Source: a virus. Taken from it: 38,746 bases of DNA. Shown one piece after another: positions 1 through 38,746 of this stretch. The notes below the pieces were generated by a model. It worked only from the letters and a program-made list of their open reading frames with translations. It did no database searches and had not been told where the DNA came from. The DNA lies in the IMG/VR virus record IMGVR_UViG_3300045988_141642. The stretch is one strand, 5' to 3'. Each line of letters opens with the position of its first letter. The first letter of the stretch is position 1. Position numbers and translations under genes: made by a program.

Positions 1-55
1 CCCGCAGCGTGTCCAAAACCTCCTGGGCGTATTCGTCACGCACCGTGTGTTCCGG
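1..55. repeat. Terminal direct repeat copy 1 (assembly overlap of a circular genome)
   Basis: Positions 1..55 (cccgcagcgtgtccaaaacc...caccgtgtgttccgg) are base-for-base identical to 38692..38746. Confidence 0.95.
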
Positions 56-3000
56 AGTGCTATCCAGCAGCTCATGGGCAATTTCTTTCGCCTGGTCCAT
101 GACAGACGAAAAGGTCACATCATCGTTGTTGCCAATGTAGTCAAACAGCCCTTTCAGCTGCACCATCAGGCGGGGTGTGTCCATCTTGCTGCCGGTGGAC
201 TTTTTCAGCTGCCGGGCCACACGCTGTACCTGAGTTTGAGAAGTATGGTGCCCGGTCTCCAGCTCCTGACTGTCAAACACCTGGCGCAGAGTAATGTTCA
301 TCTCGTCCAACCGCTTGTCATCCCGCAGCAGAGAAGTACGCCCGGTGTCGTCTATACTCTTGGACTTGCGACTGTCAGCGTTTAGTCCTTTTTGCAGCTG
401 ATCATTACGCACATTTTCAGGAGTTCTTCCTCCGTTACCGTTCCCTTCTTCTCGTAACGATCCGCGATTGAATTCAACATCGTGATGAAATTCTCTTTGC
501 TGCTTCCCAGATAGGTTACTATTGTCCCGATTGCCGTCTCTGAAGCGTCTAATGAGATCAGCAGCTCGATAAGAAGTTTTGCCAGATCCGTTCTGGACTG
601 ACTTTCTAAGTTCATTGTACTCTCTCCTTGCAGTTGTATCCAATGGTTTGTACACTAAAATATCCCTTGTGGGCGTATCCAGCATTTTGTAAGCATAAAA
701 TCCGCTGCCAATGGTAATGCAGCGCACCTCATTCATGTGGCGGTCTGCGTCCCAAGTCATAACCTCACGCTTTAAGTCCGCATACCGCTTTTTGCCGGTG
801 GTGTTAATCACATCATATCCAGCCTCGTCAAATTCGTCAACCTCTATTTGCTTTGAGTACCGAATATCGGACTGATCTGTAAAGCGTTTACTGGGCGGAA
901 TGATCTTACCGTCATTGTCATAGGTGATTGTATCCGCAGACTTTACCGCATTGGGATTGAAGGCGACATAGACATCTGCTTCTCTGTCGCTGGGGACTTT
1001 GACATTTTCTCCGCCACTGTCTTTAATGCGCTTAAAGACAATGCCGTCATAGCCGCTGGCCTTTGCGTACTCGGCAATATCCCGGGTTGTCGTGAGCCGC
1101 TTATCCATCTTGTTGTCCGTCAAAGTACCCAACGCCTGCTGCGCTTCCGCTGCAGTATTCCAGTTCATTTTGCCGTCAATCCACGCCGGCTGCATGGTAT
1201 TGCGGTCAAAGACTTGGTATGCGCCGTACTGGTTTCGCACTTCGTATCGATCCTGTGGCACTCTGTAATCCAGCCCATTCCAGTAATCGCCGAAAGCATC
1301 CACCACCAACGGATTTTCCAGCTTAGCATACAAGGAATAATTACCCTTGTTGATACACTGCTTCAGTCTGTTTTTGGCTTCTTCCACAGAGAGCAAGTCA
1401 ATACTATATCCGCCTAAGGCTTTTTCAACAATCATCGGTTCTGCATGGTCCAGTTGACGCACCTGATTGAGCAGTCGAACATCCTGTTCAGCTTGACTGA
1501 TCCTTTGGCTTTGTTCCGCGCTGTTGCGGAATGTATCTCCATGGTGCAGTAGCATATAGATCTTGGTGGACAGCTGGTCATAACTGTTTTTATCCAATGC
1601 ATTTTTCAAGTCTTGCAACTTGCGCACGGTCTCTCCGTCACCGTTAAACTGTTCAATTTCCCGATCGACTTCGCCTTTCAGCCATTCCAATTCACCATTC
1701 ACATGCGTGATCAGGTCGTTTCTTCCCTGCATATCCATAACGGAGTAATCGTAGTCCACCGTAGGCTCTTGAGCGTGTTGATTAAGCAAGGTCGCCAGTT
1801 CTTTATTGGACACCGTGTCCACATCCACCTGGTTGCGCTCACTGATCTTTTTACCGCCTTCCACGCCGGAATAGGTAGAAGCGATCACCGGGTCGCTGGT
1901 CATAAAAATACTGCGACCATCACCCATTTTATTCAGGTCAAATTCAGTAAAGCCAAACTGACTGGTTCCGTGATATAGCTTTACCGGTTTGCCGTCTGCA
2001 TCGGTATATGCGCCCCATTCTTTTGCCTGCTGCTCAATGATCTTTGCCTTTTGCTCTTCACCGGCTCGCTGGTATTCCCGATCCACTTCCAAGGAATGCC
2101 GGGTGTCATTTTTGCCGTTCTGTGCATTTTTTTGCTCGTTCTGCATAGAATGAGTATTGACATCAGGTCCATTTTGTGTTACCTTGTTGTCAGACGCAAT
2201 CCCTTGCTTAAAAGGCTTCCTGCTATTTGCATAGCCTTGAGGGGTTGCGTTTTTTATTTTCACATCTGCCTTCCGCATATCCACGATATCATAGAACACC
2301 ATCGCGTTCTGTGTGGTTATGCCAATAATCACATCAGCGGTATATCCGTTTTCACCAACCTTAAGGAGCACATCAGAATGTGCAAACTGCTTGAAGCTAT
2401 CATTTCGGCTGTGCTTCAAGTCTTCAATCTTTTTGTTTTTGCCGGATTTCAGGATCTCATCCAAATTCTGTGCGGATAGCAGTTTATCTTTGTAGGCTGT
2501 CTTTTCCTTTGCTTTAAGGTACTGAGAGTATTTTGAATTCAAAAACTCATTTTTGCTAATGGCATTTACTTTGACTACGCCACCCCACAAATCTACACCT
2601 GATTTATATTCAGACAAAATATTTTTGATTTTTGTCGCCCACCGCGACTTGGACACGCCAGCCAGTACATCATTATCAATAACGACACACGGTTCGCCGT
2701 CTTCTGTAATTTCAATAGAATGGCGAATTTCGGACTGACTATTTTCTGCTTCACCGCCATGCTTACCTTCTAACATTCTTTGGCGGTTGTCAATGGCATT
2801 GTCCAGTGCGTTAAAGAAGTTATCCAGCACCGGCACCTGCTGCGCCGCCTTTTGACCGGCTCGCGCAGTGGTATTCAGTGTGCCCTGTCCCTCAATTACG
2901 CTGCGCACAGCGTCCAGCAGCTTTGTAAAGAAGTCCTTGATCTTTTCCACAACGGACTTCTTTTCTTTTTGGGTCAGGTCGGTATCTTCCGCCAGCCACT

Positions 3001-6000
3001 TGGCGAACTTCTCGCCGCCCTCCTGCGTGCTGGCTTCACCACTGATGAAGTCAAAGATCATCTCGCTGACGGCATCTTCAATAGAATACTGCTTGCCGTT
3101 CTCGCTGTACCCATCTACATATTTCTGCAGCAGGTCAATCTTGTCATCGTGCGCATAATCGCCGGTTGCCAGCATATACTCCACAATCGGCCGGCAGGCG
3201 TCCATCATTTCCGCCGTGTTGTAGGCGTGGGTGTACTCGCCCAGCTCGTGCATAAGTGTGGCGTAGATATGCCCACTGTCCGGGTTCAGCACCACCTTGC
3301 CATTGGCAGGATCAATATAGCCGTTATCGTTGCTTTCCAGGCTGCCGTCCAGCACAATATCCAGCTTGGTCTTGGCCGCCACACGATCCAGGACTTCCTT
3401 TTCCTGCGGGGTAACCGTAGCTTCTCTGGTCAGCGTTACAACGCCGCCCTGGTTCTTGTTTGCTTTGGTAACGGCGGTCTTGGTGGTGCCGATCTCCTTA
3501 GACTGCTCCTGACCGCTCAGGAACAACTCATTGGCAGCACCACGGTCCATAATCCCCATTTCAATCGGTGCAGACAGTGTATTGGCTGCCTGGTCAAATG
3601 TAATCTTGCCTGACGCACCGGCGTTGTAAAAGCTCTCCGCCGCGTGCAGATAGGAATAAGGGTTGACCTTGCTGTCGTAATTTTTTACCAGCGCATAAGC
3701 GCCCAGGGAGCCAAACTTGGCAGCGCTCTTGTAAACCGCCTTGGTGTTGGGGTTGTTGAACTGCAAATAATCCGTGGTGGTCTTCGTACCGTCTTGCAGC
3801 TCGACCACGGTATGGCCGTCCTGGACCTTAAGGACGCCTTTCACTTGGCTCTCCGGCACAGGCTCTGCCCGCTGCAAGTCCACCGGCGTGGCAGCTTCAG
3901 TGACCAGCGCATTATAACTCGTGTCCGCAGAGCCGTGCTCAGTCTCTCTCTGTTCGGCAGGTTCTTGTTCTAAGCGTTCCTGCTCCAACTGGGCAATTTC
4001 AGCCTCAGTGATACCACCATAGGTGTCCTTAAACTCATTATACCCTTTTGCTTTTGGGTTTACAAGCAGTTCATTCATATATGCAGCAGAAGAACCGCCA
4101 CGCAGCATTTCATAGGCCATACTGCGGGTAGTGGATTGTGCCCAGTCGGTGCTATTGTCCTGCAACTCGGCGTACAGGGCCTTTGTGGTCTTGTCCCCTT
4201 TAATCTTCCCTTCGCCGTCGAAATAGCTACTCACAAAGCGGCTGGCGGCCTTGTTCACATTCTTAACGCCGCTGTCTTGCAGCCGTTGGCGCACAGCGTC
4301 CTCCAACACGATCTTTTGAGCCTGCGTAGTCGCAGCATCATCGCTGGTCTGCATTTCCATAGCCAGCTTGCCCAGCTGCCGCTTGGATATAGTTTTGCCG
4401 CTATCCTCTGCATCAGCCAGCTCGGCGGCAATGCGATACAGCTTAGAATTCTTATCTGCTGTCAGCCCGGCGTCAATCAACTCTCCAGCATTCCCGCTGC
4501 GGCGCAAATTCTTGCCATAAATATCCTGCTGCAAATGCCGTTCTCCGGACATGATTGCTTCGTTTGCGCCGCTCATCGCCATACCGGACAGGCCACCGGC
4601 TAAGAAAGCTGATAAATCTTCTTGCCCCGCCATAGACACGACTTTGGCAAGCGCCTGGGAATTGCTCAATCCCTGGGCACGGCATTCATCAAAAGCAGCC
4701 ATCATTTTGCTTTGGTTGCCGTTTGCCAGTGTATCGACAATGCGATCAAGGATATTACTGGCTACTTCTTCCGAACCCTCTGCCGCAAAACTCTTTGCAA
4801 GGCGTGCAAACACATTGCCACCGGCACCGAGGATCGCACCTAAGCCGAGTTTTTCTGAGATATATTCAACCGCGCCATACAGTGCACCTACGCCCAGCGC
4901 ACGATCGTCAGAAAAGCCCTGCTCTTTCATATCTGTAACTGTCTGCGTTGCCATTTGTGAAGCCATAATCAAGGAAGATGCGTTCGCGGCAATCTTTTTA
5001 GCGCTATTCAGCACCTTACTTGAACTGCCCTTGACTGGGAGTTTAATTCCAAGTCCCTGACCTACAGCCATAGAAGCGACAGAGTCTGCCATGGACATAC
5101 CGGTATCATAAATCCATGTGCCGATATTTCCCTGACTTGTATTCTTATCTTTCCAAAAATCCTGCTTTGCAATGGCTTCACCGGTTGTCTTTCGTGTATC
5201 AGAAGACATCTTGCCGGCAAGGTTAGCCAGGTCGTATGTATCGCCTACGCTGCCACCAACGGCTTTGGCGGCAGCGTCCACAATATATCCGGGTGCATTC
5301 ATCAAATTTTCACCGACTGTCGCAGCATTTGCAAGAATCGCTCCTGTTACGCCGTCTTGAGCCATTTTTCTCTGAGACAGAACGGTGGCGTCCGTTGCTT
5401 TTCGTTCAAGGTCTTTATTGATGGCTGAAAGATACTCGTGCGCTGCTTCAGCACCATTTGTGTTGTACAGATAATTGAACACCCCGCGCTGCTCGTCTGT
5501 CATCTGATTGTATTTGGTATCGTCCATCGCCTTGTTCATGCGGTTGCCCCAAAAGGCGATACCGCTCGCGCCAACCGGTGCCACGGCACTTCCAACGGAC
5601 TCTGACAGTCCATTAACAGCTCGATACACGCTGTCCTGATTGGACTTGTCGATCTGCTTTGACTTGTCAGCAAAATCTTTTTGATTAGGAATATCCGAAT
5701 ATTTGTCAACGATTTTTTGTCGCCGCTCGTACTCCTCCATCTCCTGTATCTTCTTATCATATTCATCCAGCGCAGCCATGTGCCGATTGGCTTCTTCCTG
5801 CATTTTTGCGGCGCGCTCGCTATCCGTCCGCTCCAATGCGATACCAATCAGCTTCTCTATGGTGTTGCGTGTTTGACCACCATACTGCCGTGCATAGGAC
5901 CTGCGCTCATCCTGCAAGCGTTCAAGATCACTCCGATCATCGGCTGCACGGATAATTTTGCGCCGCTGTGCAAGACTCTCCTCCTGCGTCTGCTGATGAT

Positions 6001-6196
6001 ATTCAGGCACTTCATTACGCCTATAGCTATTGCGAGCCAATACATCAGCGATCTCCTCTTCCGGGTCGTCATACTCATATCTTTTCTTTTTCGGATCGTA
6101 AAATCTGGAATTTTTTCTTGTGTCCTCAGCAACGCGCTCAGCTGCGCCGGAATGCTGTACCACTTTGGCAAAATTTTTGCTTTTTCTAATATCCAT
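1..6196 (-). CDS. Giant virion polyvalent/internal-core-like protein, N-terminal part. This is one 3,442-codon ORF that wraps through the circular junction and stops at 34559.
   Basis: ATG at 6196 has GAGGA 8 nt upstream and lies 17 nt after the stop of 6213..7256. Hand translation of the minus frame (codon first bases at positions = 1 mod 3) gave MDIRKSKNFAKVVQHSG... with no stop down to position 1. Frame checkpoints at 5563, 3253, 2731, 2107, 1978, 868 and 43 all agree. The ORF track omits it because its stop lies beyond the window edge. Track ORFs in 47..6200 are antisense or off-frame. Confidence 0.8.
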   Translation of the reverse strand, partial: MDIRKSKNFAKVVQHSGAAERVAEDTRKNSRFYDPKKKRYEYDDPEEEIADVLARNSYRRNEVPEYHQQTQEESLAQRRKIIRAADDRSDLERLQDERRSYARQYGGQTRNTIEKLIGIALERTDSERAAKMQEEANRHMAALDEYDKKIQEMEEYERRQKIVDKYSDIPNQKDFADKSKQIDKSNQDSVYRAVNGLSESVGSAVAPVGASGIAFWGNRMNKAMDDTKYNQMTDEQRGVFNYLYNTNGAEAAHEYLSAINKDLERKATDATVLSQRKMAQDGVTGAILANAATVGENLMNAPGYIVDAAAKAVGGSVGDTYDLANLAGKMSSDTRKTTGEAIAKQDFWKDKNTSQGNIGTWIYDTGMSMADSVASMAVGQGLGIKLPVKGSSSKVLNSAKKIAANASSLIMASQMATQTVTDMKEQGFSDDRALGVGALYGAVEYISEKLGLGAILGAGGNVFARLAKSFAAEGSEEVASNILDRIVDTLANGNQSKMMAAFDECRAQGLSNSQALAKVVSMAGQEDLSAFLAGGLSGMAMSGANEAIMSGERHLQQDIYGKNLRRSGNAGELIDAGLTADKNSKLYRIAAELADAEDSGKTISKRQLGKLAMEMQTSDDAATTQAQKIVLEDAVRQRLQDSGVKNVNKAASRFVSSYFDGEGKIKGDKTTKALYAELQDNSTDWAQSTTRSMAYEMLRGGSSAAYMNELLVNPKAKGYNEFKDTYGGITEAEIAQLEQERLEQEPAEQRETEHGSADTSYNALVTEAATPVDLQRAEPVPESQVKGVLKVQDGHTVVELQDGTKTTTDYLQFNNPNTKAVYKSAAKFGSLGAYALVKNYDSKVNPYSYLHAAESFYNAGASGKITFDQAANTLSAPIEMGIMDRGAANELFLSGQEQSKEIGTTKTAVTKANKNQGGVVTLTREATVTPQEKEVLDRVAAKTKLDIVLDGSLESNDNGYIDPANGKVVLNPDSGHIYATLMHELGEYTHAYNTAEMMDACRPIVEYMLATGDYAHDDKIDLLQKYVDGYSENGKQYSIEDAVSEMIFDFISGEASTQEGGEKFAKWLAEDTDLTQKEKKSVVEKIKDFFTKLLDAVRSVIEGQGTLNTTARAGQKAAQQVPVLDNFFNALDNAIDNRQRMLEGKHGGEAENSQSEIRHSIEITEDGEPCVVIDNDVLAGVSKSRWATKIKNILSEYKSGVDLWGGVVKVNAISKNEFLNSKYSQYLKAKEKTAYKDKLLSAQNLDEILKSGKNKKIEDLKHSRNDSFKQFAHSDVLLKVGENGYTADVIIGITTQNAMVFYDIVDMRKADVKIKNATPQGYANSRKPFKQGIASDNKVTQNGPDVNTHSMQNEQKNAQNGKNDTRHSLEVDREYQRAGEEQKAKIIEQQAKEWGAYTDADGKPVKLYHGTSQFGFTEFDLNKMGDGRSIFMTSDPVIASTYSGVEGGKKISERNQVDVDTVSNKELATLLNQHAQEPTVDYDYSVMDMQGRNDLITHVNGELEWLKGEVDREIEQFNGDGETVRKLQDLKNALDKNSYDQLSTKIYMLLHHGDTFRNSAEQSQRISQAEQDVRLLNQVRQLDHAEPMIVEKALGGYSIDLLSVEEAKNRLKQCINKGNYSLYAKLENPLVVDAFGDYWNGLDYRVPQDRYEVRNQYGAYQVFDRNTMQPAWIDGKMNWNTAAEAQQALGTLTDNKMDKRLTTTRDIAEYAKASGYDGIVFKRIKDSGGENVKVPSDREADVYVAFNPNAVKSADTITYDNDGKIIPPSKRFTDQSDIRYSKQIEVDEFDEAGYDVINTTGKKRYADLKREVMTWDADRHMNEVRCITIGSGFYAYKMLDTPTRDILVYKPLDTTARREYNELRKSVQNGSGKTSYRAADLIRRFRDGNRDNSNLSGKQQREFHHDVEFNRGSLREEGNGNGGRTPENVRNDQLQKGLNADSRKSKSIDDTGRTSLLRDDKRLDEMNITLRQVFDSQELETGHHTSQTQVQRVARQLKKSTGSKMDTPRLMVQLKGLFDYIGNNDDVTFSSVMDQAKEIAHELLDSTPEHTVRDEYAQEVLDTLR
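382..615 (-). CDS. Candidate overlapping +1-frame ORF (77 aa) inside the giant gene
   Basis: ATG at 615 is preceded by AAGGAGAGAG at about 8 nt. The product looks helical (MNLESQSRTDLAKLLIELLISLD...) and its codon usage is more genome-typical than the main frame over the same nucleotides. It could instead be a +1 frameshift arm or chance. Confidence 0.3.
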   Translation of the reverse strand: MNLESQSRTDLAKLLIELLISLDASETAIGTIVTYLGSSKENFITMLNSIADRYEKKGTVTEEELLKMCVMISCKKD

Positions 6197-6212
6197 AGTT
6201 TTTCCTCGCCAT

Positions 6213-7256
6213 TCAAAACAGTTTTGTACCCAAACTAAAGTTCGGCTTCCCGGGATTGGGCGGTATGCTCACATTGCGTTTCTTCACATGCAGATTACCG
6301 TTTTTATCCTCTTTAATCTCAACCGCCTTGCTATCAATAAGGTAGTCGAATTTTGCCTCGCTGATTGGGCCATACCCCAAAGCGAGTATCTCACTTTTTG
6401 GTACGCCATGATATTCCGGCTTCACCTTATTTTTTCTCTTACCGCCAGTGTCAAAACCAGTACCGGAGCCACCGCGTCCACTGGATCTGGAAGAGCGAGA
6501 AGAGCGTGCAGCCTTTGCAGCCTTTGCAGCCTTTGCAGCTTCCTCCTGCTGCCGTTTCCACTGCAGTACATCCAGCTGGTAATCCTGATCAGCCTTCCAC
6601 TTGGAGAGCGCTCTGTCCGCCTTGCTCTCACCCAAGTTGCCCTCGTATTTAGCCATATCGCTAAGGAAGGACAGGTTATCACTGTATGCCTGGCTATCTA
6701 CCGCACCGGTCTTTTCCACCGCTGCGTCCCACAGAGAGCGTGCATTCTGTAAAGCTTCCACCTTGTCCTGGTACTTTTGGTAATCAAACGCACCGGCCTC
6801 GTTGGCTCGCTGCCCACCGGCGGCTTTATTCTCCATTTCCCCGGAGTGAATTTGGTTTGCCGTAGACAGTTTAGACAGCAAGTCCTCATTCTGACCAGCC
6901 AATCCGTTCATATAGCTCTGCTGGGCAGCAGGAACGGTGTAGTCCGTGTCATAGCCACCGGCCATATTCTCTTCTGCGTTAGTCTGCGTGTCCGCTGCTG
7001 CCAGCTTAGAAAGCGCCGCATAATCTCTGGCGTAATCGCCGAACACATCAGCGTTGCCGAAATTGGAAGACTGGGCACGGCGATTGAGAATATCATCCAC
7101 CGCACCCTCTACCATCTTAGCGAATGTACCGTTACGGTAAGGGCCAATTGCGCTGAGTTTCTTGTCATAGTCGTTCCTGTTTTTCTGTGCATTCTTGGTT
7201 GCCGCAGACTGTTTCACCTTGCCAAGCGCTTTTCTGGTCTTAGAACTGTAACTCAT
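6213..7256 (-). CDS. Low-complexity virion protein (347 aa), internal/ejection-protein-like by position
   Basis: Track ORF with a strong RBS (AAGGAGGAATTGG-ATG). It is Q/N/A/K-rich with AAKAAKAAKAARSSRSSRSS and a basic C-terminal domain, and is tightly packed in the late operon. Confidence 0.75.
   Translation of the reverse strand: MSYSSKTRKALGKVKQSAATKNAQKNRNDYDKKLSAIGPYRNGTFAKMVEGAVDDILNRRAQSSNFGNADVFGDYARDYAALSKLAAADTQTNAEENMAGGYDTDYTVPAAQQSYMNGLAGQNEDLLSKLSTANQIHSGEMENKAAGGQRANEAGAFDYQKYQDKVEALQNARSLWDAAVEKTGAVDSQAYSDNLSFLSDMAKYEGNLGESKADRALSKWKADQDYQLDVLQWKRQQEEAAKAAKAAKAARSSRSSRSSGRGGSGTGFDTGGKRKNKVKPEYHGVPKSEILALGYGPISEAKFDYLIDSKAVEIKEDKNGNLHVKKRNVSIPPNPGKPNFSLGTKLF
6508..6539. repeat. 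9-bp tandem repeat (gcagccttt x3.5) inside 6213..7256
   Basis: Seen directly. It encodes AAKAAKAAKA and is adjacent to a second short repeat encoding RSSRSSRSS. Confidence 0.9.
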
Positions 7257-7267
7257 CCAATTCCTCC

Positions 7268-8074
7268 TTACTTCTTGTTAAGAATTTTTCGCTGAAGTTT
7301 GTTATTCCGATCGGCAATAGCCCTTTCCTGTTTGCGTGCCTGTTGGCTCTCGTTCAGGTTGCCGTAATACTGCTGTTGACCGGAGGCAAAGCTGCGATCA
7401 TCGTTCCATTTCGTGTAATCGTTGGAATAGGAAGTGTTGAACCGATTCGTGTTGTAATCCATCTTGTTATAGGCGTTGCCCACAGCGTCCTGATACCGCC
7501 CATACTGCTGCTGATTCACACTATCAAGAAGGTCATAGGCATTCTGCTTACCTTGCTGCTGTTGGTCATATTTTTGATATGCCAGGGACAAAAGCTGCGA
7601 CTGTGTATTGGACAGGTTGTTCAACTGCGCCTGGTTGGCAGCATTACCCGCCGTAGTCGCCGCAGAGGAGGCATAGCCACCTGTTGCTGACGCCATCTGG
7701 CCCATCGTGTCCAGCATATCATTACGGCCCTGCGCCTGGTACTGTGCCTTATAGGCCCGGTATGCAGCGTCATTGTCTGCGTCATAAGAAAACTTTGACT
7801 TTAAGATGCCACCCAACATGTTTTGCAGCCGGGCGGTATAGTCCGTCAAGCCGTTTGCCTTGGCATACCCGCCATAGCCGCCGTTTAACAGAGAATTGTA
7901 GCCTTTGACACTGGCGTCCATGTCCTTCTTTTCCTTGGACTTCATCAGTGCTTTATAGTCCTTGGAATTGGTCCATCCGCCGCTATACTTATTGACTGTT
8001 TTTGTCCAGCTGCTCAGGTTCTTTTGCGCAGCCGTCTGTTTGGGCTTGCTTTTCTTTGGTTTGCTCTTTGCCAT
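7268..8074 (-). CDS. Q/N/Y/G-rich low-complexity virion protein (268 aa)
   Basis: Track ORF. RBS is GGGGGA 9 nt upstream. It has a lysine-rich N-terminus (MAKSKPKKSKPKQ) and sits between the tail genes and the giant ORF. Confidence 0.75.
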   Translation of the reverse strand: MAKSKPKKSKPKQTAAQKNLSSWTKTVNKYSGGWTNSKDYKALMKSKEKKDMDASVKGYNSLLNGGYGGYAKANGLTDYTARLQNMLGGILKSKFSYDADNDAAYRAYKAQYQAQGRNDMLDTMGQMASATGGYASSAATTAGNAANQAQLNNLSNTQSQLLSLAYQKYDQQQQGKQNAYDLLDSVNQQQYGRYQDAVGNAYNKMDYNTNRFNTSYSNDYTKWNDDRSFASGQQQYYGNLNESQQARKQERAIADRNNKLQRKILNKK

Positions 8075-8641
8075 TTATCTGATCCCCCATATATACGATA
8101 TTGTTCGTGCTGTGATCGTCACGCTGCCGCTTTTCACATTGGCAGAATAGCAGTTGTCGATCGTTACCTTATTTCCTGCGTAGTCGCCGTCCACGGACCA
8201 CACAGTAAAGTCTGTTGCGCCAATGTGCGTATGCGATCCGCGAACGGCAGTGCAGCTACGGTCTCCGTCCAGAATAGGACACAGGGCGTGCATCCAGCTA
8301 TTGCTAAAGCGGATAAGCAGAAAGCGGTAGTTGTCCACGCTGTCATTCAGAGTGATCGTATCGCCAGCCTTTGCGGTACTCCCGCTGAACAGTAGAGCGG
8401 ATGACCGACCGTCCCGGATCATCTCGTCCACCTGCTCCGTTTTCAGGCCTTTTGTACTCCGCTGATCACCGTCTCCGCCATTGGTTAATGACGCCAAAAA
8501 AGTCCGCGTCAGATTCTGTTCGTCCATGTTGTTCAGCGCATAATTCAACTTATCTGCCATCTGGTTCAGGTACAGATACAGACGCTGTATCCGCTGACTA
8601 TCCGTTACGCCGTCAGACGGCTTACCAATGTTAAAAGTCAT
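8075..8641 (-). CDS. Tail-associated structural protein (188 aa), function by position only
   Basis: Track ORF. Its start overlaps the stop of the 893-aa gene (ATGA). It abuts the next gene with no gap. Confidence 0.75.
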   Translation of the reverse strand: MTFNIGKPSDGVTDSQRIQRLYLYLNQMADKLNYALNNMDEQNLTRTFLASLTNGGDGDQRSTKGLKTEQVDEMIRDGRSSALLFSGSTAKAGDTITLNDSVDNYRFLLIRFSNSWMHALCPILDGDRSCTAVRGSHTHIGATDFTVWSVDGDYAGNKVTIDNCYSANVKSGSVTITARTISYIWGIR

Positions 8642-11319
8642 AAGTCACTCCCTAAAGTCATTGTGTTTGCAATACTGATCACCCGAACATCTCCGCAGCC
8701 TTCCAGCCGCAGCGCATAGTGATCACAGGCTTGCGGAACGATATTCAATACTTCCGTCTTCGGTGTACCATTACCGGTCAACACACCCATTTGGATCCAC
8801 TGCCCGCTGCTGTCGTACTGGATAAACGCTTTGAGCACAGCGCCCAGCGCGATCTTAGCCCGCAGGTTAATACGGCTGACGATCTTCTTATCCGGGTACG
8901 AAAAGTCTATGGCACCGGTCTCCGCGTACCATTCCACCTTGTCTTCCGTTTTGTACAGTTCCAGTCCGGACAAAGCTGTCTCGTTGTGTCGGCCAAGTTC
9001 ATGGAAAATACAGTTCGGGTCCATTGCATAGACCGACCCGGTGTAATCCGTGATAAAGTGCAGATACCGCATTCCGTTCAGACGCACCCACAGGCTGGTA
9101 TTCAGGTCATAGACAAAGGTCTCGTAGCCGCCGTCCGTCTCGTTCTTCATGGAGATATAATACTTACCAAGGGAACTTCCGGCGTTGGCTTCTGTGTATC
9201 GTGTGTTACCCAGGGCAGCGGAAATGTTGGTCACCGTGCTGCCATCAAATACACACACGCCGTCCAGCGACTTATAGAATACTGCTCCATTCAGCACCGC
9301 CAATGAGCCGGAGCAGTCATTTTCAACGCCGCGATCTTCAATGGCAATGCGTTGGTATGCCGCCGGATAGCCGCCGTAGATGCCATAAATCTTATTTTGT
9401 TTGAAGAAGTACGGCATATCGTTTAAGGACACCGCGCCGGTAAACGGCTCATCATCACCCAGGGACAATGCGTAGGAATCCGATGCCGTATTCTCAAAGC
9501 AATACCAGTTGGTCGGATCACCCAGCTTGCTGGCGTAGATTTGGTTAATATGCTTACCTGCGGAATCTTTGCCGTACTTGCAGCCCCACACGCGGTTTTG
9601 TGCTACAGTGACAAAGTCAAATTCCGGAAGCACTTTTTCTATTCTGTTTGGACAGTGATATGTGGAATCAATAACACGCCGCAAGCCCTTAACGACCAGC
9701 CGGCTGCCGTCATCGGAAACAGAATGCACATTCGCCCATTCGGTAACGAACACACTCTTGCCTGCAGACACCGAGAACTTGACCGTATCACCTGCCTTAA
9801 CGGAAGCGAGTATATCGTCTTTGATATCTGTCGTGTCCACAAGCACATAGGTCACCGGAACTGCGATCCAATCGTCTGCTGTGGACGAATATGCCTTGAA
9901 CACAGGTGCATCATCGTTAGTGGTATCTACCCAGTATGCGTAGAACCGAGTATTTGAAAACAGCACATTATCGACTGCCACCCAAGCACCATCTTCATTT
10001 TTGTATAGCGTACCCTGACTAAATTTTTTAAGTCCGCTACCTGTTGTCCCGGTGGTATCCAGCCAATAATCATTGCCTTTTGTACCAGGGTCTTTATCCT
10101 GCCGCTTCCACGCGCTGGCAGCCGCAAGCGTATTGAACTCGCCATTGCCTCGCACGGCCATTAGGTCACCGCTTGACCGTACAACACAAGTGCCTACGGC
10201 AGCACCGGCAGGTTTTGCAGCGCTATATATCAATCGCGTGTACGGAGCACCGTCCGCACTGCACATATCGCAGCCGAAATAAGTATCCGTTGTCTTGTTA
10301 AACGCCAGCGGCAGCACACCCTTGTCCGGTTCTTCCGTGTCAAAATACAATCCGTATGGGAAGATCAGGATTTTCGTACCAAAGTTTAACAACTGCAATT
10401 TGCCATTCACAGCAGCCAAATCCGGTATATTCCCACGCAAACTATAATGATTGCCTTGGTAGTACAAAACATCGTTAAATACAGAAGTCATCAGACCGTT
10501 CTTAATCATACAACCAACATTGTCGCCTGAAGCAGCCTTATCAATATAAAGCACACAAGAGGCATCTGCTGACTTTATTCCATCAATTACGGGCTTTAGG
10601 TCTTCTTCAAGTTTGTCTTCCATTCTTTGGTATTGCTTTTTGATATTGTCAGTGCCAAACTTTGGCTGCTCTGCAACTTCGTGAATCTCCTCCCCAACAA
10701 ACGCTATGTCCAAATACACATTCTCGCTTGAATCCAAATCATAAATATAATTTGGTCCTTGAAAGGTATTTATTATCTCATCGTTCATCTGCTTGTTAAT
10801 GGAAATGCTTTTGATAGGCCATTTGTAATAATACGGTGCCACATATCTACGCATAAACTCTAAACCAAAGCACTCAGAATTTATGGTTTTTCCGTCACAT
10901 ATTTTTACTCTCACCTTTTCTGTCAGTTTACTTTTAAAATCCACATAGATGCGCATGTTGAACTCGCGATGAACTCCACGCGCGGAATACATGACAGCGC
11001 TACCGTCATCGTTATCTCCGTGATATGTAAACTCCCTATGCACATATCGATCATTGAAAATACCTATACGATTTTTTGCTCGTTGCGAATCACTCGTTTC
11101 TGGTCCATCATACAAATCACACAAAAAACTATTGTCAAAAAGAGGATATTTGTACCGGTTCATCGGTGCACGGTTGGATAGCATAGGGTAATCGTCCAAT
11201 GTGATATTCTCGGTATTAAAGAACTCGCCAGCCTGCTGCACAACGCGGTGGTTATAGCCAAGGAATGTGGAGATCATCTCTCGGTTGTTGCTTACATTGC
11301 TAAGCACTGGTCTTTGCAT
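8638..11319 (-). CDS. Large tail structural protein (893 aa), podovirus nozzle/tail-tube-B sized
   Basis: Long track ORF in the late operon downstream of the capsid gene. I recognised no catalytic motif. The 5-prime third is visibly more AT-rich than the rest. Confidence 0.8.
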   Translation of the reverse strand: MQRPVLSNVSNNREMISTFLGYNHRVVQQAGEFFNTENITLDDYPMLSNRAPMNRYKYPLFDNSFLCDLYDGPETSDSQRAKNRIGIFNDRYVHREFTYHGDNDDGSAVMYSARGVHREFNMRIYVDFKSKLTEKVRVKICDGKTINSECFGLEFMRRYVAPYYYKWPIKSISINKQMNDEIINTFQGPNYIYDLDSSENVYLDIAFVGEEIHEVAEQPKFGTDNIKKQYQRMEDKLEEDLKPVIDGIKSADASCVLYIDKAASGDNVGCMIKNGLMTSVFNDVLYYQGNHYSLRGNIPDLAAVNGKLQLLNFGTKILIFPYGLYFDTEEPDKGVLPLAFNKTTDTYFGCDMCSADGAPYTRLIYSAAKPAGAAVGTCVVRSSGDLMAVRGNGEFNTLAAASAWKRQDKDPGTKGNDYWLDTTGTTGSGLKKFSQGTLYKNEDGAWVAVDNVLFSNTRFYAYWVDTTNDDAPVFKAYSSTADDWIAVPVTYVLVDTTDIKDDILASVKAGDTVKFSVSAGKSVFVTEWANVHSVSDDGSRLVVKGLRRVIDSTYHCPNRIEKVLPEFDFVTVAQNRVWGCKYGKDSAGKHINQIYASKLGDPTNWYCFENTASDSYALSLGDDEPFTGAVSLNDMPYFFKQNKIYGIYGGYPAAYQRIAIEDRGVENDCSGSLAVLNGAVFYKSLDGVCVFDGSTVTNISAALGNTRYTEANAGSSLGKYYISMKNETDGGYETFVYDLNTSLWVRLNGMRYLHFITDYTGSVYAMDPNCIFHELGRHNETALSGLELYKTEDKVEWYAETGAIDFSYPDKKIVSRINLRAKIALGAVLKAFIQYDSSGQWIQMGVLTGNGTPKTEVLNIVPQACDHYALRLEGCGDVRVISIANTMTLGSDL

Positions 11320-11330
11320 AAACGCACCTC

Positions 11331-11696
11331 CTAAAAGCGCAGCGGCACATTCTTGGCCGCGTGCGTGCGATTGTACTGGTTACGGAATGAGGCCAGCATT
11401 GTATTGAATACAGAATTTACAGCGCTGTATCGGTTGAAGTCACCGGTGTACAGCAGCATTTGGGACTGCAAGTAATGTATATAAAGTTCGTCATAGGGAG
11501 ACGGCACAAGCAGTTCCTGGGTATTCGGCGTTTTCTCCGTGTACCCGGCAAAGGCAGGTGCGCCCTCTCTGGCGTCCATAATTTCCAATTTGATTTGTTT
11601 ATCCAGTCTATTCAGCCAGGCGATTTTTTCGTTCATCGAAAAGGTCGTGTTGGGGCACAGCTTGTCCGCCTGGTTGACTGCTTCCGCAATCGTCAT
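11331..11696 (-). CDS. Putative head-tail adaptor/connector protein (121 aa), by position
   Basis: Track ORF immediately downstream of the capsid-proximal terminator. No motif-level identification. Confidence 0.65.
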   Translation of the reverse strand: MTIAEAVNQADKLCPNTTFSMNEKIAWLNRLDKQIKLEIMDAREGAPAFAGYTEKTPNTQELLVPSPYDELYIHYLQSQMLLYTGDFNRYSAVNSVFNTMLASFRNQYNRTHAAKNVPLRF

Positions 11697-11717
11697 ATTG
11701 TTGTTCCCTCCTCATAG

Positions 11718-11749
11718 TAAAAAGGGCAGACGGAATATTCCGTCCGCCC
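11718..11749 (-). terminator. Intrinsic terminator after the capsid plus 93-aa genes
   Basis: On the minus strand the stem is GGGCGGACGG, the loop AATATT, then CCGTCTGCCC followed by TTTTTAC. It lies between stop 11758 and start 11696. Confidence 0.7.
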
Positions 11750-11757
11750 TTTGTCGG

Positions 11758-12039
11758 TTACATACCGGCTGCCTGTGCAGCCAGCTTTTGAATGAGCTTG
11801 GCGTTCTCTGCATCCATCTGAAGTCTGCGGTTGACTACCTCTGCAATCGGCTCCGGCACTTCTACCGGGATACCACGCTCGATCTGATATGAGCCAACGC
11901 CCGCCACAGAAGCAAACATGTGGCTCTCGTTGTTCATCGGGTCCAGCGGAATAAGCACAGGCACCATTTTCCACTTAGGTGCAGTTTCTTTCTTCTCAGC
12001 CAATTCTTTCTTCTCAGCCAATTCTTTCTTCTCAGCCAT
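11758..12039 (-). CDS. Small capsid-adjacent protein (93 aa) with N-terminal AEKKEL x3 repeat
   Basis: Track ORF. RBS is GGAGGA about 10 nt upstream. It lies 17 nt after the capsid stop. The overlapping ORF 11693..11974 looks like an off-frame shadow. Confidence 0.7.
   Translation of the reverse strand: MAEKKELAEKKELAEKKETAPKWKMVPVLIPLDPMNNESHMFASVAGVGSYQIERGIPVEVPEPIAEVVNRRLQMDAENAKLIQKLAAQAAGM
11986..12039. repeat. Perfect 18-bp tandem repeat x3 (ttctttcttctcagccaa)
   Basis: Copies at 11986..12003, 12004..12021 and 12022..12039. The last base of copy 3 differs, and its final three bases form the ATG start codon of 11758..12039. Confidence 0.95.
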
Positions 12040-12056
12040 TCTGAATAGTCCTCCAA

Positions 12057-13043
12057 TCAGTTTTCCGTGGTGCTGGTGTCTGCACTGCGGTAGCTACAGC
12101 TCTCAAAACGAATGATGGCATATTCGTTCAGAATCTTTGCACCGTGCGTAGCCTTCCAGCCGGTGGAGCTACGCTGGTTCAGCGGATCATCACCGTAGCC
12201 CAGCGGCTTAACGATATAGTCCAGACCCAGGCCGTCCAGCTCGGTAACGCCGTAAGCATTGGCGCCCAGGAACAGCGTGCCGTACACAGCCAGCTTGGAG
12301 CCGGAAGTCTGCTTGTAAATCTTAGCGTTGGAAGAATCGACAAAACGGCACTTGCCAATCTTACCGATCTCGCCCTCGAACAGAGCGGTGGTGTCCGCAT
12401 ACTTGTGCATCTCCTCCCACTCGCTGGACAGCATAATATCCGTCTCCACATCAGGGTGGATAATGCAGACATAGTAGCCATCAATGGGGGTAATATCCCG
12501 ACGCTTCAGCTCGTTGACCATCTTCTTTACATCAGCCACGGTCAGTTTGTCAGCCGCAGTCAGTGTATCACGAGAAGTCTTGCCGCCGGCATAAGCCACG
12601 CTGGTGGTTGCCTGCATAGCATTTCGTGTCACCAGGTCAATGGTGTTGCCCGCCTGGTTGCCCTGCTCTTTGCAGTCCTCCACAATCACATTATCGAACG
12701 CGGCGGTCTGCAGCATATCGGTGTGCTTAATGTAGTCACCATACTGGCTCACAGTGGCCTTAATGGCGGTCACAGTCCGTTTGGTGCCATTAGGCGTTAC
12801 ACCTTCTACAAGCGGGGTAAGAGCGGGCGGCAAGCTGGAAAACTTACGCCACTCTGCTACCTTGCCGGAGCCGCGCGGAATTGGCTTTTTCTGCCCGAAC
12901 TGACCATGCACCAATTTGGGCTTGGCATTCTCCAACAGCTCCTTAATGTAATATTCCTTGATTTCAGCCGCAAGGCCGGTGTCAGTCGTTGCAGCCATGT
13001 TGGCGGTGCCATCGAACAGCTGCAGGTTCATTTTCTTATTCAT
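12057..13043 (-). CDS. Major capsid protein (HK97-fold, N4-gp56-like family)
   Basis: 328 aa, downstream of the scaffold gene. Strings typical of the N4-gp56 capsid family are present (...LVEGVTPNGT...VSQYGDYIKHTD...). The N-terminus carries MNLQLFDG. Confidence 0.85.
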   Translation of the reverse strand: MNKKMNLQLFDGTANMAATTDTGLAAEIKEYYIKELLENAKPKLVHGQFGQKKPIPRGSGKVAEWRKFSSLPPALTPLVEGVTPNGTKRTVTAIKATVSQYGDYIKHTDMLQTAAFDNVIVEDCKEQGNQAGNTIDLVTRNAMQATTSVAYAGGKTSRDTLTAADKLTVADVKKMVNELKRRDITPIDGYYVCIIHPDVETDIMLSSEWEEMHKYADTTALFEGEIGKIGKCRFVDSSNAKIYKQTSGSKLAVYGTLFLGANAYGVTELDGLGLDYIVKPLGYGDDPLNQRSSTGWKATHGAKILNEYAIIRFESCSYRSADTSTTEN

Positions 13044-13074
13044 GTTTCCTCCGTTTCTGACAGAGGATCGGTTT

Positions 13075-13977
13075 TTACTTGCCGCTAAGGAATCGTTTGA
13101 TATCCTCCGGCGTTTTCAATTCCCCTGTCGCAATTTTCTTGTTGATGAGTTGGTGCTGCTCTCTTGTCAAGGCAGCAATGTTGACAGAAGTCTTGACCGC
13201 AGGAGCGGTAGAAGATGCGTTCTCTTTTGGCACATGACCGCGTGAGCGGATCGTGTCCGCAGCGGCTTTCGCTGTACTCTGAGCGGCAAACTGCATTGCG
13301 CCACCGGTGAGCTCGGTAAGGTGGCGTGCTTCAAAGGCAGTCTTGAGCGTGATGCCGGGGCATTTTAACAGAGAGACAAACTCAGGATCTGCCAGTTCTG
13401 CATCCAAGTCAAATGCGTCCCCATACAAGGACTTGACCGCCTCGCTCTCGTCCAGCCACTGCTGGTACTGCTGTGCTGCTGCGTCCTGCCGTTCGCGTTC
13501 CTGCATTTCCTGGCGGAATGCAGCGTTTTCACGCTCCAGCTTGTGCATCTGCTTCAGTGACTCGATTGGCACACCCTTCTCAACTGACTCCTGCTCGTAA
13601 AAGCTGTTGTCGTCTTCCAGTGCCTGCATGAGTGCCTCCGGGTCCGTAGCGTCTGCGCCGTACTTTTCGCCCAGCATATCAAGCAGGGGCAACACCCTGT
13701 CATACTGTGCCTGTGCGGCTTCATCAGCACGGAACCGCTTCTGCATCGCAGCGTTGATGTGCTTTTGATACGCATTTTTGTACTTGTCCTTAATCAGAGC
13801 CTTAAACTCTTTGTCAAGGTCTTCCGCTGTGCTCTCATGAGCACCATCCTGCGTGGCGGGTGCAGTATTGTCTGCCGTATTGTTCTGCGTGGCGGGCGCA
13901 CTGCCAGTGCCGTCTGCTGCACCGCCCTCACCATCGAAAAGCTGCAGCAACATGGGCATCAATTTGTCTGTTCTCAT
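13075..13977 (-). CDS. Scaffolding protein
   Basis: 300 aa, highly charged, helical and E/Q/A-rich, sitting between the portal/Prp genes and the capsid gene. RBS is AAAGGAG. The N-terminus carries LLQLFDG. Confidence 0.8.
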   Translation of the reverse strand: MRTDKLMPMLLQLFDGEGGAADGTGSAPATQNNTADNTAPATQDGAHESTAEDLDKEFKALIKDKYKNAYQKHINAAMQKRFRADEAAQAQYDRVLPLLDMLGEKYGADATDPEALMQALEDDNSFYEQESVEKGVPIESLKQMHKLERENAAFRQEMQERERQDAAAQQYQQWLDESEAVKSLYGDAFDLDAELADPEFVSLLKCPGITLKTAFEARHLTELTGGAMQFAAQSTAKAAADTIRSRGHVPKENASSTAPAVKTSVNIAALTREQHQLINKKIATGELKTPEDIKRFLSGK

Positions 13978-14035
13978 AGGAACTCCTTTCTGTCCGTATC
14001 AGGTGGACGAACCCTTTACTCGCATAATAACAAAA

Positions 14036-14060
14036 GAGGGGGCGATCATGTCACCCCCCC
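14036..14060 (-). terminator. G/C-tract hairpin terminator, paralog 1 of 3
   Basis: On the minus strand GGGGGGGTGA, a loop, then TCGCCCCCTC is followed by TTTTGTT. It lies between the Prp stop (14063) and the scaffold start (13977). Confidence 0.65.
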
Positions 14061-14062
14061 TT

Positions 14063-14377
14063 TCAGCTTATTTGGATATGCCCCGGATAGCTCTCGGCCA
14101 GTATTTCCATCCCGCACCGAAAAAAGGTAAACGCTGCCGGCACCGTGCTCTCTTTTTTTATCGGTGCGCAACGAATACACACATTTCCCGGAGAAATCTT
14201 GATCTGTGGTTCACACAGTAGAGCTCCAGCTACATACGCCCTACGCGCGACTTCCGCCAGCGTGCAGGTAAGGGCAGAAATAGCAGCGCATACCAGGTCA
14301 TGATCCTGTTCGTTGCGTGGCGCATCGGCGTGGCCTTTCAGTTCTACGGAGCAAGCACCAATATGTACCGTAGTCAT
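14063..14377 (-). CDS. prp: Prp/YsxB-family cysteine protease (ribosomal L27-type processing protease homolog)
   Basis: 104 aa with ...ELKGHADAPRNEQDHDLVCAAISALT..., which matches the GHA...D-x-VCAA-x-S hallmark of the Prp/DUF464 family. Its start overlaps the portal stop. Confidence 0.8.
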   Translation of the reverse strand: MTTVHIGACSVELKGHADAPRNEQDHDLVCAAISALTCTLAEVARRAYVAGALLCEPQIKISPGNVCIRCAPIKKESTVPAAFTFFRCGMEILAESYPGHIQIS

Positions 14378-16419
14378 TATTCCGGACTGGTGCTTGTGGC
14401 TACTCTCTTGCGTGCCTGCGTTGCAAGAGAGTTGTCCTGATATTTGTCTGTGTTACCTAAGCTGTCGCTGGCGGTCGGCGTTGTGTCCACCGACTGCGTG
14501 TCTGTCACCGCCGCACCGCTCATTGCACCCGGTGTCATATCCTGACCGCTCATCAGATCTTGACCAGTCAACTGCTTGATGATCTCATTGCTGGTGTTCA
14601 GTGCCTGTGTCATTTGCTGGATCGTGTTCCACATCGTACCGTTTTCCTGGACCCGCTGCACTATGCGGTCTTTGTGGTTAATATCCATCATATCCAGAAG
14701 TGCCAGCGCCTGATCTGCGTTCTGCGGGTTCAACACGCCCAGGTTGTACATCTGCACTGCCAGCTCATTTTGAGCCAGTTTACTGTAAGGGCTGGCCTTG
14801 CTGGCCGATACATCTACATCGAAGTTGGGCATCTGGTAATACTCATCGTCCGGAAACAGCGTTTCAATACGCCGCTCCTGCATGTTCTGATTGGAGAAGG
14901 TCTCAAACGATACAGATCCATCCGCGCCGGTAATACGGAACACACGAGGCATATCGTAGAACTGCCGAATACGCTCGATCACCATCAAGATGATCTCCTT
15001 ATATGCCCGGTATGTACCCTTTATTTGCCAGCGTGAAGTCTTGCTCCCGGCTTCCTGCATAGCGCTGATTGCACTGGCTGCCGTTACCCCGCTGCTTGTA
15101 CCGCCACTGGACACATCACGGTTACCGCTGGTCTCCTTCATCTCGTCAATCTTGTGCATGAGCACATTATAGGCGTTGCCGTCTATGCCATTGATCACGA
15201 TTGGCGCATAGGTGTCCTGGCCCACATTGTTACCCACCTTAATGAAATGCTTGGAAGTATCCGCGAAGTCGTCTTCGTTGATCTCGCCATCGTCACGCAC
15301 CAAATAGCGCGGCACAGAGCTCCAGATCGCGTTTTCCAACATCGCCTGGGACAGCTTGTCGATATATTCCTGCGGTTCCTTACAGAGGTCCACATAGCCA
15401 TATCCGGCAGGGCTTCCGGCCACACGGAACAGCGGGTCAAACACAAAGGGATATTTGCCGTCAATATACAGCCCGGTATCCTTCCGTTCTGGGTCATTCT
15501 CAGTTGCATACAGCACTACACCGTTGCAGAACTTCACATAGTGCACCACATTCTTGCCGTCCACATTCACCTTGTAGTACCAGTCTACCACCTGACTGCG
15601 ATTGCTCTTGTCCACCGTATCATCAAACTGGTACTCTGTTTGTACCACACTGTGCATAGAGGATAATCGGTCCTTCAGCTGCGGATACTGAGACACCAGT
15701 ACATCGTTATTGGCAGAAGTAATATGGAATAGATTGGCCGAATCTTGGATATTCTCAATCCCAGGCTCCCAAGCAAAATTCAGGATATCGCACTTTTTAA
15801 CGCTCACATCGCCAAGGCCATTCAGCTTGTCCTGATCCCACACCACAGCGTATATGCCTGTACCGTTCAGGACCTTGGAGTGCACTGCCTGGTCAAACTC
15901 CTGTTCAAAGCCGTTCTCATCCAGCACCACCGGCACCACGGCAGATAACTGCTTAGCTGTCTCCTTGTCGCCCTCTTCCTGCGGCAGAATATTGGGCTCG
16001 GGGAAATTGTCCATATAGTCAGCGACCTTGTTATCCACGCAGGAATGCAGCCATGCAGACGCCGGCTTAATGCGCTTGTCACCCTCTTTGCCGTGATCTG
16101 ACTTGAAGTTGCCCCAATGTCGCAGCTTCCACCAGTTTTGGTTGGCCACCACTCGGGCATCTACGGATGCCTTACCAGCCATGTACTTATTCAGCAGCTC
16201 CATAGCCCGCTGCACATCTTCTTCTGTAATGGTGTGCAGTTCTTCCTCTTCCGGCTCCTCGGCTGACATTTCGTCCACCAGCTGCTGCGCCTGTTCGATC
16301 GGGTCATCAGCAGCGGGCGCTACGGCATCTTCCGGCTTCTTTTGCGGCTCCGTCTGCCCTTGGGCGTGCTGCATAAATTCTTCCTTACTCGGCTTTTTCT
16401 TTTGCTTAGCCATAATCAA
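14377..16419 (-). CDS. Portal protein
   Basis: 680 aa, immediately downstream of terL with an ATGA overlap. It has an acidic N-terminal extension. Size and position are typical of portals. Confidence 0.85.
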   Translation of the reverse strand: MIMAKQKKKPSKEEFMQHAQGQTEPQKKPEDAVAPAADDPIEQAQQLVDEMSAEEPEEEELHTITEEDVQRAMELLNKYMAGKASVDARVVANQNWWKLRHWGNFKSDHGKEGDKRIKPASAWLHSCVDNKVADYMDNFPEPNILPQEEGDKETAKQLSAVVPVVLDENGFEQEFDQAVHSKVLNGTGIYAVVWDQDKLNGLGDVSVKKCDILNFAWEPGIENIQDSANLFHITSANNDVLVSQYPQLKDRLSSMHSVVQTEYQFDDTVDKSNRSQVVDWYYKVNVDGKNVVHYVKFCNGVVLYATENDPERKDTGLYIDGKYPFVFDPLFRVAGSPAGYGYVDLCKEPQEYIDKLSQAMLENAIWSSVPRYLVRDDGEINEDDFADTSKHFIKVGNNVGQDTYAPIVINGIDGNAYNVLMHKIDEMKETSGNRDVSSGGTSSGVTAASAISAMQEAGSKTSRWQIKGTYRAYKEIILMVIERIRQFYDMPRVFRITGADGSVSFETFSNQNMQERRIETLFPDDEYYQMPNFDVDVSASKASPYSKLAQNELAVQMYNLGVLNPQNADQALALLDMMDINHKDRIVQRVQENGTMWNTIQQMTQALNTSNEIIKQLTGQDLMSGQDMTPGAMSGAAVTDTQSVDTTPTASDSLGNTDKYQDNSLATQARKRVATSTSPE

Positions 16420-17804
16420 TATCCTTTCTTCATTTGATCCAGAGGGTCATCTGCCAGCGCTCTGGCCGGTATCTTCCGCCTGGGCGGTATCTTCTGCAAC
16501 ATGGAGAAATAACGAAACTCATCCATTGCGTGATCCTCAAGTTCCGTATTCAAGTCCTCCACCTTGTGTTCGTCATACATCATCAAAGGAATGGTCCGGA
16601 TGAAGTCCTTACAATTCTTGAACACATACATCATCGGGTACCCACGCTCGTCAAACATCAGCCTGTAATGGCACTGCATCCACCCGGCTATGCGGGTGTT
16701 ATCGCCGCGCTCAAAGTACACGCCGTGTCTGTTTGCCGTCTCCGCAATGGAATACCCATCATCCTTGGCGAAGATAGCAGGGTCTGCTACGCCGGTAATA
16801 TGTCGGCCCGCCAGTAGCGGGTCATGCGTTTCTATCTCTCTGATCTTCTGGAACACAATATCCGCCGGTAGTTTCAGTCCTTCGTTTGGAGAAGTGCAGC
16901 CGTACCATTCCTTAATGCGGTACACCACACCATCATATCCCTGAGCCCCCCAGCCGCAAGAGAATGGCTTGCTGTACCCCCAGTCGAACGAGCGATACAC
17001 CTTCCAGTCGGCAGGAATATCAAACGGATCTATCACATGGGTCCACCTACGGTCTGTATAGTGGTCCGGGTTATTCCGCCATTCCTCGAAGAACTGACCC
17101 GAAAACACATTCCAGTCACCATACCGCCATGCCTGGCGCACCTTGGCAGGCAGCGCGTCCAACTGCTGAAGGTACTTTGGGCTGTTATCAAGCAGTATTT
17201 GGTTATCTGTCACCAGGGACTGTATGAACGAATAATCCTCCGGGTTCTCATTCTCATCGTACACCCGATCAATGAATAGTCGCTTGACCCACTGGTGACC
17301 AACGCCACCAGGGTTGCAGGTAAGGTACATTCTTTTGGGATGGCTATTTGTACCACGCACACAAGCCCACAAAGTCTTGAACATATCCTCCGTGAACTGC
17401 GTGGCCTCGTCCAGGTACATGATATCGCACTCCGTACCTTGGAAGCGGCCCAGGTCCTTCTCTCGCTCCAAATAGCGGAACAATATGCGACTGCCATTGG
17501 GGAATGTGATCGTCTTCTTACTGTCGTTGTACACGGCCAGACGCCGGTACCTATCCGGATGATAGCATTGCAACGCCCTGGTCAGTGGCACAATATGATT
17601 TTCCGTCAGCTCAGGATAAGTCTTGCGCACAATAATTTGCGTAATACCCGGGCAGGCGTAGCTCATCACCTTGGCCTTGCAGTCCACTACCCAGCTTTTG
17701 CCACCGCCTCTGGCACCACCAAAGGCAACAACATTGTGGGTGTCTGTCAGGAACTCCACCTGCTTAGGCTGTGGCGTGCCCAGGTCCAATACTTCACTCG
17801 GCAT
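16416..17804 (-). CDS. terL: Terminase large subunit
   Basis: 462 aa. Walker A motif GGARGGGKSW is near the N-terminus, with a Walker B-like MYLDEA and a C-terminal nuclease-like region. Synteny is terS-terL-portal. Confidence 0.92.
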   Translation of the reverse strand: MPSEVLDLGTPQPKQVEFLTDTHNVVAFGGARGGGKSWVVDCKAKVMSYACPGITQIIVRKTYPELTENHIVPLTRALQCYHPDRYRRLAVYNDSKKTITFPNGSRILFRYLEREKDLGRFQGTECDIMYLDEATQFTEDMFKTLWACVRGTNSHPKRMYLTCNPGGVGHQWVKRLFIDRVYDENENPEDYSFIQSLVTDNQILLDNSPKYLQQLDALPAKVRQAWRYGDWNVFSGQFFEEWRNNPDHYTDRRWTHVIDPFDIPADWKVYRSFDWGYSKPFSCGWGAQGYDGVVYRIKEWYGCTSPNEGLKLPADIVFQKIREIETHDPLLAGRHITGVADPAIFAKDDGYSIAETANRHGVYFERGDNTRIAGWMQCHYRLMFDERGYPMMYVFKNCKDFIRTIPLMMYDEHKVEDLNTELEDHAMDEFRYFSMLQKIPPRRKIPARALADDPLDQMKKGY

Positions 17805-18321
17805 ACTTCTTCACCTCGTCTGACAACACCACCTGCACCTCCGGTACGCCTGCAGCTACGCTGTCGCTTTGGCTCTTCAGGTGCTCTATGCGCGCCTGCT
17901 GCTCCTGTCTGTCCAGATCGTCACGCACATTCAGAAGATCCTTTACATCCTTCAAGCTGGAAGCAATCTGTTTGGTGCCGGCACGGTCCACAGCCACACC
18001 TGACACACGCACCACCTTGTACTCGCCGTCTTGCTGCTCCACAGAGCACATTTCATCCAGCTCCTCTATGGCTTTGTCTAACTTATCCATCAGCTTGTCT
18101 GCAAGGCAGTGCAGCCGCTCAACGCGCTTTACCTCACGTTCCACAGACATATCCATATATTTTTGTTCCACCTTGGCCCTGTAGTCGTTCCTCTGCTCCG
18201 TCCACTTTTCGTTAGCTGCCCTCTTACGCAGCGTGGACTGTGAACAGCTGTACTCGTCTGCCAGGGTCCGCAGGCTCTTACTGCCGGAGACATATTCACG
18301 CCTCACCCTATTCCAGTCCAC
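17794..18321 (-). CDS. terS: Terminase small subunit (HTH)
   Basis: 175 aa. GTG start has GAGGTGA 6 nt upstream. The N-terminus is HTH-like (SLRTLADEYSCSQSTLRKRAANEKW) followed by a coiled coil. It overlaps the terL start. Confidence 0.8.
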   Translation of the reverse strand: MDWNRVRREYVSGSKSLRTLADEYSCSQSTLRKRAANEKWTEQRNDYRAKVEQKYMDMSVEREVKRVERLHCLADKLMDKLDKAIEELDEMCSVEQQDGEYKVVRVSGVAVDRAGTKQIASSLKDVKDLLNVRDDLDRQEQQARIEHLKSQSDSVAAGVPEVQVVLSDEVKKYAE

Positions 18322-18355
18322 TTGATCACCTCACTATGATTTAGCATAACAAAAA

Positions 18356-18379
18356 GAGGGTGACTTTCGTCACCCCCCC
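18356..18379 (-). terminator. G/C-tract hairpin terminator, paralog 2 of 3
   Basis: On the minus strand GGGGGGGTGAC, loop GAAA, then GTCACCCTC is followed by TTTTTGTT. It lies between the last early/middle gene (stop 18393) and the terS start (18321). Confidence 0.75.
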
Positions 18380-18392
18380 GATGATACCATTG

Positions 18393-18620
18393 CTATGCGT
18401 CATCGTGCAGCTGTGCCAGCGGACAGCCTTCCCAGCAGTAAGAGGTGCAGAATGACCGCATGTGTTCATCTTTTTTGACCTTAGACCGAAATACCACACG
18501 CAGCCCGGAACTATCATACACAGCCGGTGCACAGTTGATCTGTACCGTCTCCTGGCTGTCATAGTAAGGACAGATAACCTTGGCATCTCCGTAGCTCTTC
18601 TGCTTTGACTTTGACATCAT
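18393..18620 (-). CDS. Small Cys-rich protein (75 aa); possible late-gene regulator by position only
   Basis: Track ORF. RBS is TAAGGAGG. Five Cys residues (CPYY...C...C..YCWEGCP). It is the last gene before the terminator and terS. Confidence 0.7.
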   Translation of the reverse strand: MMSKSKQKSYGDAKVICPYYDSQETVQINCAPAVYDSSGLRVVFRSKVKKDEHMRSFCTSYCWEGCPLAQLHDDA

Positions 18621-18631
18621 TGGTTGCCTCC

Positions 18632-19042
18632 TTAGCGGCCCGTACTCCCGAACCCGCCATTTCCGCGTTCGGTGTCCGCCAGTTTTTCCACCAACACCAA
18701 CTCCGGCGTGTCGATCTTGACCACCACCAGCTGGCTGATTTTGTCCCCACGGTGCACGGCGTAATCAGCACCGCTGTAGTTGTACAGCTTGACGGCAATA
18801 CTTCCGGTGTAGCCCACATCAATCACGCCCTCGCTGGTAATTCCATGCTTCACATTCAACCCGCTTTTTGATTTGAGAAAGCCTGCTGTGTGTGCCGGCA
18901 ATTCAATATGTACCCCGGTGTCAACTGTCACCGCTCCGTGTGCCGGAATTACCGTGTCCACCGGTGACAGCAGATCAAGCCCTGCGTCCGTGTTGTGCGC
19001 TCGAACAGGCATTAACGCCTGCTTGTCAAGTTGAATGTTCAT
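18632..19042 (-). CDS. dut: dUTP pyrophosphatase (trimeric dUTPase)
   Basis: 136 aa with canonical motifs: AGLDL, GVIDVGYTG, and RGNGGFGSTGR at the C-terminus. Confidence 0.95.
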   Translation of the reverse strand: MNIQLDKQALMPVRAHNTDAGLDLLSPVDTVIPAHGAVTVDTGVHIELPAHTAGFLKSKSGLNVKHGITSEGVIDVGYTGSIAVKLYNYSGADYAVHRGDKISQLVVVKIDTPELVLVEKLADTERGNGGFGSTGR

Positions 19043-19239
19043 TCTTTATCCTCCATTTTGCAACCGCAACGTGGACAATAATTATAAGTCAGAGACCCCC
19101 AGCTATTACAATTTGAACAAGTATAGTAAATGCTCTTTGTCCCCATCGACGTTCCAAGACCAAGTTCGTGGAAAGCCTTCATTTGCTTTTCATCCGGATC
19201 ATGTCTGATCCAGTGAGCAAGTTTCTCTGTATTTGTCAT
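19039..19239 (-). CDS. Small zinc-ribbon protein (66 aa)
   Basis: CSNC...CPRCGC motif. The preferred start is the ATG at 19239 with AAGGAG 8 nt upstream. The track start at 19260 is also possible. Confidence 0.65.
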   Translation of the reverse strand: MTNTEKLAHWIRHDPDEKQMKAFHELGLGTSMGTKSIYYTCSNCNSWGSLTYNYCPRCGCKMEDKE

Positions 19240-19256
19240 TCTTTTTTCTCCTTCAC

Positions 19257-19478
19257 TCATTCAAACACCCACGCAGGTAATAAAATGCTATAATCTTTTA
19301 ATGCTTGCAATCTCATGTCTTTAACAGATGAAAAAACATTTTTTTCGATCAACAATCTAACTGCTTCTTTGACTGATTCTTTTTTCATCATTCCGTTTAC
19401 ATAAAAATTATCAGGACCGCAGTTAACGTATTCCTCAAGAAAGTTTTGTGTTTTTCTGTTATATGGCGTGTCTGTCAT
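19257..19478 (-). CDS. Hypothetical protein (73 aa)
   Basis: ATG at 19478 has GGAGGA upstream and an ATGA overlap with the stop of 19475..19753. The N-terminal extension given in the track looks non-coding. Confidence 0.6.
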   Translation of the reverse strand: MTDTPYNRKTQNFLEEYVNCGPDNFYVNGMMKKESVKEAVRLLIEKNVFSSVKDMRLQALKDYSILLPAWVFE

Positions 19479-19753
19479 TCTTTTTCCTCCATTCTCGGTG
19501 GGTCTGGCAGTTCTCGCCAATGAGTAACATGCGGGTGGAATACTGGTATGTCCTCCCACTCCATTTCTCTGTAAGACAGCACGAAGAAACCAATGTCGAG
19601 AGAAACGGTGATTTCGTCCTCTTCGGTATCGTCTATGGCAACATAACCAATGCCGTCACATACACCATACAACTGGTTGCAGTCCAAATCTTCCCCCATT
19701 GCTCCAATGAAGCTGTCACGGTCGATTTCAACCACTTTGAAATATCGTGCCAT
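19475..19753 (-). CDS. Hypothetical protein (92 aa), DUF551-like C-terminus
   Basis: The C-terminal ...VTHWRELPDPP resembles the HW-x-PLPEPP ending common in DUF551-type phage proteins. It abuts the ThyX-like gene. Confidence 0.65.
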   Translation of the reverse strand: MARYFKVVEIDRDSFIGAMGEDLDCNQLYGVCDGIGYVAIDDTEEDEITVSLDIGFFVLSYREMEWEDIPVFHPHVTHWRELPDPPRMEEKE

Positions 19754-20445
19754 TATTTCTCCTTTCCGGTAATTAACTCAGAATATGGAAGACTCTTAAT
19801 CCAATCCATAAATCCAACAGACCATTCGTCCAACTTATGATTGTTACGAGATTTATAAATATTTGCCAGGACTTCATAATTCAGCATAACCGTCCGTTTC
19901 TGATTGTAAGAGCTTGGCAAGAGCTGAATCATTTGCCACCACCACTCTTTTTTAGCGTCTGTATTACACCAATGATATGCGTCCCTTGCCTCGTTCAATA
20001 GCTTAATAGTTTCTTTCAAATGAACAAGCCAAGAATTTTCAAGATGTTCACAACTAAAATCCTCCAGCGTAAACTCCTTTGCTGCGATCTTGTGCATCGT
20101 GCTACAAGAGTTTGCAACCGTGCCGATTTTGTACGTATCGAACTCCTTCCACCAATACAGTGGTGCAGTAATATCAACATATACTGCAATCATTCGCATG
20201 AATTTACGATGGTCTGTGCCGGCATTGCGGAGACGAGTCATGAGATTCATATCGTCATAGCCAACGACAAACTCTTTATTTTCCATTCGACTTCTACAAT
20301 GATTTCTATCAGCTCTACATGAGTGGCAACCTATCGTATCTAAGCAAATCCCACTATCGCTCTGTTCCCAAGAATTCATAGGATTGCGCATTCCTCTAAT
20401 GGCTGCCTCCCAACCCATAACTTCAGTGTTTTCAAATTTAATCAT
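19753..20445 (-). CDS. ThyX (Thy1)-fold protein with degenerate catalytic motif
   Basis: 230 aa. By eye it aligns to flavin-dependent thymidylate synthase: ...GTDHRKFMRMIAVYVDITAPLYWWKEFDTYKIGTVANSCSTMH... against ...[40 protein letters not shown]. The RHR-x7-S-x-RY motif is replaced by TYK...S-x-T-MH. Confidence 0.7.
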   Translation of the reverse strand: MIKFENTEVMGWEAAIRGMRNPMNSWEQSDSGICLDTIGCHSCRADRNHCRSRMENKEFVVGYDDMNLMTRLRNAGTDHRKFMRMIAVYVDITAPLYWWKEFDTYKIGTVANSCSTMHKIAAKEFTLEDFSCEHLENSWLVHLKETIKLLNEARDAYHWCNTDAKKEWWWQMIQLLPSSYNQKRTVMLNYEVLANIYKSRNNHKLDEWSVGFMDWIKSLPYSELITGKEK

Positions 20446-20717
20446 TTGATTTTACGCTCCTTTAGAAATCTTCTATATGACCTACTATATTTTTTTAATA
20501 TTAAATACAGCATTATAGTATTCGTTTGTTCGGTAGACTCTGGTATAGCTGTTAAATAAGGATAATGCTTTTTATCGTCTATTAACGTTTTGAACACCAA
20601 GTCTAATGCAAATTGTGCATTGATAGGCGGGTCGCATAATTCAAAATCATTATTAGCATACCAGTCATCTATCCTATTCTGAAAGCCCTCAAAAGATATG
20701 TCATCGTCCCAGATCAT
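20442..20717 (-). CDS. Hypothetical protein (91 aa)
   Basis: ATG at 20717 has GGAAGGGAG upstream. The sequence MIWDDDISFEGFQNRIDDWY... is plausible, whereas the longer track ORF N-terminus is Ala/Thr-rich junk from the neighbouring frame. Confidence 0.6.
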   Translation of the reverse strand: MIWDDDISFEGFQNRIDDWYANNDFELCDPPINAQFALDLVFKTLIDDKKHYPYLTAIPESTEQTNTIMLYLILKKYSRSYRRFLKERKIK

Positions 20718-20874
20718 CGTCGATCTCCCTTCCATTCTCGCAGCTGTACTGACCCTGGTGTATCGTCTTACCGTCAGGTGCCAGGTGTTTGCGGCAGCCG
20801 TATTCATTGCTGCCCAGGTTGCGGCCATACTGGCAGCGATCACAGCGCACATAGAATGCACATTGTTCAGCCAT
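20701..20874 (-). CDS. Small Cys-rich protein (57 aa)
   Basis: ATG at 20874 has GGAGGG 9 nt upstream and overlaps the rusA stop. The sequence is MAEQCAFYVRCDRCQYGRNLGSNEYGCRKH... Confidence 0.55.
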   Translation of the reverse strand: MAEQCAFYVRCDRCQYGRNLGSNEYGCRKHLAPDGKTIHQGQYSCENGREIDDDLGR

Positions 20875-21307
20875 CTGTCCGTGCCCTCCAGTTCCGCAGC
20901 TCGACCTCCACATAGCCATCCAAATCATAGGTCTTGAGCACTTGCAGCTCCACCACCTGCTTGTCATCCGGGTAGGCCAGGCCGTTCAATGCGTCCAGCA
21001 CGATCTTGGCGATGTTGTCCGTGTCCGGCTTTTTTGTGGGCAGCACACTGCCAGCCATCATCTCCACCTTACGCTTTTTGCTGGCACTCTTAGGCATGCC
21101 AAACGCCGCAATGATTGTTGCACTGATTGGCTCATCAACTGCATACGCCATCCGGTCACCGTATGCCTGCCGATAACAGAACCGCACCTCGTCTTCGTAG
21201 TCCTTGGTCTTCCTGGGCGTATATGTAGCGATATGGTCACCTCGGCGCACAGCCCGGTGCCGTCCCTTGCCCTGGGGCTCTCCTGGTATCGTCAATCGTA
21301 CCATCAT
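20867..21307 (-). CDS. rusA: Holliday junction resolvase RusA
   Basis: 146 aa with ...KPDTDNIAKIVLDALNGLAYPDDKQVV..., matching the RusA signature PD-x-DN-x2-K-x3-D-x-L...DD. Confidence 0.9.
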   Translation of the reverse strand: MMVRLTIPGEPQGKGRHRAVRRGDHIATYTPRKTKDYEDEVRFCYRQAYGDRMAYAVDEPISATIIAAFGMPKSASKKRKVEMMAGSVLPTKKPDTDNIAKIVLDALNGLAYPDDKQVVELQVLKTYDLDGYVEVELRNWRARTDG

Positions 21308-21618
21308 CTTGCTGTCACCAGCCTTTCGTAAATCTGCTGGGCCATTGCTGCCGTGGCCAGCTCTTCATCGCCGTGAGCGTTCAGTCGCTTGGCGTACCGC
21401 AGCAGCGGCTCCGGATTGTTCTCATCCACCAGCATGTACCCAAAGTCACCGGTGACGATGGGCACGCCCTGTTCCTGCATAGCCTTGCGCTCTGATCTCA
21501 GGTCCCGCTCGCTAATGCGCGTCCGCCGCGCCAGCTCTTTGCCCCTCACCGGCATGCCGGGCGGGATCAGTGCGTCATAGATCAACGCCTGCCGTGGTGT
21601 CAGTTTGTTCAGTTCCAT
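21304..21618 (-). CDS. Winged-helix DNA-binding protein (104 aa), replication-module associated
   Basis: Track ORF. It has an HTH-like segment (VRGKELARRTRISERDLRSERKAMQEQGVPIV) and sits between the initiator and rusA. Confidence 0.7.
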   Translation of the reverse strand: MELNKLTPRQALIYDALIPPGMPVRGKELARRTRISERDLRSERKAMQEQGVPIVTGDFGYMLVDENNPEPLLRYAKRLNAHGDEELATAAMAQQIYERLVTAR

Positions 21619-21627
21619 AGGCTCCTC

Positions 21628-22371
21628 CTAAAACTTGATGTCTGTGTTGTTCATGGTGTCCCGCTTGATCTGCTCCAGGTCGTAGGACGGCGGGCTTTGT
21701 AGTGCGCCGCTCTTCTTCCTGTCCTCTGTGCCCCACTTCTGCAGTACCGCCAGGTGGTCGTAGTAGGTCTTGTGGGTGTTGTGAATATGGAAGGACAAGT
21801 TCTTGATCAGTCGCTGCCAGTCAAGTGGGAATTGTTTTTTCAGCTTGGCAAGCTCCTCATCGGTTAATCGAACATTTTTATACTCGCCATATAATTTTGC
21901 GGGCGTGCACGCGCTCGCGCGCTCTCTCCCTTCTCCTGTATTTCTTTTACATTCTTCTACATTCTTGTTTGTGTGTTTCTGCGGCGTTTCAGTGTCGTTT
22001 CTGTGTCGTTCCTGCGTCGTTTCTGTGTCGTTTTTTGCATTTGCGTATGCTTGATATTTGGCGTAGTGAAGCACTCTAAGCCGTGTCTTTTTACTGTCGC
22101 TTTTTACTGACAACATTCCGTCAGCTTGAAGTGTATCCAAGTAACGCTTAACTTTCGTGTTACTCCACTTCCACCGATCGCACAAAAAGCGAATGGAGGT
22201 GACCAGCTCGCCAATGTCCACATCCATCAGCTTGCCATCAATCATCATCTTTGCAGGTGAGCGATTGCACAGCAGCAGAAGGTCCATCCAGGCATGGAAT
22301 TTGTCGTATGGCTCCGCAGAATATAGCCAGTGCTCCGTAACCTTTCGGTGCACCTTGATCCATCCTTGCAT
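21628..22371 (-). CDS. Replication initiator/replisome organizer-like protein (247 aa)
   Basis: The N-terminal GWIKVHRKVTEHWLY... winged-helix type is common in Firmicutes phage replication proteins. The gene contains internal iteron-like repeats and sits next to ssb. Confidence 0.7.
   Translation of the reverse strand: MQGWIKVHRKVTEHWLYSAEPYDKFHAWMDLLLLCNRSPAKMMIDGKLMDVDIGELVTSIRFLCDRWKWSNTKVKRYLDTLQADGMLSVKSDSKKTRLRVLHYAKYQAYANAKNDTETTQERHRNDTETPQKHTNKNVEECKRNTGEGRERASACTPAKLYGEYKNVRLTDEELAKLKKQFPLDWQRLIKNLSFHIHNTHKTYYDHLAVLQKWGTEDRKKSGALQSPPSYDLEQIKRDTMNNTDIKF
21980..22034. repeat. Five tandem 11-bp iteron-like repeats (plus strand TG[TC]G[TG]CGTT[TC][CT]); candidate origin
   Basis: The units are tgcggcgtttc, agtgtcgtttc, tgtgtcgttcc, tgcgtcgtttc and tgtgtcgtttt. 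A degenerate copy and a 2x tacattctt repeat lie just upstream (21948..21979). Confidence 0.7.
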
Positions 22372-22380
22372 AGGCTCTCC

Positions 22381-22791
22381 TTAAAACGGCAGGTCGTCGT
22401 CATCATCAATGGGCTCAAACTCTGCGTCATCTGCCGGTGCGCTGCCTGTGGTCGCCTGTGCGCCGCTCTCTGCCTTAGAGCCACAGAAGGACACCTGATT
22501 AGCTACCACTTGCACGCTCTTGCGTTTCTCGCCGTTCTGGTCCGTGTAGTTGTCTGTCTGCAAAGAACCCTCCACGGCGATCATAGAGCCTTTATGGAAG
22601 TATTTGCACACAAATTCTGCCGTCTGCCGCCAGGCGGTGCAGTCGATAAAGTCCGTCTTGCGTTCCTCGCCCGCCTTCTGATAGCTGCGGTCCACAGCCA
22701 CCTGGAACCGCACAACGGAGACGCCGCTGGGCGTGGCTCTCAGCTCCGGTTCGTAGGTCAGTCGACCCATAATTACAACGCTGTTAATCAT
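22381..22791 (-). CDS. ssb: Single-stranded DNA-binding protein
   Basis: 136 aa. OB-fold N-terminus (MINSVVIMGRLTYEPELR...) and an acidic C-terminal tip DDDDDLPF. Confidence 0.95.
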   Translation of the reverse strand: MINSVVIMGRLTYEPELRATPSGVSVVRFQVAVDRSYQKAGEERKTDFIDCTAWRQTAEFVCKYFHKGSMIAVEGSLQTDNYTDQNGEKRKSVQVVANQVSFCGSKAESGAQATTGSAPADDAEFEPIDDDDDLPF

Positions 22792-23072
22792 AGATAATTC
22801 CTCCCAAAAATAGATATAAAGTCCTTGTCCGGGTAGGCAGCTTCAAAAGCCTGCTGCCCAACCCGGTGTAAATAGTCCATCGTCTGCTTGCAATGGTGTA
22901 CGCCTCTCGGCGGCTCGTTGTGGCAATTATGGCACAGGAGCACCGTCAAGCCGTATTTCTCGCTTTTCCGTCTGTTATATGCCCCAAATACATGGTGTCG
23001 CTCCAGGGCCCGCACAGAGCCGCACAGGTAGCACTGCCGCTGCTCTTCCGGCTGTATAATGCTCTTCTTCAC
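22788..23072 (-). CDS. Zn-binding HNH-like protein (about 94 aa)
   Basis: CYLCG...RHHVFG...LLCHNCHNE pattern. The GTG start at 23072 has GGGAGGA upstream and overlaps the preceding stop (GTGA). The track start at 23090 is an alternative. Confidence 0.65.
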   Translation of the reverse strand: MKKSIIQPEEQRQCYLCGSVRALERHHVFGAYNRRKSEKYGLTVLLCHNCHNEPPRGVHHCKQTMDYLHRVGQQAFEAAYPDKDFISIFGRNYL

Positions 23073-23590
23073 TGTTTCCGTTCCTCCCAAGAAGCCATCA
23101 GCTGCGCCAGCTCCGCTGGCGGCATAGTCTCAATGCCCAGTGCCTTGCAATCCTGCACAACAGCGTCTATGAGCCGAGCCATGCGCTTCGTTCCGTAGCA
23201 ACTGGTGCCGTAATAGAACCGCACCAGCGAGGTGCGCGGGTAGATACCATCGTCCACCTTCTCCGCTGTCCAGCCCAGGCCGTTCCTCCCCCATGATTTC
23301 GTCATGGCCTCAACGGCTGTGTCCGGAAGCTGATACTCCACCGAACGGCCATACTGCCGCACATAGACCCGGTAGATCTCGTCCTTGGTGATCTGCGGGT
23401 CATTCTTGGCCAACTCCGCTTGCAGCTTGCCGATCAAAGCCCACATGTAGGCGTTGGCATCCAGGCTCCGGCGTTTCGGCTTTGGCTTAATCTCCAGCAC
23501 ATAGTCCTTTTGCTCTGCCAGGGAGCCTATGAACGCCCCCACCTTGGCCATAGTGGGAACCAGGTCAGCTTTTTTGAATTCGATTTTCAT
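23069..23590 (-). CDS. ninB: NinB/Orf-family recombination mediator-like protein
   Basis: 173 aa. ...KRRSLDANAYMWALIGKL... and ...YGTSCYGTKRMARLIDAVVQDCKALGIE resemble lambda NinB (...RSLDQNRKLWACLGDV..., ...GQSTSRMRVGEFAELLELIQAFG). Confidence 0.65.
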   Translation of the reverse strand: MKIEFKKADLVPTMAKVGAFIGSLAEQKDYVLEIKPKPKRRSLDANAYMWALIGKLQAELAKNDPQITKDEIYRVYVRQYGRSVEYQLPDTAVEAMTKSWGRNGLGWTAEKVDDGIYPRTSLVRFYYGTSCYGTKRMARLIDAVVQDCKALGIETMPPAELAQLMASWEERKQ

Positions 23591-23591
23591 C

Positions 23592-24221
23592 TTATAGGCC
23601 CAGCTTCATGAAGATCTGATCAGCCTGGTGCCGGGTCAGGTCCTCAATGCGGCTCACTTTGTAATAGGCCAAGGCCTTTTTGACCCGCTCATTTTGTGCG
23701 TTATCTTTCAGCACGGCCACCTGATCCGGGCTGATCTTCTCCGCTGCCTGCTGCCGTGCATGTTCTTTCTTCGCGTCCTGGGGCTGCACCTGCTGGTACT
23801 TCGTCCGATCAGCTGCCCAGTACACATCTGCACCGAACCCTAACATCTTGCAGCACACAGACAGAGCGTCCGTATAAGCCATCTTGTAGCACTCATCGGA
23901 GGTGTACAGGCCTTTACTCTCCTTAGCCACCAACGAGGAACCGCCAATGCCTGGGATAGGGGCGCTCCATGCATCGTTGAACTTCACATAGAGCAGCAGT
24001 TGCACATACACAGTCACTACGCCGTCCGCACCCTGATCTTGCCATGTGCGGCTGACTTCCACCTTCCAACCGATACCACAAGGGCCAAACTGCTCCGTCA
24101 GTGCCTTGATACGCCACATTGGGTTAATATCAGTCATGCCTTTTAAGCGGCCTGCGCTAATGTTCTTCTTGGCGCTGTCCGGAACCTTGCGCACCGCCTC
24201 ATATATTTTCATGTTCTCCAT
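23592..24221 (-). CDS. Rad52/Sak-like single-strand annealing protein
   Basis: ...DINPMWRIKALTEQFGPCGIGW... and ...CYKMAYTDALSVCCKMLGFGADVYW match Rad52-family strings (K-x-A-x-TDAL...G-x-G-x2-LY). The preferred ATG at 24221 has GAGGTGA 6 nt upstream. The track GTG at 24230 is possible. Confidence 0.7.
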   Translation of the reverse strand: MENMKIYEAVRKVPDSAKKNISAGRLKGMTDINPMWRIKALTEQFGPCGIGWKVEVSRTWQDQGADGVVTVYVQLLLYVKFNDAWSAPIPGIGGSSLVAKESKGLYTSDECYKMAYTDALSVCCKMLGFGADVYWAADRTKYQQVQPQDAKKEHARQQAAEKISPDQVAVLKDNAQNERVKKALAYYKVSRIEDLTRHQADQIFMKLGL

Positions 24222-24231
24222 TCCATTCACC

Positions 24232-24711
24232 TCACTTGATCACGCAGCCGGGGGTCTCAATCAGCGCCGCACCGGCTACCGTCTCCCCCGCCAACAGAGC
24301 ATTGCGGATAGACTGCTTGTCCACCTTGGGCGGCTGGGACTGCATGTATTCTGCCGGCACCGCTGCCAGGTTGAACACATCCACCGACTTACTCGTGGTA
24401 GTGGTCAGTACAAACCGTCCGGCCTGCACCTTATCCTGCTGGGTGGCAGCCAGGTACTGTGCCAGGGTCTTCTTCATCCGCTTAATGGCGTTGTCCGCCC
24501 GCCTCTGTTTATCAGCGAAGAAGTCCTTTTCTCGCTTGTAGTCCTCCACATCCGCCGTCAGCTGCCGGATTACCATACCGTAGTCCTCCAGCTTTTCCGG
24601 CACCATCATGCTGTCCAGTGTGTCCTGGACCGTCTGCTCGTCAATCTCTCCGGCTTCCAGCAGCTCCATCAGCTGGGCTGCCTGGCCGGTCAGTTCATAC
24701 AGTGTCGCCAT
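24232..24711 (-). CDS. Siphovirus Gp157-family protein
   Basis: 159 aa. MATLYELTGQAAQLMELLEAGEIDEQTVQDTLDS... and the C-terminal ...PAEYMQSQPPKVDKQSIRNALLAGETVAGAALIE follow the Gp157 family pattern. RBS is AAAGGAG. Confidence 0.85.
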   Translation of the reverse strand: MATLYELTGQAAQLMELLEAGEIDEQTVQDTLDSMMVPEKLEDYGMVIRQLTADVEDYKREKDFFADKQRRADNAIKRMKKTLAQYLAATQQDKVQAGRFVLTTTTSKSVDVFNLAAVPAEYMQSQPPKVDKQSIRNALLAGETVAGAALIETPGCVIK

Positions 24712-24829
24712 ATCGTTCTCCTTTATCTATATTCAGTACAATGCGGGCCTCTGCCCGCACCTCTGGGTCGCAGTCTTGGGGGCAAAAGCCGTAGTCCTGC
24801 ACAAACTTGTCCATCTCTGCGCTGGTCAT
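24695..24829 (-). CDS. Small protein (44 aa), low confidence
   Basis: ATG at 24829 shares one base with the upstream TGA (TGATG) and has GGGGGTGA upstream. The sequence is MTSAEMDKFVQDYGFCPQDCDPEV... The end overlaps the Gp157 start by 17 nt. Confidence 0.45.
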   Translation of the reverse strand: MTSAEMDKFVQDYGFCPQDCDPEVRAEARIVLNIDKGERYGDTV

Positions 24830-25056
24830 CAGATCACCCCCAGGTCGTAGCAGCTGCGAAGCCAGTTTTCGCTGCGCCGCACAATGGTCGCTTCCTTGTT
24901 GCTCTCGTCCAGCAGCTGCTCCAACTTCTCGCAAGCACATTCCCAGCAGTAGCTACCGCTGGGCTCATCGTTGCCCGCACCGATGGAGAAACCATAACCC
25001 TCAATGGTAATGTCGCAGCTGTCACAGGCGATCACGCCCGCCTCCTTGTCATACAT
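24829..25056 (-). CDS. Small Cys-rich protein (75 aa)
   Basis: CDSCD...CWECAC motif. AGGAGGAG lies upstream. The start is at 25056 or 25062. Confidence 0.6.
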   Translation of the reverse strand: MYDKEAGVIACDSCDITIEGYGFSIGAGNDEPSGSYCWECACEKLEQLLDESNKEATIVRRSENWLRSCYDLGVI

Positions 25057-25285
25057 CGGCATTCTCCTCCTGCTTGTCTTCGTCATACACCAGCGGGCGA
25101 ACAAACCCATACGCCTTAGGCAGCGTCAGCAGAGTCTCGCTCACAGGTACAGACACAGCCTCCAACACATCGTATGTACAGCCCTGCACGGCCACTCTGT
25201 AACCGGACTGTATATCGCTGAACCCAGGAGCACGGCACACCTTGCCGTTGGTCATGATCACCAAATCCATATATTCATTACTCAT
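25049..25285 (-). CDS. Hypothetical protein (78 aa)
   Basis: ATG at 25285 overlaps the upstream stop (ATGAGTAA). The sequence is MSNEYMDLVIMTNGKV... Confidence 0.6.
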   Translation of the reverse strand: MSNEYMDLVIMTNGKVCRAPGFSDIQSGYRVAVQGCTYDVLEAVSVPVSETLLTLPKAYGFVRPLVYDEDKQEENADV

Positions 25286-25583
25286 TTTCATCATCCTTTC
25301 CAAGTTGAATTGCGTGCAAATACGCCAATTCAAAATCTGTCAGCGGCGCCAGCAGCACCACTCTATCCTTATCATCTTCAACCACCAGCTGCTTGTCCTG
25401 TCGAAGTTCGTCCTCGTCCTTGGGCAGTACGAACACTGCCAGGGCGATCAATGCGCAGCCGGTTCCGCTGATTGCCACGGACACCCACCAGTACGGATTA
25501 TCCGCCACAAGGCAGCAGCCAAACACCACCAACAGGAAGCCGGTGACCACCAGCACTATTCCTGCCTTTTCTCGTTTCGTCAT
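25278..25583 (-). CDS. Small membrane protein (101 aa, two predicted TM helices)
   Basis: ATG at 25583 has AAGGAGAA upstream. Hydrophobic stretches are GIVLVVTGFLLVVFGCCLV and WWVSVAISGTGCALIALAVFVL, followed by an acidic tail. Confidence 0.7.
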   Translation of the reverse strand: MTKREKAGIVLVVTGFLLVVFGCCLVADNPYWWVSVAISGTGCALIALAVFVLPKDEDELRQDKQLVVEDDKDRVVLLAPLTDFELAYLHAIQLGKDDENE

Positions 25584-25594
25584 TGGTTTTCTCC

Positions 25595-26149
25595 TTAATA
25601 CTCCACCGCTTCTTGGCGGTTGATGAAAAAATGAATGCCATGCGAACACTCGTTCCATCTATCATCATCGAAAGAGTCCGGATACACATTTTCACCGATC
25701 TTATATTCAATCGGTTCATAAGCATGGTTGGTCACATGATCGACTTCAGCCTGGCTACCGTCCATATTCGTGATAGCCACCACCTTGGCATAACTGGATC
25801 TGCACTTTCTCGTGGTTGCTGAACAGCGTTTTGCGTCTTGTGGAATCAAAAGTTCGATAATGTATGAGCCACACTTTTTGAACGCCGTGAAAGAGCCTTT
25901 TTCAGGACACACAAGCGGTATGAAGGGAATGTTTTTGGCTCCACGCAGGTCGGCTCCACGCAGGTTGGCTCCACGCAGGTCGGCTCCACGCAGGTTGACT
26001 CCACGCAGGTCGGCTCCACGCAGGTTGGCTTCACGCAGGTCGGCTCCACGCAGGTTGACTCCACGCAGGTTGGCTCTCTCGCCGCCGTCCTCATCGTTCA
26101 ACCACTTACGGTGGCGTTCCAGTATCTCTTTCAACTTCTCATTATCCAT
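25595..26149 (-). CDS. Pentapeptide-repeat protein with conserved C-terminal GIHFF domain (184 aa)
   Basis: ATG at 26149 has AAAGGAGAA upstream. About ten consecutive [AV][ND]LRG pentapeptides are followed by ...[12 protein letters not shown]...[17 protein letters not shown]. Confidence 0.85.
25937..26071. repeat. Nine near-identical 15-bp tandem repeats (ggctccacgcaggt[ct])
   Basis: Read directly. The units differ at only 1-2 positions and encode the pentapeptide repeats. Confidence 0.95.
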
Positions 26150-26192
26150 TGTTATTCTCCTTTGCAGTTGACTGCCGTCTTTTCTCGTCTTG

Positions 26193-26384
26193 TCATATCT
26201 TCGCCAACTCCTTAACCTCATCCGGGTGCTGGGCGTAGTAGTCGCTCATGCTCTCTGTGAGCCGGTGCGCCATCGCCGCCAGCATGCGGCTGTGTTCTTC
26301 TTCCGTCAAGTCCTCCAAGGGCTTAACCTTGCCGTCCACCATAACCATGATCACGGTGGTCAGTTCTTTCTTCATTTCGTTCAC
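26193..26384 (-). CDS. Hypothetical early protein (63 aa)
   Basis: Track ORF. RBS is GAGGTGAACGAA-ATG. Confidence 0.65.
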
Positions 26385-26423
26385 CTCAATTAAAGTTACG
26401 CAAGGCCGGATTGTCCGTATGCC

Positions 26424-26452
26424 TTGACTTTTTCTCTCTCAACGCCTATACT
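26424..26452 (+). promoter_or_regulatory. Near-consensus sigma70-type promoter (TTGACT-17-TATACT)
   Basis: TTGACT at 26424..26429, a 17-nt spacer, then TATACT at 26447..26452. It points rightward, against the early operon. Confidence 0.65.
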
Positions 26453-26458
26453 ATAGGT

Positions 26459-26539
26459 GTTGATAATTGTGTTTACTCATTATATTAAGCTTATCAACTC
26501 CTTTGACCGACTGTGCCCGCAGTCGGTCCTTTTTATTTG
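26459..26539 (+). ncRNA. Candidate ~80-nt antisense sRNA (promoter to intrinsic terminator, no ORF)
   Basis: The predicted start is about 26459. The 5-prime hairpin is GTTGATAA...TTATCAAC (26459..26498). The terminator stem GACCGACTG / CAGTCGGTC (26505..26528) is followed by CTTTTTATTT. No ATG lies in between. It is complementary to the minus-strand early transcript. Confidence 0.55.
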
Positions 26540-26690
26540 CCAGCCCTTAAATCAGCAGCAGACCGCCCGCTGCGATAAATGTGATGTTGGGTGGGGCGGG
26601 CGTGCGGGAAATCAAAAAAGAAAAGAAAGAAAGAGAAATGAAAAAATACATTCCCGCTGCCTGCTGCTTATCTAAAGGCTGGCCGTATAT

Positions 26691-26882
26691 TTAGTTGTTG
26701 CGCTCGGCGATGATCTCGTTGATTGCGCCGAGGATCCGCTCTTTTGCCTGGGGCGGTTTGCGCTTGCCGGTTAAAATCATCGAGATATAGTCAGTTGTAC
26801 ATCCCATTTTGCTCGCCACGGCTTTTTGGGTTATTTTGTTGATGTGCATTGTGCCGACTGCTTCCGCAATCCAACTGTCCAT
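26691..26882 (-). CDS. Cro-like/early HTH regulator (63 aa)
   Basis: It is divergent from the CI-like repressor. RBS is AAAGGAG. The HTH-like segment is ITQKAVASKMGCTTDYISMILTGKRKP. Confidence 0.75.
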   Translation of the reverse strand: MDSWIAEAVGTMHINKITQKAVASKMGCTTDYISMILTGKRKPPQAKERILGAINEIIAERNN

Positions 26883-26939
26883 TTTTTTACTCCTTTCCGC
26901 CGTTTCGTTCTAAAAAACGAACATTTTTTGAATTTGTAG

Positions 26940-26968
26940 TTGTATTTTCCGAACTGTTGTGCTATTAT
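26940..26968 (+). promoter_or_regulatory. Candidate repressor-side promoter (TTGTAT-17-TATTAT with TGc extended -10)
   Basis: TTGTAT at 26940..26945, TGC at 26960..26962 and TATTAT at 26963..26968. It points toward 27152. Confidence 0.45.
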
Positions 26969-26969
26969 G

Positions 26970-26992
26970 AATGTGCAAATCAACAGCACATT
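26970..26992. promoter_or_regulatory. Candidate operator: inverted repeat AATGTGC-N9-GCACATT
   Basis: Perfect 7-bp arms lie at the predicted +1 of the rightward promoter. GTGCAA half-site-like copies are also at 27057..27062 and, inverted, at 27126..27131. Confidence 0.45.
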
Positions 26993-27061
26993 GGACTGAC
27001 AAGAGGTAGCGCTCTCATAGTCCGGCTTGTTTCGTGTTCGGTAAACCTAACTACAAGTGCA

Positions 27062-27090
27062 ATTATAATTCGGTAATATGAATTTGTCAA
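27062..27090 (-). promoter_or_regulatory. Perfect consensus sigma70 promoter for the early (lytic) operon (TTGACA-17-TATAAT)
   Basis: On the minus strand TTGACA is at 27090..27085, followed by a 17-nt spacer and TATAAT at 27067..27062. It points toward the cro-like gene. Confidence 0.7.
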
Positions 27091-27151
27091 CACTAAAAGT
27101 TAGGTTTTATGAACTTTTGTAAACTTTGCACAAAAACAGAGGTATAAAACT

Positions 27152-27505
27152 ATGACTTTTTACGATAGATACCAACAGCTTTGTGTGGAAGCTGGTTCTT
27201 CGGCGACTGGTGTTGCCGTTTCAGTTGGTATATCCCGTGCCTCTGTCAGCGACTGGAAAAACAAAGGGGCTGTGCCATCTGCTTCCAGCTTGAAAAAGAT
27301 CGCTGACTACTTTGGTGTCTCTACCGACTACCTTTTGGGAAATACGGACATAAAAAATCCCCCGGACCAACAAAGTCCGGAGGAGATAGCTAAAGTGGCA
27401 CTATTTGGTGGTGACGGTGAAGTCACCGATGAGATGTGGAACGAAGTTAAAGGATTTGTAGAATTTATCAAAGATAAGAGAAAGAGAGAGAATGACAACA
27501 ACTGA
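27152..27505 (+). CDS. CI-like XRE-family repressor (ImmR-like)
   Basis: 117 aa. The HTH is SATGVAVSVGISRASVSDWKNKGAVPSASSLKKIADYFGVSTDYLLG. It is followed by an overlapping ImmA-like gene. Confidence 0.88.
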   Translation: MTFYDRYQQLCVEAGSSATGVAVSVGISRASVSDWKNKGAVPSASSLKKIADYFGVSTDYLLGNTDIKNPPDQQSPEEIAKVALFGGDGEVTDEMWNEVKGFVEFIKDKRKRENDNN

Positions 27506-27902
27506 GTCCCTGTTCGATGAGATCGAGCGCAATAATATTGAGGTGTATCTGGGCAGTATGCCCGCTGCCAAGTCTGCGTCTGCCAACATTGGAAACGACT
27601 ACTACATAGCGTTGGACGAGCAGAGCTTGGAAAGCACCGCAGAGGCCCGCTGCCGCCTGGCCCACGAAGCCGGGCATTGCATAACCGGGTCGTTTTACAA
27701 CCTATACGCACCGTTTGACCGGCGCAGTAAGCACGAACGCCGGGCAGATAAGTGGGCGGTAAAAAAGTTGATCCCCAAGGCCGAGTTGGAGGCGCAGCTG
27801 CGCCAGGGGCTGGAGCCTTACGAGCTGGCCGAGCATTTCAATGTGACGGAGAACTATATACACAAGGCCATTGAATTCTACTTTGAATGTGGAATTGCAT
27901 AA
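27492..27902 (+). CDS. ImmA/IrrE-family zinc metallopeptidase (anti-repressor protease)
   Basis: 136 aa with an HEXXH motif (LAHEAGHC) and a DUF955-like context. It overlaps the repressor gene by 14 nt. Confidence 0.85.
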   Translation: MTTTESLFDEIERNNIEVYLGSMPAAKSASANIGNDYYIALDEQSLESTAEARCRLAHEAGHCITGSFYNLYAPFDRRSKHERRADKWAVKKLIPKAELEAQLRQGLEPYELAEHFNVTENYIHKAIEFYFECGIA

Positions 27903-27987
27903 CCAACTGAAAATCGAACGGTAAAATTTGTATATACCGCCGCATGGCGATATAAATATTATGTGGAAAAAGAAAGAGAGACAATAC

Positions 27988-29073
27988 ATGAGTTATTCTG
28001 ACGATAACCAGGACATATTCATTCGCACATTAAAGCACACAATGCAAACAAAAGAACCGTTCACGCTGGACGGAGTAGTTACAACTATCGCTATCTTTTC
28101 TATTGACGAAGAGGACAAAAACCGATACAGTTTAATCAACGCCAACGATATATCAAAATGTGATGCCGCTATTGCTGCAACGCTGTTTTTCTTGGTGCAA
28201 AATGATCCGATTATAGTAGCCGAAACTACACCGAGACTAATTTCAGCATTGAGTTACCTTTATCAAGATAGTTTTTCAAAAGAGTACATAGAAGCAATAC
28301 TGGAAAATCGGTTCAAATATCTCCGATCCAATCTGGAAAACTCTTCAGACGAAAATTTAGAAGCAAAAGCTATCTCACTACTTTTCAATATCATATCGCA
28401 AGATATCGTTAACGGCCACTACATTCCTATCACATCAAATCCGCCAGTAGCGCTATTGGGTTTTGATGATGCAGTTGAGCTCAAGATAGAAATAAAGGAC
28501 TACTTAAACTCAGTTTTAGATTATGCTTTCAGATTTACTGAAGAGTCCGAAAAATCATATCAATCATCCAAAAGCAGCTCTATTTCGCACAATCAAAAAG
28601 CTGCAGATCCATACAATGTAGACGATGTAGAAGTGAATATCGTCAAGCCGAAATATGCCACCACGCATACTACAGACCGCAAAACAAAGATTGCATTTAT
28701 TTGCATGGCTATAGCGATTGTCCTTGCCGTCATTTCTGCTGGCGTGGCCATCAGTAAAAACGCAGAATGCAACCAGCTAAAATCAGAAAAAGTTGATATT
28801 CAGCGATCATTGAAAAGTGTCAACGAACAATACGATGAGTTGCTGGCTCACTATAACACAGTTGCCGAAGAGAATGAGCAAGCATTTATCAACAATAATG
28901 AATATGTACTTGAGCTGTCATTTTACCAGCGCTACGCCGTGTGTACAAATGGCGGAAAATATTACCACAAATATTCATGTCCACGGTTTGACGAAAACAA
29001 AACCTTTTGGATATACAACACCGAAGCGGCAGAAAGTGACGGCCTCCGTCCATGCCCTGAATGCATCGGATAA
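27988..29073 (+). CDS. AT-rich single-pass membrane protein (about 361 aa) with C-terminal Cys/His knuckle; function unknown
   Basis: Track ORF 27928..29073, where the ATG at 27988 is the preferred start. The TM helix is IAFICMAIAIVLAVISAGVAI, followed by a coiled coil and a C-terminal ...YYHKYSCPRF...GLRPCPECIG. The gene is visibly lower in GC than its flanks. Confidence 0.75.
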   Translation: MSYSDDNQDIFIRTLKHTMQTKEPFTLDGVVTTIAIFSIDEEDKNRYSLINANDISKCDAAIAATLFFLVQNDPIIVAETTPRLISALSYLYQDSFSKEYIEAILENRFKYLRSNLENSSDENLEAKAISLLFNIISQDIVNGHYIPITSNPPVALLGFDDAVELKIEIKDYLNSVLDYAFRFTEESEKSYQSSKSSSISHNQKAADPYNVDDVEVNIVKPKYATTHTTDRKTKIAFICMAIAIVLAVISAGVAISKNAECNQLKSEKVDIQRSLKSVNEQYDELLAHYNTVAEENEQAFINNNEYVLELSFYQRYAVCTNGGKYYHKYSCPRFDENKTFWIYNTEAAESDGLRPCPECIG

Positions 29074-29159
29074 GAAATCGGACCTACAAAAATCGGCCGG
29101 CAGTACGGCGCAGCTAAGGTGGTGCTTTACGGCATAGAGGACCGGGCGCAAATGACATA

Positions 29160-29203
29160 AAGCAAAGGCCTATCTGAGTTGCCGCTCAGATAGGCCTTTG
29201 CTT
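29160..29203. repeat. Perfect 19-bp inverted repeat with 6-nt loop (strong hairpin)
   Basis: aagcaaaggcctatctgag-ttgccg-ctcagataggcctttgctt. It is not followed by a clean T-run on either strand. Confidence 0.9.
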
Positions 29204-29331
29204 GAAAAGTAAGCTCGGTCAAACCGCCTATACTTTCCCCGTACATTATAAGTATAACGATCGAGGCTTCCTTTTGCAAGCGAATCCGGAATTTGCCCGA
29301 AAAAAATCTTGCTTGAGGAGGTGTTGCGCCT

Positions 29332-29442
29332 ATGAGTAGTTCTCGTAACGAATCTGTAGAGTACATCTACACTGCGTTCATTACGCTCAAGAATGGCAAG
29401 CAGGGCATTCTTGAGCTACAATCTATGGGAGTGGTACAATGA
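29332..29442 (+). CDS. Possible 36-aa upstream ORF translationally coupled to the integrase
   Basis: GAGGAGG lies 10 nt upstream of the ATG at 29332. Its TGA overlaps the integrase ATG (ATGA at 29439..29442). There is no other support. Confidence 0.25.
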   Translation: MSSSRNESVEYIYTAFITLKNGKQGILELQSMGVVQ

Positions 29443-30872
29443 AATATGCAGCGGCATATATCCGCGTAAGTGACGACCGGCAAGACGAGTACAGCCCGGA
29501 CAGCCAGCTTAAGCTCATTCGTGAGTACGCCGGCAGAAACGGCTACTGCGTGCCGGATGAATATGTGTTCTATGACGATGGTATCTCCGGGCGCAGCGTA
29601 AAGAAGCGCAAGGCGTTCAATGATATGATCGCCTTTGCAAAAAGCAAGGAGCACCCATTTCAGGCAATTCTTGTATGGAAATTCAGCCGGTTTGCCCGCA
29701 ACCAGGAAGAAAGCATCGTATATAAGTCCATGCTGCGGCGCATCGGCGTGTCGGTGATCTCCATATCCGAGACCATAGACGACTCGCCCTTTGCCCCGCT
29801 GATCGAGCGCATTATAGAATTCATGGACGAGTATTACAGCACCCGCCTGTCCCAGGAAGTGACCCGGGGCATGACGGAAAAGGCAAGCCGTGGCGAAGCC
29901 ATGAGCGCCGGTGCCTTTGGCTACGACCTTCAAAACAAGGTGTTCACACCCAACGAGGACGCACCCACCGTGCGGTACATCTTTAATGCTTTTCTGTCCG
30001 GTAAAGGCTACCGTAAGATCGCCATGGAGCTGGACGCCATGGGCGTAAAAACCTACCGAGGCAACCCGCCGGACAACCGCTTTGTGGAGTACATACTGAT
30101 GAACCCGGTGTATGCGGGTAAAATCCGCTGGAGCACAGACGGCAGAGCCTCCAGAGACCGGTACAAGGGCGATAACAGCAAGGTTATGTATGTGGACGGC
30201 AAGCACCAGCCGATCATAGATCAAGACACATTCGATCAAGTACAGGAGAAGATCATGGAACAGAAAAGACGGTATGGCAAATGGCAGCGCAAGGAGCAGC
30301 CGGTTGCATTCATGCTGAAAGGCCTTTTACGCTGCGACACCTGCGGTGCCACGCTCACCTATATTGCCGCCAGGGACCCCGCCGTGCAATGCCACAACTA
30401 CGCCCGGGGCAAGTGCAAGGTATCGCACTACCTATCCCTACGCAAGGCCAACGCTGCGGTGATTGCTGCCATTGAGAAGTCCCTGGAGACCCTGGAATTT
30501 AATGTGCTTCCAAAGGAGCAGCTGCAAAACGAAGTGGTAGACTACTCACTACTCATTCGCAAGGAAGAAGATAAGATCAAGCGGGCCAGTGATGCCTACG
30601 ATGCCGGGTATGACACACTGGAAGAGTATGGACGCAAAAAGCGGGCATTTCAAAATAAGATTGAAACACTCAAAGCCGAACAGGCCAAGGCCGAGAAGCA
30701 GCAAAGTAGCGAAATTCCGCCCCAGTTCGTACAGCAAGCCAGTTTTGTGCTGGATTTGATAAAGTCTCCGGATACAGCGGAAAGTGTCAAGAACGAAGCC
30801 CTGCGTTCCATTGTAGATCACATCACATTCAAAAAACCGGACAACACACTGGAGATATTCTACTATATTTGA
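29439..30872 (+). CDS. int: Large serine recombinase (phage integrase)
   Basis: 477 aa. The N-terminal resolvase domain has a catalytic-Ser context AAYIRVSDDRQ. It also has a recombinase domain, a zinc-ribbon (CDTCGATLTY...CHNYARGKCKVSHY) and a C-terminal coiled coil. Confidence 0.95.
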   Translation: MKYAAAYIRVSDDRQDEYSPDSQLKLIREYAGRNGYCVPDEYVFYDDGISGRSVKKRKAFNDMIAFAKSKEHPFQAILVWKFSRFARNQEESIVYKSMLRRIGVSVISISETIDDSPFAPLIERIIEFMDEYYSTRLSQEVTRGMTEKASRGEAMSAGAFGYDLQNKVFTPNEDAPTVRYIFNAFLSGKGYRKIAMELDAMGVKTYRGNPPDNRFVEYILMNPVYAGKIRWSTDGRASRDRYKGDNSKVMYVDGKHQPIIDQDTFDQVQEKIMEQKRRYGKWQRKEQPVAFMLKGLLRCDTCGATLTYIAARDPAVQCHNYARGKCKVSHYLSLRKANAAVIAAIEKSLETLEFNVLPKEQLQNEVVDYSLLIRKEEDKIKRASDAYDAGYDTLEEYGRKKRAFQNKIETLKAEQAKAEKQQSSEIPPQFVQQASFVLDLIKSPDTAESVKNEALRSIVDHITFKKPDNTLEIFYYI

Positions 30873-30961
30873 TGGATTTTCAACCGCATTTTCCGCCACG
30901 AATTGAAAAATAAGTGCGATTTTTGGCTTAACACCGTCATTTACTGTCCATATTTTGACTC

Positions 30962-31005
30962 TATATCTAAATGCAATACAGTCCTCTTTATTGCATTTAG
31001 ATATA
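30962..31005. repeat. Perfect 17-bp inverted repeat with 10-bp spacer; attP core candidate
   Basis: tatatctaaatgcaata-cagtcctctt-tattgcatttagatata, 90 nt downstream of the integrase stop. Confidence 0.85.
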
Positions 31006-31017
31006 ATTAGTATAGAT

Positions 31018-31052
31018 AAAGGCCGAACAGTCTTGTAAACTGCCCGGCCTTT
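31018..31052. terminator. Bidirectional hairpin between the integrase and the 54-aa ORF
   Basis: AAAGGCCG...CGGCCTTT with an inner CAG/CTG pairing. T-rich runs follow on both strands. Confidence 0.5.
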
Positions 31053-31054
31053 TC

Positions 31055-31219
31055 TCACATCAGCATTGTCGATATTGGAATTATGCGGATAATGTCACCA
31101 TTTTGGGCTTTAATGCCAACAGAAAGTTGTTTGTAACGCAGTCCATCATCCACTAAAACAGCTTCGATGATCACATAGTCCGCAGTTTCAACCAAATCTT
31201 TGGTATCTTCCACAATCAT
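31055..31219 (-). CDS. 54-aa protein in a self-contained transcription unit (moron-like)
   Basis: Below the track cutoff and translated by hand: MIVEDTKDLVETADYVIIEAVLVDDGLRYKQLSVGIKAQNGDIIRIIPISTMLM. RBS is AAAGGAGGAATGAAAA-ATG. It has its own promoter and flanking terminators. Confidence 0.6.
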   Translation of the reverse strand: MIVEDTKDLVETADYVIIEAVLVDDGLRYKQLSVGIKAQNGDIIRIIPISTMLM

Positions 31220-31242
31220 TTTTCATTCCTCCTTTGTTTTTC

Positions 31243-31272
31243 GTTATACTACAACGAGACAATGATTGTCAA
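31243..31272 (-). promoter_or_regulatory. Promoter for the 54-aa ORF (TTGACA-18-TATAAC)
   Basis: On the minus strand TTGACA is at 31272..31267 and TATAAC at 31248..31243. Confidence 0.55.
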
Positions 31273-31310
31273 TACCTTTCACTAATATTAAGTAAAAAAA
31301 GCATATATGA

Positions 31311-31339
31311 AAAAGCCCATCGGATAACCGGTGGGCTTT
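31311..31339 (-). terminator. Intrinsic terminator ending the late/lysis operon (bidirectional shape)
   Basis: The stem GCCCATCGG-ATAA-CCGGTGGGC has one G-U pair and is flanked by A5 and T3. On the minus strand it is followed by TTTTTCAT, just after the endolysin stop. Confidence 0.75.
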
Positions 31340-31344
31340 CTGTT

Positions 31345-32262
31345 TCACTTAATAAATTTATGATTGTCTGCGCATTCCCAGATACACAGCCAGCCGGAGG
31401 GGCAGCGTGCCCACAGGTTGCCGGTGGAGAGCAGCTTGGTCTCCAGCACAGTGATGGTGGTGCCTGCACGAAACATAGCGTCTGCTTTTGACTTGCTGCT
31501 TGTAGCGTGTCGCCGGCCGTCCGTGGTCAGGTCCTTGACCTTCTTGCGGCCGGTGGCTGCACCTGCGCCCTTGTAAATGCCTCGCACTGCTGTGGTGGTA
31601 TATGTACCCGGCTTAATGGTGGGCGCCTTAGGGCTTGCTTTACGGTAATTCACATCGTTTTCCGCATAGACAGTCTTGGCACCCTTAGCATTTGCAAACA
31701 GCCAAATACCGCTGATGTCCGAAGCCAACGCTCCGGGTTGCACATACACTTCTCTGGCGTTTTTGACTTTGGTGTACTTCCTGCGGTTGGCGGTCATGGT
31801 GAACTTGCCATCATACCAGTACGGATCCAGCACGATCAGGTTACCGGCCTTGTCCAGGCCGCCTACATATACATAATGGCCGCCATTGGAGAACAGTTGC
31901 TTGCCGCCACCGGATACGCACACAATGGCTTTGCCCCCGCTTTTCAGGTGCTTTTTCAGCTCGGTTGCCGTTTTGACCCGCTTGCTCACAATGGAGTAGT
32001 GCTTTTCCAGGTATGCAGCCACCTTGTCCATATCTGTGCCGTCTGCGGACCGTGCGCCCATCAGTAGGCACTTCTGTGTCCAAGCTACCGTGTCTAAGCT
32101 GGTAAAGCCGAAGTTATGGAGCACCATGAGACTGGCACACACCCCACAGCCACTTGTGTAGATACAGCCTCTGGTGCCGTATTTATATGTGTGGGTCTTG
32201 CTGGGGTATCTGATAGATTTGCACTTTTCGGTGGTCTGCCGGCAGTAATACAGCTTACTCAT
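31345..32262 (-). CDS. Endolysin: papain-like (C39-like) cysteine peptidase plus C-terminal SH3-like binding domain
   Basis: The ATG at 32262 overlaps the holin stop (ATGAGTAA). The catalytic-Cys context is TSGCGVCASLMVLHNFG and the His context is NGGHYVYVGGLDKAGNLIVLDP. The C-terminus is ...LWARCPSGWLCIW. Confidence 0.8.
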   Translation of the reverse strand: MSKLYYCRQTTEKCKSIRYPSKTHTYKYGTRGCIYTSGCGVCASLMVLHNFGFTSLDTVAWTQKCLLMGARSADGTDMDKVAAYLEKHYSIVSKRVKTATELKKHLKSGGKAIVCVSGGGKQLFSNGGHYVYVGGLDKAGNLIVLDPYWYDGKFTMTANRRKYTKVKNAREVYVQPGALASDISGIWLFANAKGAKTVYAENDVNYRKASPKAPTIKPGTYTTTAVRGIYKGAGAATGRKKVKDLTTDGRRHATSSKSKADAMFRAGTTITVLETKLLSTGNLWARCPSGWLCIWECADNHKFIK

Positions 32263-32521
32263 GGTGTACAGCCTCGCTTTCTGCCGTCTCCGTCCGTTCC
32301 AGCGCCAGTGTCTCATCTGCTTTCAAAGCGGCCTTGGTAAAGCTGTTGTTCTTCCACCATGCGGCCAGGGAAGCCGCCACGGCTACCACCGTTGACACGG
32401 CGGTGTACACCTCATCGTCACTGAACGGCAAGGGGTTCTTGCCAAAGGCATTGAGCAATACATTCAGCAGAGATACCGCCAGAACGGCGGTTCTTGCAAT
32501 GGTTCCTGCGGTTACTTTCAT
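32255..32521 (-). CDS. Holin
   Basis: 88 aa with two hydrophobic helices and the WWKNNSFTKAA string typical of a Firmicutes phage holin family. It lies immediately upstream of the endolysin. Confidence 0.85.
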   Translation of the reverse strand: MKVTAGTIARTAVLAVSLLNVLLNAFGKNPLPFSDDEVYTAVSTVVAVAASLAAWWKNNSFTKAALKADETLALERTETAESEAVHHE

Positions 32522-32524
32522 TTT

Positions 32525-32881
32525 TTAGTCCTCCTTTTGTTGCGGCTCCTCCGGGAGCGCGATAATTTCATTATAAAATCTGGTCATCATTCCATTGCCG
32601 CCAAGCGCATGATAGGCGTCGTAGACCTTGACCATAGCTTCCTTGGCATAGAGCGGGCAGTAGCGCCGCTCAGTATGCTTTTCGTGCTGCCGTATGATCT
32701 CGGCACGCAATATGGACTGCAAGCCGTTTTCAATAGCTATGTACCGGGCTGTGGTGACTTCGTCCATTGCTTTCTTGCTCTTTTTCTTTGCAATCAATGA
32801 AGCAATCACAGCGGACACGGCACTGCCGACAACCGTTGACACGGCAGCAGTCAGGGCGGCGGTGAGAAATGCGTTATACAT
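32525..32881 (-). CDS. N-terminally membrane-anchored protein (118 aa), lysis-module associated
   Basis: The ATG at 32881 (MYNAFLTAALTAAVSTVVGSAVSAVIASLIA...) has GGGGGTGAG upstream and overlaps the preceding stop. The track N-terminal extension looks non-coding. Confidence 0.7.
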   Translation of the reverse strand: MYNAFLTAALTAAVSTVVGSAVSAVIASLIAKKKSKKAMDEVTTARYIAIENGLQSILRAEIIRQHEKHTERRYCPLYAKEAMVKVYDAYHALGGNGMMTRFYNEIIALPEEPQQKED

Positions 32882-33056
32882 CGGTCTCACCCCCTTGCAG
32901 GGCGTTGATCTCGGCTCGGTACGCAGCCCGCTGCCGGCGGATCGGTGCGTACTCCTCCTCAGACAAGGCTCCATCCGTGTACTTCAGACAGAGGTAATCC
33001 GTCTCCGCCAGCTCGGACTTCAAAAACGCAATGCGGCTTTCTGTCTCCACATTCAT
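32874..33056 (-). CDS. Small fibre-adjacent protein (60 aa)
   Basis: ATGA overlap with the tail fibre stop. ...KSELAETDYLCLKYTDGALSEEEYAPIRRQRAAYRAEINAL resembles the short proteins that follow tail fibre genes in Firmicutes phages. Confidence 0.65.
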   Translation of the reverse strand: MNVETESRIAFLKSELAETDYLCLKYTDGALSEEEYAPIRRQRAAYRAEINALQGGETDV

Positions 33057-34495
33057 TTTGCCACCCCCAATATTTCAACTTGCGTGCCTGCACCAATTGT
33101 TCGTCCATTGGTTGGGAAACCTAACGACTTAATCGCGCCGTGAGCCTCCACATCCTTGAATATGTTGAAGTTAACCTTGTTGCTAAGCCATATACAGCCT
33201 TTTTCCATGACATCAGCTGGGTTGAAGCCACTTGACTTATCTGATTTGTTTTGCATTACACGCACCATGTCAGCAGTCAATTCAACCTCTGCAACAACGA
33301 AGCTTCCCTTATCTTTTGCAACATCGAAACGAAACGCATTGGGTATGTAAGTCTCAGATGTGTACGAATTCAAATATACAGTTTGGTCTCCGGCACTACT
33401 ATTGGTAGTAGTTCCAACGCTAACCATGCGCAACTTAATTTTTCTGCACGGCTTAGACAAAATCCAGTTTTGCTTGTCCGTTGTATCGGCGTCAAATGTT
33501 TTGGTGAACACGGTCTCCCAGGTTTCAACACCAGATGCGCCGGGTTCACCGGGATCCCCCTTATCTCCCTTGTCGCCTTTGGCACCATCACTACCGTTCA
33601 CGCCGTCTTTGCCTGCGGCACCTGTATCGCCCTTGGGGCCTACGACCTCACCCAGAAGTACAGTCGTACCGTCTGTGTAAGTGATCTGTAGTTCTCCGTC
33701 TTCTGTGATCTGTGCATCGGTGATACCAATGCCATCCGCACCGGCAGGTCCTTGCGCGCCGGTGTCGCCCTTTACACCCTTTGCACCACGTGGCCCCTTA
33801 ACATTACCCAAGTTATCCTCTTCGCCGTCAGAATACTCCAGTTGCAGTTCTCCATTGTCATTCACCCATGCGGTATTGATACCACGACCGTCCGTACCAT
33901 TTTTACCGGGGGCACCATCCGCACCTGGCGCTCCATCTTTGCCGTCCGTGCCAGGAATGCCCTGCGGCCCGGCTGCTCCATCTTGCACGGTGAAAGTCCT
34001 GGTGCTGTTATCACCGAATGTGACCGTATAGGTGTGTACACCGTTAGCCACACTCTCTGTGATGCCTGCGATCTGACTCTTCATTGTATCTGCCAGGGCC
34101 TTGGTCAGAGCGGATAGTTCATCACTCTGCGATAGGGCTCTATCACTGTAAATAGGTGCGCTGGACACCACTTGCAACTGCGGAGAATACAGTACCGCAC
34201 CATCTGCATCCTGTACACGGATGTTGGCAGTATGTGTGTTGGCACACTCAGTAGCCGTCAGTTCGTGAATGATACGCCCGCCTTCCAGCCGACACTCACC
34301 TAACACTGGACTATTATTGATCATCGAGTAATAAGCAGCTGTTACCTCGCCGGATTGCATATCCAGCGGAACGCCGCCCACATTCAGCGAAATGCACAGC
34401 TCTCTTGACGCCTGGTCTCCGCCGGTCACATATACCGTTTCCTGCAAACCGGGTCTGCACACATCAAGAGATATATACATCTGTACTTTGTTCAT
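33053..34495 (-). CDS. Tail fibre/receptor-binding protein with BppU-like N-terminus and three collagen-like Gly-X-Y blocks
   Basis: The ATG at 34495 has GAGAGGTGAG upstream. Gly-X-Y runs include GPQGIPGTDGKDGAPGADGAPGKNGTDGRG, GPRGAKGVKGDTGAQGPAGADG and GPKGDTGAAGKDGVNGSDGAKGDKGDKGDPGEPGASG. Confidence 0.85.
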   Translation of the reverse strand: MNKVQMYISLDVCRPGLQETVYVTGGDQASRELCISLNVGGVPLDMQSGEVTAAYYSMINNSPVLGECRLEGGRIIHELTATECANTHTANIRVQDADGAVLYSPQLQVVSSAPIYSDRALSQSDELSALTKALADTMKSQIAGITESVANGVHTYTVTFGDNSTRTFTVQDGAAGPQGIPGTDGKDGAPGADGAPGKNGTDGRGINTAWVNDNGELQLEYSDGEEDNLGNVKGPRGAKGVKGDTGAQGPAGADGIGITDAQITEDGELQITYTDGTTVLLGEVVGPKGDTGAAGKDGVNGSDGAKGDKGDKGDPGEPGASGVETWETVFTKTFDADTTDKQNWILSKPCRKIKLRMVSVGTTTNSSAGDQTVYLNSYTSETYIPNAFRFDVAKDKGSFVVAEVELTADMVRVMQNKSDKSSGFNPADVMEKGCIWLSNKVNFNIFKDVEAHGAIKSLGFPTNGRTIGAGTQVEILGVAK

Positions 34496-34524
34496 GTTCT
34501 CACCTCTCATTGAGTATAGCAAAA

Positions 34525-34549
34525 GGGGGGCGACTTTCGTCACCCCCCC
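34525..34549 (-). terminator. G/C-tract hairpin terminator, paralog 3 of 3
   Basis: On the minus strand GGGGGGGTGAC-GAAA-GTCGCCCCCC is followed by TTTTGCT. It lies between the giant ORF stop (34559) and the fibre start (34495). Confidence 0.75.
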
Positions 34550-34558
34550 GATTGCGGG

Positions 34559-37500
34559 TTATTTGCTTTTCAGCCAGGCGTTAGTACGGTTATAGATCTC
34601 GTCTGCCGTGTACAGTCCGGTGTTGTACATCTTCTGTCGAATATTTCGGCGGGTGGTTTCATCGCCCTTAATGTACTTATCCTTGTACGCAGCGGTAATG
34701 CGGCTCTTAATATAAGCACCGTCTTTGCCCGCTTTTCCGGCTTTCTCAAGCTGTGAGATAATGCTTTTCACTTTGCCGGAACTGGTATCCATAGCCTTGA
34801 CCACATCGGAGCTGCTGTACGGTATGCCGGTCTTGTTGGTATGGCCCTTAGCCATCGTTGCCACTTCATCCATCGTGAAGTAGTCATCCGAAGCAATGGC
34901 CCGCACATTCGCCTCGTATGTATCAAACGCGCCAACCTTATAGGCTTCCGCAGCACGCAGCAGCCGTTCATCCGACTTGGCGAACTCTCGGCGTATGGCC
35001 TTGTCCACCATATCCTCGGCCTTGTCCTTGGTATAGCCGTTCTTGACAGCCGTGTTTATCAGGTCTTGGCGCATACGCTTGGTGCCAGAGTTGTCATTCT
35101 TACTGATCGCCAACGCCACATCGCTGTAATCATAGCGCGACTTCAATTTGCCCTTAGGCTCATTGCTGGTGTCTACATGATCGCTCACATACTTCTCCAG
35201 CGCCTTGGCATCAAAGCCGGTGGCTACCACTTGGTCGAACTTCTCCTTGTACTCCGCCTTATACTCTTCTGTGCCGTCGTCATTCTCCTTGGCCGTGACT
35301 AATGCCTTGGCGGCGGACTCAATACCATCTACTGCCTTAACGGCGATCTCGTCACTAAAGCCCAGCTTGATAATATCTTGCAGCCGAGCATCAAAGCCGT
35401 CATAGTCACCCTCCAAATGAGCCTGCGCAGCCTTGCCGGCATTCTGGTCATTGGCCTTGACCGCAGCCACCAGCATACGGTTAAAGGTCTCATCGTCTCC
35501 GGCCTCTCGCTGCATACGATCAACGATCTCCTGATCGCCGGTAGATACAGCCTTATAGAGCTTTGCAGACTTGTCTGTATCCGGGAACATCTCAATGCCG
35601 AACTTCTCCAGCAAATCATCAATGAGCAGCTGGCCCTTCATCTCGTCATTAAACACTTCCTTGGTGCCGGTTGCGCCGGTGTGCATATCCAATGTGGCCT
35701 TGTGGATCACATTGAATACAGATTGCACATCCCGAGCTACGTTCTTGTATGGCAGACCGACAAAGGCGGACAAGGCGCCGGCCAAGCGGTTGATCTTCTG
35801 GCCAGTGCTGATGGTGTCACTGTCCATAGCTTGAACAGCATCACGCAGATCTATGAGCAGGTTCATATCTGCCCGGCTCACATCGTAGCCCATAAATATA
35901 GAGATTGCATCTTTCAGCATCGGAAGTTGTCCTGCCGGGTTCAAATTGCTCCACATATTCGGCAGCAGCTGACCGAGGTACACTTCCAGGTAAGTCTTGT
36001 CGTCATCATCGTCTCGTGCTGCTGTAACGATAGACTGAAGAATAGAGTTGAGCGCCGCAGCTGCCACAAGCGATCCAACAACCCTTGCGCCATAGGACTT
36101 GGGGGCATTTCCGTTCTTCACCTGGTACACAGCGTCCACCAGCATGTTCAGAGAAGTGGTAGGCTCAGCCATGAAGGCCGTTGCCATCTTCATAGCGTTA
36201 TCAGACGAACGCATCATACCCGATCGGGAAAATACAGAGTCATACACTTGGGTGCGGTCTACTACTTCAGAGAACCGTTCCCCGGCCTTCTGGTATGCAG
36301 CCTCACCGGTCAGGTGAAAATCTGTTTTGGCCTCGTGTACGCAGGCATTCCAGATATGTGCCCAGGTCAGTTCATCCGCCTTTTCCGGCAACGCAGACAG
36401 CACGCTGTCCCGGTAGTCGCTGTCCGTGACCAGCGCTCGCAGCTTTTTGCCAAAGCCGCGCGGCTTGTCTGAGTTGATCCAGTCCGTGGCCGTCTTGCCC
36501 ATTCCGGTATCAAAATAGCCCATCTCCTTGACAATAGCCACCGGGGCGTACTTTTTCAGCTGCGCATAATCCCGCTTGCTAACAGTCGTGGCCACAAAAT
36601 GCTTAGCCGGAATCACTGCCATCGCTCTGGCGATCGCAGATGGCTGCTGGATAGCCACAGAAGCAGACGCAAACACGGCACCCTTCTTGAACAGACTGAT
36701 ACCCTTGTTCACATACCGTGAGCCATTGTCCGGTCGCACACCGCCGTTCAGGTCTCGGATGAATTGCTCAATATACCGTTTGGACTCCGTGTCCATATAG
36801 CCACGCACCGCCTGCGATACCGTACCGTTTTCGCCAACCTGGGTGTGGTAGTTGTACACCCGCTGGAAGTCCTCCAGCGGCAGCGTGAACGCATGATACA
36901 ACGCCATATCATTTACATGATTGGCCCACACATCATCGAAAGACGAAATGACCAGGGCATTGTTGGCGTGTACATTCAGCTGATTTGTAAAGCCGCTGTT
37001 CTTGATCTTGGCGTCACCATTGGCCTTGTCCTGAATATACTGCACATAATCACCGGCGGAACGCATGGGGATATAGTCGCTGTCCGTAAACAGGTCCATA
37101 TCGTACATCACCCGAGATACCTCGTTGCCCTTAGCGCCCATTGTATCTGCCAAATAGCGCTGCATATCCTGGGCGTAGGCTTTCTGCTCCTTGGTGAGCA
37201 TATCCGTGGCCTTGGCAATGTCTTCCACGGTCAGCGGGTGTGCCGTGTTGTCCGTCAGCTCCACAATGCGCTTGCCCCGCTTGGAGCGGGTAGATACCTT
37301 GTCAAACACCATACCGCCCTGGGTCAAGTGCTGCATTGCCGGTTCGCGCCGACTGAGCGCATACAAATAGAGCAGCTGCTGCAAATTGAATTTCAGCTTT
37401 TCGCCGTACTGGGTATCCAAAGTAAAGGTCCTTTTTGGGTTCCAGTTGTAGGCATGGTACTTCTCTTTCAATCGCTGAGAATACTGCCGCGCATCGTAGC

Positions 37501-38746
37501 AATCCCGGGCCCAGGTGTCCTGACCACCGCGCAAGTTGTGGTATAGCTTCTCCAGCGTAGGCGAGCCTTGCATTCTGAAGAAATACTCCGGCTTCAAGGC
37601 GTTGTAGCCAAAGCCCTTCATAAACTCGATACGCTCGTTGGTCTTCTTACCATTGGGATCCTTTTTGCTGCCCTTCAGTTCATGAATGATCTGCTGGCCC
37701 TGGCTCTCCACCGTAGCAGTTTTCTCTGCCTTGAATAGGCGGTTGCTGTTGGTAACAGCCTTTTTGACCGACCGGATCAGCTGATAGGTTTGTTCCAGCT
37801 CATCAGCGGTCATGTCGTTAATGGACTTGTCGCCAATGCTCTCCTTTAACTGGAGGATTTGTCCCTTAAACAGATTGTTGTAGTCCTCCACCAGAGTGGC
37901 ATACTCGGTCTTTTGGCTATCATTGCCTTCTATTTTGTCGAAGCCGTCTCTAACCTTATTCAGGTAGCTGTCCAGCCTCTCCCCGGCCTTGCCGTCCAGA
38001 ACCACAGCCCTACCCAGTTCTTTCACGCTGTCCAGAAGTCCATTGGGCACCCGGCGCTCTTTGCCGCCGTTTGCCGCCAGGCTCATCAAGTCCAGTATCT
38101 GCTTCTTGATTTTGTTCTTCTGCACCGTCTTGCGCCGCTTTTCCACATCGCGGTGCCGCCGTTCTGCGTATAGCTGCCGCTGGGCTTTCAGCTGATCGGC
38201 GTACTGGGTACGCATATCTGCTTTGTCCTGCCGACTCTTGGATTGTACCGCCTTCAACTTCTCTTCATACCGCTGGCGGTAATCATCCTTAACGGACTGG
38301 AGCCGCTTGCGGTATTTGTTCTGCATCGCAGTAAAGCGATCGTTCTGTCGCTGGGCATAGGTCTTGTACTCCGGAGTGTCCATGTACGCATCAAAAATAT
38401 CATAGGCCACGGTAGTGGCAGCATCGTCCATGTCCATACCGTCATAGGAATAATAAGAGTCTTTCAACTCCTCCACGATCTCCAGCAGTCGCTCCGGCAT
38501 GTTCTGGCTATTCTCCTCAGCATCAAAAGTGCCCGGGTACAGTTCAGCCAGCTCCTGCCAAGCGCTATCCAAAGACTGTCCATTCTTAGCCAGATTGACC
38601 GCACCAAACAGTCGTTTGCGGTAGTTGCCATACCGATCATGGTGGTAAGCCGTCTCCGCCTTTTGCTCATCGGACAGCGTGATTGCCATACCCCGCAGCG
38701 TGTCCAAAACCTCCTGGGCGTATTCGTCACGCACCGTGTGTTCCGG
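34559..38746 (-). CDS. Giant virion polyvalent/internal-core-like protein, C-terminal part
   Basis: Track ORF 34559..38734 (1391 aa) is the same frame continued through the 55-bp overlap. Its listed GTG start is internal (...ELLDSTPEHT-VRDEYAQEVLDTLRG...). TAA at 34559..34561 is followed by an intrinsic terminator. Confidence 0.85.
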   Translation of the reverse strand, partial: PEHTVRDEYAQEVLDTLRGMAITLSDEQKAETAYHHDRYGNYRKRLFGAVNLAKNGQSLDSAWQELAELYPGTFDAEENSQNMPERLLEIVEELKDSYYSYDGMDMDDAATTVAYDIFDAYMDTPEYKTYAQRQNDRFTAMQNKYRKRLQSVKDDYRQRYEEKLKAVQSKSRQDKADMRTQYADQLKAQRQLYAERRHRDVEKRRKTVQKNKIKKQILDLMSLAANGGKERRVPNGLLDSVKELGRAVVLDGKAGERLDSYLNKVRDGFDKIEGNDSQKTEYATLVEDYNNLFKGQILQLKESIGDKSINDMTADELEQTYQLIRSVKKAVTNSNRLFKAEKTATVESQGQQIIHELKGSKKDPNGKKTNERIEFMKGFGYNALKPEYFFRMQGSPTLEKLYHNLRGGQDTWARDCYDARQYSQRLKEKYHAYNWNPKRTFTLDTQYGEKLKFNLQQLLYLYALSRREPAMQHLTQGGMVFDKVSTRSKRGKRIVELTDNTAHPLTVEDIAKATDMLTKEQKAYAQDMQRYLADTMGAKGNEVSRVMYDMDLFTDSDYIPMRSAGDYVQYIQDKANGDAKIKNSGFTNQLNVHANNALVISSFDDVWANHVNDMALYHAFTLPLEDFQRVYNYHTQVGENGTVSQAVRGYMDTESKRYIEQFIRDLNGGVRPDNGSRYVNKGISLFKKGAVFASASVAIQQPSAIARAMAVIPAKHFVATTVSKRDYAQLKKYAPVAIVKEMGYFDTGMGKTATDWINSDKPRGFGKKLRALVTDSDYRDSVLSALPEKADELTWAHIWNACVHEAKTDFHLTGEAAYQKAGERFSEVVDRTQVYDSVFSRSGMMRSSDNAMKMATAFMAEPTTSLNMLVDAVYQVKNGNAPKSYGARVVGSLVAAAALNSILQSIVTAARDDDDDKTYLEVYLGQLLPNMWSNLNPAGQLPMLKDAISIFMGYDVSRADMNLLIDLRDAVQAMDSDTISTGQKINRLAGALSAFVGLPYKNVARDVQSVFNVIHKATLDMHTGATGTKEVFNDEMKGQLLIDDLLEKFGIEMFPDTDKSAKLYKAVSTGDQEIVDRMQREAGDDETFNRMLVAAVKANDQNAGKAAQAHLEGDYDGFDARLQDIIKLGFSDEIAVKAVDGIESAAKALVTAKENDDGTEEYKAEYKEKFDQVVATGFDAKALEKYVSDHVDTSNEPKGKLKSRYDYSDVALAISKNDNSGTKRMRQDLINTAVKNGYTKDKAEDMVDKAIRREFAKSDERLLRAAEAYKVGAFDTYEANVRAIASDDYFTMDEVATMAKGHTNKTGIPYSSSDVVKAMDTSSGKVKSIISQLEKAGKAGKDGAYIKSRITAAYKDKYIKGDETTRRNIRQKMYNTGLYTADEIYNRTNAWLKSK
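38692..38746. repeat. Terminal direct repeat copy 2
   Basis: Identical to 1..55. Unique genome length is therefore 38,691 bp. Confidence 0.95.

Follow-up and report, generated by a model that had tools for sequence, protein, structure and literature searches.

What is encoded by a reading frame that takes up over a quarter of a small phage genome and runs off both ends of the sequence in which it was found? The window, that is, the whole stretch of 38,746 nucleotides analysed here, is a circular assembly, as the same 55 bases stand at both of its ends, and the unit measures 38,691 bp. On the minus strand, no stop codon interrupts the frame of the ATG at position 6196 for 2,065 codons, down to position 2, and after circularisation the frame goes on to a stop codon at 34559-34561. 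The giant gene thus defined comprises 10,329 nt including the stop (26.7% of the 38,691 bp) and corresponds to a protein of 3,442 residues and 385 kDa. Translation on the circularised unit confirms the single 3,442-codon frame across the junction that an earlier, sequence-only reading had proposed, and the Shine-Dalgarno sequence which it assigned to the start was also found, as GAGG located 7 nt 5' of the ATG (GGCGAGGAAAAACTATG).

As the frame straddles the artificial ends of the window, it could in principle result from a mis-joined circular assembly or from several genes fused through sequencing errors. A 600-nt stretch spanning the junction is, however, matched exactly within a separately assembled 540-kb JGI contig, in which the gene is uninterrupted and differs from the window at 2 of its 10,329 nt. 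This contig rules out both kinds of error, and the continuity of the frame, for which the earlier reading had looked to independent sequence, is borne out. Proteins of 3,442 residues identical or nearly identical to the giant protein are recorded from dozens of contigs, more than 100 full-length homologues (3,309-3,449 aa) are present among the matches listed, and ORFs of 2,500-3,400 aa also occur in divergent relatives. Low pN/pS values against two relatives (0.00-0.11 at aa 2001-3442 and 0.08-0.10 at aa 751-1000) establish the giant ORF as coding, one intact gene under strong purifying selection, and the probability of an artefact is negligible. The features of the gene and its neighbours are listed in Table 1.

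Table 1. Features of the giant gene and its surroundings, in window coordinates
Feature	Residues (aa)	Position	Strand	Remarks
End repeat, 55 bp		38692-38746		Copy of window positions 1-55
Giant ORF, 5' part (ATG 6196-6194)	1-2065 and base 1 of codon 2066	1..6196	-	Stop-free frame
Giant ORF, 3' part	2048-3442 and stop (34559-34561)	34559..38746	-	Circular translation; junction exact in 540-kb contig
Charged N-terminal region	1-215	5552..6196	-	39% charged; conserved in close relatives only
N-module, Gly/Ala/Ser-rich, helical, conserved	216-650	4247..5551	-	33% Gly/Ala/Ser
Small beta domain and zincin-like metallopeptidase domain	781-1156	2729..3856	-	Pfam DUF6782
HELGEYTH, variant of zincin HExxH	983-990	3227..3250	-	Second His shifted by three residues
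Junction motif EIRHS	1156-1160	2717..2731	-	Upstream border of cassette A
Swappable cassette A	1157-1364	2105..2728	-	LPD3-like at aa ~1205-1295 (window 2312-2584)
Junction motif DTRHS	1364-1368	2093..2107	-	Between cassette A and ART domain
ART-PolyVal ADP-ribosyltransferase (predicted)	1365-1781	854..2104	-	Pfam PF18760 in two stretches
ART N-half	1399-1448	1853-2002	-	
ART variable insert, 245 aa	1449-1693	1118-1852	-	Replaced in close variants
ART C-half	1694-1781	854-1117	-	
Junction motif DIRYS	1777-1781	854..868	-	End of ART domain
Downstream part of hypervariable block (to aa ~1950), then conserved linker	1782-2065	2..853	-	Linker crosses junction to aa 2190 (38318-38691)
C-module, family-defining, conserved (~1,000 aa)	2191-3200	35288..38317	-	Mostly alpha-helical, basic
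VVGSLVAAAALNSILQSIV, strongly hydrophobic helix inside C-module	2936-2954	36026..36082	-	Kyte-Doolittle 1.82 over 19 residues
Helical C-terminal tail	3201-3442	34562..35287	-	Conserved in minority of relatives
Collagen-like tail fibre, 496 aa, downstream neighbour		33056..34543	-	PHROG tail-fibre families; Pfam Collagen E 4.8e-14
Upstream same-operon neighbours: 893-aa protein, then 188-, 268- and 347-aa proteins		6216..11319	-	

The N-terminal third of the protein is conserved to different extents. The charged residues 1-215 are nearly uncovered among 259 diverse relatives, while the N-module is common to about 78 of them at 20-27% identity and is collinear with the zincin region; the conserved N-terminal module as a whole spans aa ~216-1150. 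The stretch at aa 216-650 has no match in Pfam or PDB and its AlphaFold2 model is poor (pLDDT 52.5). The charged and Gly/Ala/Ser-rich composition described in the sequence-only reading holds for these two regions, but the hydrophobic stretches that it likened to those of membrane-inserting proteins do not attain transmembrane grade anywhere in aa 190-640, as judged by a Kyte-Doolittle scan of the whole protein. DUF6782, a zincin-like family, is matched at aa 908-985 (E 5.5e-7; 29.5 bits against a Pfam cut-off of 27), and H983, E984 and E1045 are invariant in the family alignment (A3). A motif search found no HExxH in the entire protein; the site reads HELTH, HEMTH, HELVH, HECFH or HEMYH in distant relatives, and LMHELGEYTHAY is kept at this position in all 120 close variants. 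Self-processing by the zincin-like domain is doubtful here because the motif lacks the canonical second His.

Exchangeable enzyme cassettes occupy the centre. Cassette A matches Pfam LPD3 weakly (E 0.0019; 18.8 bits, under the cut-off of 27), LPD3 scores being strong in relatives, and its position is occupied in the relative P0016 by a MuF_C (PBECR) module instead (E 3.9e-23). ART-PolyVal (PF18760) is matched with an E-value of 5.7e-13 and 50.3 bits against a curated cut-off of 31.2; the His of LYHGT and the Asp of GYDG are conserved in relatives. ADP-ribosyltransferase activity is only putative here, since the strand-2 position, Tyr in the clade, appears to be Phe here in a manual alignment. 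The region at aa 1782-2065 is common to about 40 of the 259 relatives and has no Pfam match. Among 121 near-identical phages, the flanks of the centre are 93-100% identical and aa 1350-1950 only 34-77%, with five allele groups; in close variants identity is 49-77% at aa 1801-1950 and returns to 99-100% from aa 1951. Cassette A likewise swaps among relatives, whose cassettes include MuF_C, PBECR3 or PBECR5 nuclease modules, and in 12 large family members ART-PolyVal was identified in five, LPD3 in four and PBECR5 in two. The junction motif [DE][IT]R[HY]S, of which DIRYS is one form, is about 25-fold enriched in 130 family members.

The C-terminal ~1,400 residues, in which the sequence-only reading recognised no motif, turn out to include the most conserved, family-defining part of the protein. 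The C-module shows 33-41% identity in all divergent relatives and pN/pS of 0.00-0.10, matches 3,529 clusters at the 50% identity level, and is a recurrent C-terminal element of giant proteins. Its AlphaFold2 model (pLDDT 77.4, pTM 0.70) has no fold match in PDB, its sequence has no match in Pfam, NCBIfam or PDB, and neither in sequence nor in fold does it resemble solved ejection or internal core proteins. The 75 matches obtained in BFVD, where giant phage proteins are stored piecewise, are to later segments (_2/_3) of such proteins, under entry names derived from PolyVal ART, MuF_C, LPD or nuclease annotations; plasmid records gave no match. Residues 2936-2954 form the only 19-residue window of the giant protein with a Kyte-Doolittle value above 1.4 and lie within a predicted helix (model residues 741-769). 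In the C-terminal tail, coverage drops from 107 to 18 of the 259 relatives, with pN/pS of about 0.1. The layout of the protein is a conserved N-module with a zincin-like domain, exchangeable enzyme cassettes and a phage-specific C-module.

The cassettes are exchangeable and of toxin type (ART, MuF_C/PBECR RNases), and they vary strongly between prophages that are otherwise identical. This would also fit a phage-borne polymorphic toxin, whose central cassettes particles or lysis products would carry to competing bacteria, to the benefit of the lysogen population and not of infection. MuF-linked polymorphic toxins of temperate phages, with which the MuF_C of the variants is shared, were reportedly described by Jamet and co-workers in 2017. 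Unlike these, the giant protein has no N-terminal MuF domain detectable with Pfam, its variable part is central while the C-terminus is the most conserved, and the assignable downstream genes are tail fibre, holin and lysin. Delivery to competitors is therefore rather improbable.

The phage is temperate and podovirus-like and resides as a prophage in gut Clostridia (MAGs of the Oscillospiraceae/Acutalibacteraceae type). Its late operon runs in the order terminase, P22/SU10-type portal, Prp protease, scaffold, capsid, p893, small proteins, giant gene, collagen-like fibre, holin and lysin; the order is kept in relatives at 33-41% identity, and divergent loci keep that of capsid, p121, p893, small genes and giant gene. 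The fibre gene begins 15 nt past the stop of the giant gene. p893 matches phrog_511, annotated as 'internal virion protein', and PHROG and Pfam searches gave no informative match for p188, p268 and p347. Bacillus megaterium podophages, for which electron microscopy has established the morphology, have a capsid protein 37% identical to the one encoded here, and homology of portal and capsid suggests a podovirus morphology here as well.

This placement agrees with the late structural slot assigned by the sequence-only reading, and it invites the view that the giant protein is a tape-measure-like or tail core, plug or needle protein that sets or fills the tail and delivers no effectors, its enzyme domains being incidental. 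The gene has putative tail genes on one side and the tail fibre gene on the other, next to small proteins of no assignable function, the N-module and the start of the C-module are long and helical, and tape measures often contain embedded enzymes. No gene of the phage, however, matches tape-measure, tube, sheath or chaperone families, as the sequence-only reading had also noted for the first three, and the portal and the Pagevirus-like capsid are podovirus traits. Further, a ruler of 3,442 residues would imply an implausibly long tail and a hypervariable enzymatic centre is atypical of a ruler, so that such a purely structural role appears unlikely.

The reading preferred here, with a probability of about 60%, is that the giant gene encodes a polyvalent protein of the phage type, which in effect acts as an ejection protein with a cargo. 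The polyvalent nature, already suggested in the sequence-only reading, is upheld by the matches to ART-PolyVal and DUF6782, the weak LPD3 match, the MuF_C, PBECR3 and PBECR5 modules of relatives and the late-operon site. Phage-type polyvalent proteins (Iyer, Burroughs, Anand, de Souza & Aravind 2017, J Bacteriol, PMC5512222) are likewise giant multi-domain late-gene products of phages and prophages, share ART-PolyVal, LPD3 and zincin-like peptidase domains with the giant protein and MuF_C/PBECR with its variants, and are mosaic in domain content among orthologues; packaging was predicted for those in late-gene contexts. The giant protein differs from them in its non-canonical zincin motif and in carrying its enzymes between N- and C-terminal modules that lie outside any Pfam family. 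Nor was a known head-targeting domain found in it, Pfam and motif searches being negative for a MuF N-domain, a portal fusion, DarA-N and the motifs of the N4 RNA polymerase.

With no packaging signal or head-targeting domain known for it, the protein might instead stay in the producing cell as a late assembly scaffold or a host-manipulating enzyme complex, and intracellular ART action has a precedent in T4 ModA and ModB. Against this stand the site of the gene between tail and fibre genes, the devotion of 27% of a 38.7-kb genome to a late cytoplasmic enzyme, which would be hard to explain, and the precedent of phage phi24B; confinement to the producing cell is thus improbable. The gp47 of phi24B, a temperate podovirus, is a polyvalent protein of 2,811 aa that was identified among the virion proteins by proteomics, was described as abundant, is missing from the cryo-EM map, and has been assigned a proposed role in ejection from within the capsid (bioRxiv 10.64898/2026.04.10.717836). 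By analogy with gp47, the best precedent, the giant protein is probably packaged in the virion and injected with the DNA. Both are giant polyvalent proteins encoded by the last big late-region gene of a temperate podovirus or podovirus-like phage, gp47 (vb_24B_48, 2,807-2,811 aa) having LPD domains and a metallopeptidase. Homology between gp47 and the C-module is nevertheless undetectable (hhalign E 0.32), and gp47 has only a strand-plus-HExxH resemblance to the N-module profile (E 0.0065, probability 5.8%); the host of phi24B is Gram-negative, and gp47 takes up about 15% of its genome as against 27%.

Other packaged phage proteins offer partial parallels. The virion-packaged RNA polymerase gp50 of coliphage N4 has relatives fused to MPTase and ART domains. 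It is a protein of ~3,500 aa injected by a podovirus, with terminal domains that encapsidation and injection require on either side of a central enzymatic payload; the giant protein, in contrast, has no RNA polymerase motifs and no such Pfam or fold match. The ejection (internal core) proteins of T7 (gp14/gp15/gp16) and P22 (gp7/gp20/gp16) occupy the same slot, downstream of the capsid and tail genes and ahead of the fibre or spike, and share the largely helical character predicted here, but the giant protein resembles no solved chain in sequence or structure and is one polypeptide, not three, with effector enzymes aboard. T4 Alt and P1 DarB/DdrB, host-modifying or anti-restriction proteins, are comparable as ADP-ribosyltransferase or enzyme cargo delivered with DNA, insofar as the giant protein is indeed packaged; P1 DdrB undergoes processing, for which its own MPTase is probably responsible. 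The ART of the giant protein belongs to the H-Y-D type and that of Alt to the R-S-E type, and no helicase or methylase domain accompanies it.

As a cargo-carrying ejection protein, the giant protein would be built in few copies into the capsid or the portal-tail channel by means of its conserved end modules and would exit by way of the tail, either together with the DNA or before it. At an early stage of infection its central enzymes would next act on host targets, through NAD-dependent ADP-ribosylation in this phage and through RNA cleavage in variants, which would favour takeover of the cell or weaken its defences. An arms race may lie behind the hypervariable centre. The [DE][IT]R[HY]S motifs may mark sites at which the polypeptide is cut between modules, or points of cassette recombination, and the zincin-like domain is possibly also tied to these processes.

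The size of the protein, regarded as unusual in the sequence-only reading, is not so within its lineage, in which thousands of relatives measure 2,500-4,650 aa. The giant protein belongs to a huge, uncharacterised family, and what is most original about it is the C-module, likewise uncharacterised.

The first and last 55 positions of the window (1-55 and 38692-38746) are identical, which indicates a circular assembly with a unit of 38,691 bp; this exact repeat is an assembler overlap of a circular contig and not a biological terminal repeat. In this sequence (window GC content 50.4%), the minus-strand frame opened by the ATG at 6196 runs for 2,065 codons without a stop down to position 2 and continues in the circularised sequence to form a giant gene of 10,329 nt including the stop codon, corresponding to 26.7% of the genome and a predicted protein of 3,442 aa (384.7 kDa, pI 5.8), with a GAGG located 7 nt upstream of the start codon. 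A sequence-only reading of the window had proposed a frame of 3,442 codons through the junction, preceded by a Shine-Dalgarno sequence and occupying about 27% of the genome, and the circularised translation agrees with it. Since the artificial cut of the window falls inside the gene, within codons 2048-2066, ORF callers blind to circularity return only a fragment of 1,391 aa (34559..38734). An assembly artefact as the source of so long a frame is excluded by the exact match of 600 nt across the junction in an independently assembled 540-kb metagenome contig, in which the gene is uninterrupted and differs at 2 of 10,329 nt; given this match, a frameshift is also very unlikely. More than 100 full-length homologues (3,309-3,449 aa) are on record, and the pN/pS ratios, which are unreliable at replaced cassettes, range from 0.00 to 0.11 across aa 2001-3442 and from 0.08 to 0.10 across aa 751-1000, indicating that the gene is under purifying selection. 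Several antisense ORFs of 260-364 aa over the giant gene, three of which are included in the table, were regarded as shadow ORFs that a long coding region casts on its opposite strand.

Features of the window, with the genes in minus-strand order as annotated from PHROGs and Pfam, followed by sites within the giant gene and antisense ORFs over it
Feature	Window position	Strand	Annotation or remark
Small and large terminase		-	PHROGs
Portal		-	Pfam P22_portal / SU10_portal
104-aa protease	14066-14377	-	Prp-like; Pfam Peptidase_Prp, phrog_4478
300-aa scaffold-like protein	13078-13977	-	By position
Major capsid protein	12060-13043	-	PHROGs
93- and 121-aa proteins		-	No informative match
893-aa protein		-	phrog_511, 'internal virion protein'
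188-, 268- and 347-aa proteins		-	No informative match
Giant gene	ATG at 6196; stop at 34559-34561	-	Between the 188-/268-/347-aa genes and the tail fibre
Tail fibre, collagen-like	33056-34543	-	Just downstream of the giant gene
Holin			Called in the 540-kb contig; in the window not separately located
Lysin		-	Peptidase_C39_2-type
Large serine recombinase	29439-30872	+	Resolvase, Recombinase and Zn_ribbon_recom domains
HELGEYTH	3227-3250	-	Site of the zincin-like domain
EIRHS	2717-2731	-	Module border, aa 1156-1160
DTRHS	2093-2107	-	Module border, aa 1364-1368
DIRYS	854-868	-	Module border, aa 1777-1781
Antisense ORF	2780-3613	+
Antisense ORF	35378-36472	+
Antisense ORF	36764-37546	+

The prophage gene set lies between bacterial genes (Mn catalase, prolyl-tRNA synthetase) in the 540-kb contig and the element is therefore a temperate prophage. 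The lysis end of the prophage in that contig (L017 23900-30300) adjoins the genes for Mn catalase, a low-molecular-weight phosphatase and prolyl-tRNA synthetase. The homologues are named after Oscillospiraceae and Acutalibacteraceae MAGs as their sources. Two phage-sized contigs carrying close or distant relatives in GTDB genomes (L002, L008) are binned in MAGs labelled Bifidobacteriaceae and Coriobacteriaceae; all other hits are Clostridia, and the two labels are probably binning errors and not the true hosts.

None of the window genes matched tape-measure, tube or sheath families in PHROGs or Pfam, as had been noticed from the sequence, and the capsid protein shares 37% identity with its counterpart in the Bacillus megaterium podophages Pascal, Pony and Palmer (genus Pagevirus), among which Pascal is described as a podophage with its morphology known from electron microscopy. 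A podovirus-like virion is therefore likely on these grounds. A tape-measure-like structural role for the giant protein is disfavoured by the lack of siphovirus tail genes among the window matches, the podovirus-type portal and capsid and the hypervariability of its enzymatic centre, and the whole protein matched a single PHROGs family, phrog_22978, of unknown function. In the equivalent slot, at the end of the structural module and before the lysis genes, Pascal carries an unannotated gene for a 1,672-aa protein (L016 18364-23382), and large proteins in this position may be typical of the lineage as a whole. The Pascal protein was rejected as a relative of the giant protein, hhalign having detected no similarity to the conserved C-terminal part. 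The tail fibres of close relatives (window 33056-34543; L001 13619-15532; L002 13619-15106) share 69-86% identity, the flanking genes sharing 86-96%, a divergence consistent with host-range variation. An L27-like motif was observed near the N-terminus of both the scaffold-like protein (MLLQLFDG) and the major capsid protein (MNLQLFDG), which suggests Prp-type N-terminal trimming of the head proteins, a process known in the staphylococcal phage 80alpha; the corresponding cleavage motif (LQLF) is absent from the giant protein.

The giant protein consists of two conserved parts separated by a hypervariable centre. Its first 215 residues, of which 39% are charged, are conserved in close relatives only and are followed by a helical module (aa 216-650) with 33% Gly/Ala/Ser, in keeping with the composition described in the sequence-only reading. 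The membrane insertion suggested there for the N-terminal stretches is unsupported, because the sole strongly hydrophobic helix of the whole protein lies at aa 2936-2954. The conserved N-terminal part (N-module, aa ~216-1150) is collinear over aa 229-1140 with many family members at 20-27% identity. A profile search of the homologues with the N-module returned nine proteins. The structural model of the module, built from nine sequences, was of poor quality (pLDDT 52.5) and gave no informative Foldseek result, and neither a Pfam search of the N-module relatives nor a PDB sequence search with the N-module profile gave a match.

A small beta domain and then a zincin-like domain occupy aa ~781-1156, with Pfam DUF6782 (zincin) matching aa 908-985 (E 5.5e-7, 29.5 bits vs a cut-off of 27); no match to Pfam MPTase-PolyVal was found in the giant protein. 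Distant relatives carry HExxH and an invariant downstream Glu, with H983, E984 and E1045 invariant, whereas the giant protein lacks HExxH and carries HELGEYTH, in which the second His is displaced by three residues. This form is fixed in all 120 close variants (cluster representatives) and the region is under strong purifying selection. The metal site may be altered, or the domain may be structural and catalytically dead.

In a set of 121 near-identical variants, identity is mostly 93-100% over the N-terminal 1,350 and the C-terminal 1,490 residues, with short dips to 82-88% around aa 201-400 and 701-800. It falls to 34-77% in aa 1350-1950, where five allele groups can be distinguished; the two main ones are only ~22% identical to each other. 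The swappable segment preceding this region (cassette A, aa 1157-1364) is LPD3-like in most variants and MuF_C (PBECR RNase-type) in others. The LPD3 (PF18798) match in the window is weak (18.8 bits, below the cut-off of 27; E 0.0019) and relatives match strongly (for example P0121, E 2.1e-15), and the segment is therefore named LPD3-like only. An ADP-ribosyltransferase-type domain, ART-PolyVal (PF18760; Tox-ART-HYD2 clade), matched with an E-value of 5.7e-13 (50.3 bits vs a curated cut-off of 31.2) in two stretches, aa 1399-1448 and ~1694-1781, separated by a 245-aa insert. The active-site configuration of ART-PolyVal comprises H (strand 1), Y (strand 2) and D (strand 5); His1409 (strand 1, LYHGT) and Asp1715 (GYDG) are present and conserved, and the strand-2 position is apparently Phe1430 instead of Tyr (SIFMT vs SYFT in some relatives), as read manually from BLAST alignments. 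The polypeptide thus carries at least two effector or enzymatic domains, ART-PolyVal and DUF6782 scoring above their cut-offs and LPD3 weakly. No match was obtained for aa 1782-2190, which are conserved from aa ~1950 onwards. Related domains recur in the family: ART-PolyVal in 5, LPD3 in 4 and PBECR5 in 2 of 12 large and diverse members surveyed, and PBECR3 with MuF_C in another member.

The borders of the modules are marked by the motif [DE][IT]R[HY]S, which occurs three times in the giant protein against 0.156 expected, a count reached in 0 of 2,000 shuffles. The stricter form D[IVT]R[HYF][SQ] is ~25-fold enriched in 130 diverse giants and always lies mid-protein, with the consensus NPDIRYS[DE]R, often after VKSADPVTYDDNGNVIPLSERFN. 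No description of either motif was found in the literature. We infer that they are module delimiters, which could be cleavage sites or recombination joints. An N-terminal MDIRKS resembles the motif and was left uncounted because it is restricted to the close lineage.

The conserved C-terminal part (C-module, aa ~2190-3200) is extremely widespread. Fifteen loci in GTDB species genomes, on Clostridia MAG contigs of which several measure 38-41 kb, encode related ORFs of 2,500-3,400 aa that share 33-41% identity with the giant protein over aa ~2200-3160, only weak similarity over the N-module and next to nothing between the two. When aa 2243-3442 were used in an exhaustive HMMER search, 3,529 clusters at 50% identity were retrieved with E <=1e-3 (2,756 at E <=1e-30); most are proteins of 2,500-4,650 aa that are matched close to their C-terminus. 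Two short proteins that appear to consist of the C-module alone (P0361, P0188) are no evidence for its solo occurrence, since both are cut by contig ends. A protein of this size in a 38.7-kb temperate phage had been considered unusual; the giant protein is on the contrary identical to database entries and typical of a very large unannotated family.

The roughly 1,400 C-terminal residues, previously described as devoid of recognisable motifs, did not match Pfam, NCBIfam or PDB sequences, the last also searched with the C-module profile (PDB sequence searches with both halves of the giant protein were likewise negative), but they contain this conserved module. A usable AlphaFold2 model of aa 2190-3200 from an 85-sequence alignment (pLDDT 77.4, pTM 0.70) consists largely of alpha-helices and shows a long helical stalk together with a compact core; Foldseek found nothing significant in the PDB (best E 0.11, TM <0.2) and 75 matches in BFVD. 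Most of the BFVD entries among the matches listed bear the suffix _2 or _3 and were taken to be later portions of giant proteins from uncultured phages, stored in segments. The matched proteins originate from gut, freshwater and marine viromes, and their UniProt names (PolyVal ADP-ribosyltransferase, MuF C-terminal domain, LPD-containing, nuclease, type I restriction enzyme, N-acetyltransferase) come from other domains. A 'structural protein' of Tenacibaculum phage Gundel was rejected as evidence of packaging, the match being too weak (TM 0.26). The C-module had no match in 72,556 plasmids, and neither it nor the giant gene matched a cultured phage in INPHARED, the sole match being MT838833, a fragment of a faecal contig. 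The giant protein is not described in papers on Faecalibacterium phages or on the MGV catalogue. The C-module, so far seen in phage or prophage sequences only, is thus an unnamed hallmark of an extensive class of giant phage proteins.

Phage-type polyvalent proteins are predicted to be packaged and injected, so that several enzymes attack a freshly entered host cell together; zincin peptidases may release the individual units (Iyer et al. 2017, PMC5512222). The giant protein shares their domain set, late-operon position and mosaic centre: its gene lies amid terminase, portal, capsid, tail fibre, holin and lysin genes, with a serine integrase present, and the exchange of domains is seen in the cassette A swaps and the five allele groups between flanks of 93-100% identity. 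The assignment to this class in the sequence-only reading is supported by ART-PolyVal, DUF6782 and this late-operon context. A MuF polymorphic toxin proper, with N-terminal Phage_Mu_F and a C-terminal toxin, was rejected in view of the missing MuF N-domain and the central position of the variable cassettes; a MuF-toxin-like interbacterial weapon is possible, although the same absence speaks against it and no obvious immunity gene was noticed, the assignable downstream genes being a tail fibre, a holin and a lysin.

The gene position was also compared with the T7-like slot for internal core and ejection proteins; the position is analogous, but no homology of sequence or fold accompanies it, and a homologue of T7 gp14/15/16 or P22 gp7/20/16 was rejected in view of the negative PDB sequence searches and the negative Foldseek search of the C-module model. 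The virion RNA polymerase of phage N4 is a virion-packaged giant protein whose central enzyme is flanked by terminal domains for encapsidation and injection, and provides a second analogy besides that of phi24B gp47. An N4-like polymerase was rejected as the identity of the giant protein: among the single-subunit RNA polymerase motifs sought (T/DxxGR, motif B Rx3Kx6-8YG, motif C), motif B is absent, as are N4-type and crAss-type motifs, and no polymerase family was matched. The closer precedent, gp47 of the temperate podovirus phi24B, is a 2,811-aa protein with LPD domains and a metallopeptidase, which was detected in the virion by proteomics and is described as abundant there; the cryo-EM map does not show it, and a role as an encapsidated ejection protein has been proposed (bioRxiv 10.64898/2026.04.10.717836). 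Its support is by analogy, because hhalign detected no homology between gp47 and the giant protein, including the C-module.

Putative delivery of the giant protein with the DNA is supported by gene position and the gp47 precedent. The favoured explanation, with a probability of about 0.6, is that it is packaged in the capsid and ejected through the tail as a carrier, whose conserved ends would serve assembly and exit and whose exchangeable centre would ADP-ribosylate host targets, or cleave RNA in some variants; an anti-defence role, as put forward in the sequence-only reading, is plausible. A late enzyme that is not packaged appears improbable by comparison. More tentatively, the N- and C-modules could constitute an undescribed phage-specific delivery chassis, a new ejectosome or DNA-pilot domain that would load the giant polypeptide into the capsid and pass its exchangeable enzyme cargo on into Gram-positive hosts, with [DE][IT]R[HY]S as cargo release sites; the family so defined would comprise more than 3,500 sequence clusters in phages of gut, freshwater and marine origin. 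The recent virion proteomics of phi24B makes the packaging hypothesis directly testable.

The noteworthy features of this protein are its 27% share of the genome, its uncharacterised and extremely widespread C-module and its junction motifs. As the C-module is present in 3,529 clusters and has no Pfam family, solved structure or function, its characterisation would annotate thousands of giant 'hypothetical' proteins. If the protein is packaged and ejected, a common temperate phage lineage of gut Clostridia puts a quarter of its genome into one injectable, cassette-swapping effector carrier, which would represent a natural system for protein delivery into hard-to-study anaerobes, and whose hypervariable ART/RNase block would record the arms race between gut phages and their hosts.

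What the first reader, a model, noticed from the sequence alone, without database searches (positions are those of the whole stretch)
382..655. Alternative-frame ORF with its own SD inside a rare-codon linker of the giant gene (overlapping gene or +1 frameshift arm)
**The +1 frame.** On the minus strand it is open from 654 to 385. It has an ATG at 615 preceded by AAGGAGAGAG at about 8 nt. Its 77-aa product (MNLESQSRTDLAKLLIELLISLDASETAIGTIVTYLGSSKENFITMLNSIADRYEKKGTVTEEELLKM...) reads like amphipathic helices.

**The main frame over the same nucleotides.** It is an R/N/G/S-rich disorder-like linker (...REYNELRKSVQNGSGKTSYRAADLIRRFRDGNRDNSNLSGKQQREFHHDVEFNRGSLREEGNGNGGRTPENVRND...).

**Codon usage, by hand count.** About 45 of 77 third positions are G/C in the +1 frame, against about 29 of 81 in the main frame. 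The main frame uses five AGA plus CGA, CTA and TTA codons there. It returns to genome-typical codons immediately after the +1 stop (TAA 382..384). The main frame nevertheless has no stop, so both frames appear to be maintained.

**Frameshift possibility.** Main-frame CTT-AGA-A at 610..604 has the form of the Ty1-type +1 slippery heptamer (CUU-AGR-N, a peptidyl Leu codon followed by a rare Arg codon). A shift there would enter this ORF and give a truncated product of about 1,940 aa.

None of the other off-frame track ORFs inside the giant gene looks protein-like.
Basis: partly seen in the sequence, partly recalled or inferred. Interest (0 to 1): 0.65.

Follow-up and report, generated by a model that had tools for sequence, protein, structure and literature searches.

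The report
Small gene nested inside giant phage gene
A 77-codon gene with its own ribosome-binding site and start codon sits in the +1 frame inside a 3,442-codon phage "polyvalent protein" gene; evolution protects both readings, and gut bacteria keep stand-alone copies of the small gene in their chromosomes.

Summary
On the minus strand the +1 frame is open 654..385. It has GGAG 8 nt before ATG 615 and TAA at 384..382, inside an unbroken giant ORF.

The overlapping-gene reading is strongly supported.
- **Selection phase.** Substitutions switch phase exactly over the ORF. dN/dS is 0.17 in the +1 frame against an apparent 5.2 in the main frame, and the main frame returns to about 0 downstream.
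- **Main frame kept open.** Given the small protein, the chance that the main frame stays open is 0.001-0.007 per variant, yet it is open in all 15 long-ORF copies.
- **Depth of conservation.** The nesting, with SD and ATG, recurs in relatives down to about 30% identity. A second, 65-aa family occupies the same slot.
- **Fold.** Both products are predicted as confident four-helix bundles (pLDDT 91 and 94). No known family matches.
- **Bacterial copies.** In decayed chromosomal copies the small ORF is intact in 44 of 47, while the main frame is broken inside the overlap in 17 of 47.

The frameshift reading is not supported. CTT-AGA-A is confined to the closest variants, and some lineages have a +1-frame stop 1-4 codons before the ATG.

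The function is only inferred: probably a cassette-linked partner or neutraliser of the neighbouring protein module.

The parts
382..615 (-). Nested +1-frame gene: ATG 615..613 to TAA 384..382. Product is 77 aa, 8.6 kDa, pI 4.9, predicted four-helix bundle ('family A').
   Evidence: Sequence. dN/dS 0.17-0.36 in this frame. Codon log-odds +0.277 per codon. AlphaFold2 pLDDT 90.7, pTM 0.79. The identical 77-aa protein is called on 465 contigs.
620..629 (-). Shine-Dalgarno sequence AAGGAGAGAG. The GGAG core at 627..624 lies 8 nt before the ATG.
   Evidence: Sequence. A GGAG/GAGG/AGGA core 7-10 nt before the ATG is present in 18 of 18 lineages of both small-protein families.
385..654 (-). Whole open stretch of the +1 frame (90 codons), bounded upstream by TAG 657..655.
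   Evidence: The same 90-codon stretch is open in loci L001-L007.
374..631 (-). Main-frame spacer of the giant protein (about aa 1856-1941; R/N/G/S-rich, pI 10) read over the same nucleotides. It shows no amino-acid constraint but is kept free of stop codons.
   Evidence: Apparent dN/dS 1.5-5.2. P(open) 0.001-0.007 by synonymous resampling, with no T at the third position in 21-28 at-risk contexts. Lowest codon score in the gene.
632..847 (-). 'Module Y' of the giant protein (aa 1784-1855, IEVDEFDEAGYDV...ILVYKPLDTT). This small main-frame module always precedes family-A nested ORFs.
   Evidence: the same module lies upstream of family A in L033, L036, L037, L050-L053, L066 and others.
812..840 (-). 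Promoter-like site: TTGACG, 17 nt, TATGAT (10 of 12 matches), about 200 nt upstream of the nested ATG. It coincides with the VDEFDE.GYD motif. Candidate internal promoter, unproven.
   Evidence: Same register and 17-nt spacing, 8-11 of 12 matches, in all 11 distinct sequences carrying the motif. The Val/Ile/Leu third base is always T, although GTT is only 17% of Val codons here.
350..373 (-). Junction motif SRKSKSID in the main frame, just after the nested stop. It is a boundary of mosaic exchange between relatives.
   Evidence: L013-L015 are 98-100% identical from here on but carry different modules before it.
604..610 (-). CTT-AGA-A heptamer proposed as a +1 shift site. It is present but not conserved.
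1..6196 (-). 5' part (aa 1-2065) of the giant polyvalent-protein gene, starting at ATG 6196. It holds an ART-PolyVal domain, an HELGEYTH motif at 3250..3227, and junction motifs IRHSIE, TRHSLEVD and IRYSKQ.
   Evidence: (PF18760: E 5.9e-11, 43.7 bits against a cut-off of 31.2).
34559..38691 (-). 3' part of the same giant gene after the circular join. The whole ORF is 3,442 codons.
   Evidence: 55-bp terminal direct repeat and frame continuity. Length. PHROG 22978, a 3,513-position profile.
38692..38746 (.). Terminal direct repeat of positions 1-55, an assembly overlap of a circular genome of 38,691 bp.

Best explanation
**What it is.** Positions 615..382 (minus strand) are a genuine protein-coding gene nested out of frame (+1) inside the 3,442-codon polyvalent-protein gene of a temperate, P22-portal-type phage of gut Clostridia.

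**How it is made.** It is translated from its own Shine-Dalgarno sequence and ATG, not by frameshifting. It may also have its own internal promoter at 840..812. The product is a free, acidic 77-aa four-helix protein.

**What the outer gene does here.** Ribosomes translating the giant gene read the same nucleotides in the main frame as a basic, low-complexity spacer. Its amino-acid sequence is not constrained. It only has to lack stop codons so that the C-terminal 1,500 residues are still made.

**What travels together.** The small gene moves as a cassette with the short main-frame module just upstream (module Y, after the ADP-ribosyltransferase domain).

**Shown here:** dual coding, selection on both frames, deep conservation, and survival of the small ORF on its own.

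**Inferred only:**
- The small protein acts with or on its cassette's module, as a neutraliser ('immunity' protein) or as a chaperone.
- It sits in another frame because that is the only way to stay linked to that module without breaking the giant ORF.
- Bacteria that keep promoter-driven arrays of these small ORFs gain protection against incoming phage.
For: 1. **Phase switch of substitutions (window vs L002).** Inside the ORF, differences fall 10/2/23 on +1-frame codon positions 1/2/3. Downstream of its stop they fall 0/16/0, all on main-frame third positions.
2. **Nei-Gojobori estimates.** In the overlap the +1 frame has dN/dS 0.17-0.36 and the main frame an apparent 1.5-5.2. In the 375 nt downstream the main frame has 0.00-0.03. 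The second family gives the same pattern (0.38 against 1.16).
3. **Main frame kept open by selection.** Given each small protein and the genome's codon usage, P(main frame open) is 0.001-0.007 in each of six variants. T never occupies the third position in the 21-28 contexts where it would create a stop, but it does in 4-10 of 41-51 other contexts. Both frames are open in all 15 unique copies that lie in ORFs of at least 600 aa.
4. **Deep conservation.** An HMM search of 1.8 billion representatives finds a family of 74-101-aa proteins. Every context examined is again a +1 nesting in a polyvalent-type frame downstream of an ART domain and module Y, in DNA of 36-51% GC (L033, L036, L037, L031, L049-L081). 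The main frame spans the ORF in 29 of 33 metagenome loci; the third frame spans it in 0 of 33.
5. **Start signals.** SD and ATG are conserved in 18 of 18 lineages.
6. **Fold.** AlphaFold2 gives pLDDT 90.7. For the 65-aa family in the same slot it gives 94.4. Both are four-helix bundles.
7. **Independent survival.** In decayed or chromosomal copies the small ORF is intact in 44 of 47 while the main frame is broken within the same nucleotides in 17 of 47. Fisher p = 7e-4. The two frames have an equal mutational target for stops (30-39 against 27-37 single changes).
8. **Chromosomal arrays.** These lie between tuf and tRNA-Pro/cinA. The one examined in detail (L023) holds seven intact small ORFs behind a 12-of-12 consensus promoter.
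9. **Uniqueness within the gene.** This is the only region of the giant gene with an aberrant substitution phase in the comparisons with L057 and L005.
Against: - There are no expression data: no transcript, ribosome footprint or peptide.
- All comparison sequences are metagenome or MAG assemblies, and the copies counted are not phylogenetically independent. Some loci were retrieved through an intact small ORF. The passenger copies of the second family, which were not used for retrieval, still give 21 of 23 small ORFs intact against 12 of 23 main frames broken (p = 0.003).
- The function is unsupported by homology. Nothing matches in Pfam, PHROGs, NCBIfam, PADLOC, PDB sequences, or Foldseek against PDB and BFVD.
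- The candidate promoter could be a by-product of the conserved DEFDE.GYD peptide motif.
- Internal initiation inside an actively translated ORF may be inefficient.
- Two single-contig proteins (P0073, P0078) read across the two frames, and fusions of module X with the second family occur in arrays. I read these as indel mutants, but they show that fused products can arise.
Confidence: 0.82

Rival explanations
1. Programmed +1 ribosomal frameshift. Ribosomes translating the giant gene slip at CTT-AGA-A (610..604) into the +1 frame and make a truncated protein of about 1,940 aa that ends in the four-helix domain. The purine-rich stretch would be a stimulator rather than a start signal.
For: - The heptamer exists and is in the main frame, and AGA is rare: 5.4 per 1000 codons.
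- One singleton protein (P0073) has module Y fused in frame to the small domain.
- Fusions of module X with the second family occur in arrays. These show that a fused product is at least tolerated.
Against: - The heptamer is seen only in the window and L002 types. Other lineages read ATC-CGA-A, ATT-AGA-A, GTT-AAC-A, GCT-AAA-C or GAT-AAC-A at that place.
- In L050, L037, L008, L010 and L017 the +1 frame has a stop 1-4 codons before the ATG, so entry upstream is impossible there.
- By contrast, the ATG and an SD 7-10 nt upstream are invariant.
- The small ORFs persist, with SD and ATG, where no giant ORF precedes them.
- P0073 and P0078 are each seen on a single contig.
Confidence: 0.04
2. Relic rather than working gene. 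The stretch derives from a once free-standing small gene that was swallowed when two polyvalent genes fused. The +1-frame signal would be inherited history and the ORF is no longer expressed. Only the read-through spacer matters today.
For: - An origin by capture of a free gene is plausible. The +1 frame looks like the constrained reading and the main frame like a by-product.
- There is no expression evidence.
Against: - Purifying selection is visible among recent variants: dN/dS is 0.17 at dS 0.56 between the window and L002.
- SD, ATG and full length are kept in lineages only about 30% identical.
- In decayed copies the +1 frame outlives the main frame. A relic should decay at least as fast.
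Confidence: 0.05
3. The nested gene is real but has a different role. It could be a regulator or a counter-defence protein that works for the phage, independently of the polyvalent protein. Examples would be a small regulator in the manner of comS within srfA, an anti-defence protein, or a superinfection-exclusion factor expressed from the prophage. On this view the nesting only saves space.
For: - Small acidic helical proteins are typical of phage anti-defence and regulatory factors (my own knowledge).
- A promoter-like site lies upstream.
- Nothing ties the protein biochemically to module Y.
Against: - Family A is always paired with module Y and the second family with module X. The pairs move as cassettes across mosaic relatives and in arrays.
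- A 38.7-kb phage with ordinary intergenic space has no evident need to nest this one gene.
- Bacteria keeping seven copies behind a consensus promoter fits a host-protective role better than a pro-phage one.
- None of this is decisive.
Confidence: 0.2

Closest known systems
comS nested out of frame within srfAB, the giant surfactin synthetase gene of Bacillus subtilis (my own knowledge; papers listed but not read)
   Same: - A short ORF lies in another reading frame wholly inside a very large modular gene of a Firmicute.
- It is translated from its own start and yields a small free protein with a function of its own.
   Different: - comS is a 46-aa regulator of competence in a cellular gene and forms one lineage.
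- Here the host gene is a phage polyvalent protein, and two small-protein families occupy the same slot.
- The unit moves as a cassette, and bacteria keep orphan copies.
- No sequence similarity was looked for or seen.
Rz1 embedded in the +1 frame of Rz (phage lambda spanins), and B within A and E within D in phiX174 (my own knowledge; overlapping genes in viruses are reviewed in PMC8227390, listed, not read)
   Same: - A complete phage gene is nested in the +1 frame of a larger gene, with its own start.
- Both products are needed.
- In Rz/Rz1 the two products act together.
   Different: - The product has no signal peptide or lipobox as Rz1 has, judged by reading the sequence.
- It is not in a lysis cassette.
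- The outer reading here is an unconstrained spacer rather than a folded functional segment.
- The outer gene is about ten times longer.
Toxin-immunity cassettes and orphan immunity arrays of polymorphic toxin systems such as CdiA-CT/CdiI and Rhs (Zhang et al. 2012, cited in PMC5512222). Cassette-like ORFs near polyvalent genes are noted by Iyer et al. 2017 (PMC5512222).
   Same: - A small cognate gene is tightly linked to a variable protein module.
- The pairs are exchanged as units at conserved junctions.
- Arrays of orphan cassettes sit in chromosomes.
   Different: - There the immunity gene lies downstream of the toxin gene, not inside it in another frame.
- No toxicity or neutralisation has been shown here.
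- There is no homology to any known immunity family.
- Iyer et al. mention neither overlap nor frameshift: 0 occurrences of either word.
Programmed +1 frameshifting (prfB/RF2, Ty1)
   Same: A Leu codon followed by a rare Arg codon, with a purine-rich stretch upstream, in this one sequence.
   Different: - The site is not conserved.
- The spacing from the SD is wrong for stimulation.
- The +1 frame is closed just upstream of the ATG in several relatives.

Membership tests
Out-of-frame nested (overlapping) protein-coding gene | Both reading frames are open over the shared nucleotides, more often than chance allows | tested here: met
   - Both frames are open in the window and in all 15 unique copies inside ORFs of at least 600 aa.
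- P(main frame open) is 0.001-0.007 per variant.
- The third frame is never open, 0 of 33.
Out-of-frame nested (overlapping) protein-coding gene | Purifying selection on the nested frame | tested here: met
   - dN/dS is 0.17-0.38 in the +1 frame against 1.2-5.2 (apparent) in the main frame.
- The phase reverts after the stop.
- This is the only such region in the gene in the comparisons with L057 and L005.
Out-of-frame nested (overlapping) protein-coding gene | Own translation start (RBS plus start codon), conserved | tested here: met
   An SD core lies 7-10 nt before the ATG in 18 of 18 lineages.
Out-of-frame nested (overlapping) protein-coding gene | The product is actually made | not testable with these tools
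   - No transcriptome, ribosome-profiling or proteome data were available.
- Indirect support: confident predicted folds and survival of the ORF without the outer frame.
Programmed +1 ribosomal frameshift site | Slippery or hungry-codon heptamer conserved among relatives | tested here: not met
   CTT-AGA-A is seen only in the window and L002 types. Six other sequences occupy that place elsewhere.
Programmed +1 ribosomal frameshift site | The target frame is open from the shift site, with no need for a start codon | tested here: not met
   The ATG is invariant, and the +1 frame is closed 1-4 codons upstream of it in five lineages.
Programmed +1 ribosomal frameshift site | A trans-frame fusion protein is produced | not testable with these tools
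   Only two single-contig chimeric ORFs were found (P0073, P0078), plus indel fusions in arrays.
Polyvalent protein of phages and conjugative elements (Iyer et al. 2017) | A very large multi-domain protein of a phage or plasmid carrying conflict-type effector domains | tested here: met
   - The ORF is 3,442 aa in a phage with capsid, P22-type portal, large terminase and serine recombinase genes.
- ART-PolyVal (PF18760) scores 43.7 bits against a cut-off of 31.2.
- An HExxH motif is present at 3250..3227; it was not tested further.
Toxin-immunity cassette (polymorphic-toxin logic) | The small protein belongs to a known immunity or antitoxin family | tested here: not met
   There is no consistent hit in Pfam, NCBIfam, PADLOC, PHROGs or PDB.
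Toxin-immunity cassette (polymorphic-toxin logic) | Fixed pairing of the small gene with a variable module, plus orphan cassettes in arrays | tested here: met
   - Family A occurs with module Y and the 65-aa family with module X, in phages and in arrays.
- L023 holds seven intact small ORFs in an array behind a consensus promoter.
Toxin-immunity cassette (polymorphic-toxin logic) | The module is toxic and the small protein neutralises it by binding | not testable with these tools
   This needs co-expression, binding assays or prediction of the complex.
Rz/Rz1-type embedded spanin | The nested product is a lipoprotein with a signal peptide and lipobox, within a lysis cassette | tested here: not met
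   - Read from the sequence: MNLESQSRTDLAK... has no hydrophobic leader or lipobox Cys, and the protein is acidic and soluble-looking.
- The outer gene is not a lysis gene.

The most novel reading that the evidence does not exclude
The nested ORFs are the cognate 'immunity' (neutraliser) genes of individual effector modules of an injected phage polyvalent protein. They are forced into an alternative frame because that is the only way to stay genetically linked to their module inside one uninterrupted giant ORF. Gut bacteria have captured these ORFs into promoter-driven arrays beside tuf. Those arrays would work as an anti-phage 'orphan immunity' island that disarms incoming polyvalent proteins. 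This would be a new kind of phage defence and a new reason for genes to overlap.
Probability: 0.25. Interest if true: 0.85.

Novelty: new variant of a known kind. Interest (0 to 1): 0.72.

Why it matters
- **Missed by annotation.** Overlapping genes are known in phages, but this one lies inside a class of giant proteins whose biology is almost untested. The common gene callers do not, as far as I know, report a gene that lies wholly inside another on the same strand, so such ORFs would go unannotated where the giant gene is intact. The family matches nothing in Pfam, PHROGs, NCBIfam or PADLOC.
- **A clean case of dual coding.** One frame carries the amino-acid constraint and the other carries only a 'no stop' constraint. 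This makes it a useful test set for methods that detect overlapping genes.
- **An unusually well-posed experiment.** Single-base changes exist that kill one reading and are silent in the other.
- **Link to host chromosomes.** Bacterial arrays of intact small ORFs behind a consensus promoter suggest that these proteins matter in the conflict between gut bacteria and their phages. If they neutralise polyvalent-protein modules, that would give both a function for those modules and a new defence principle.

Tried and rejected
- **Annotated collections.** tblastn of both small proteins and of the giant C-terminal part against annotated phages (INPHARED), and of the 77-aa protein against plasmids (PLSDB), gave no match. 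No annotated relative exists there.
- **Family libraries.** Pfam, PHROGs, NCBIfam and PADLOC gave only scattered sub-threshold hits for the small proteins, each to a different family.
- **PDB by sequence.** The top hits are engineered protein-A repeat constructs with no single stretch passing. I judged them spurious.
- **Fold comparison.** Foldseek against PDB gave nothing with E below 2. Against BFVD, the best match for family A is an uncharacterised 64-aa gut-phage protein, A0A8S5NB41 (TM 0.72/0.86, E 0.16). It is also second for the 65-aa family (TM 0.59). This hints at a shared fold and gives no function.
- **Are the two families related?** hhalign of the 77-aa family against the 65-aa family gave probability 3-7%. 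Homology is not established. Both models have four helices of similar lengths.
- **RNA families.** Rfam found nothing in 1..1500. An RNA element does not explain the conservation, and the codon-phase pattern argues against one anyway.
- **Thin or redundant scans.** The genome-contig scan returned only 4 loci. Viral scans with the family alignments returned only loci already in hand.
- **Module Y as a protein query.** It returned only short unnamed fragments.
- **attP idea.** I considered that the phage attachment site lies inside the giant gene, because array homology ends at window 38620-38625. I could not support this and left it open.
- **Second copy in the window.** I looked for a second nested copy with HMMs of both families against all six frames and found none.
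Full report
**1. What is in the sequence.**
- On the minus strand one ORF is open from 6268 to position 2 and runs off the window.
- The window has a 55-bp terminal direct repeat, so it is a circular genome of 38,691 bp.
- The ORF continues across the join to a stop at 34559. From ATG 6196 it is 3,442 codons long.
- The rest of the window encodes a capsid protein, a P22-type portal, a large terminase and a serine recombinase, so this is a temperate tailed phage.
- The giant protein carries an ART-PolyVal domain above Pfam's threshold and matches PHROG 22978. It is therefore a 'polyvalent protein' in the sense of Iyer et al. 2017 (PMC5512222).
- Inside it the +1 frame is open 654..385, with TAG 657..655, AAGGAGAGAG 629..620, ATG 615..613 and TAA 384..382.

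**2. Is it more than chance?**
- Length alone is not. The same gene has other +1-frame open stretches of 103 and 125 codons.
- The codon statistics are. The +1 frame scores +0.277 log2-odds per codon. Other +1-frame windows of this gene average -0.60 +/- 0.19 and none exceeds -0.157.
- The main frame drops to 0.097 per codon, below every other window of the gene (mean 0.573, minimum 0.27).
- G/C at third positions is 45/77 in the +1 frame against 27/78 in the main frame. AGA occurs five times, where about 0.4 would be expected.

**3. Comparative test.** Sixteen viral loci carry relatives of this part of the gene.
- In L001-L007 both frames are open at the same place.
- Between the window and L002, differences inside the ORF fall 10/2/23 on +1-frame codon positions 1/2/3. 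Downstream of the stop they fall 0/16/0, all on main-frame third positions.
- Nei-Gojobori estimates over the 231-nt overlap are as follows:

| Region and frame | dN | dS | dN/dS |
|---|---|---|---|
| Overlap, +1 frame | 0.092 | 0.556 | 0.17 |
| Overlap, main frame | 0.213 | 0.041 | 5.2 (apparent) |
| 375 nt downstream, main frame | 0.000 | 0.219 | about 0 |

- More distant pairs give 0.25-0.36 in the +1 frame against about 1.5 in the main frame.
- A sliding scan of about 2,600 aligned codons of the giant gene against L057 and L005 flags only this region.
- The other off-frame ORFs of the gene are R/C/W-rich, and some gain stops in relatives.

**4. The main frame is also under selection, but only to stay open.**
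- I kept each small protein fixed and redrew its codons from the genome's usage. The main frame is then stop-free in 0.09-0.7% of draws for each of six variants.
- In the real sequences T never occupies the third position in the 21-28 contexts where it would create TAA, TAG or TGA in the main frame. It does occupy 4-10 of the 41-51 harmless contexts.
- All 15 unique copies that lie in ORFs of at least 600 aa have both frames open.
- So the region is truly dual-coding. One frame carries amino-acid constraint and the other a 'no stop' constraint.

**5. Depth and breadth.**
- The 77-aa protein itself is on record on 465 contigs, and all close relatives are 76-77 aa.
- A profile search of 1.84 billion representative proteins finds a family of 74-101-aa proteins. 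They share the motif RY[DE]xKGxVTE[EQ][DE]xLKM, at about 27-37% identity to the window's protein.
- Every context I could read is again a +1 nesting inside a polyvalent-type frame. The order is always the C-terminal end of an ART domain, a short 'module Y', the nested ORF, then a junction motif. This holds for L033, L036, L037, L031/32 and L049-L081.
- This holds in DNA of 36-51% GC.
- The main frame spans the ORF in 29 of 33 metagenome loci. The third frame spans it in none.
- Relatives L008-L015 carry a different 65-aa ORF in the same slot and the same +1 phase, paired with a different 'module X'. Its dN/dS pattern is the same.
- I could not show that the two families are homologous.
- Both are predicted with high confidence as four-helix bundles: pLDDT 90.7 and 94.4, pTM 0.79 for each.
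- Neither matches any known family or fold with an annotated function.

**6. Start signals and the frameshift idea.**
- An SD core 7-10 nt before an ATG is present in 18 of 18 lineages.
- CTT-AGA-A is seen only in the window and L002 types. The homologous main-frame codons differ in every other lineage.
- In five lineages the +1 frame is closed 1-4 codons before the ATG.
- The two proteins that read across frames (P0073, P0078) are single-contig singletons.
- I therefore reject programmed frameshifting as the conserved mechanism.
- A promoter-like site (TTGACG, 17 nt, TATGAT) lies at 840..812. It recurs in the same register in all 11 distinct sequences carrying the motif, with an invariant synonymous T at the Val/Ile/Leu codon.
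- It coincides with a conserved peptide motif, so I count it only as a candidate.

**7. Free-standing copies in bacteria.**
- The identical 77-aa protein and its relatives also lie in bacterial chromosomes, between tuf and tRNA-Pro/cinA. They sit in arrays of fragments of polyvalent genes.
- In L023 the array (about 4810-8850) holds seven intact small ORFs. Its main frame has several stops and frame changes.
- It is preceded by a 12-of-12 consensus promoter, and no same-strand terminator-like site was found within it.
- Over all 47 unique copies in short or decayed contexts, the small ORF is intact in 44. The main frame is broken inside the very same nucleotides in 17 (Fisher p = 7e-4).
- The two frames offer equal targets for stop-creating mutations, 30-39 against 27-37.
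- For copies of the 65-aa family, which were never used to retrieve the loci, the counts are 21 of 23 small ORFs intact against 12 of 23 main frames broken (p = 0.003).
- The copies are related, so these p-values overstate independence. The direction is nevertheless clear: the small ORF is worth keeping without the giant protein.

**8. Mechanism.**
- *Shown:* a nested gene with its own start, selection on both frames, cassette-wise inheritance with module Y (or X) at conserved junctions, and independent persistence in hosts. For the junctions, L013-L015 are 98-100% identical after SRKSKSID and differ before it.
- *Inferred:* the small acidic protein (pI 4.9) works with or on the adjacent module of the polyvalent protein.
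- I favour a neutraliser or 'immunity' role, with a chaperone role as second choice. Three observations fit the logic of polymorphic-toxin cassettes: the tight pairing, the exchange as a unit, and the host arrays of orphan copies.
- Iyer et al. already noted cassette-like ORFs near some polyvalent genes.
- Placing the partner gene in another frame is the only way to keep it next to an internal module without interrupting the giant ORF.
- I put about 0.8 on the nested-gene core and about 0.25-0.35 on the immunity-type function.

**9. Comparison and novelty.**
- The nearest analogues are comS inside srfAB and Rz1 inside Rz (my own knowledge). The arrangement is a known kind.
- These features are new as far as my searches show:
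  - the outer gene is an injected-effector polyprotein;
  - the outer reading is a pure spacer;
  - two small-protein families share the slot;
  - the nesting is conserved down to about 30% identity;
  - bacteria hold promoter-driven arrays of the nested ORFs.
- The Iyer et al. paper contains neither 'overlap' nor 'frameshift'.
- I rate this a new variant of a known kind.

Noticed in passing
window 1-55 and 38692-38746: A 55-bp terminal direct repeat shows that the window is a complete circular phage genome of 38,691 bp. The giant ORF crosses the join and is 3,442 codons, about 27% of the genome.
   Followed up: yes
L023 4772-8850 (also L017-L026, L028, L054-L061): Bacterial chromosomes carry, between tuf and tRNA-Pro(ggg)/cinA, an array of polyvalent-gene fragments. 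It holds seven intact nested-type ORFs (65-90 aa) behind a perfect TTGACA-18-TATAAT promoter at 4772-4801. Integrases of other elements sit next to it in some strains, so it is also an integration hot spot.
   Followed up: partly
L008-L015 (e.g. L008 about 3482-3691; L013 about 2800-3000): A second small-protein family (65 aa, MIT...ELLDKIHELQEN) is nested in the same +1 phase, at the same place before SRKSK, and paired with a different upstream module (RVGFDNALT...GLRISDN.ILVE). Homology to the 77-aa family was not demonstrable.
   Followed up: partly
window 2728-2711, 2104-2081, 865-848, 373-350: Main-frame motifs recur at module boundaries of the giant protein: IRHSIE, TRHSLEVD, IRYSKQ and SRKSKSID (consensus about x-R-[HYK]-S-x-x-[IV]-[DE]). 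They coincide with break points of mosaic exchange and with joins in the arrays. They may be recombination junctions, sites for a processing protease, or both.
   Followed up: partly
window 3250-3227: An HELGEYTH (HExxH) motif lies in the giant protein. It may be the metallopeptidase that polyvalent proteins often carry for self-processing. No Pfam hit.
   Followed up: no
window 840-812: The peptide motif VDEFDE.GYD is encoded by a promoter-like TTGACG-17-TATGAT. The synonymous T of the Val/Ile/Leu codon is invariant in 11 of 11 distinct relatives, and GAC is used in 9 of 11.
   Followed up: partly
L023 7374-7832; proteins P0047, P0049, P0050, P0073, P0078: One-base indels have fused a main-frame module to the nested ORF (X with the 65-aa family; Y with the 77-aa family) or the nested ORF to the main frame. 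P0073 and P0078 are single-contig. The X fusions sit in arrays on several contigs.
   Followed up: partly
P0016 (3,888-bp ENA contig): A recombinant nested protein: its first 15 residues are of the window type and the rest is of the L004 type. Exchange therefore also happens inside the small gene.
   Followed up: no
window 38620-38625: Homology between the chromosomal arrays and the phage stops here, about 70 nt past the circular join and inside the giant gene. In the bacteria the next feature is tRNA-Pro. Whether this marks an old attachment site is unresolved.
   Followed up: partly
window 385-447 (last 21 codons of the nested ORF): KGTVTEEE[LV]LKMC[VI]MISCKKD is almost invariant across the 16 aligned relatives (only two conservative L/V and V/I changes), and the main frame (…GNGGRTPENVRNDQLQKG…) is conserved over the same stretch. 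This is the one part of the overlap where both readings, or the DNA itself, seem constrained.
   Followed up: no
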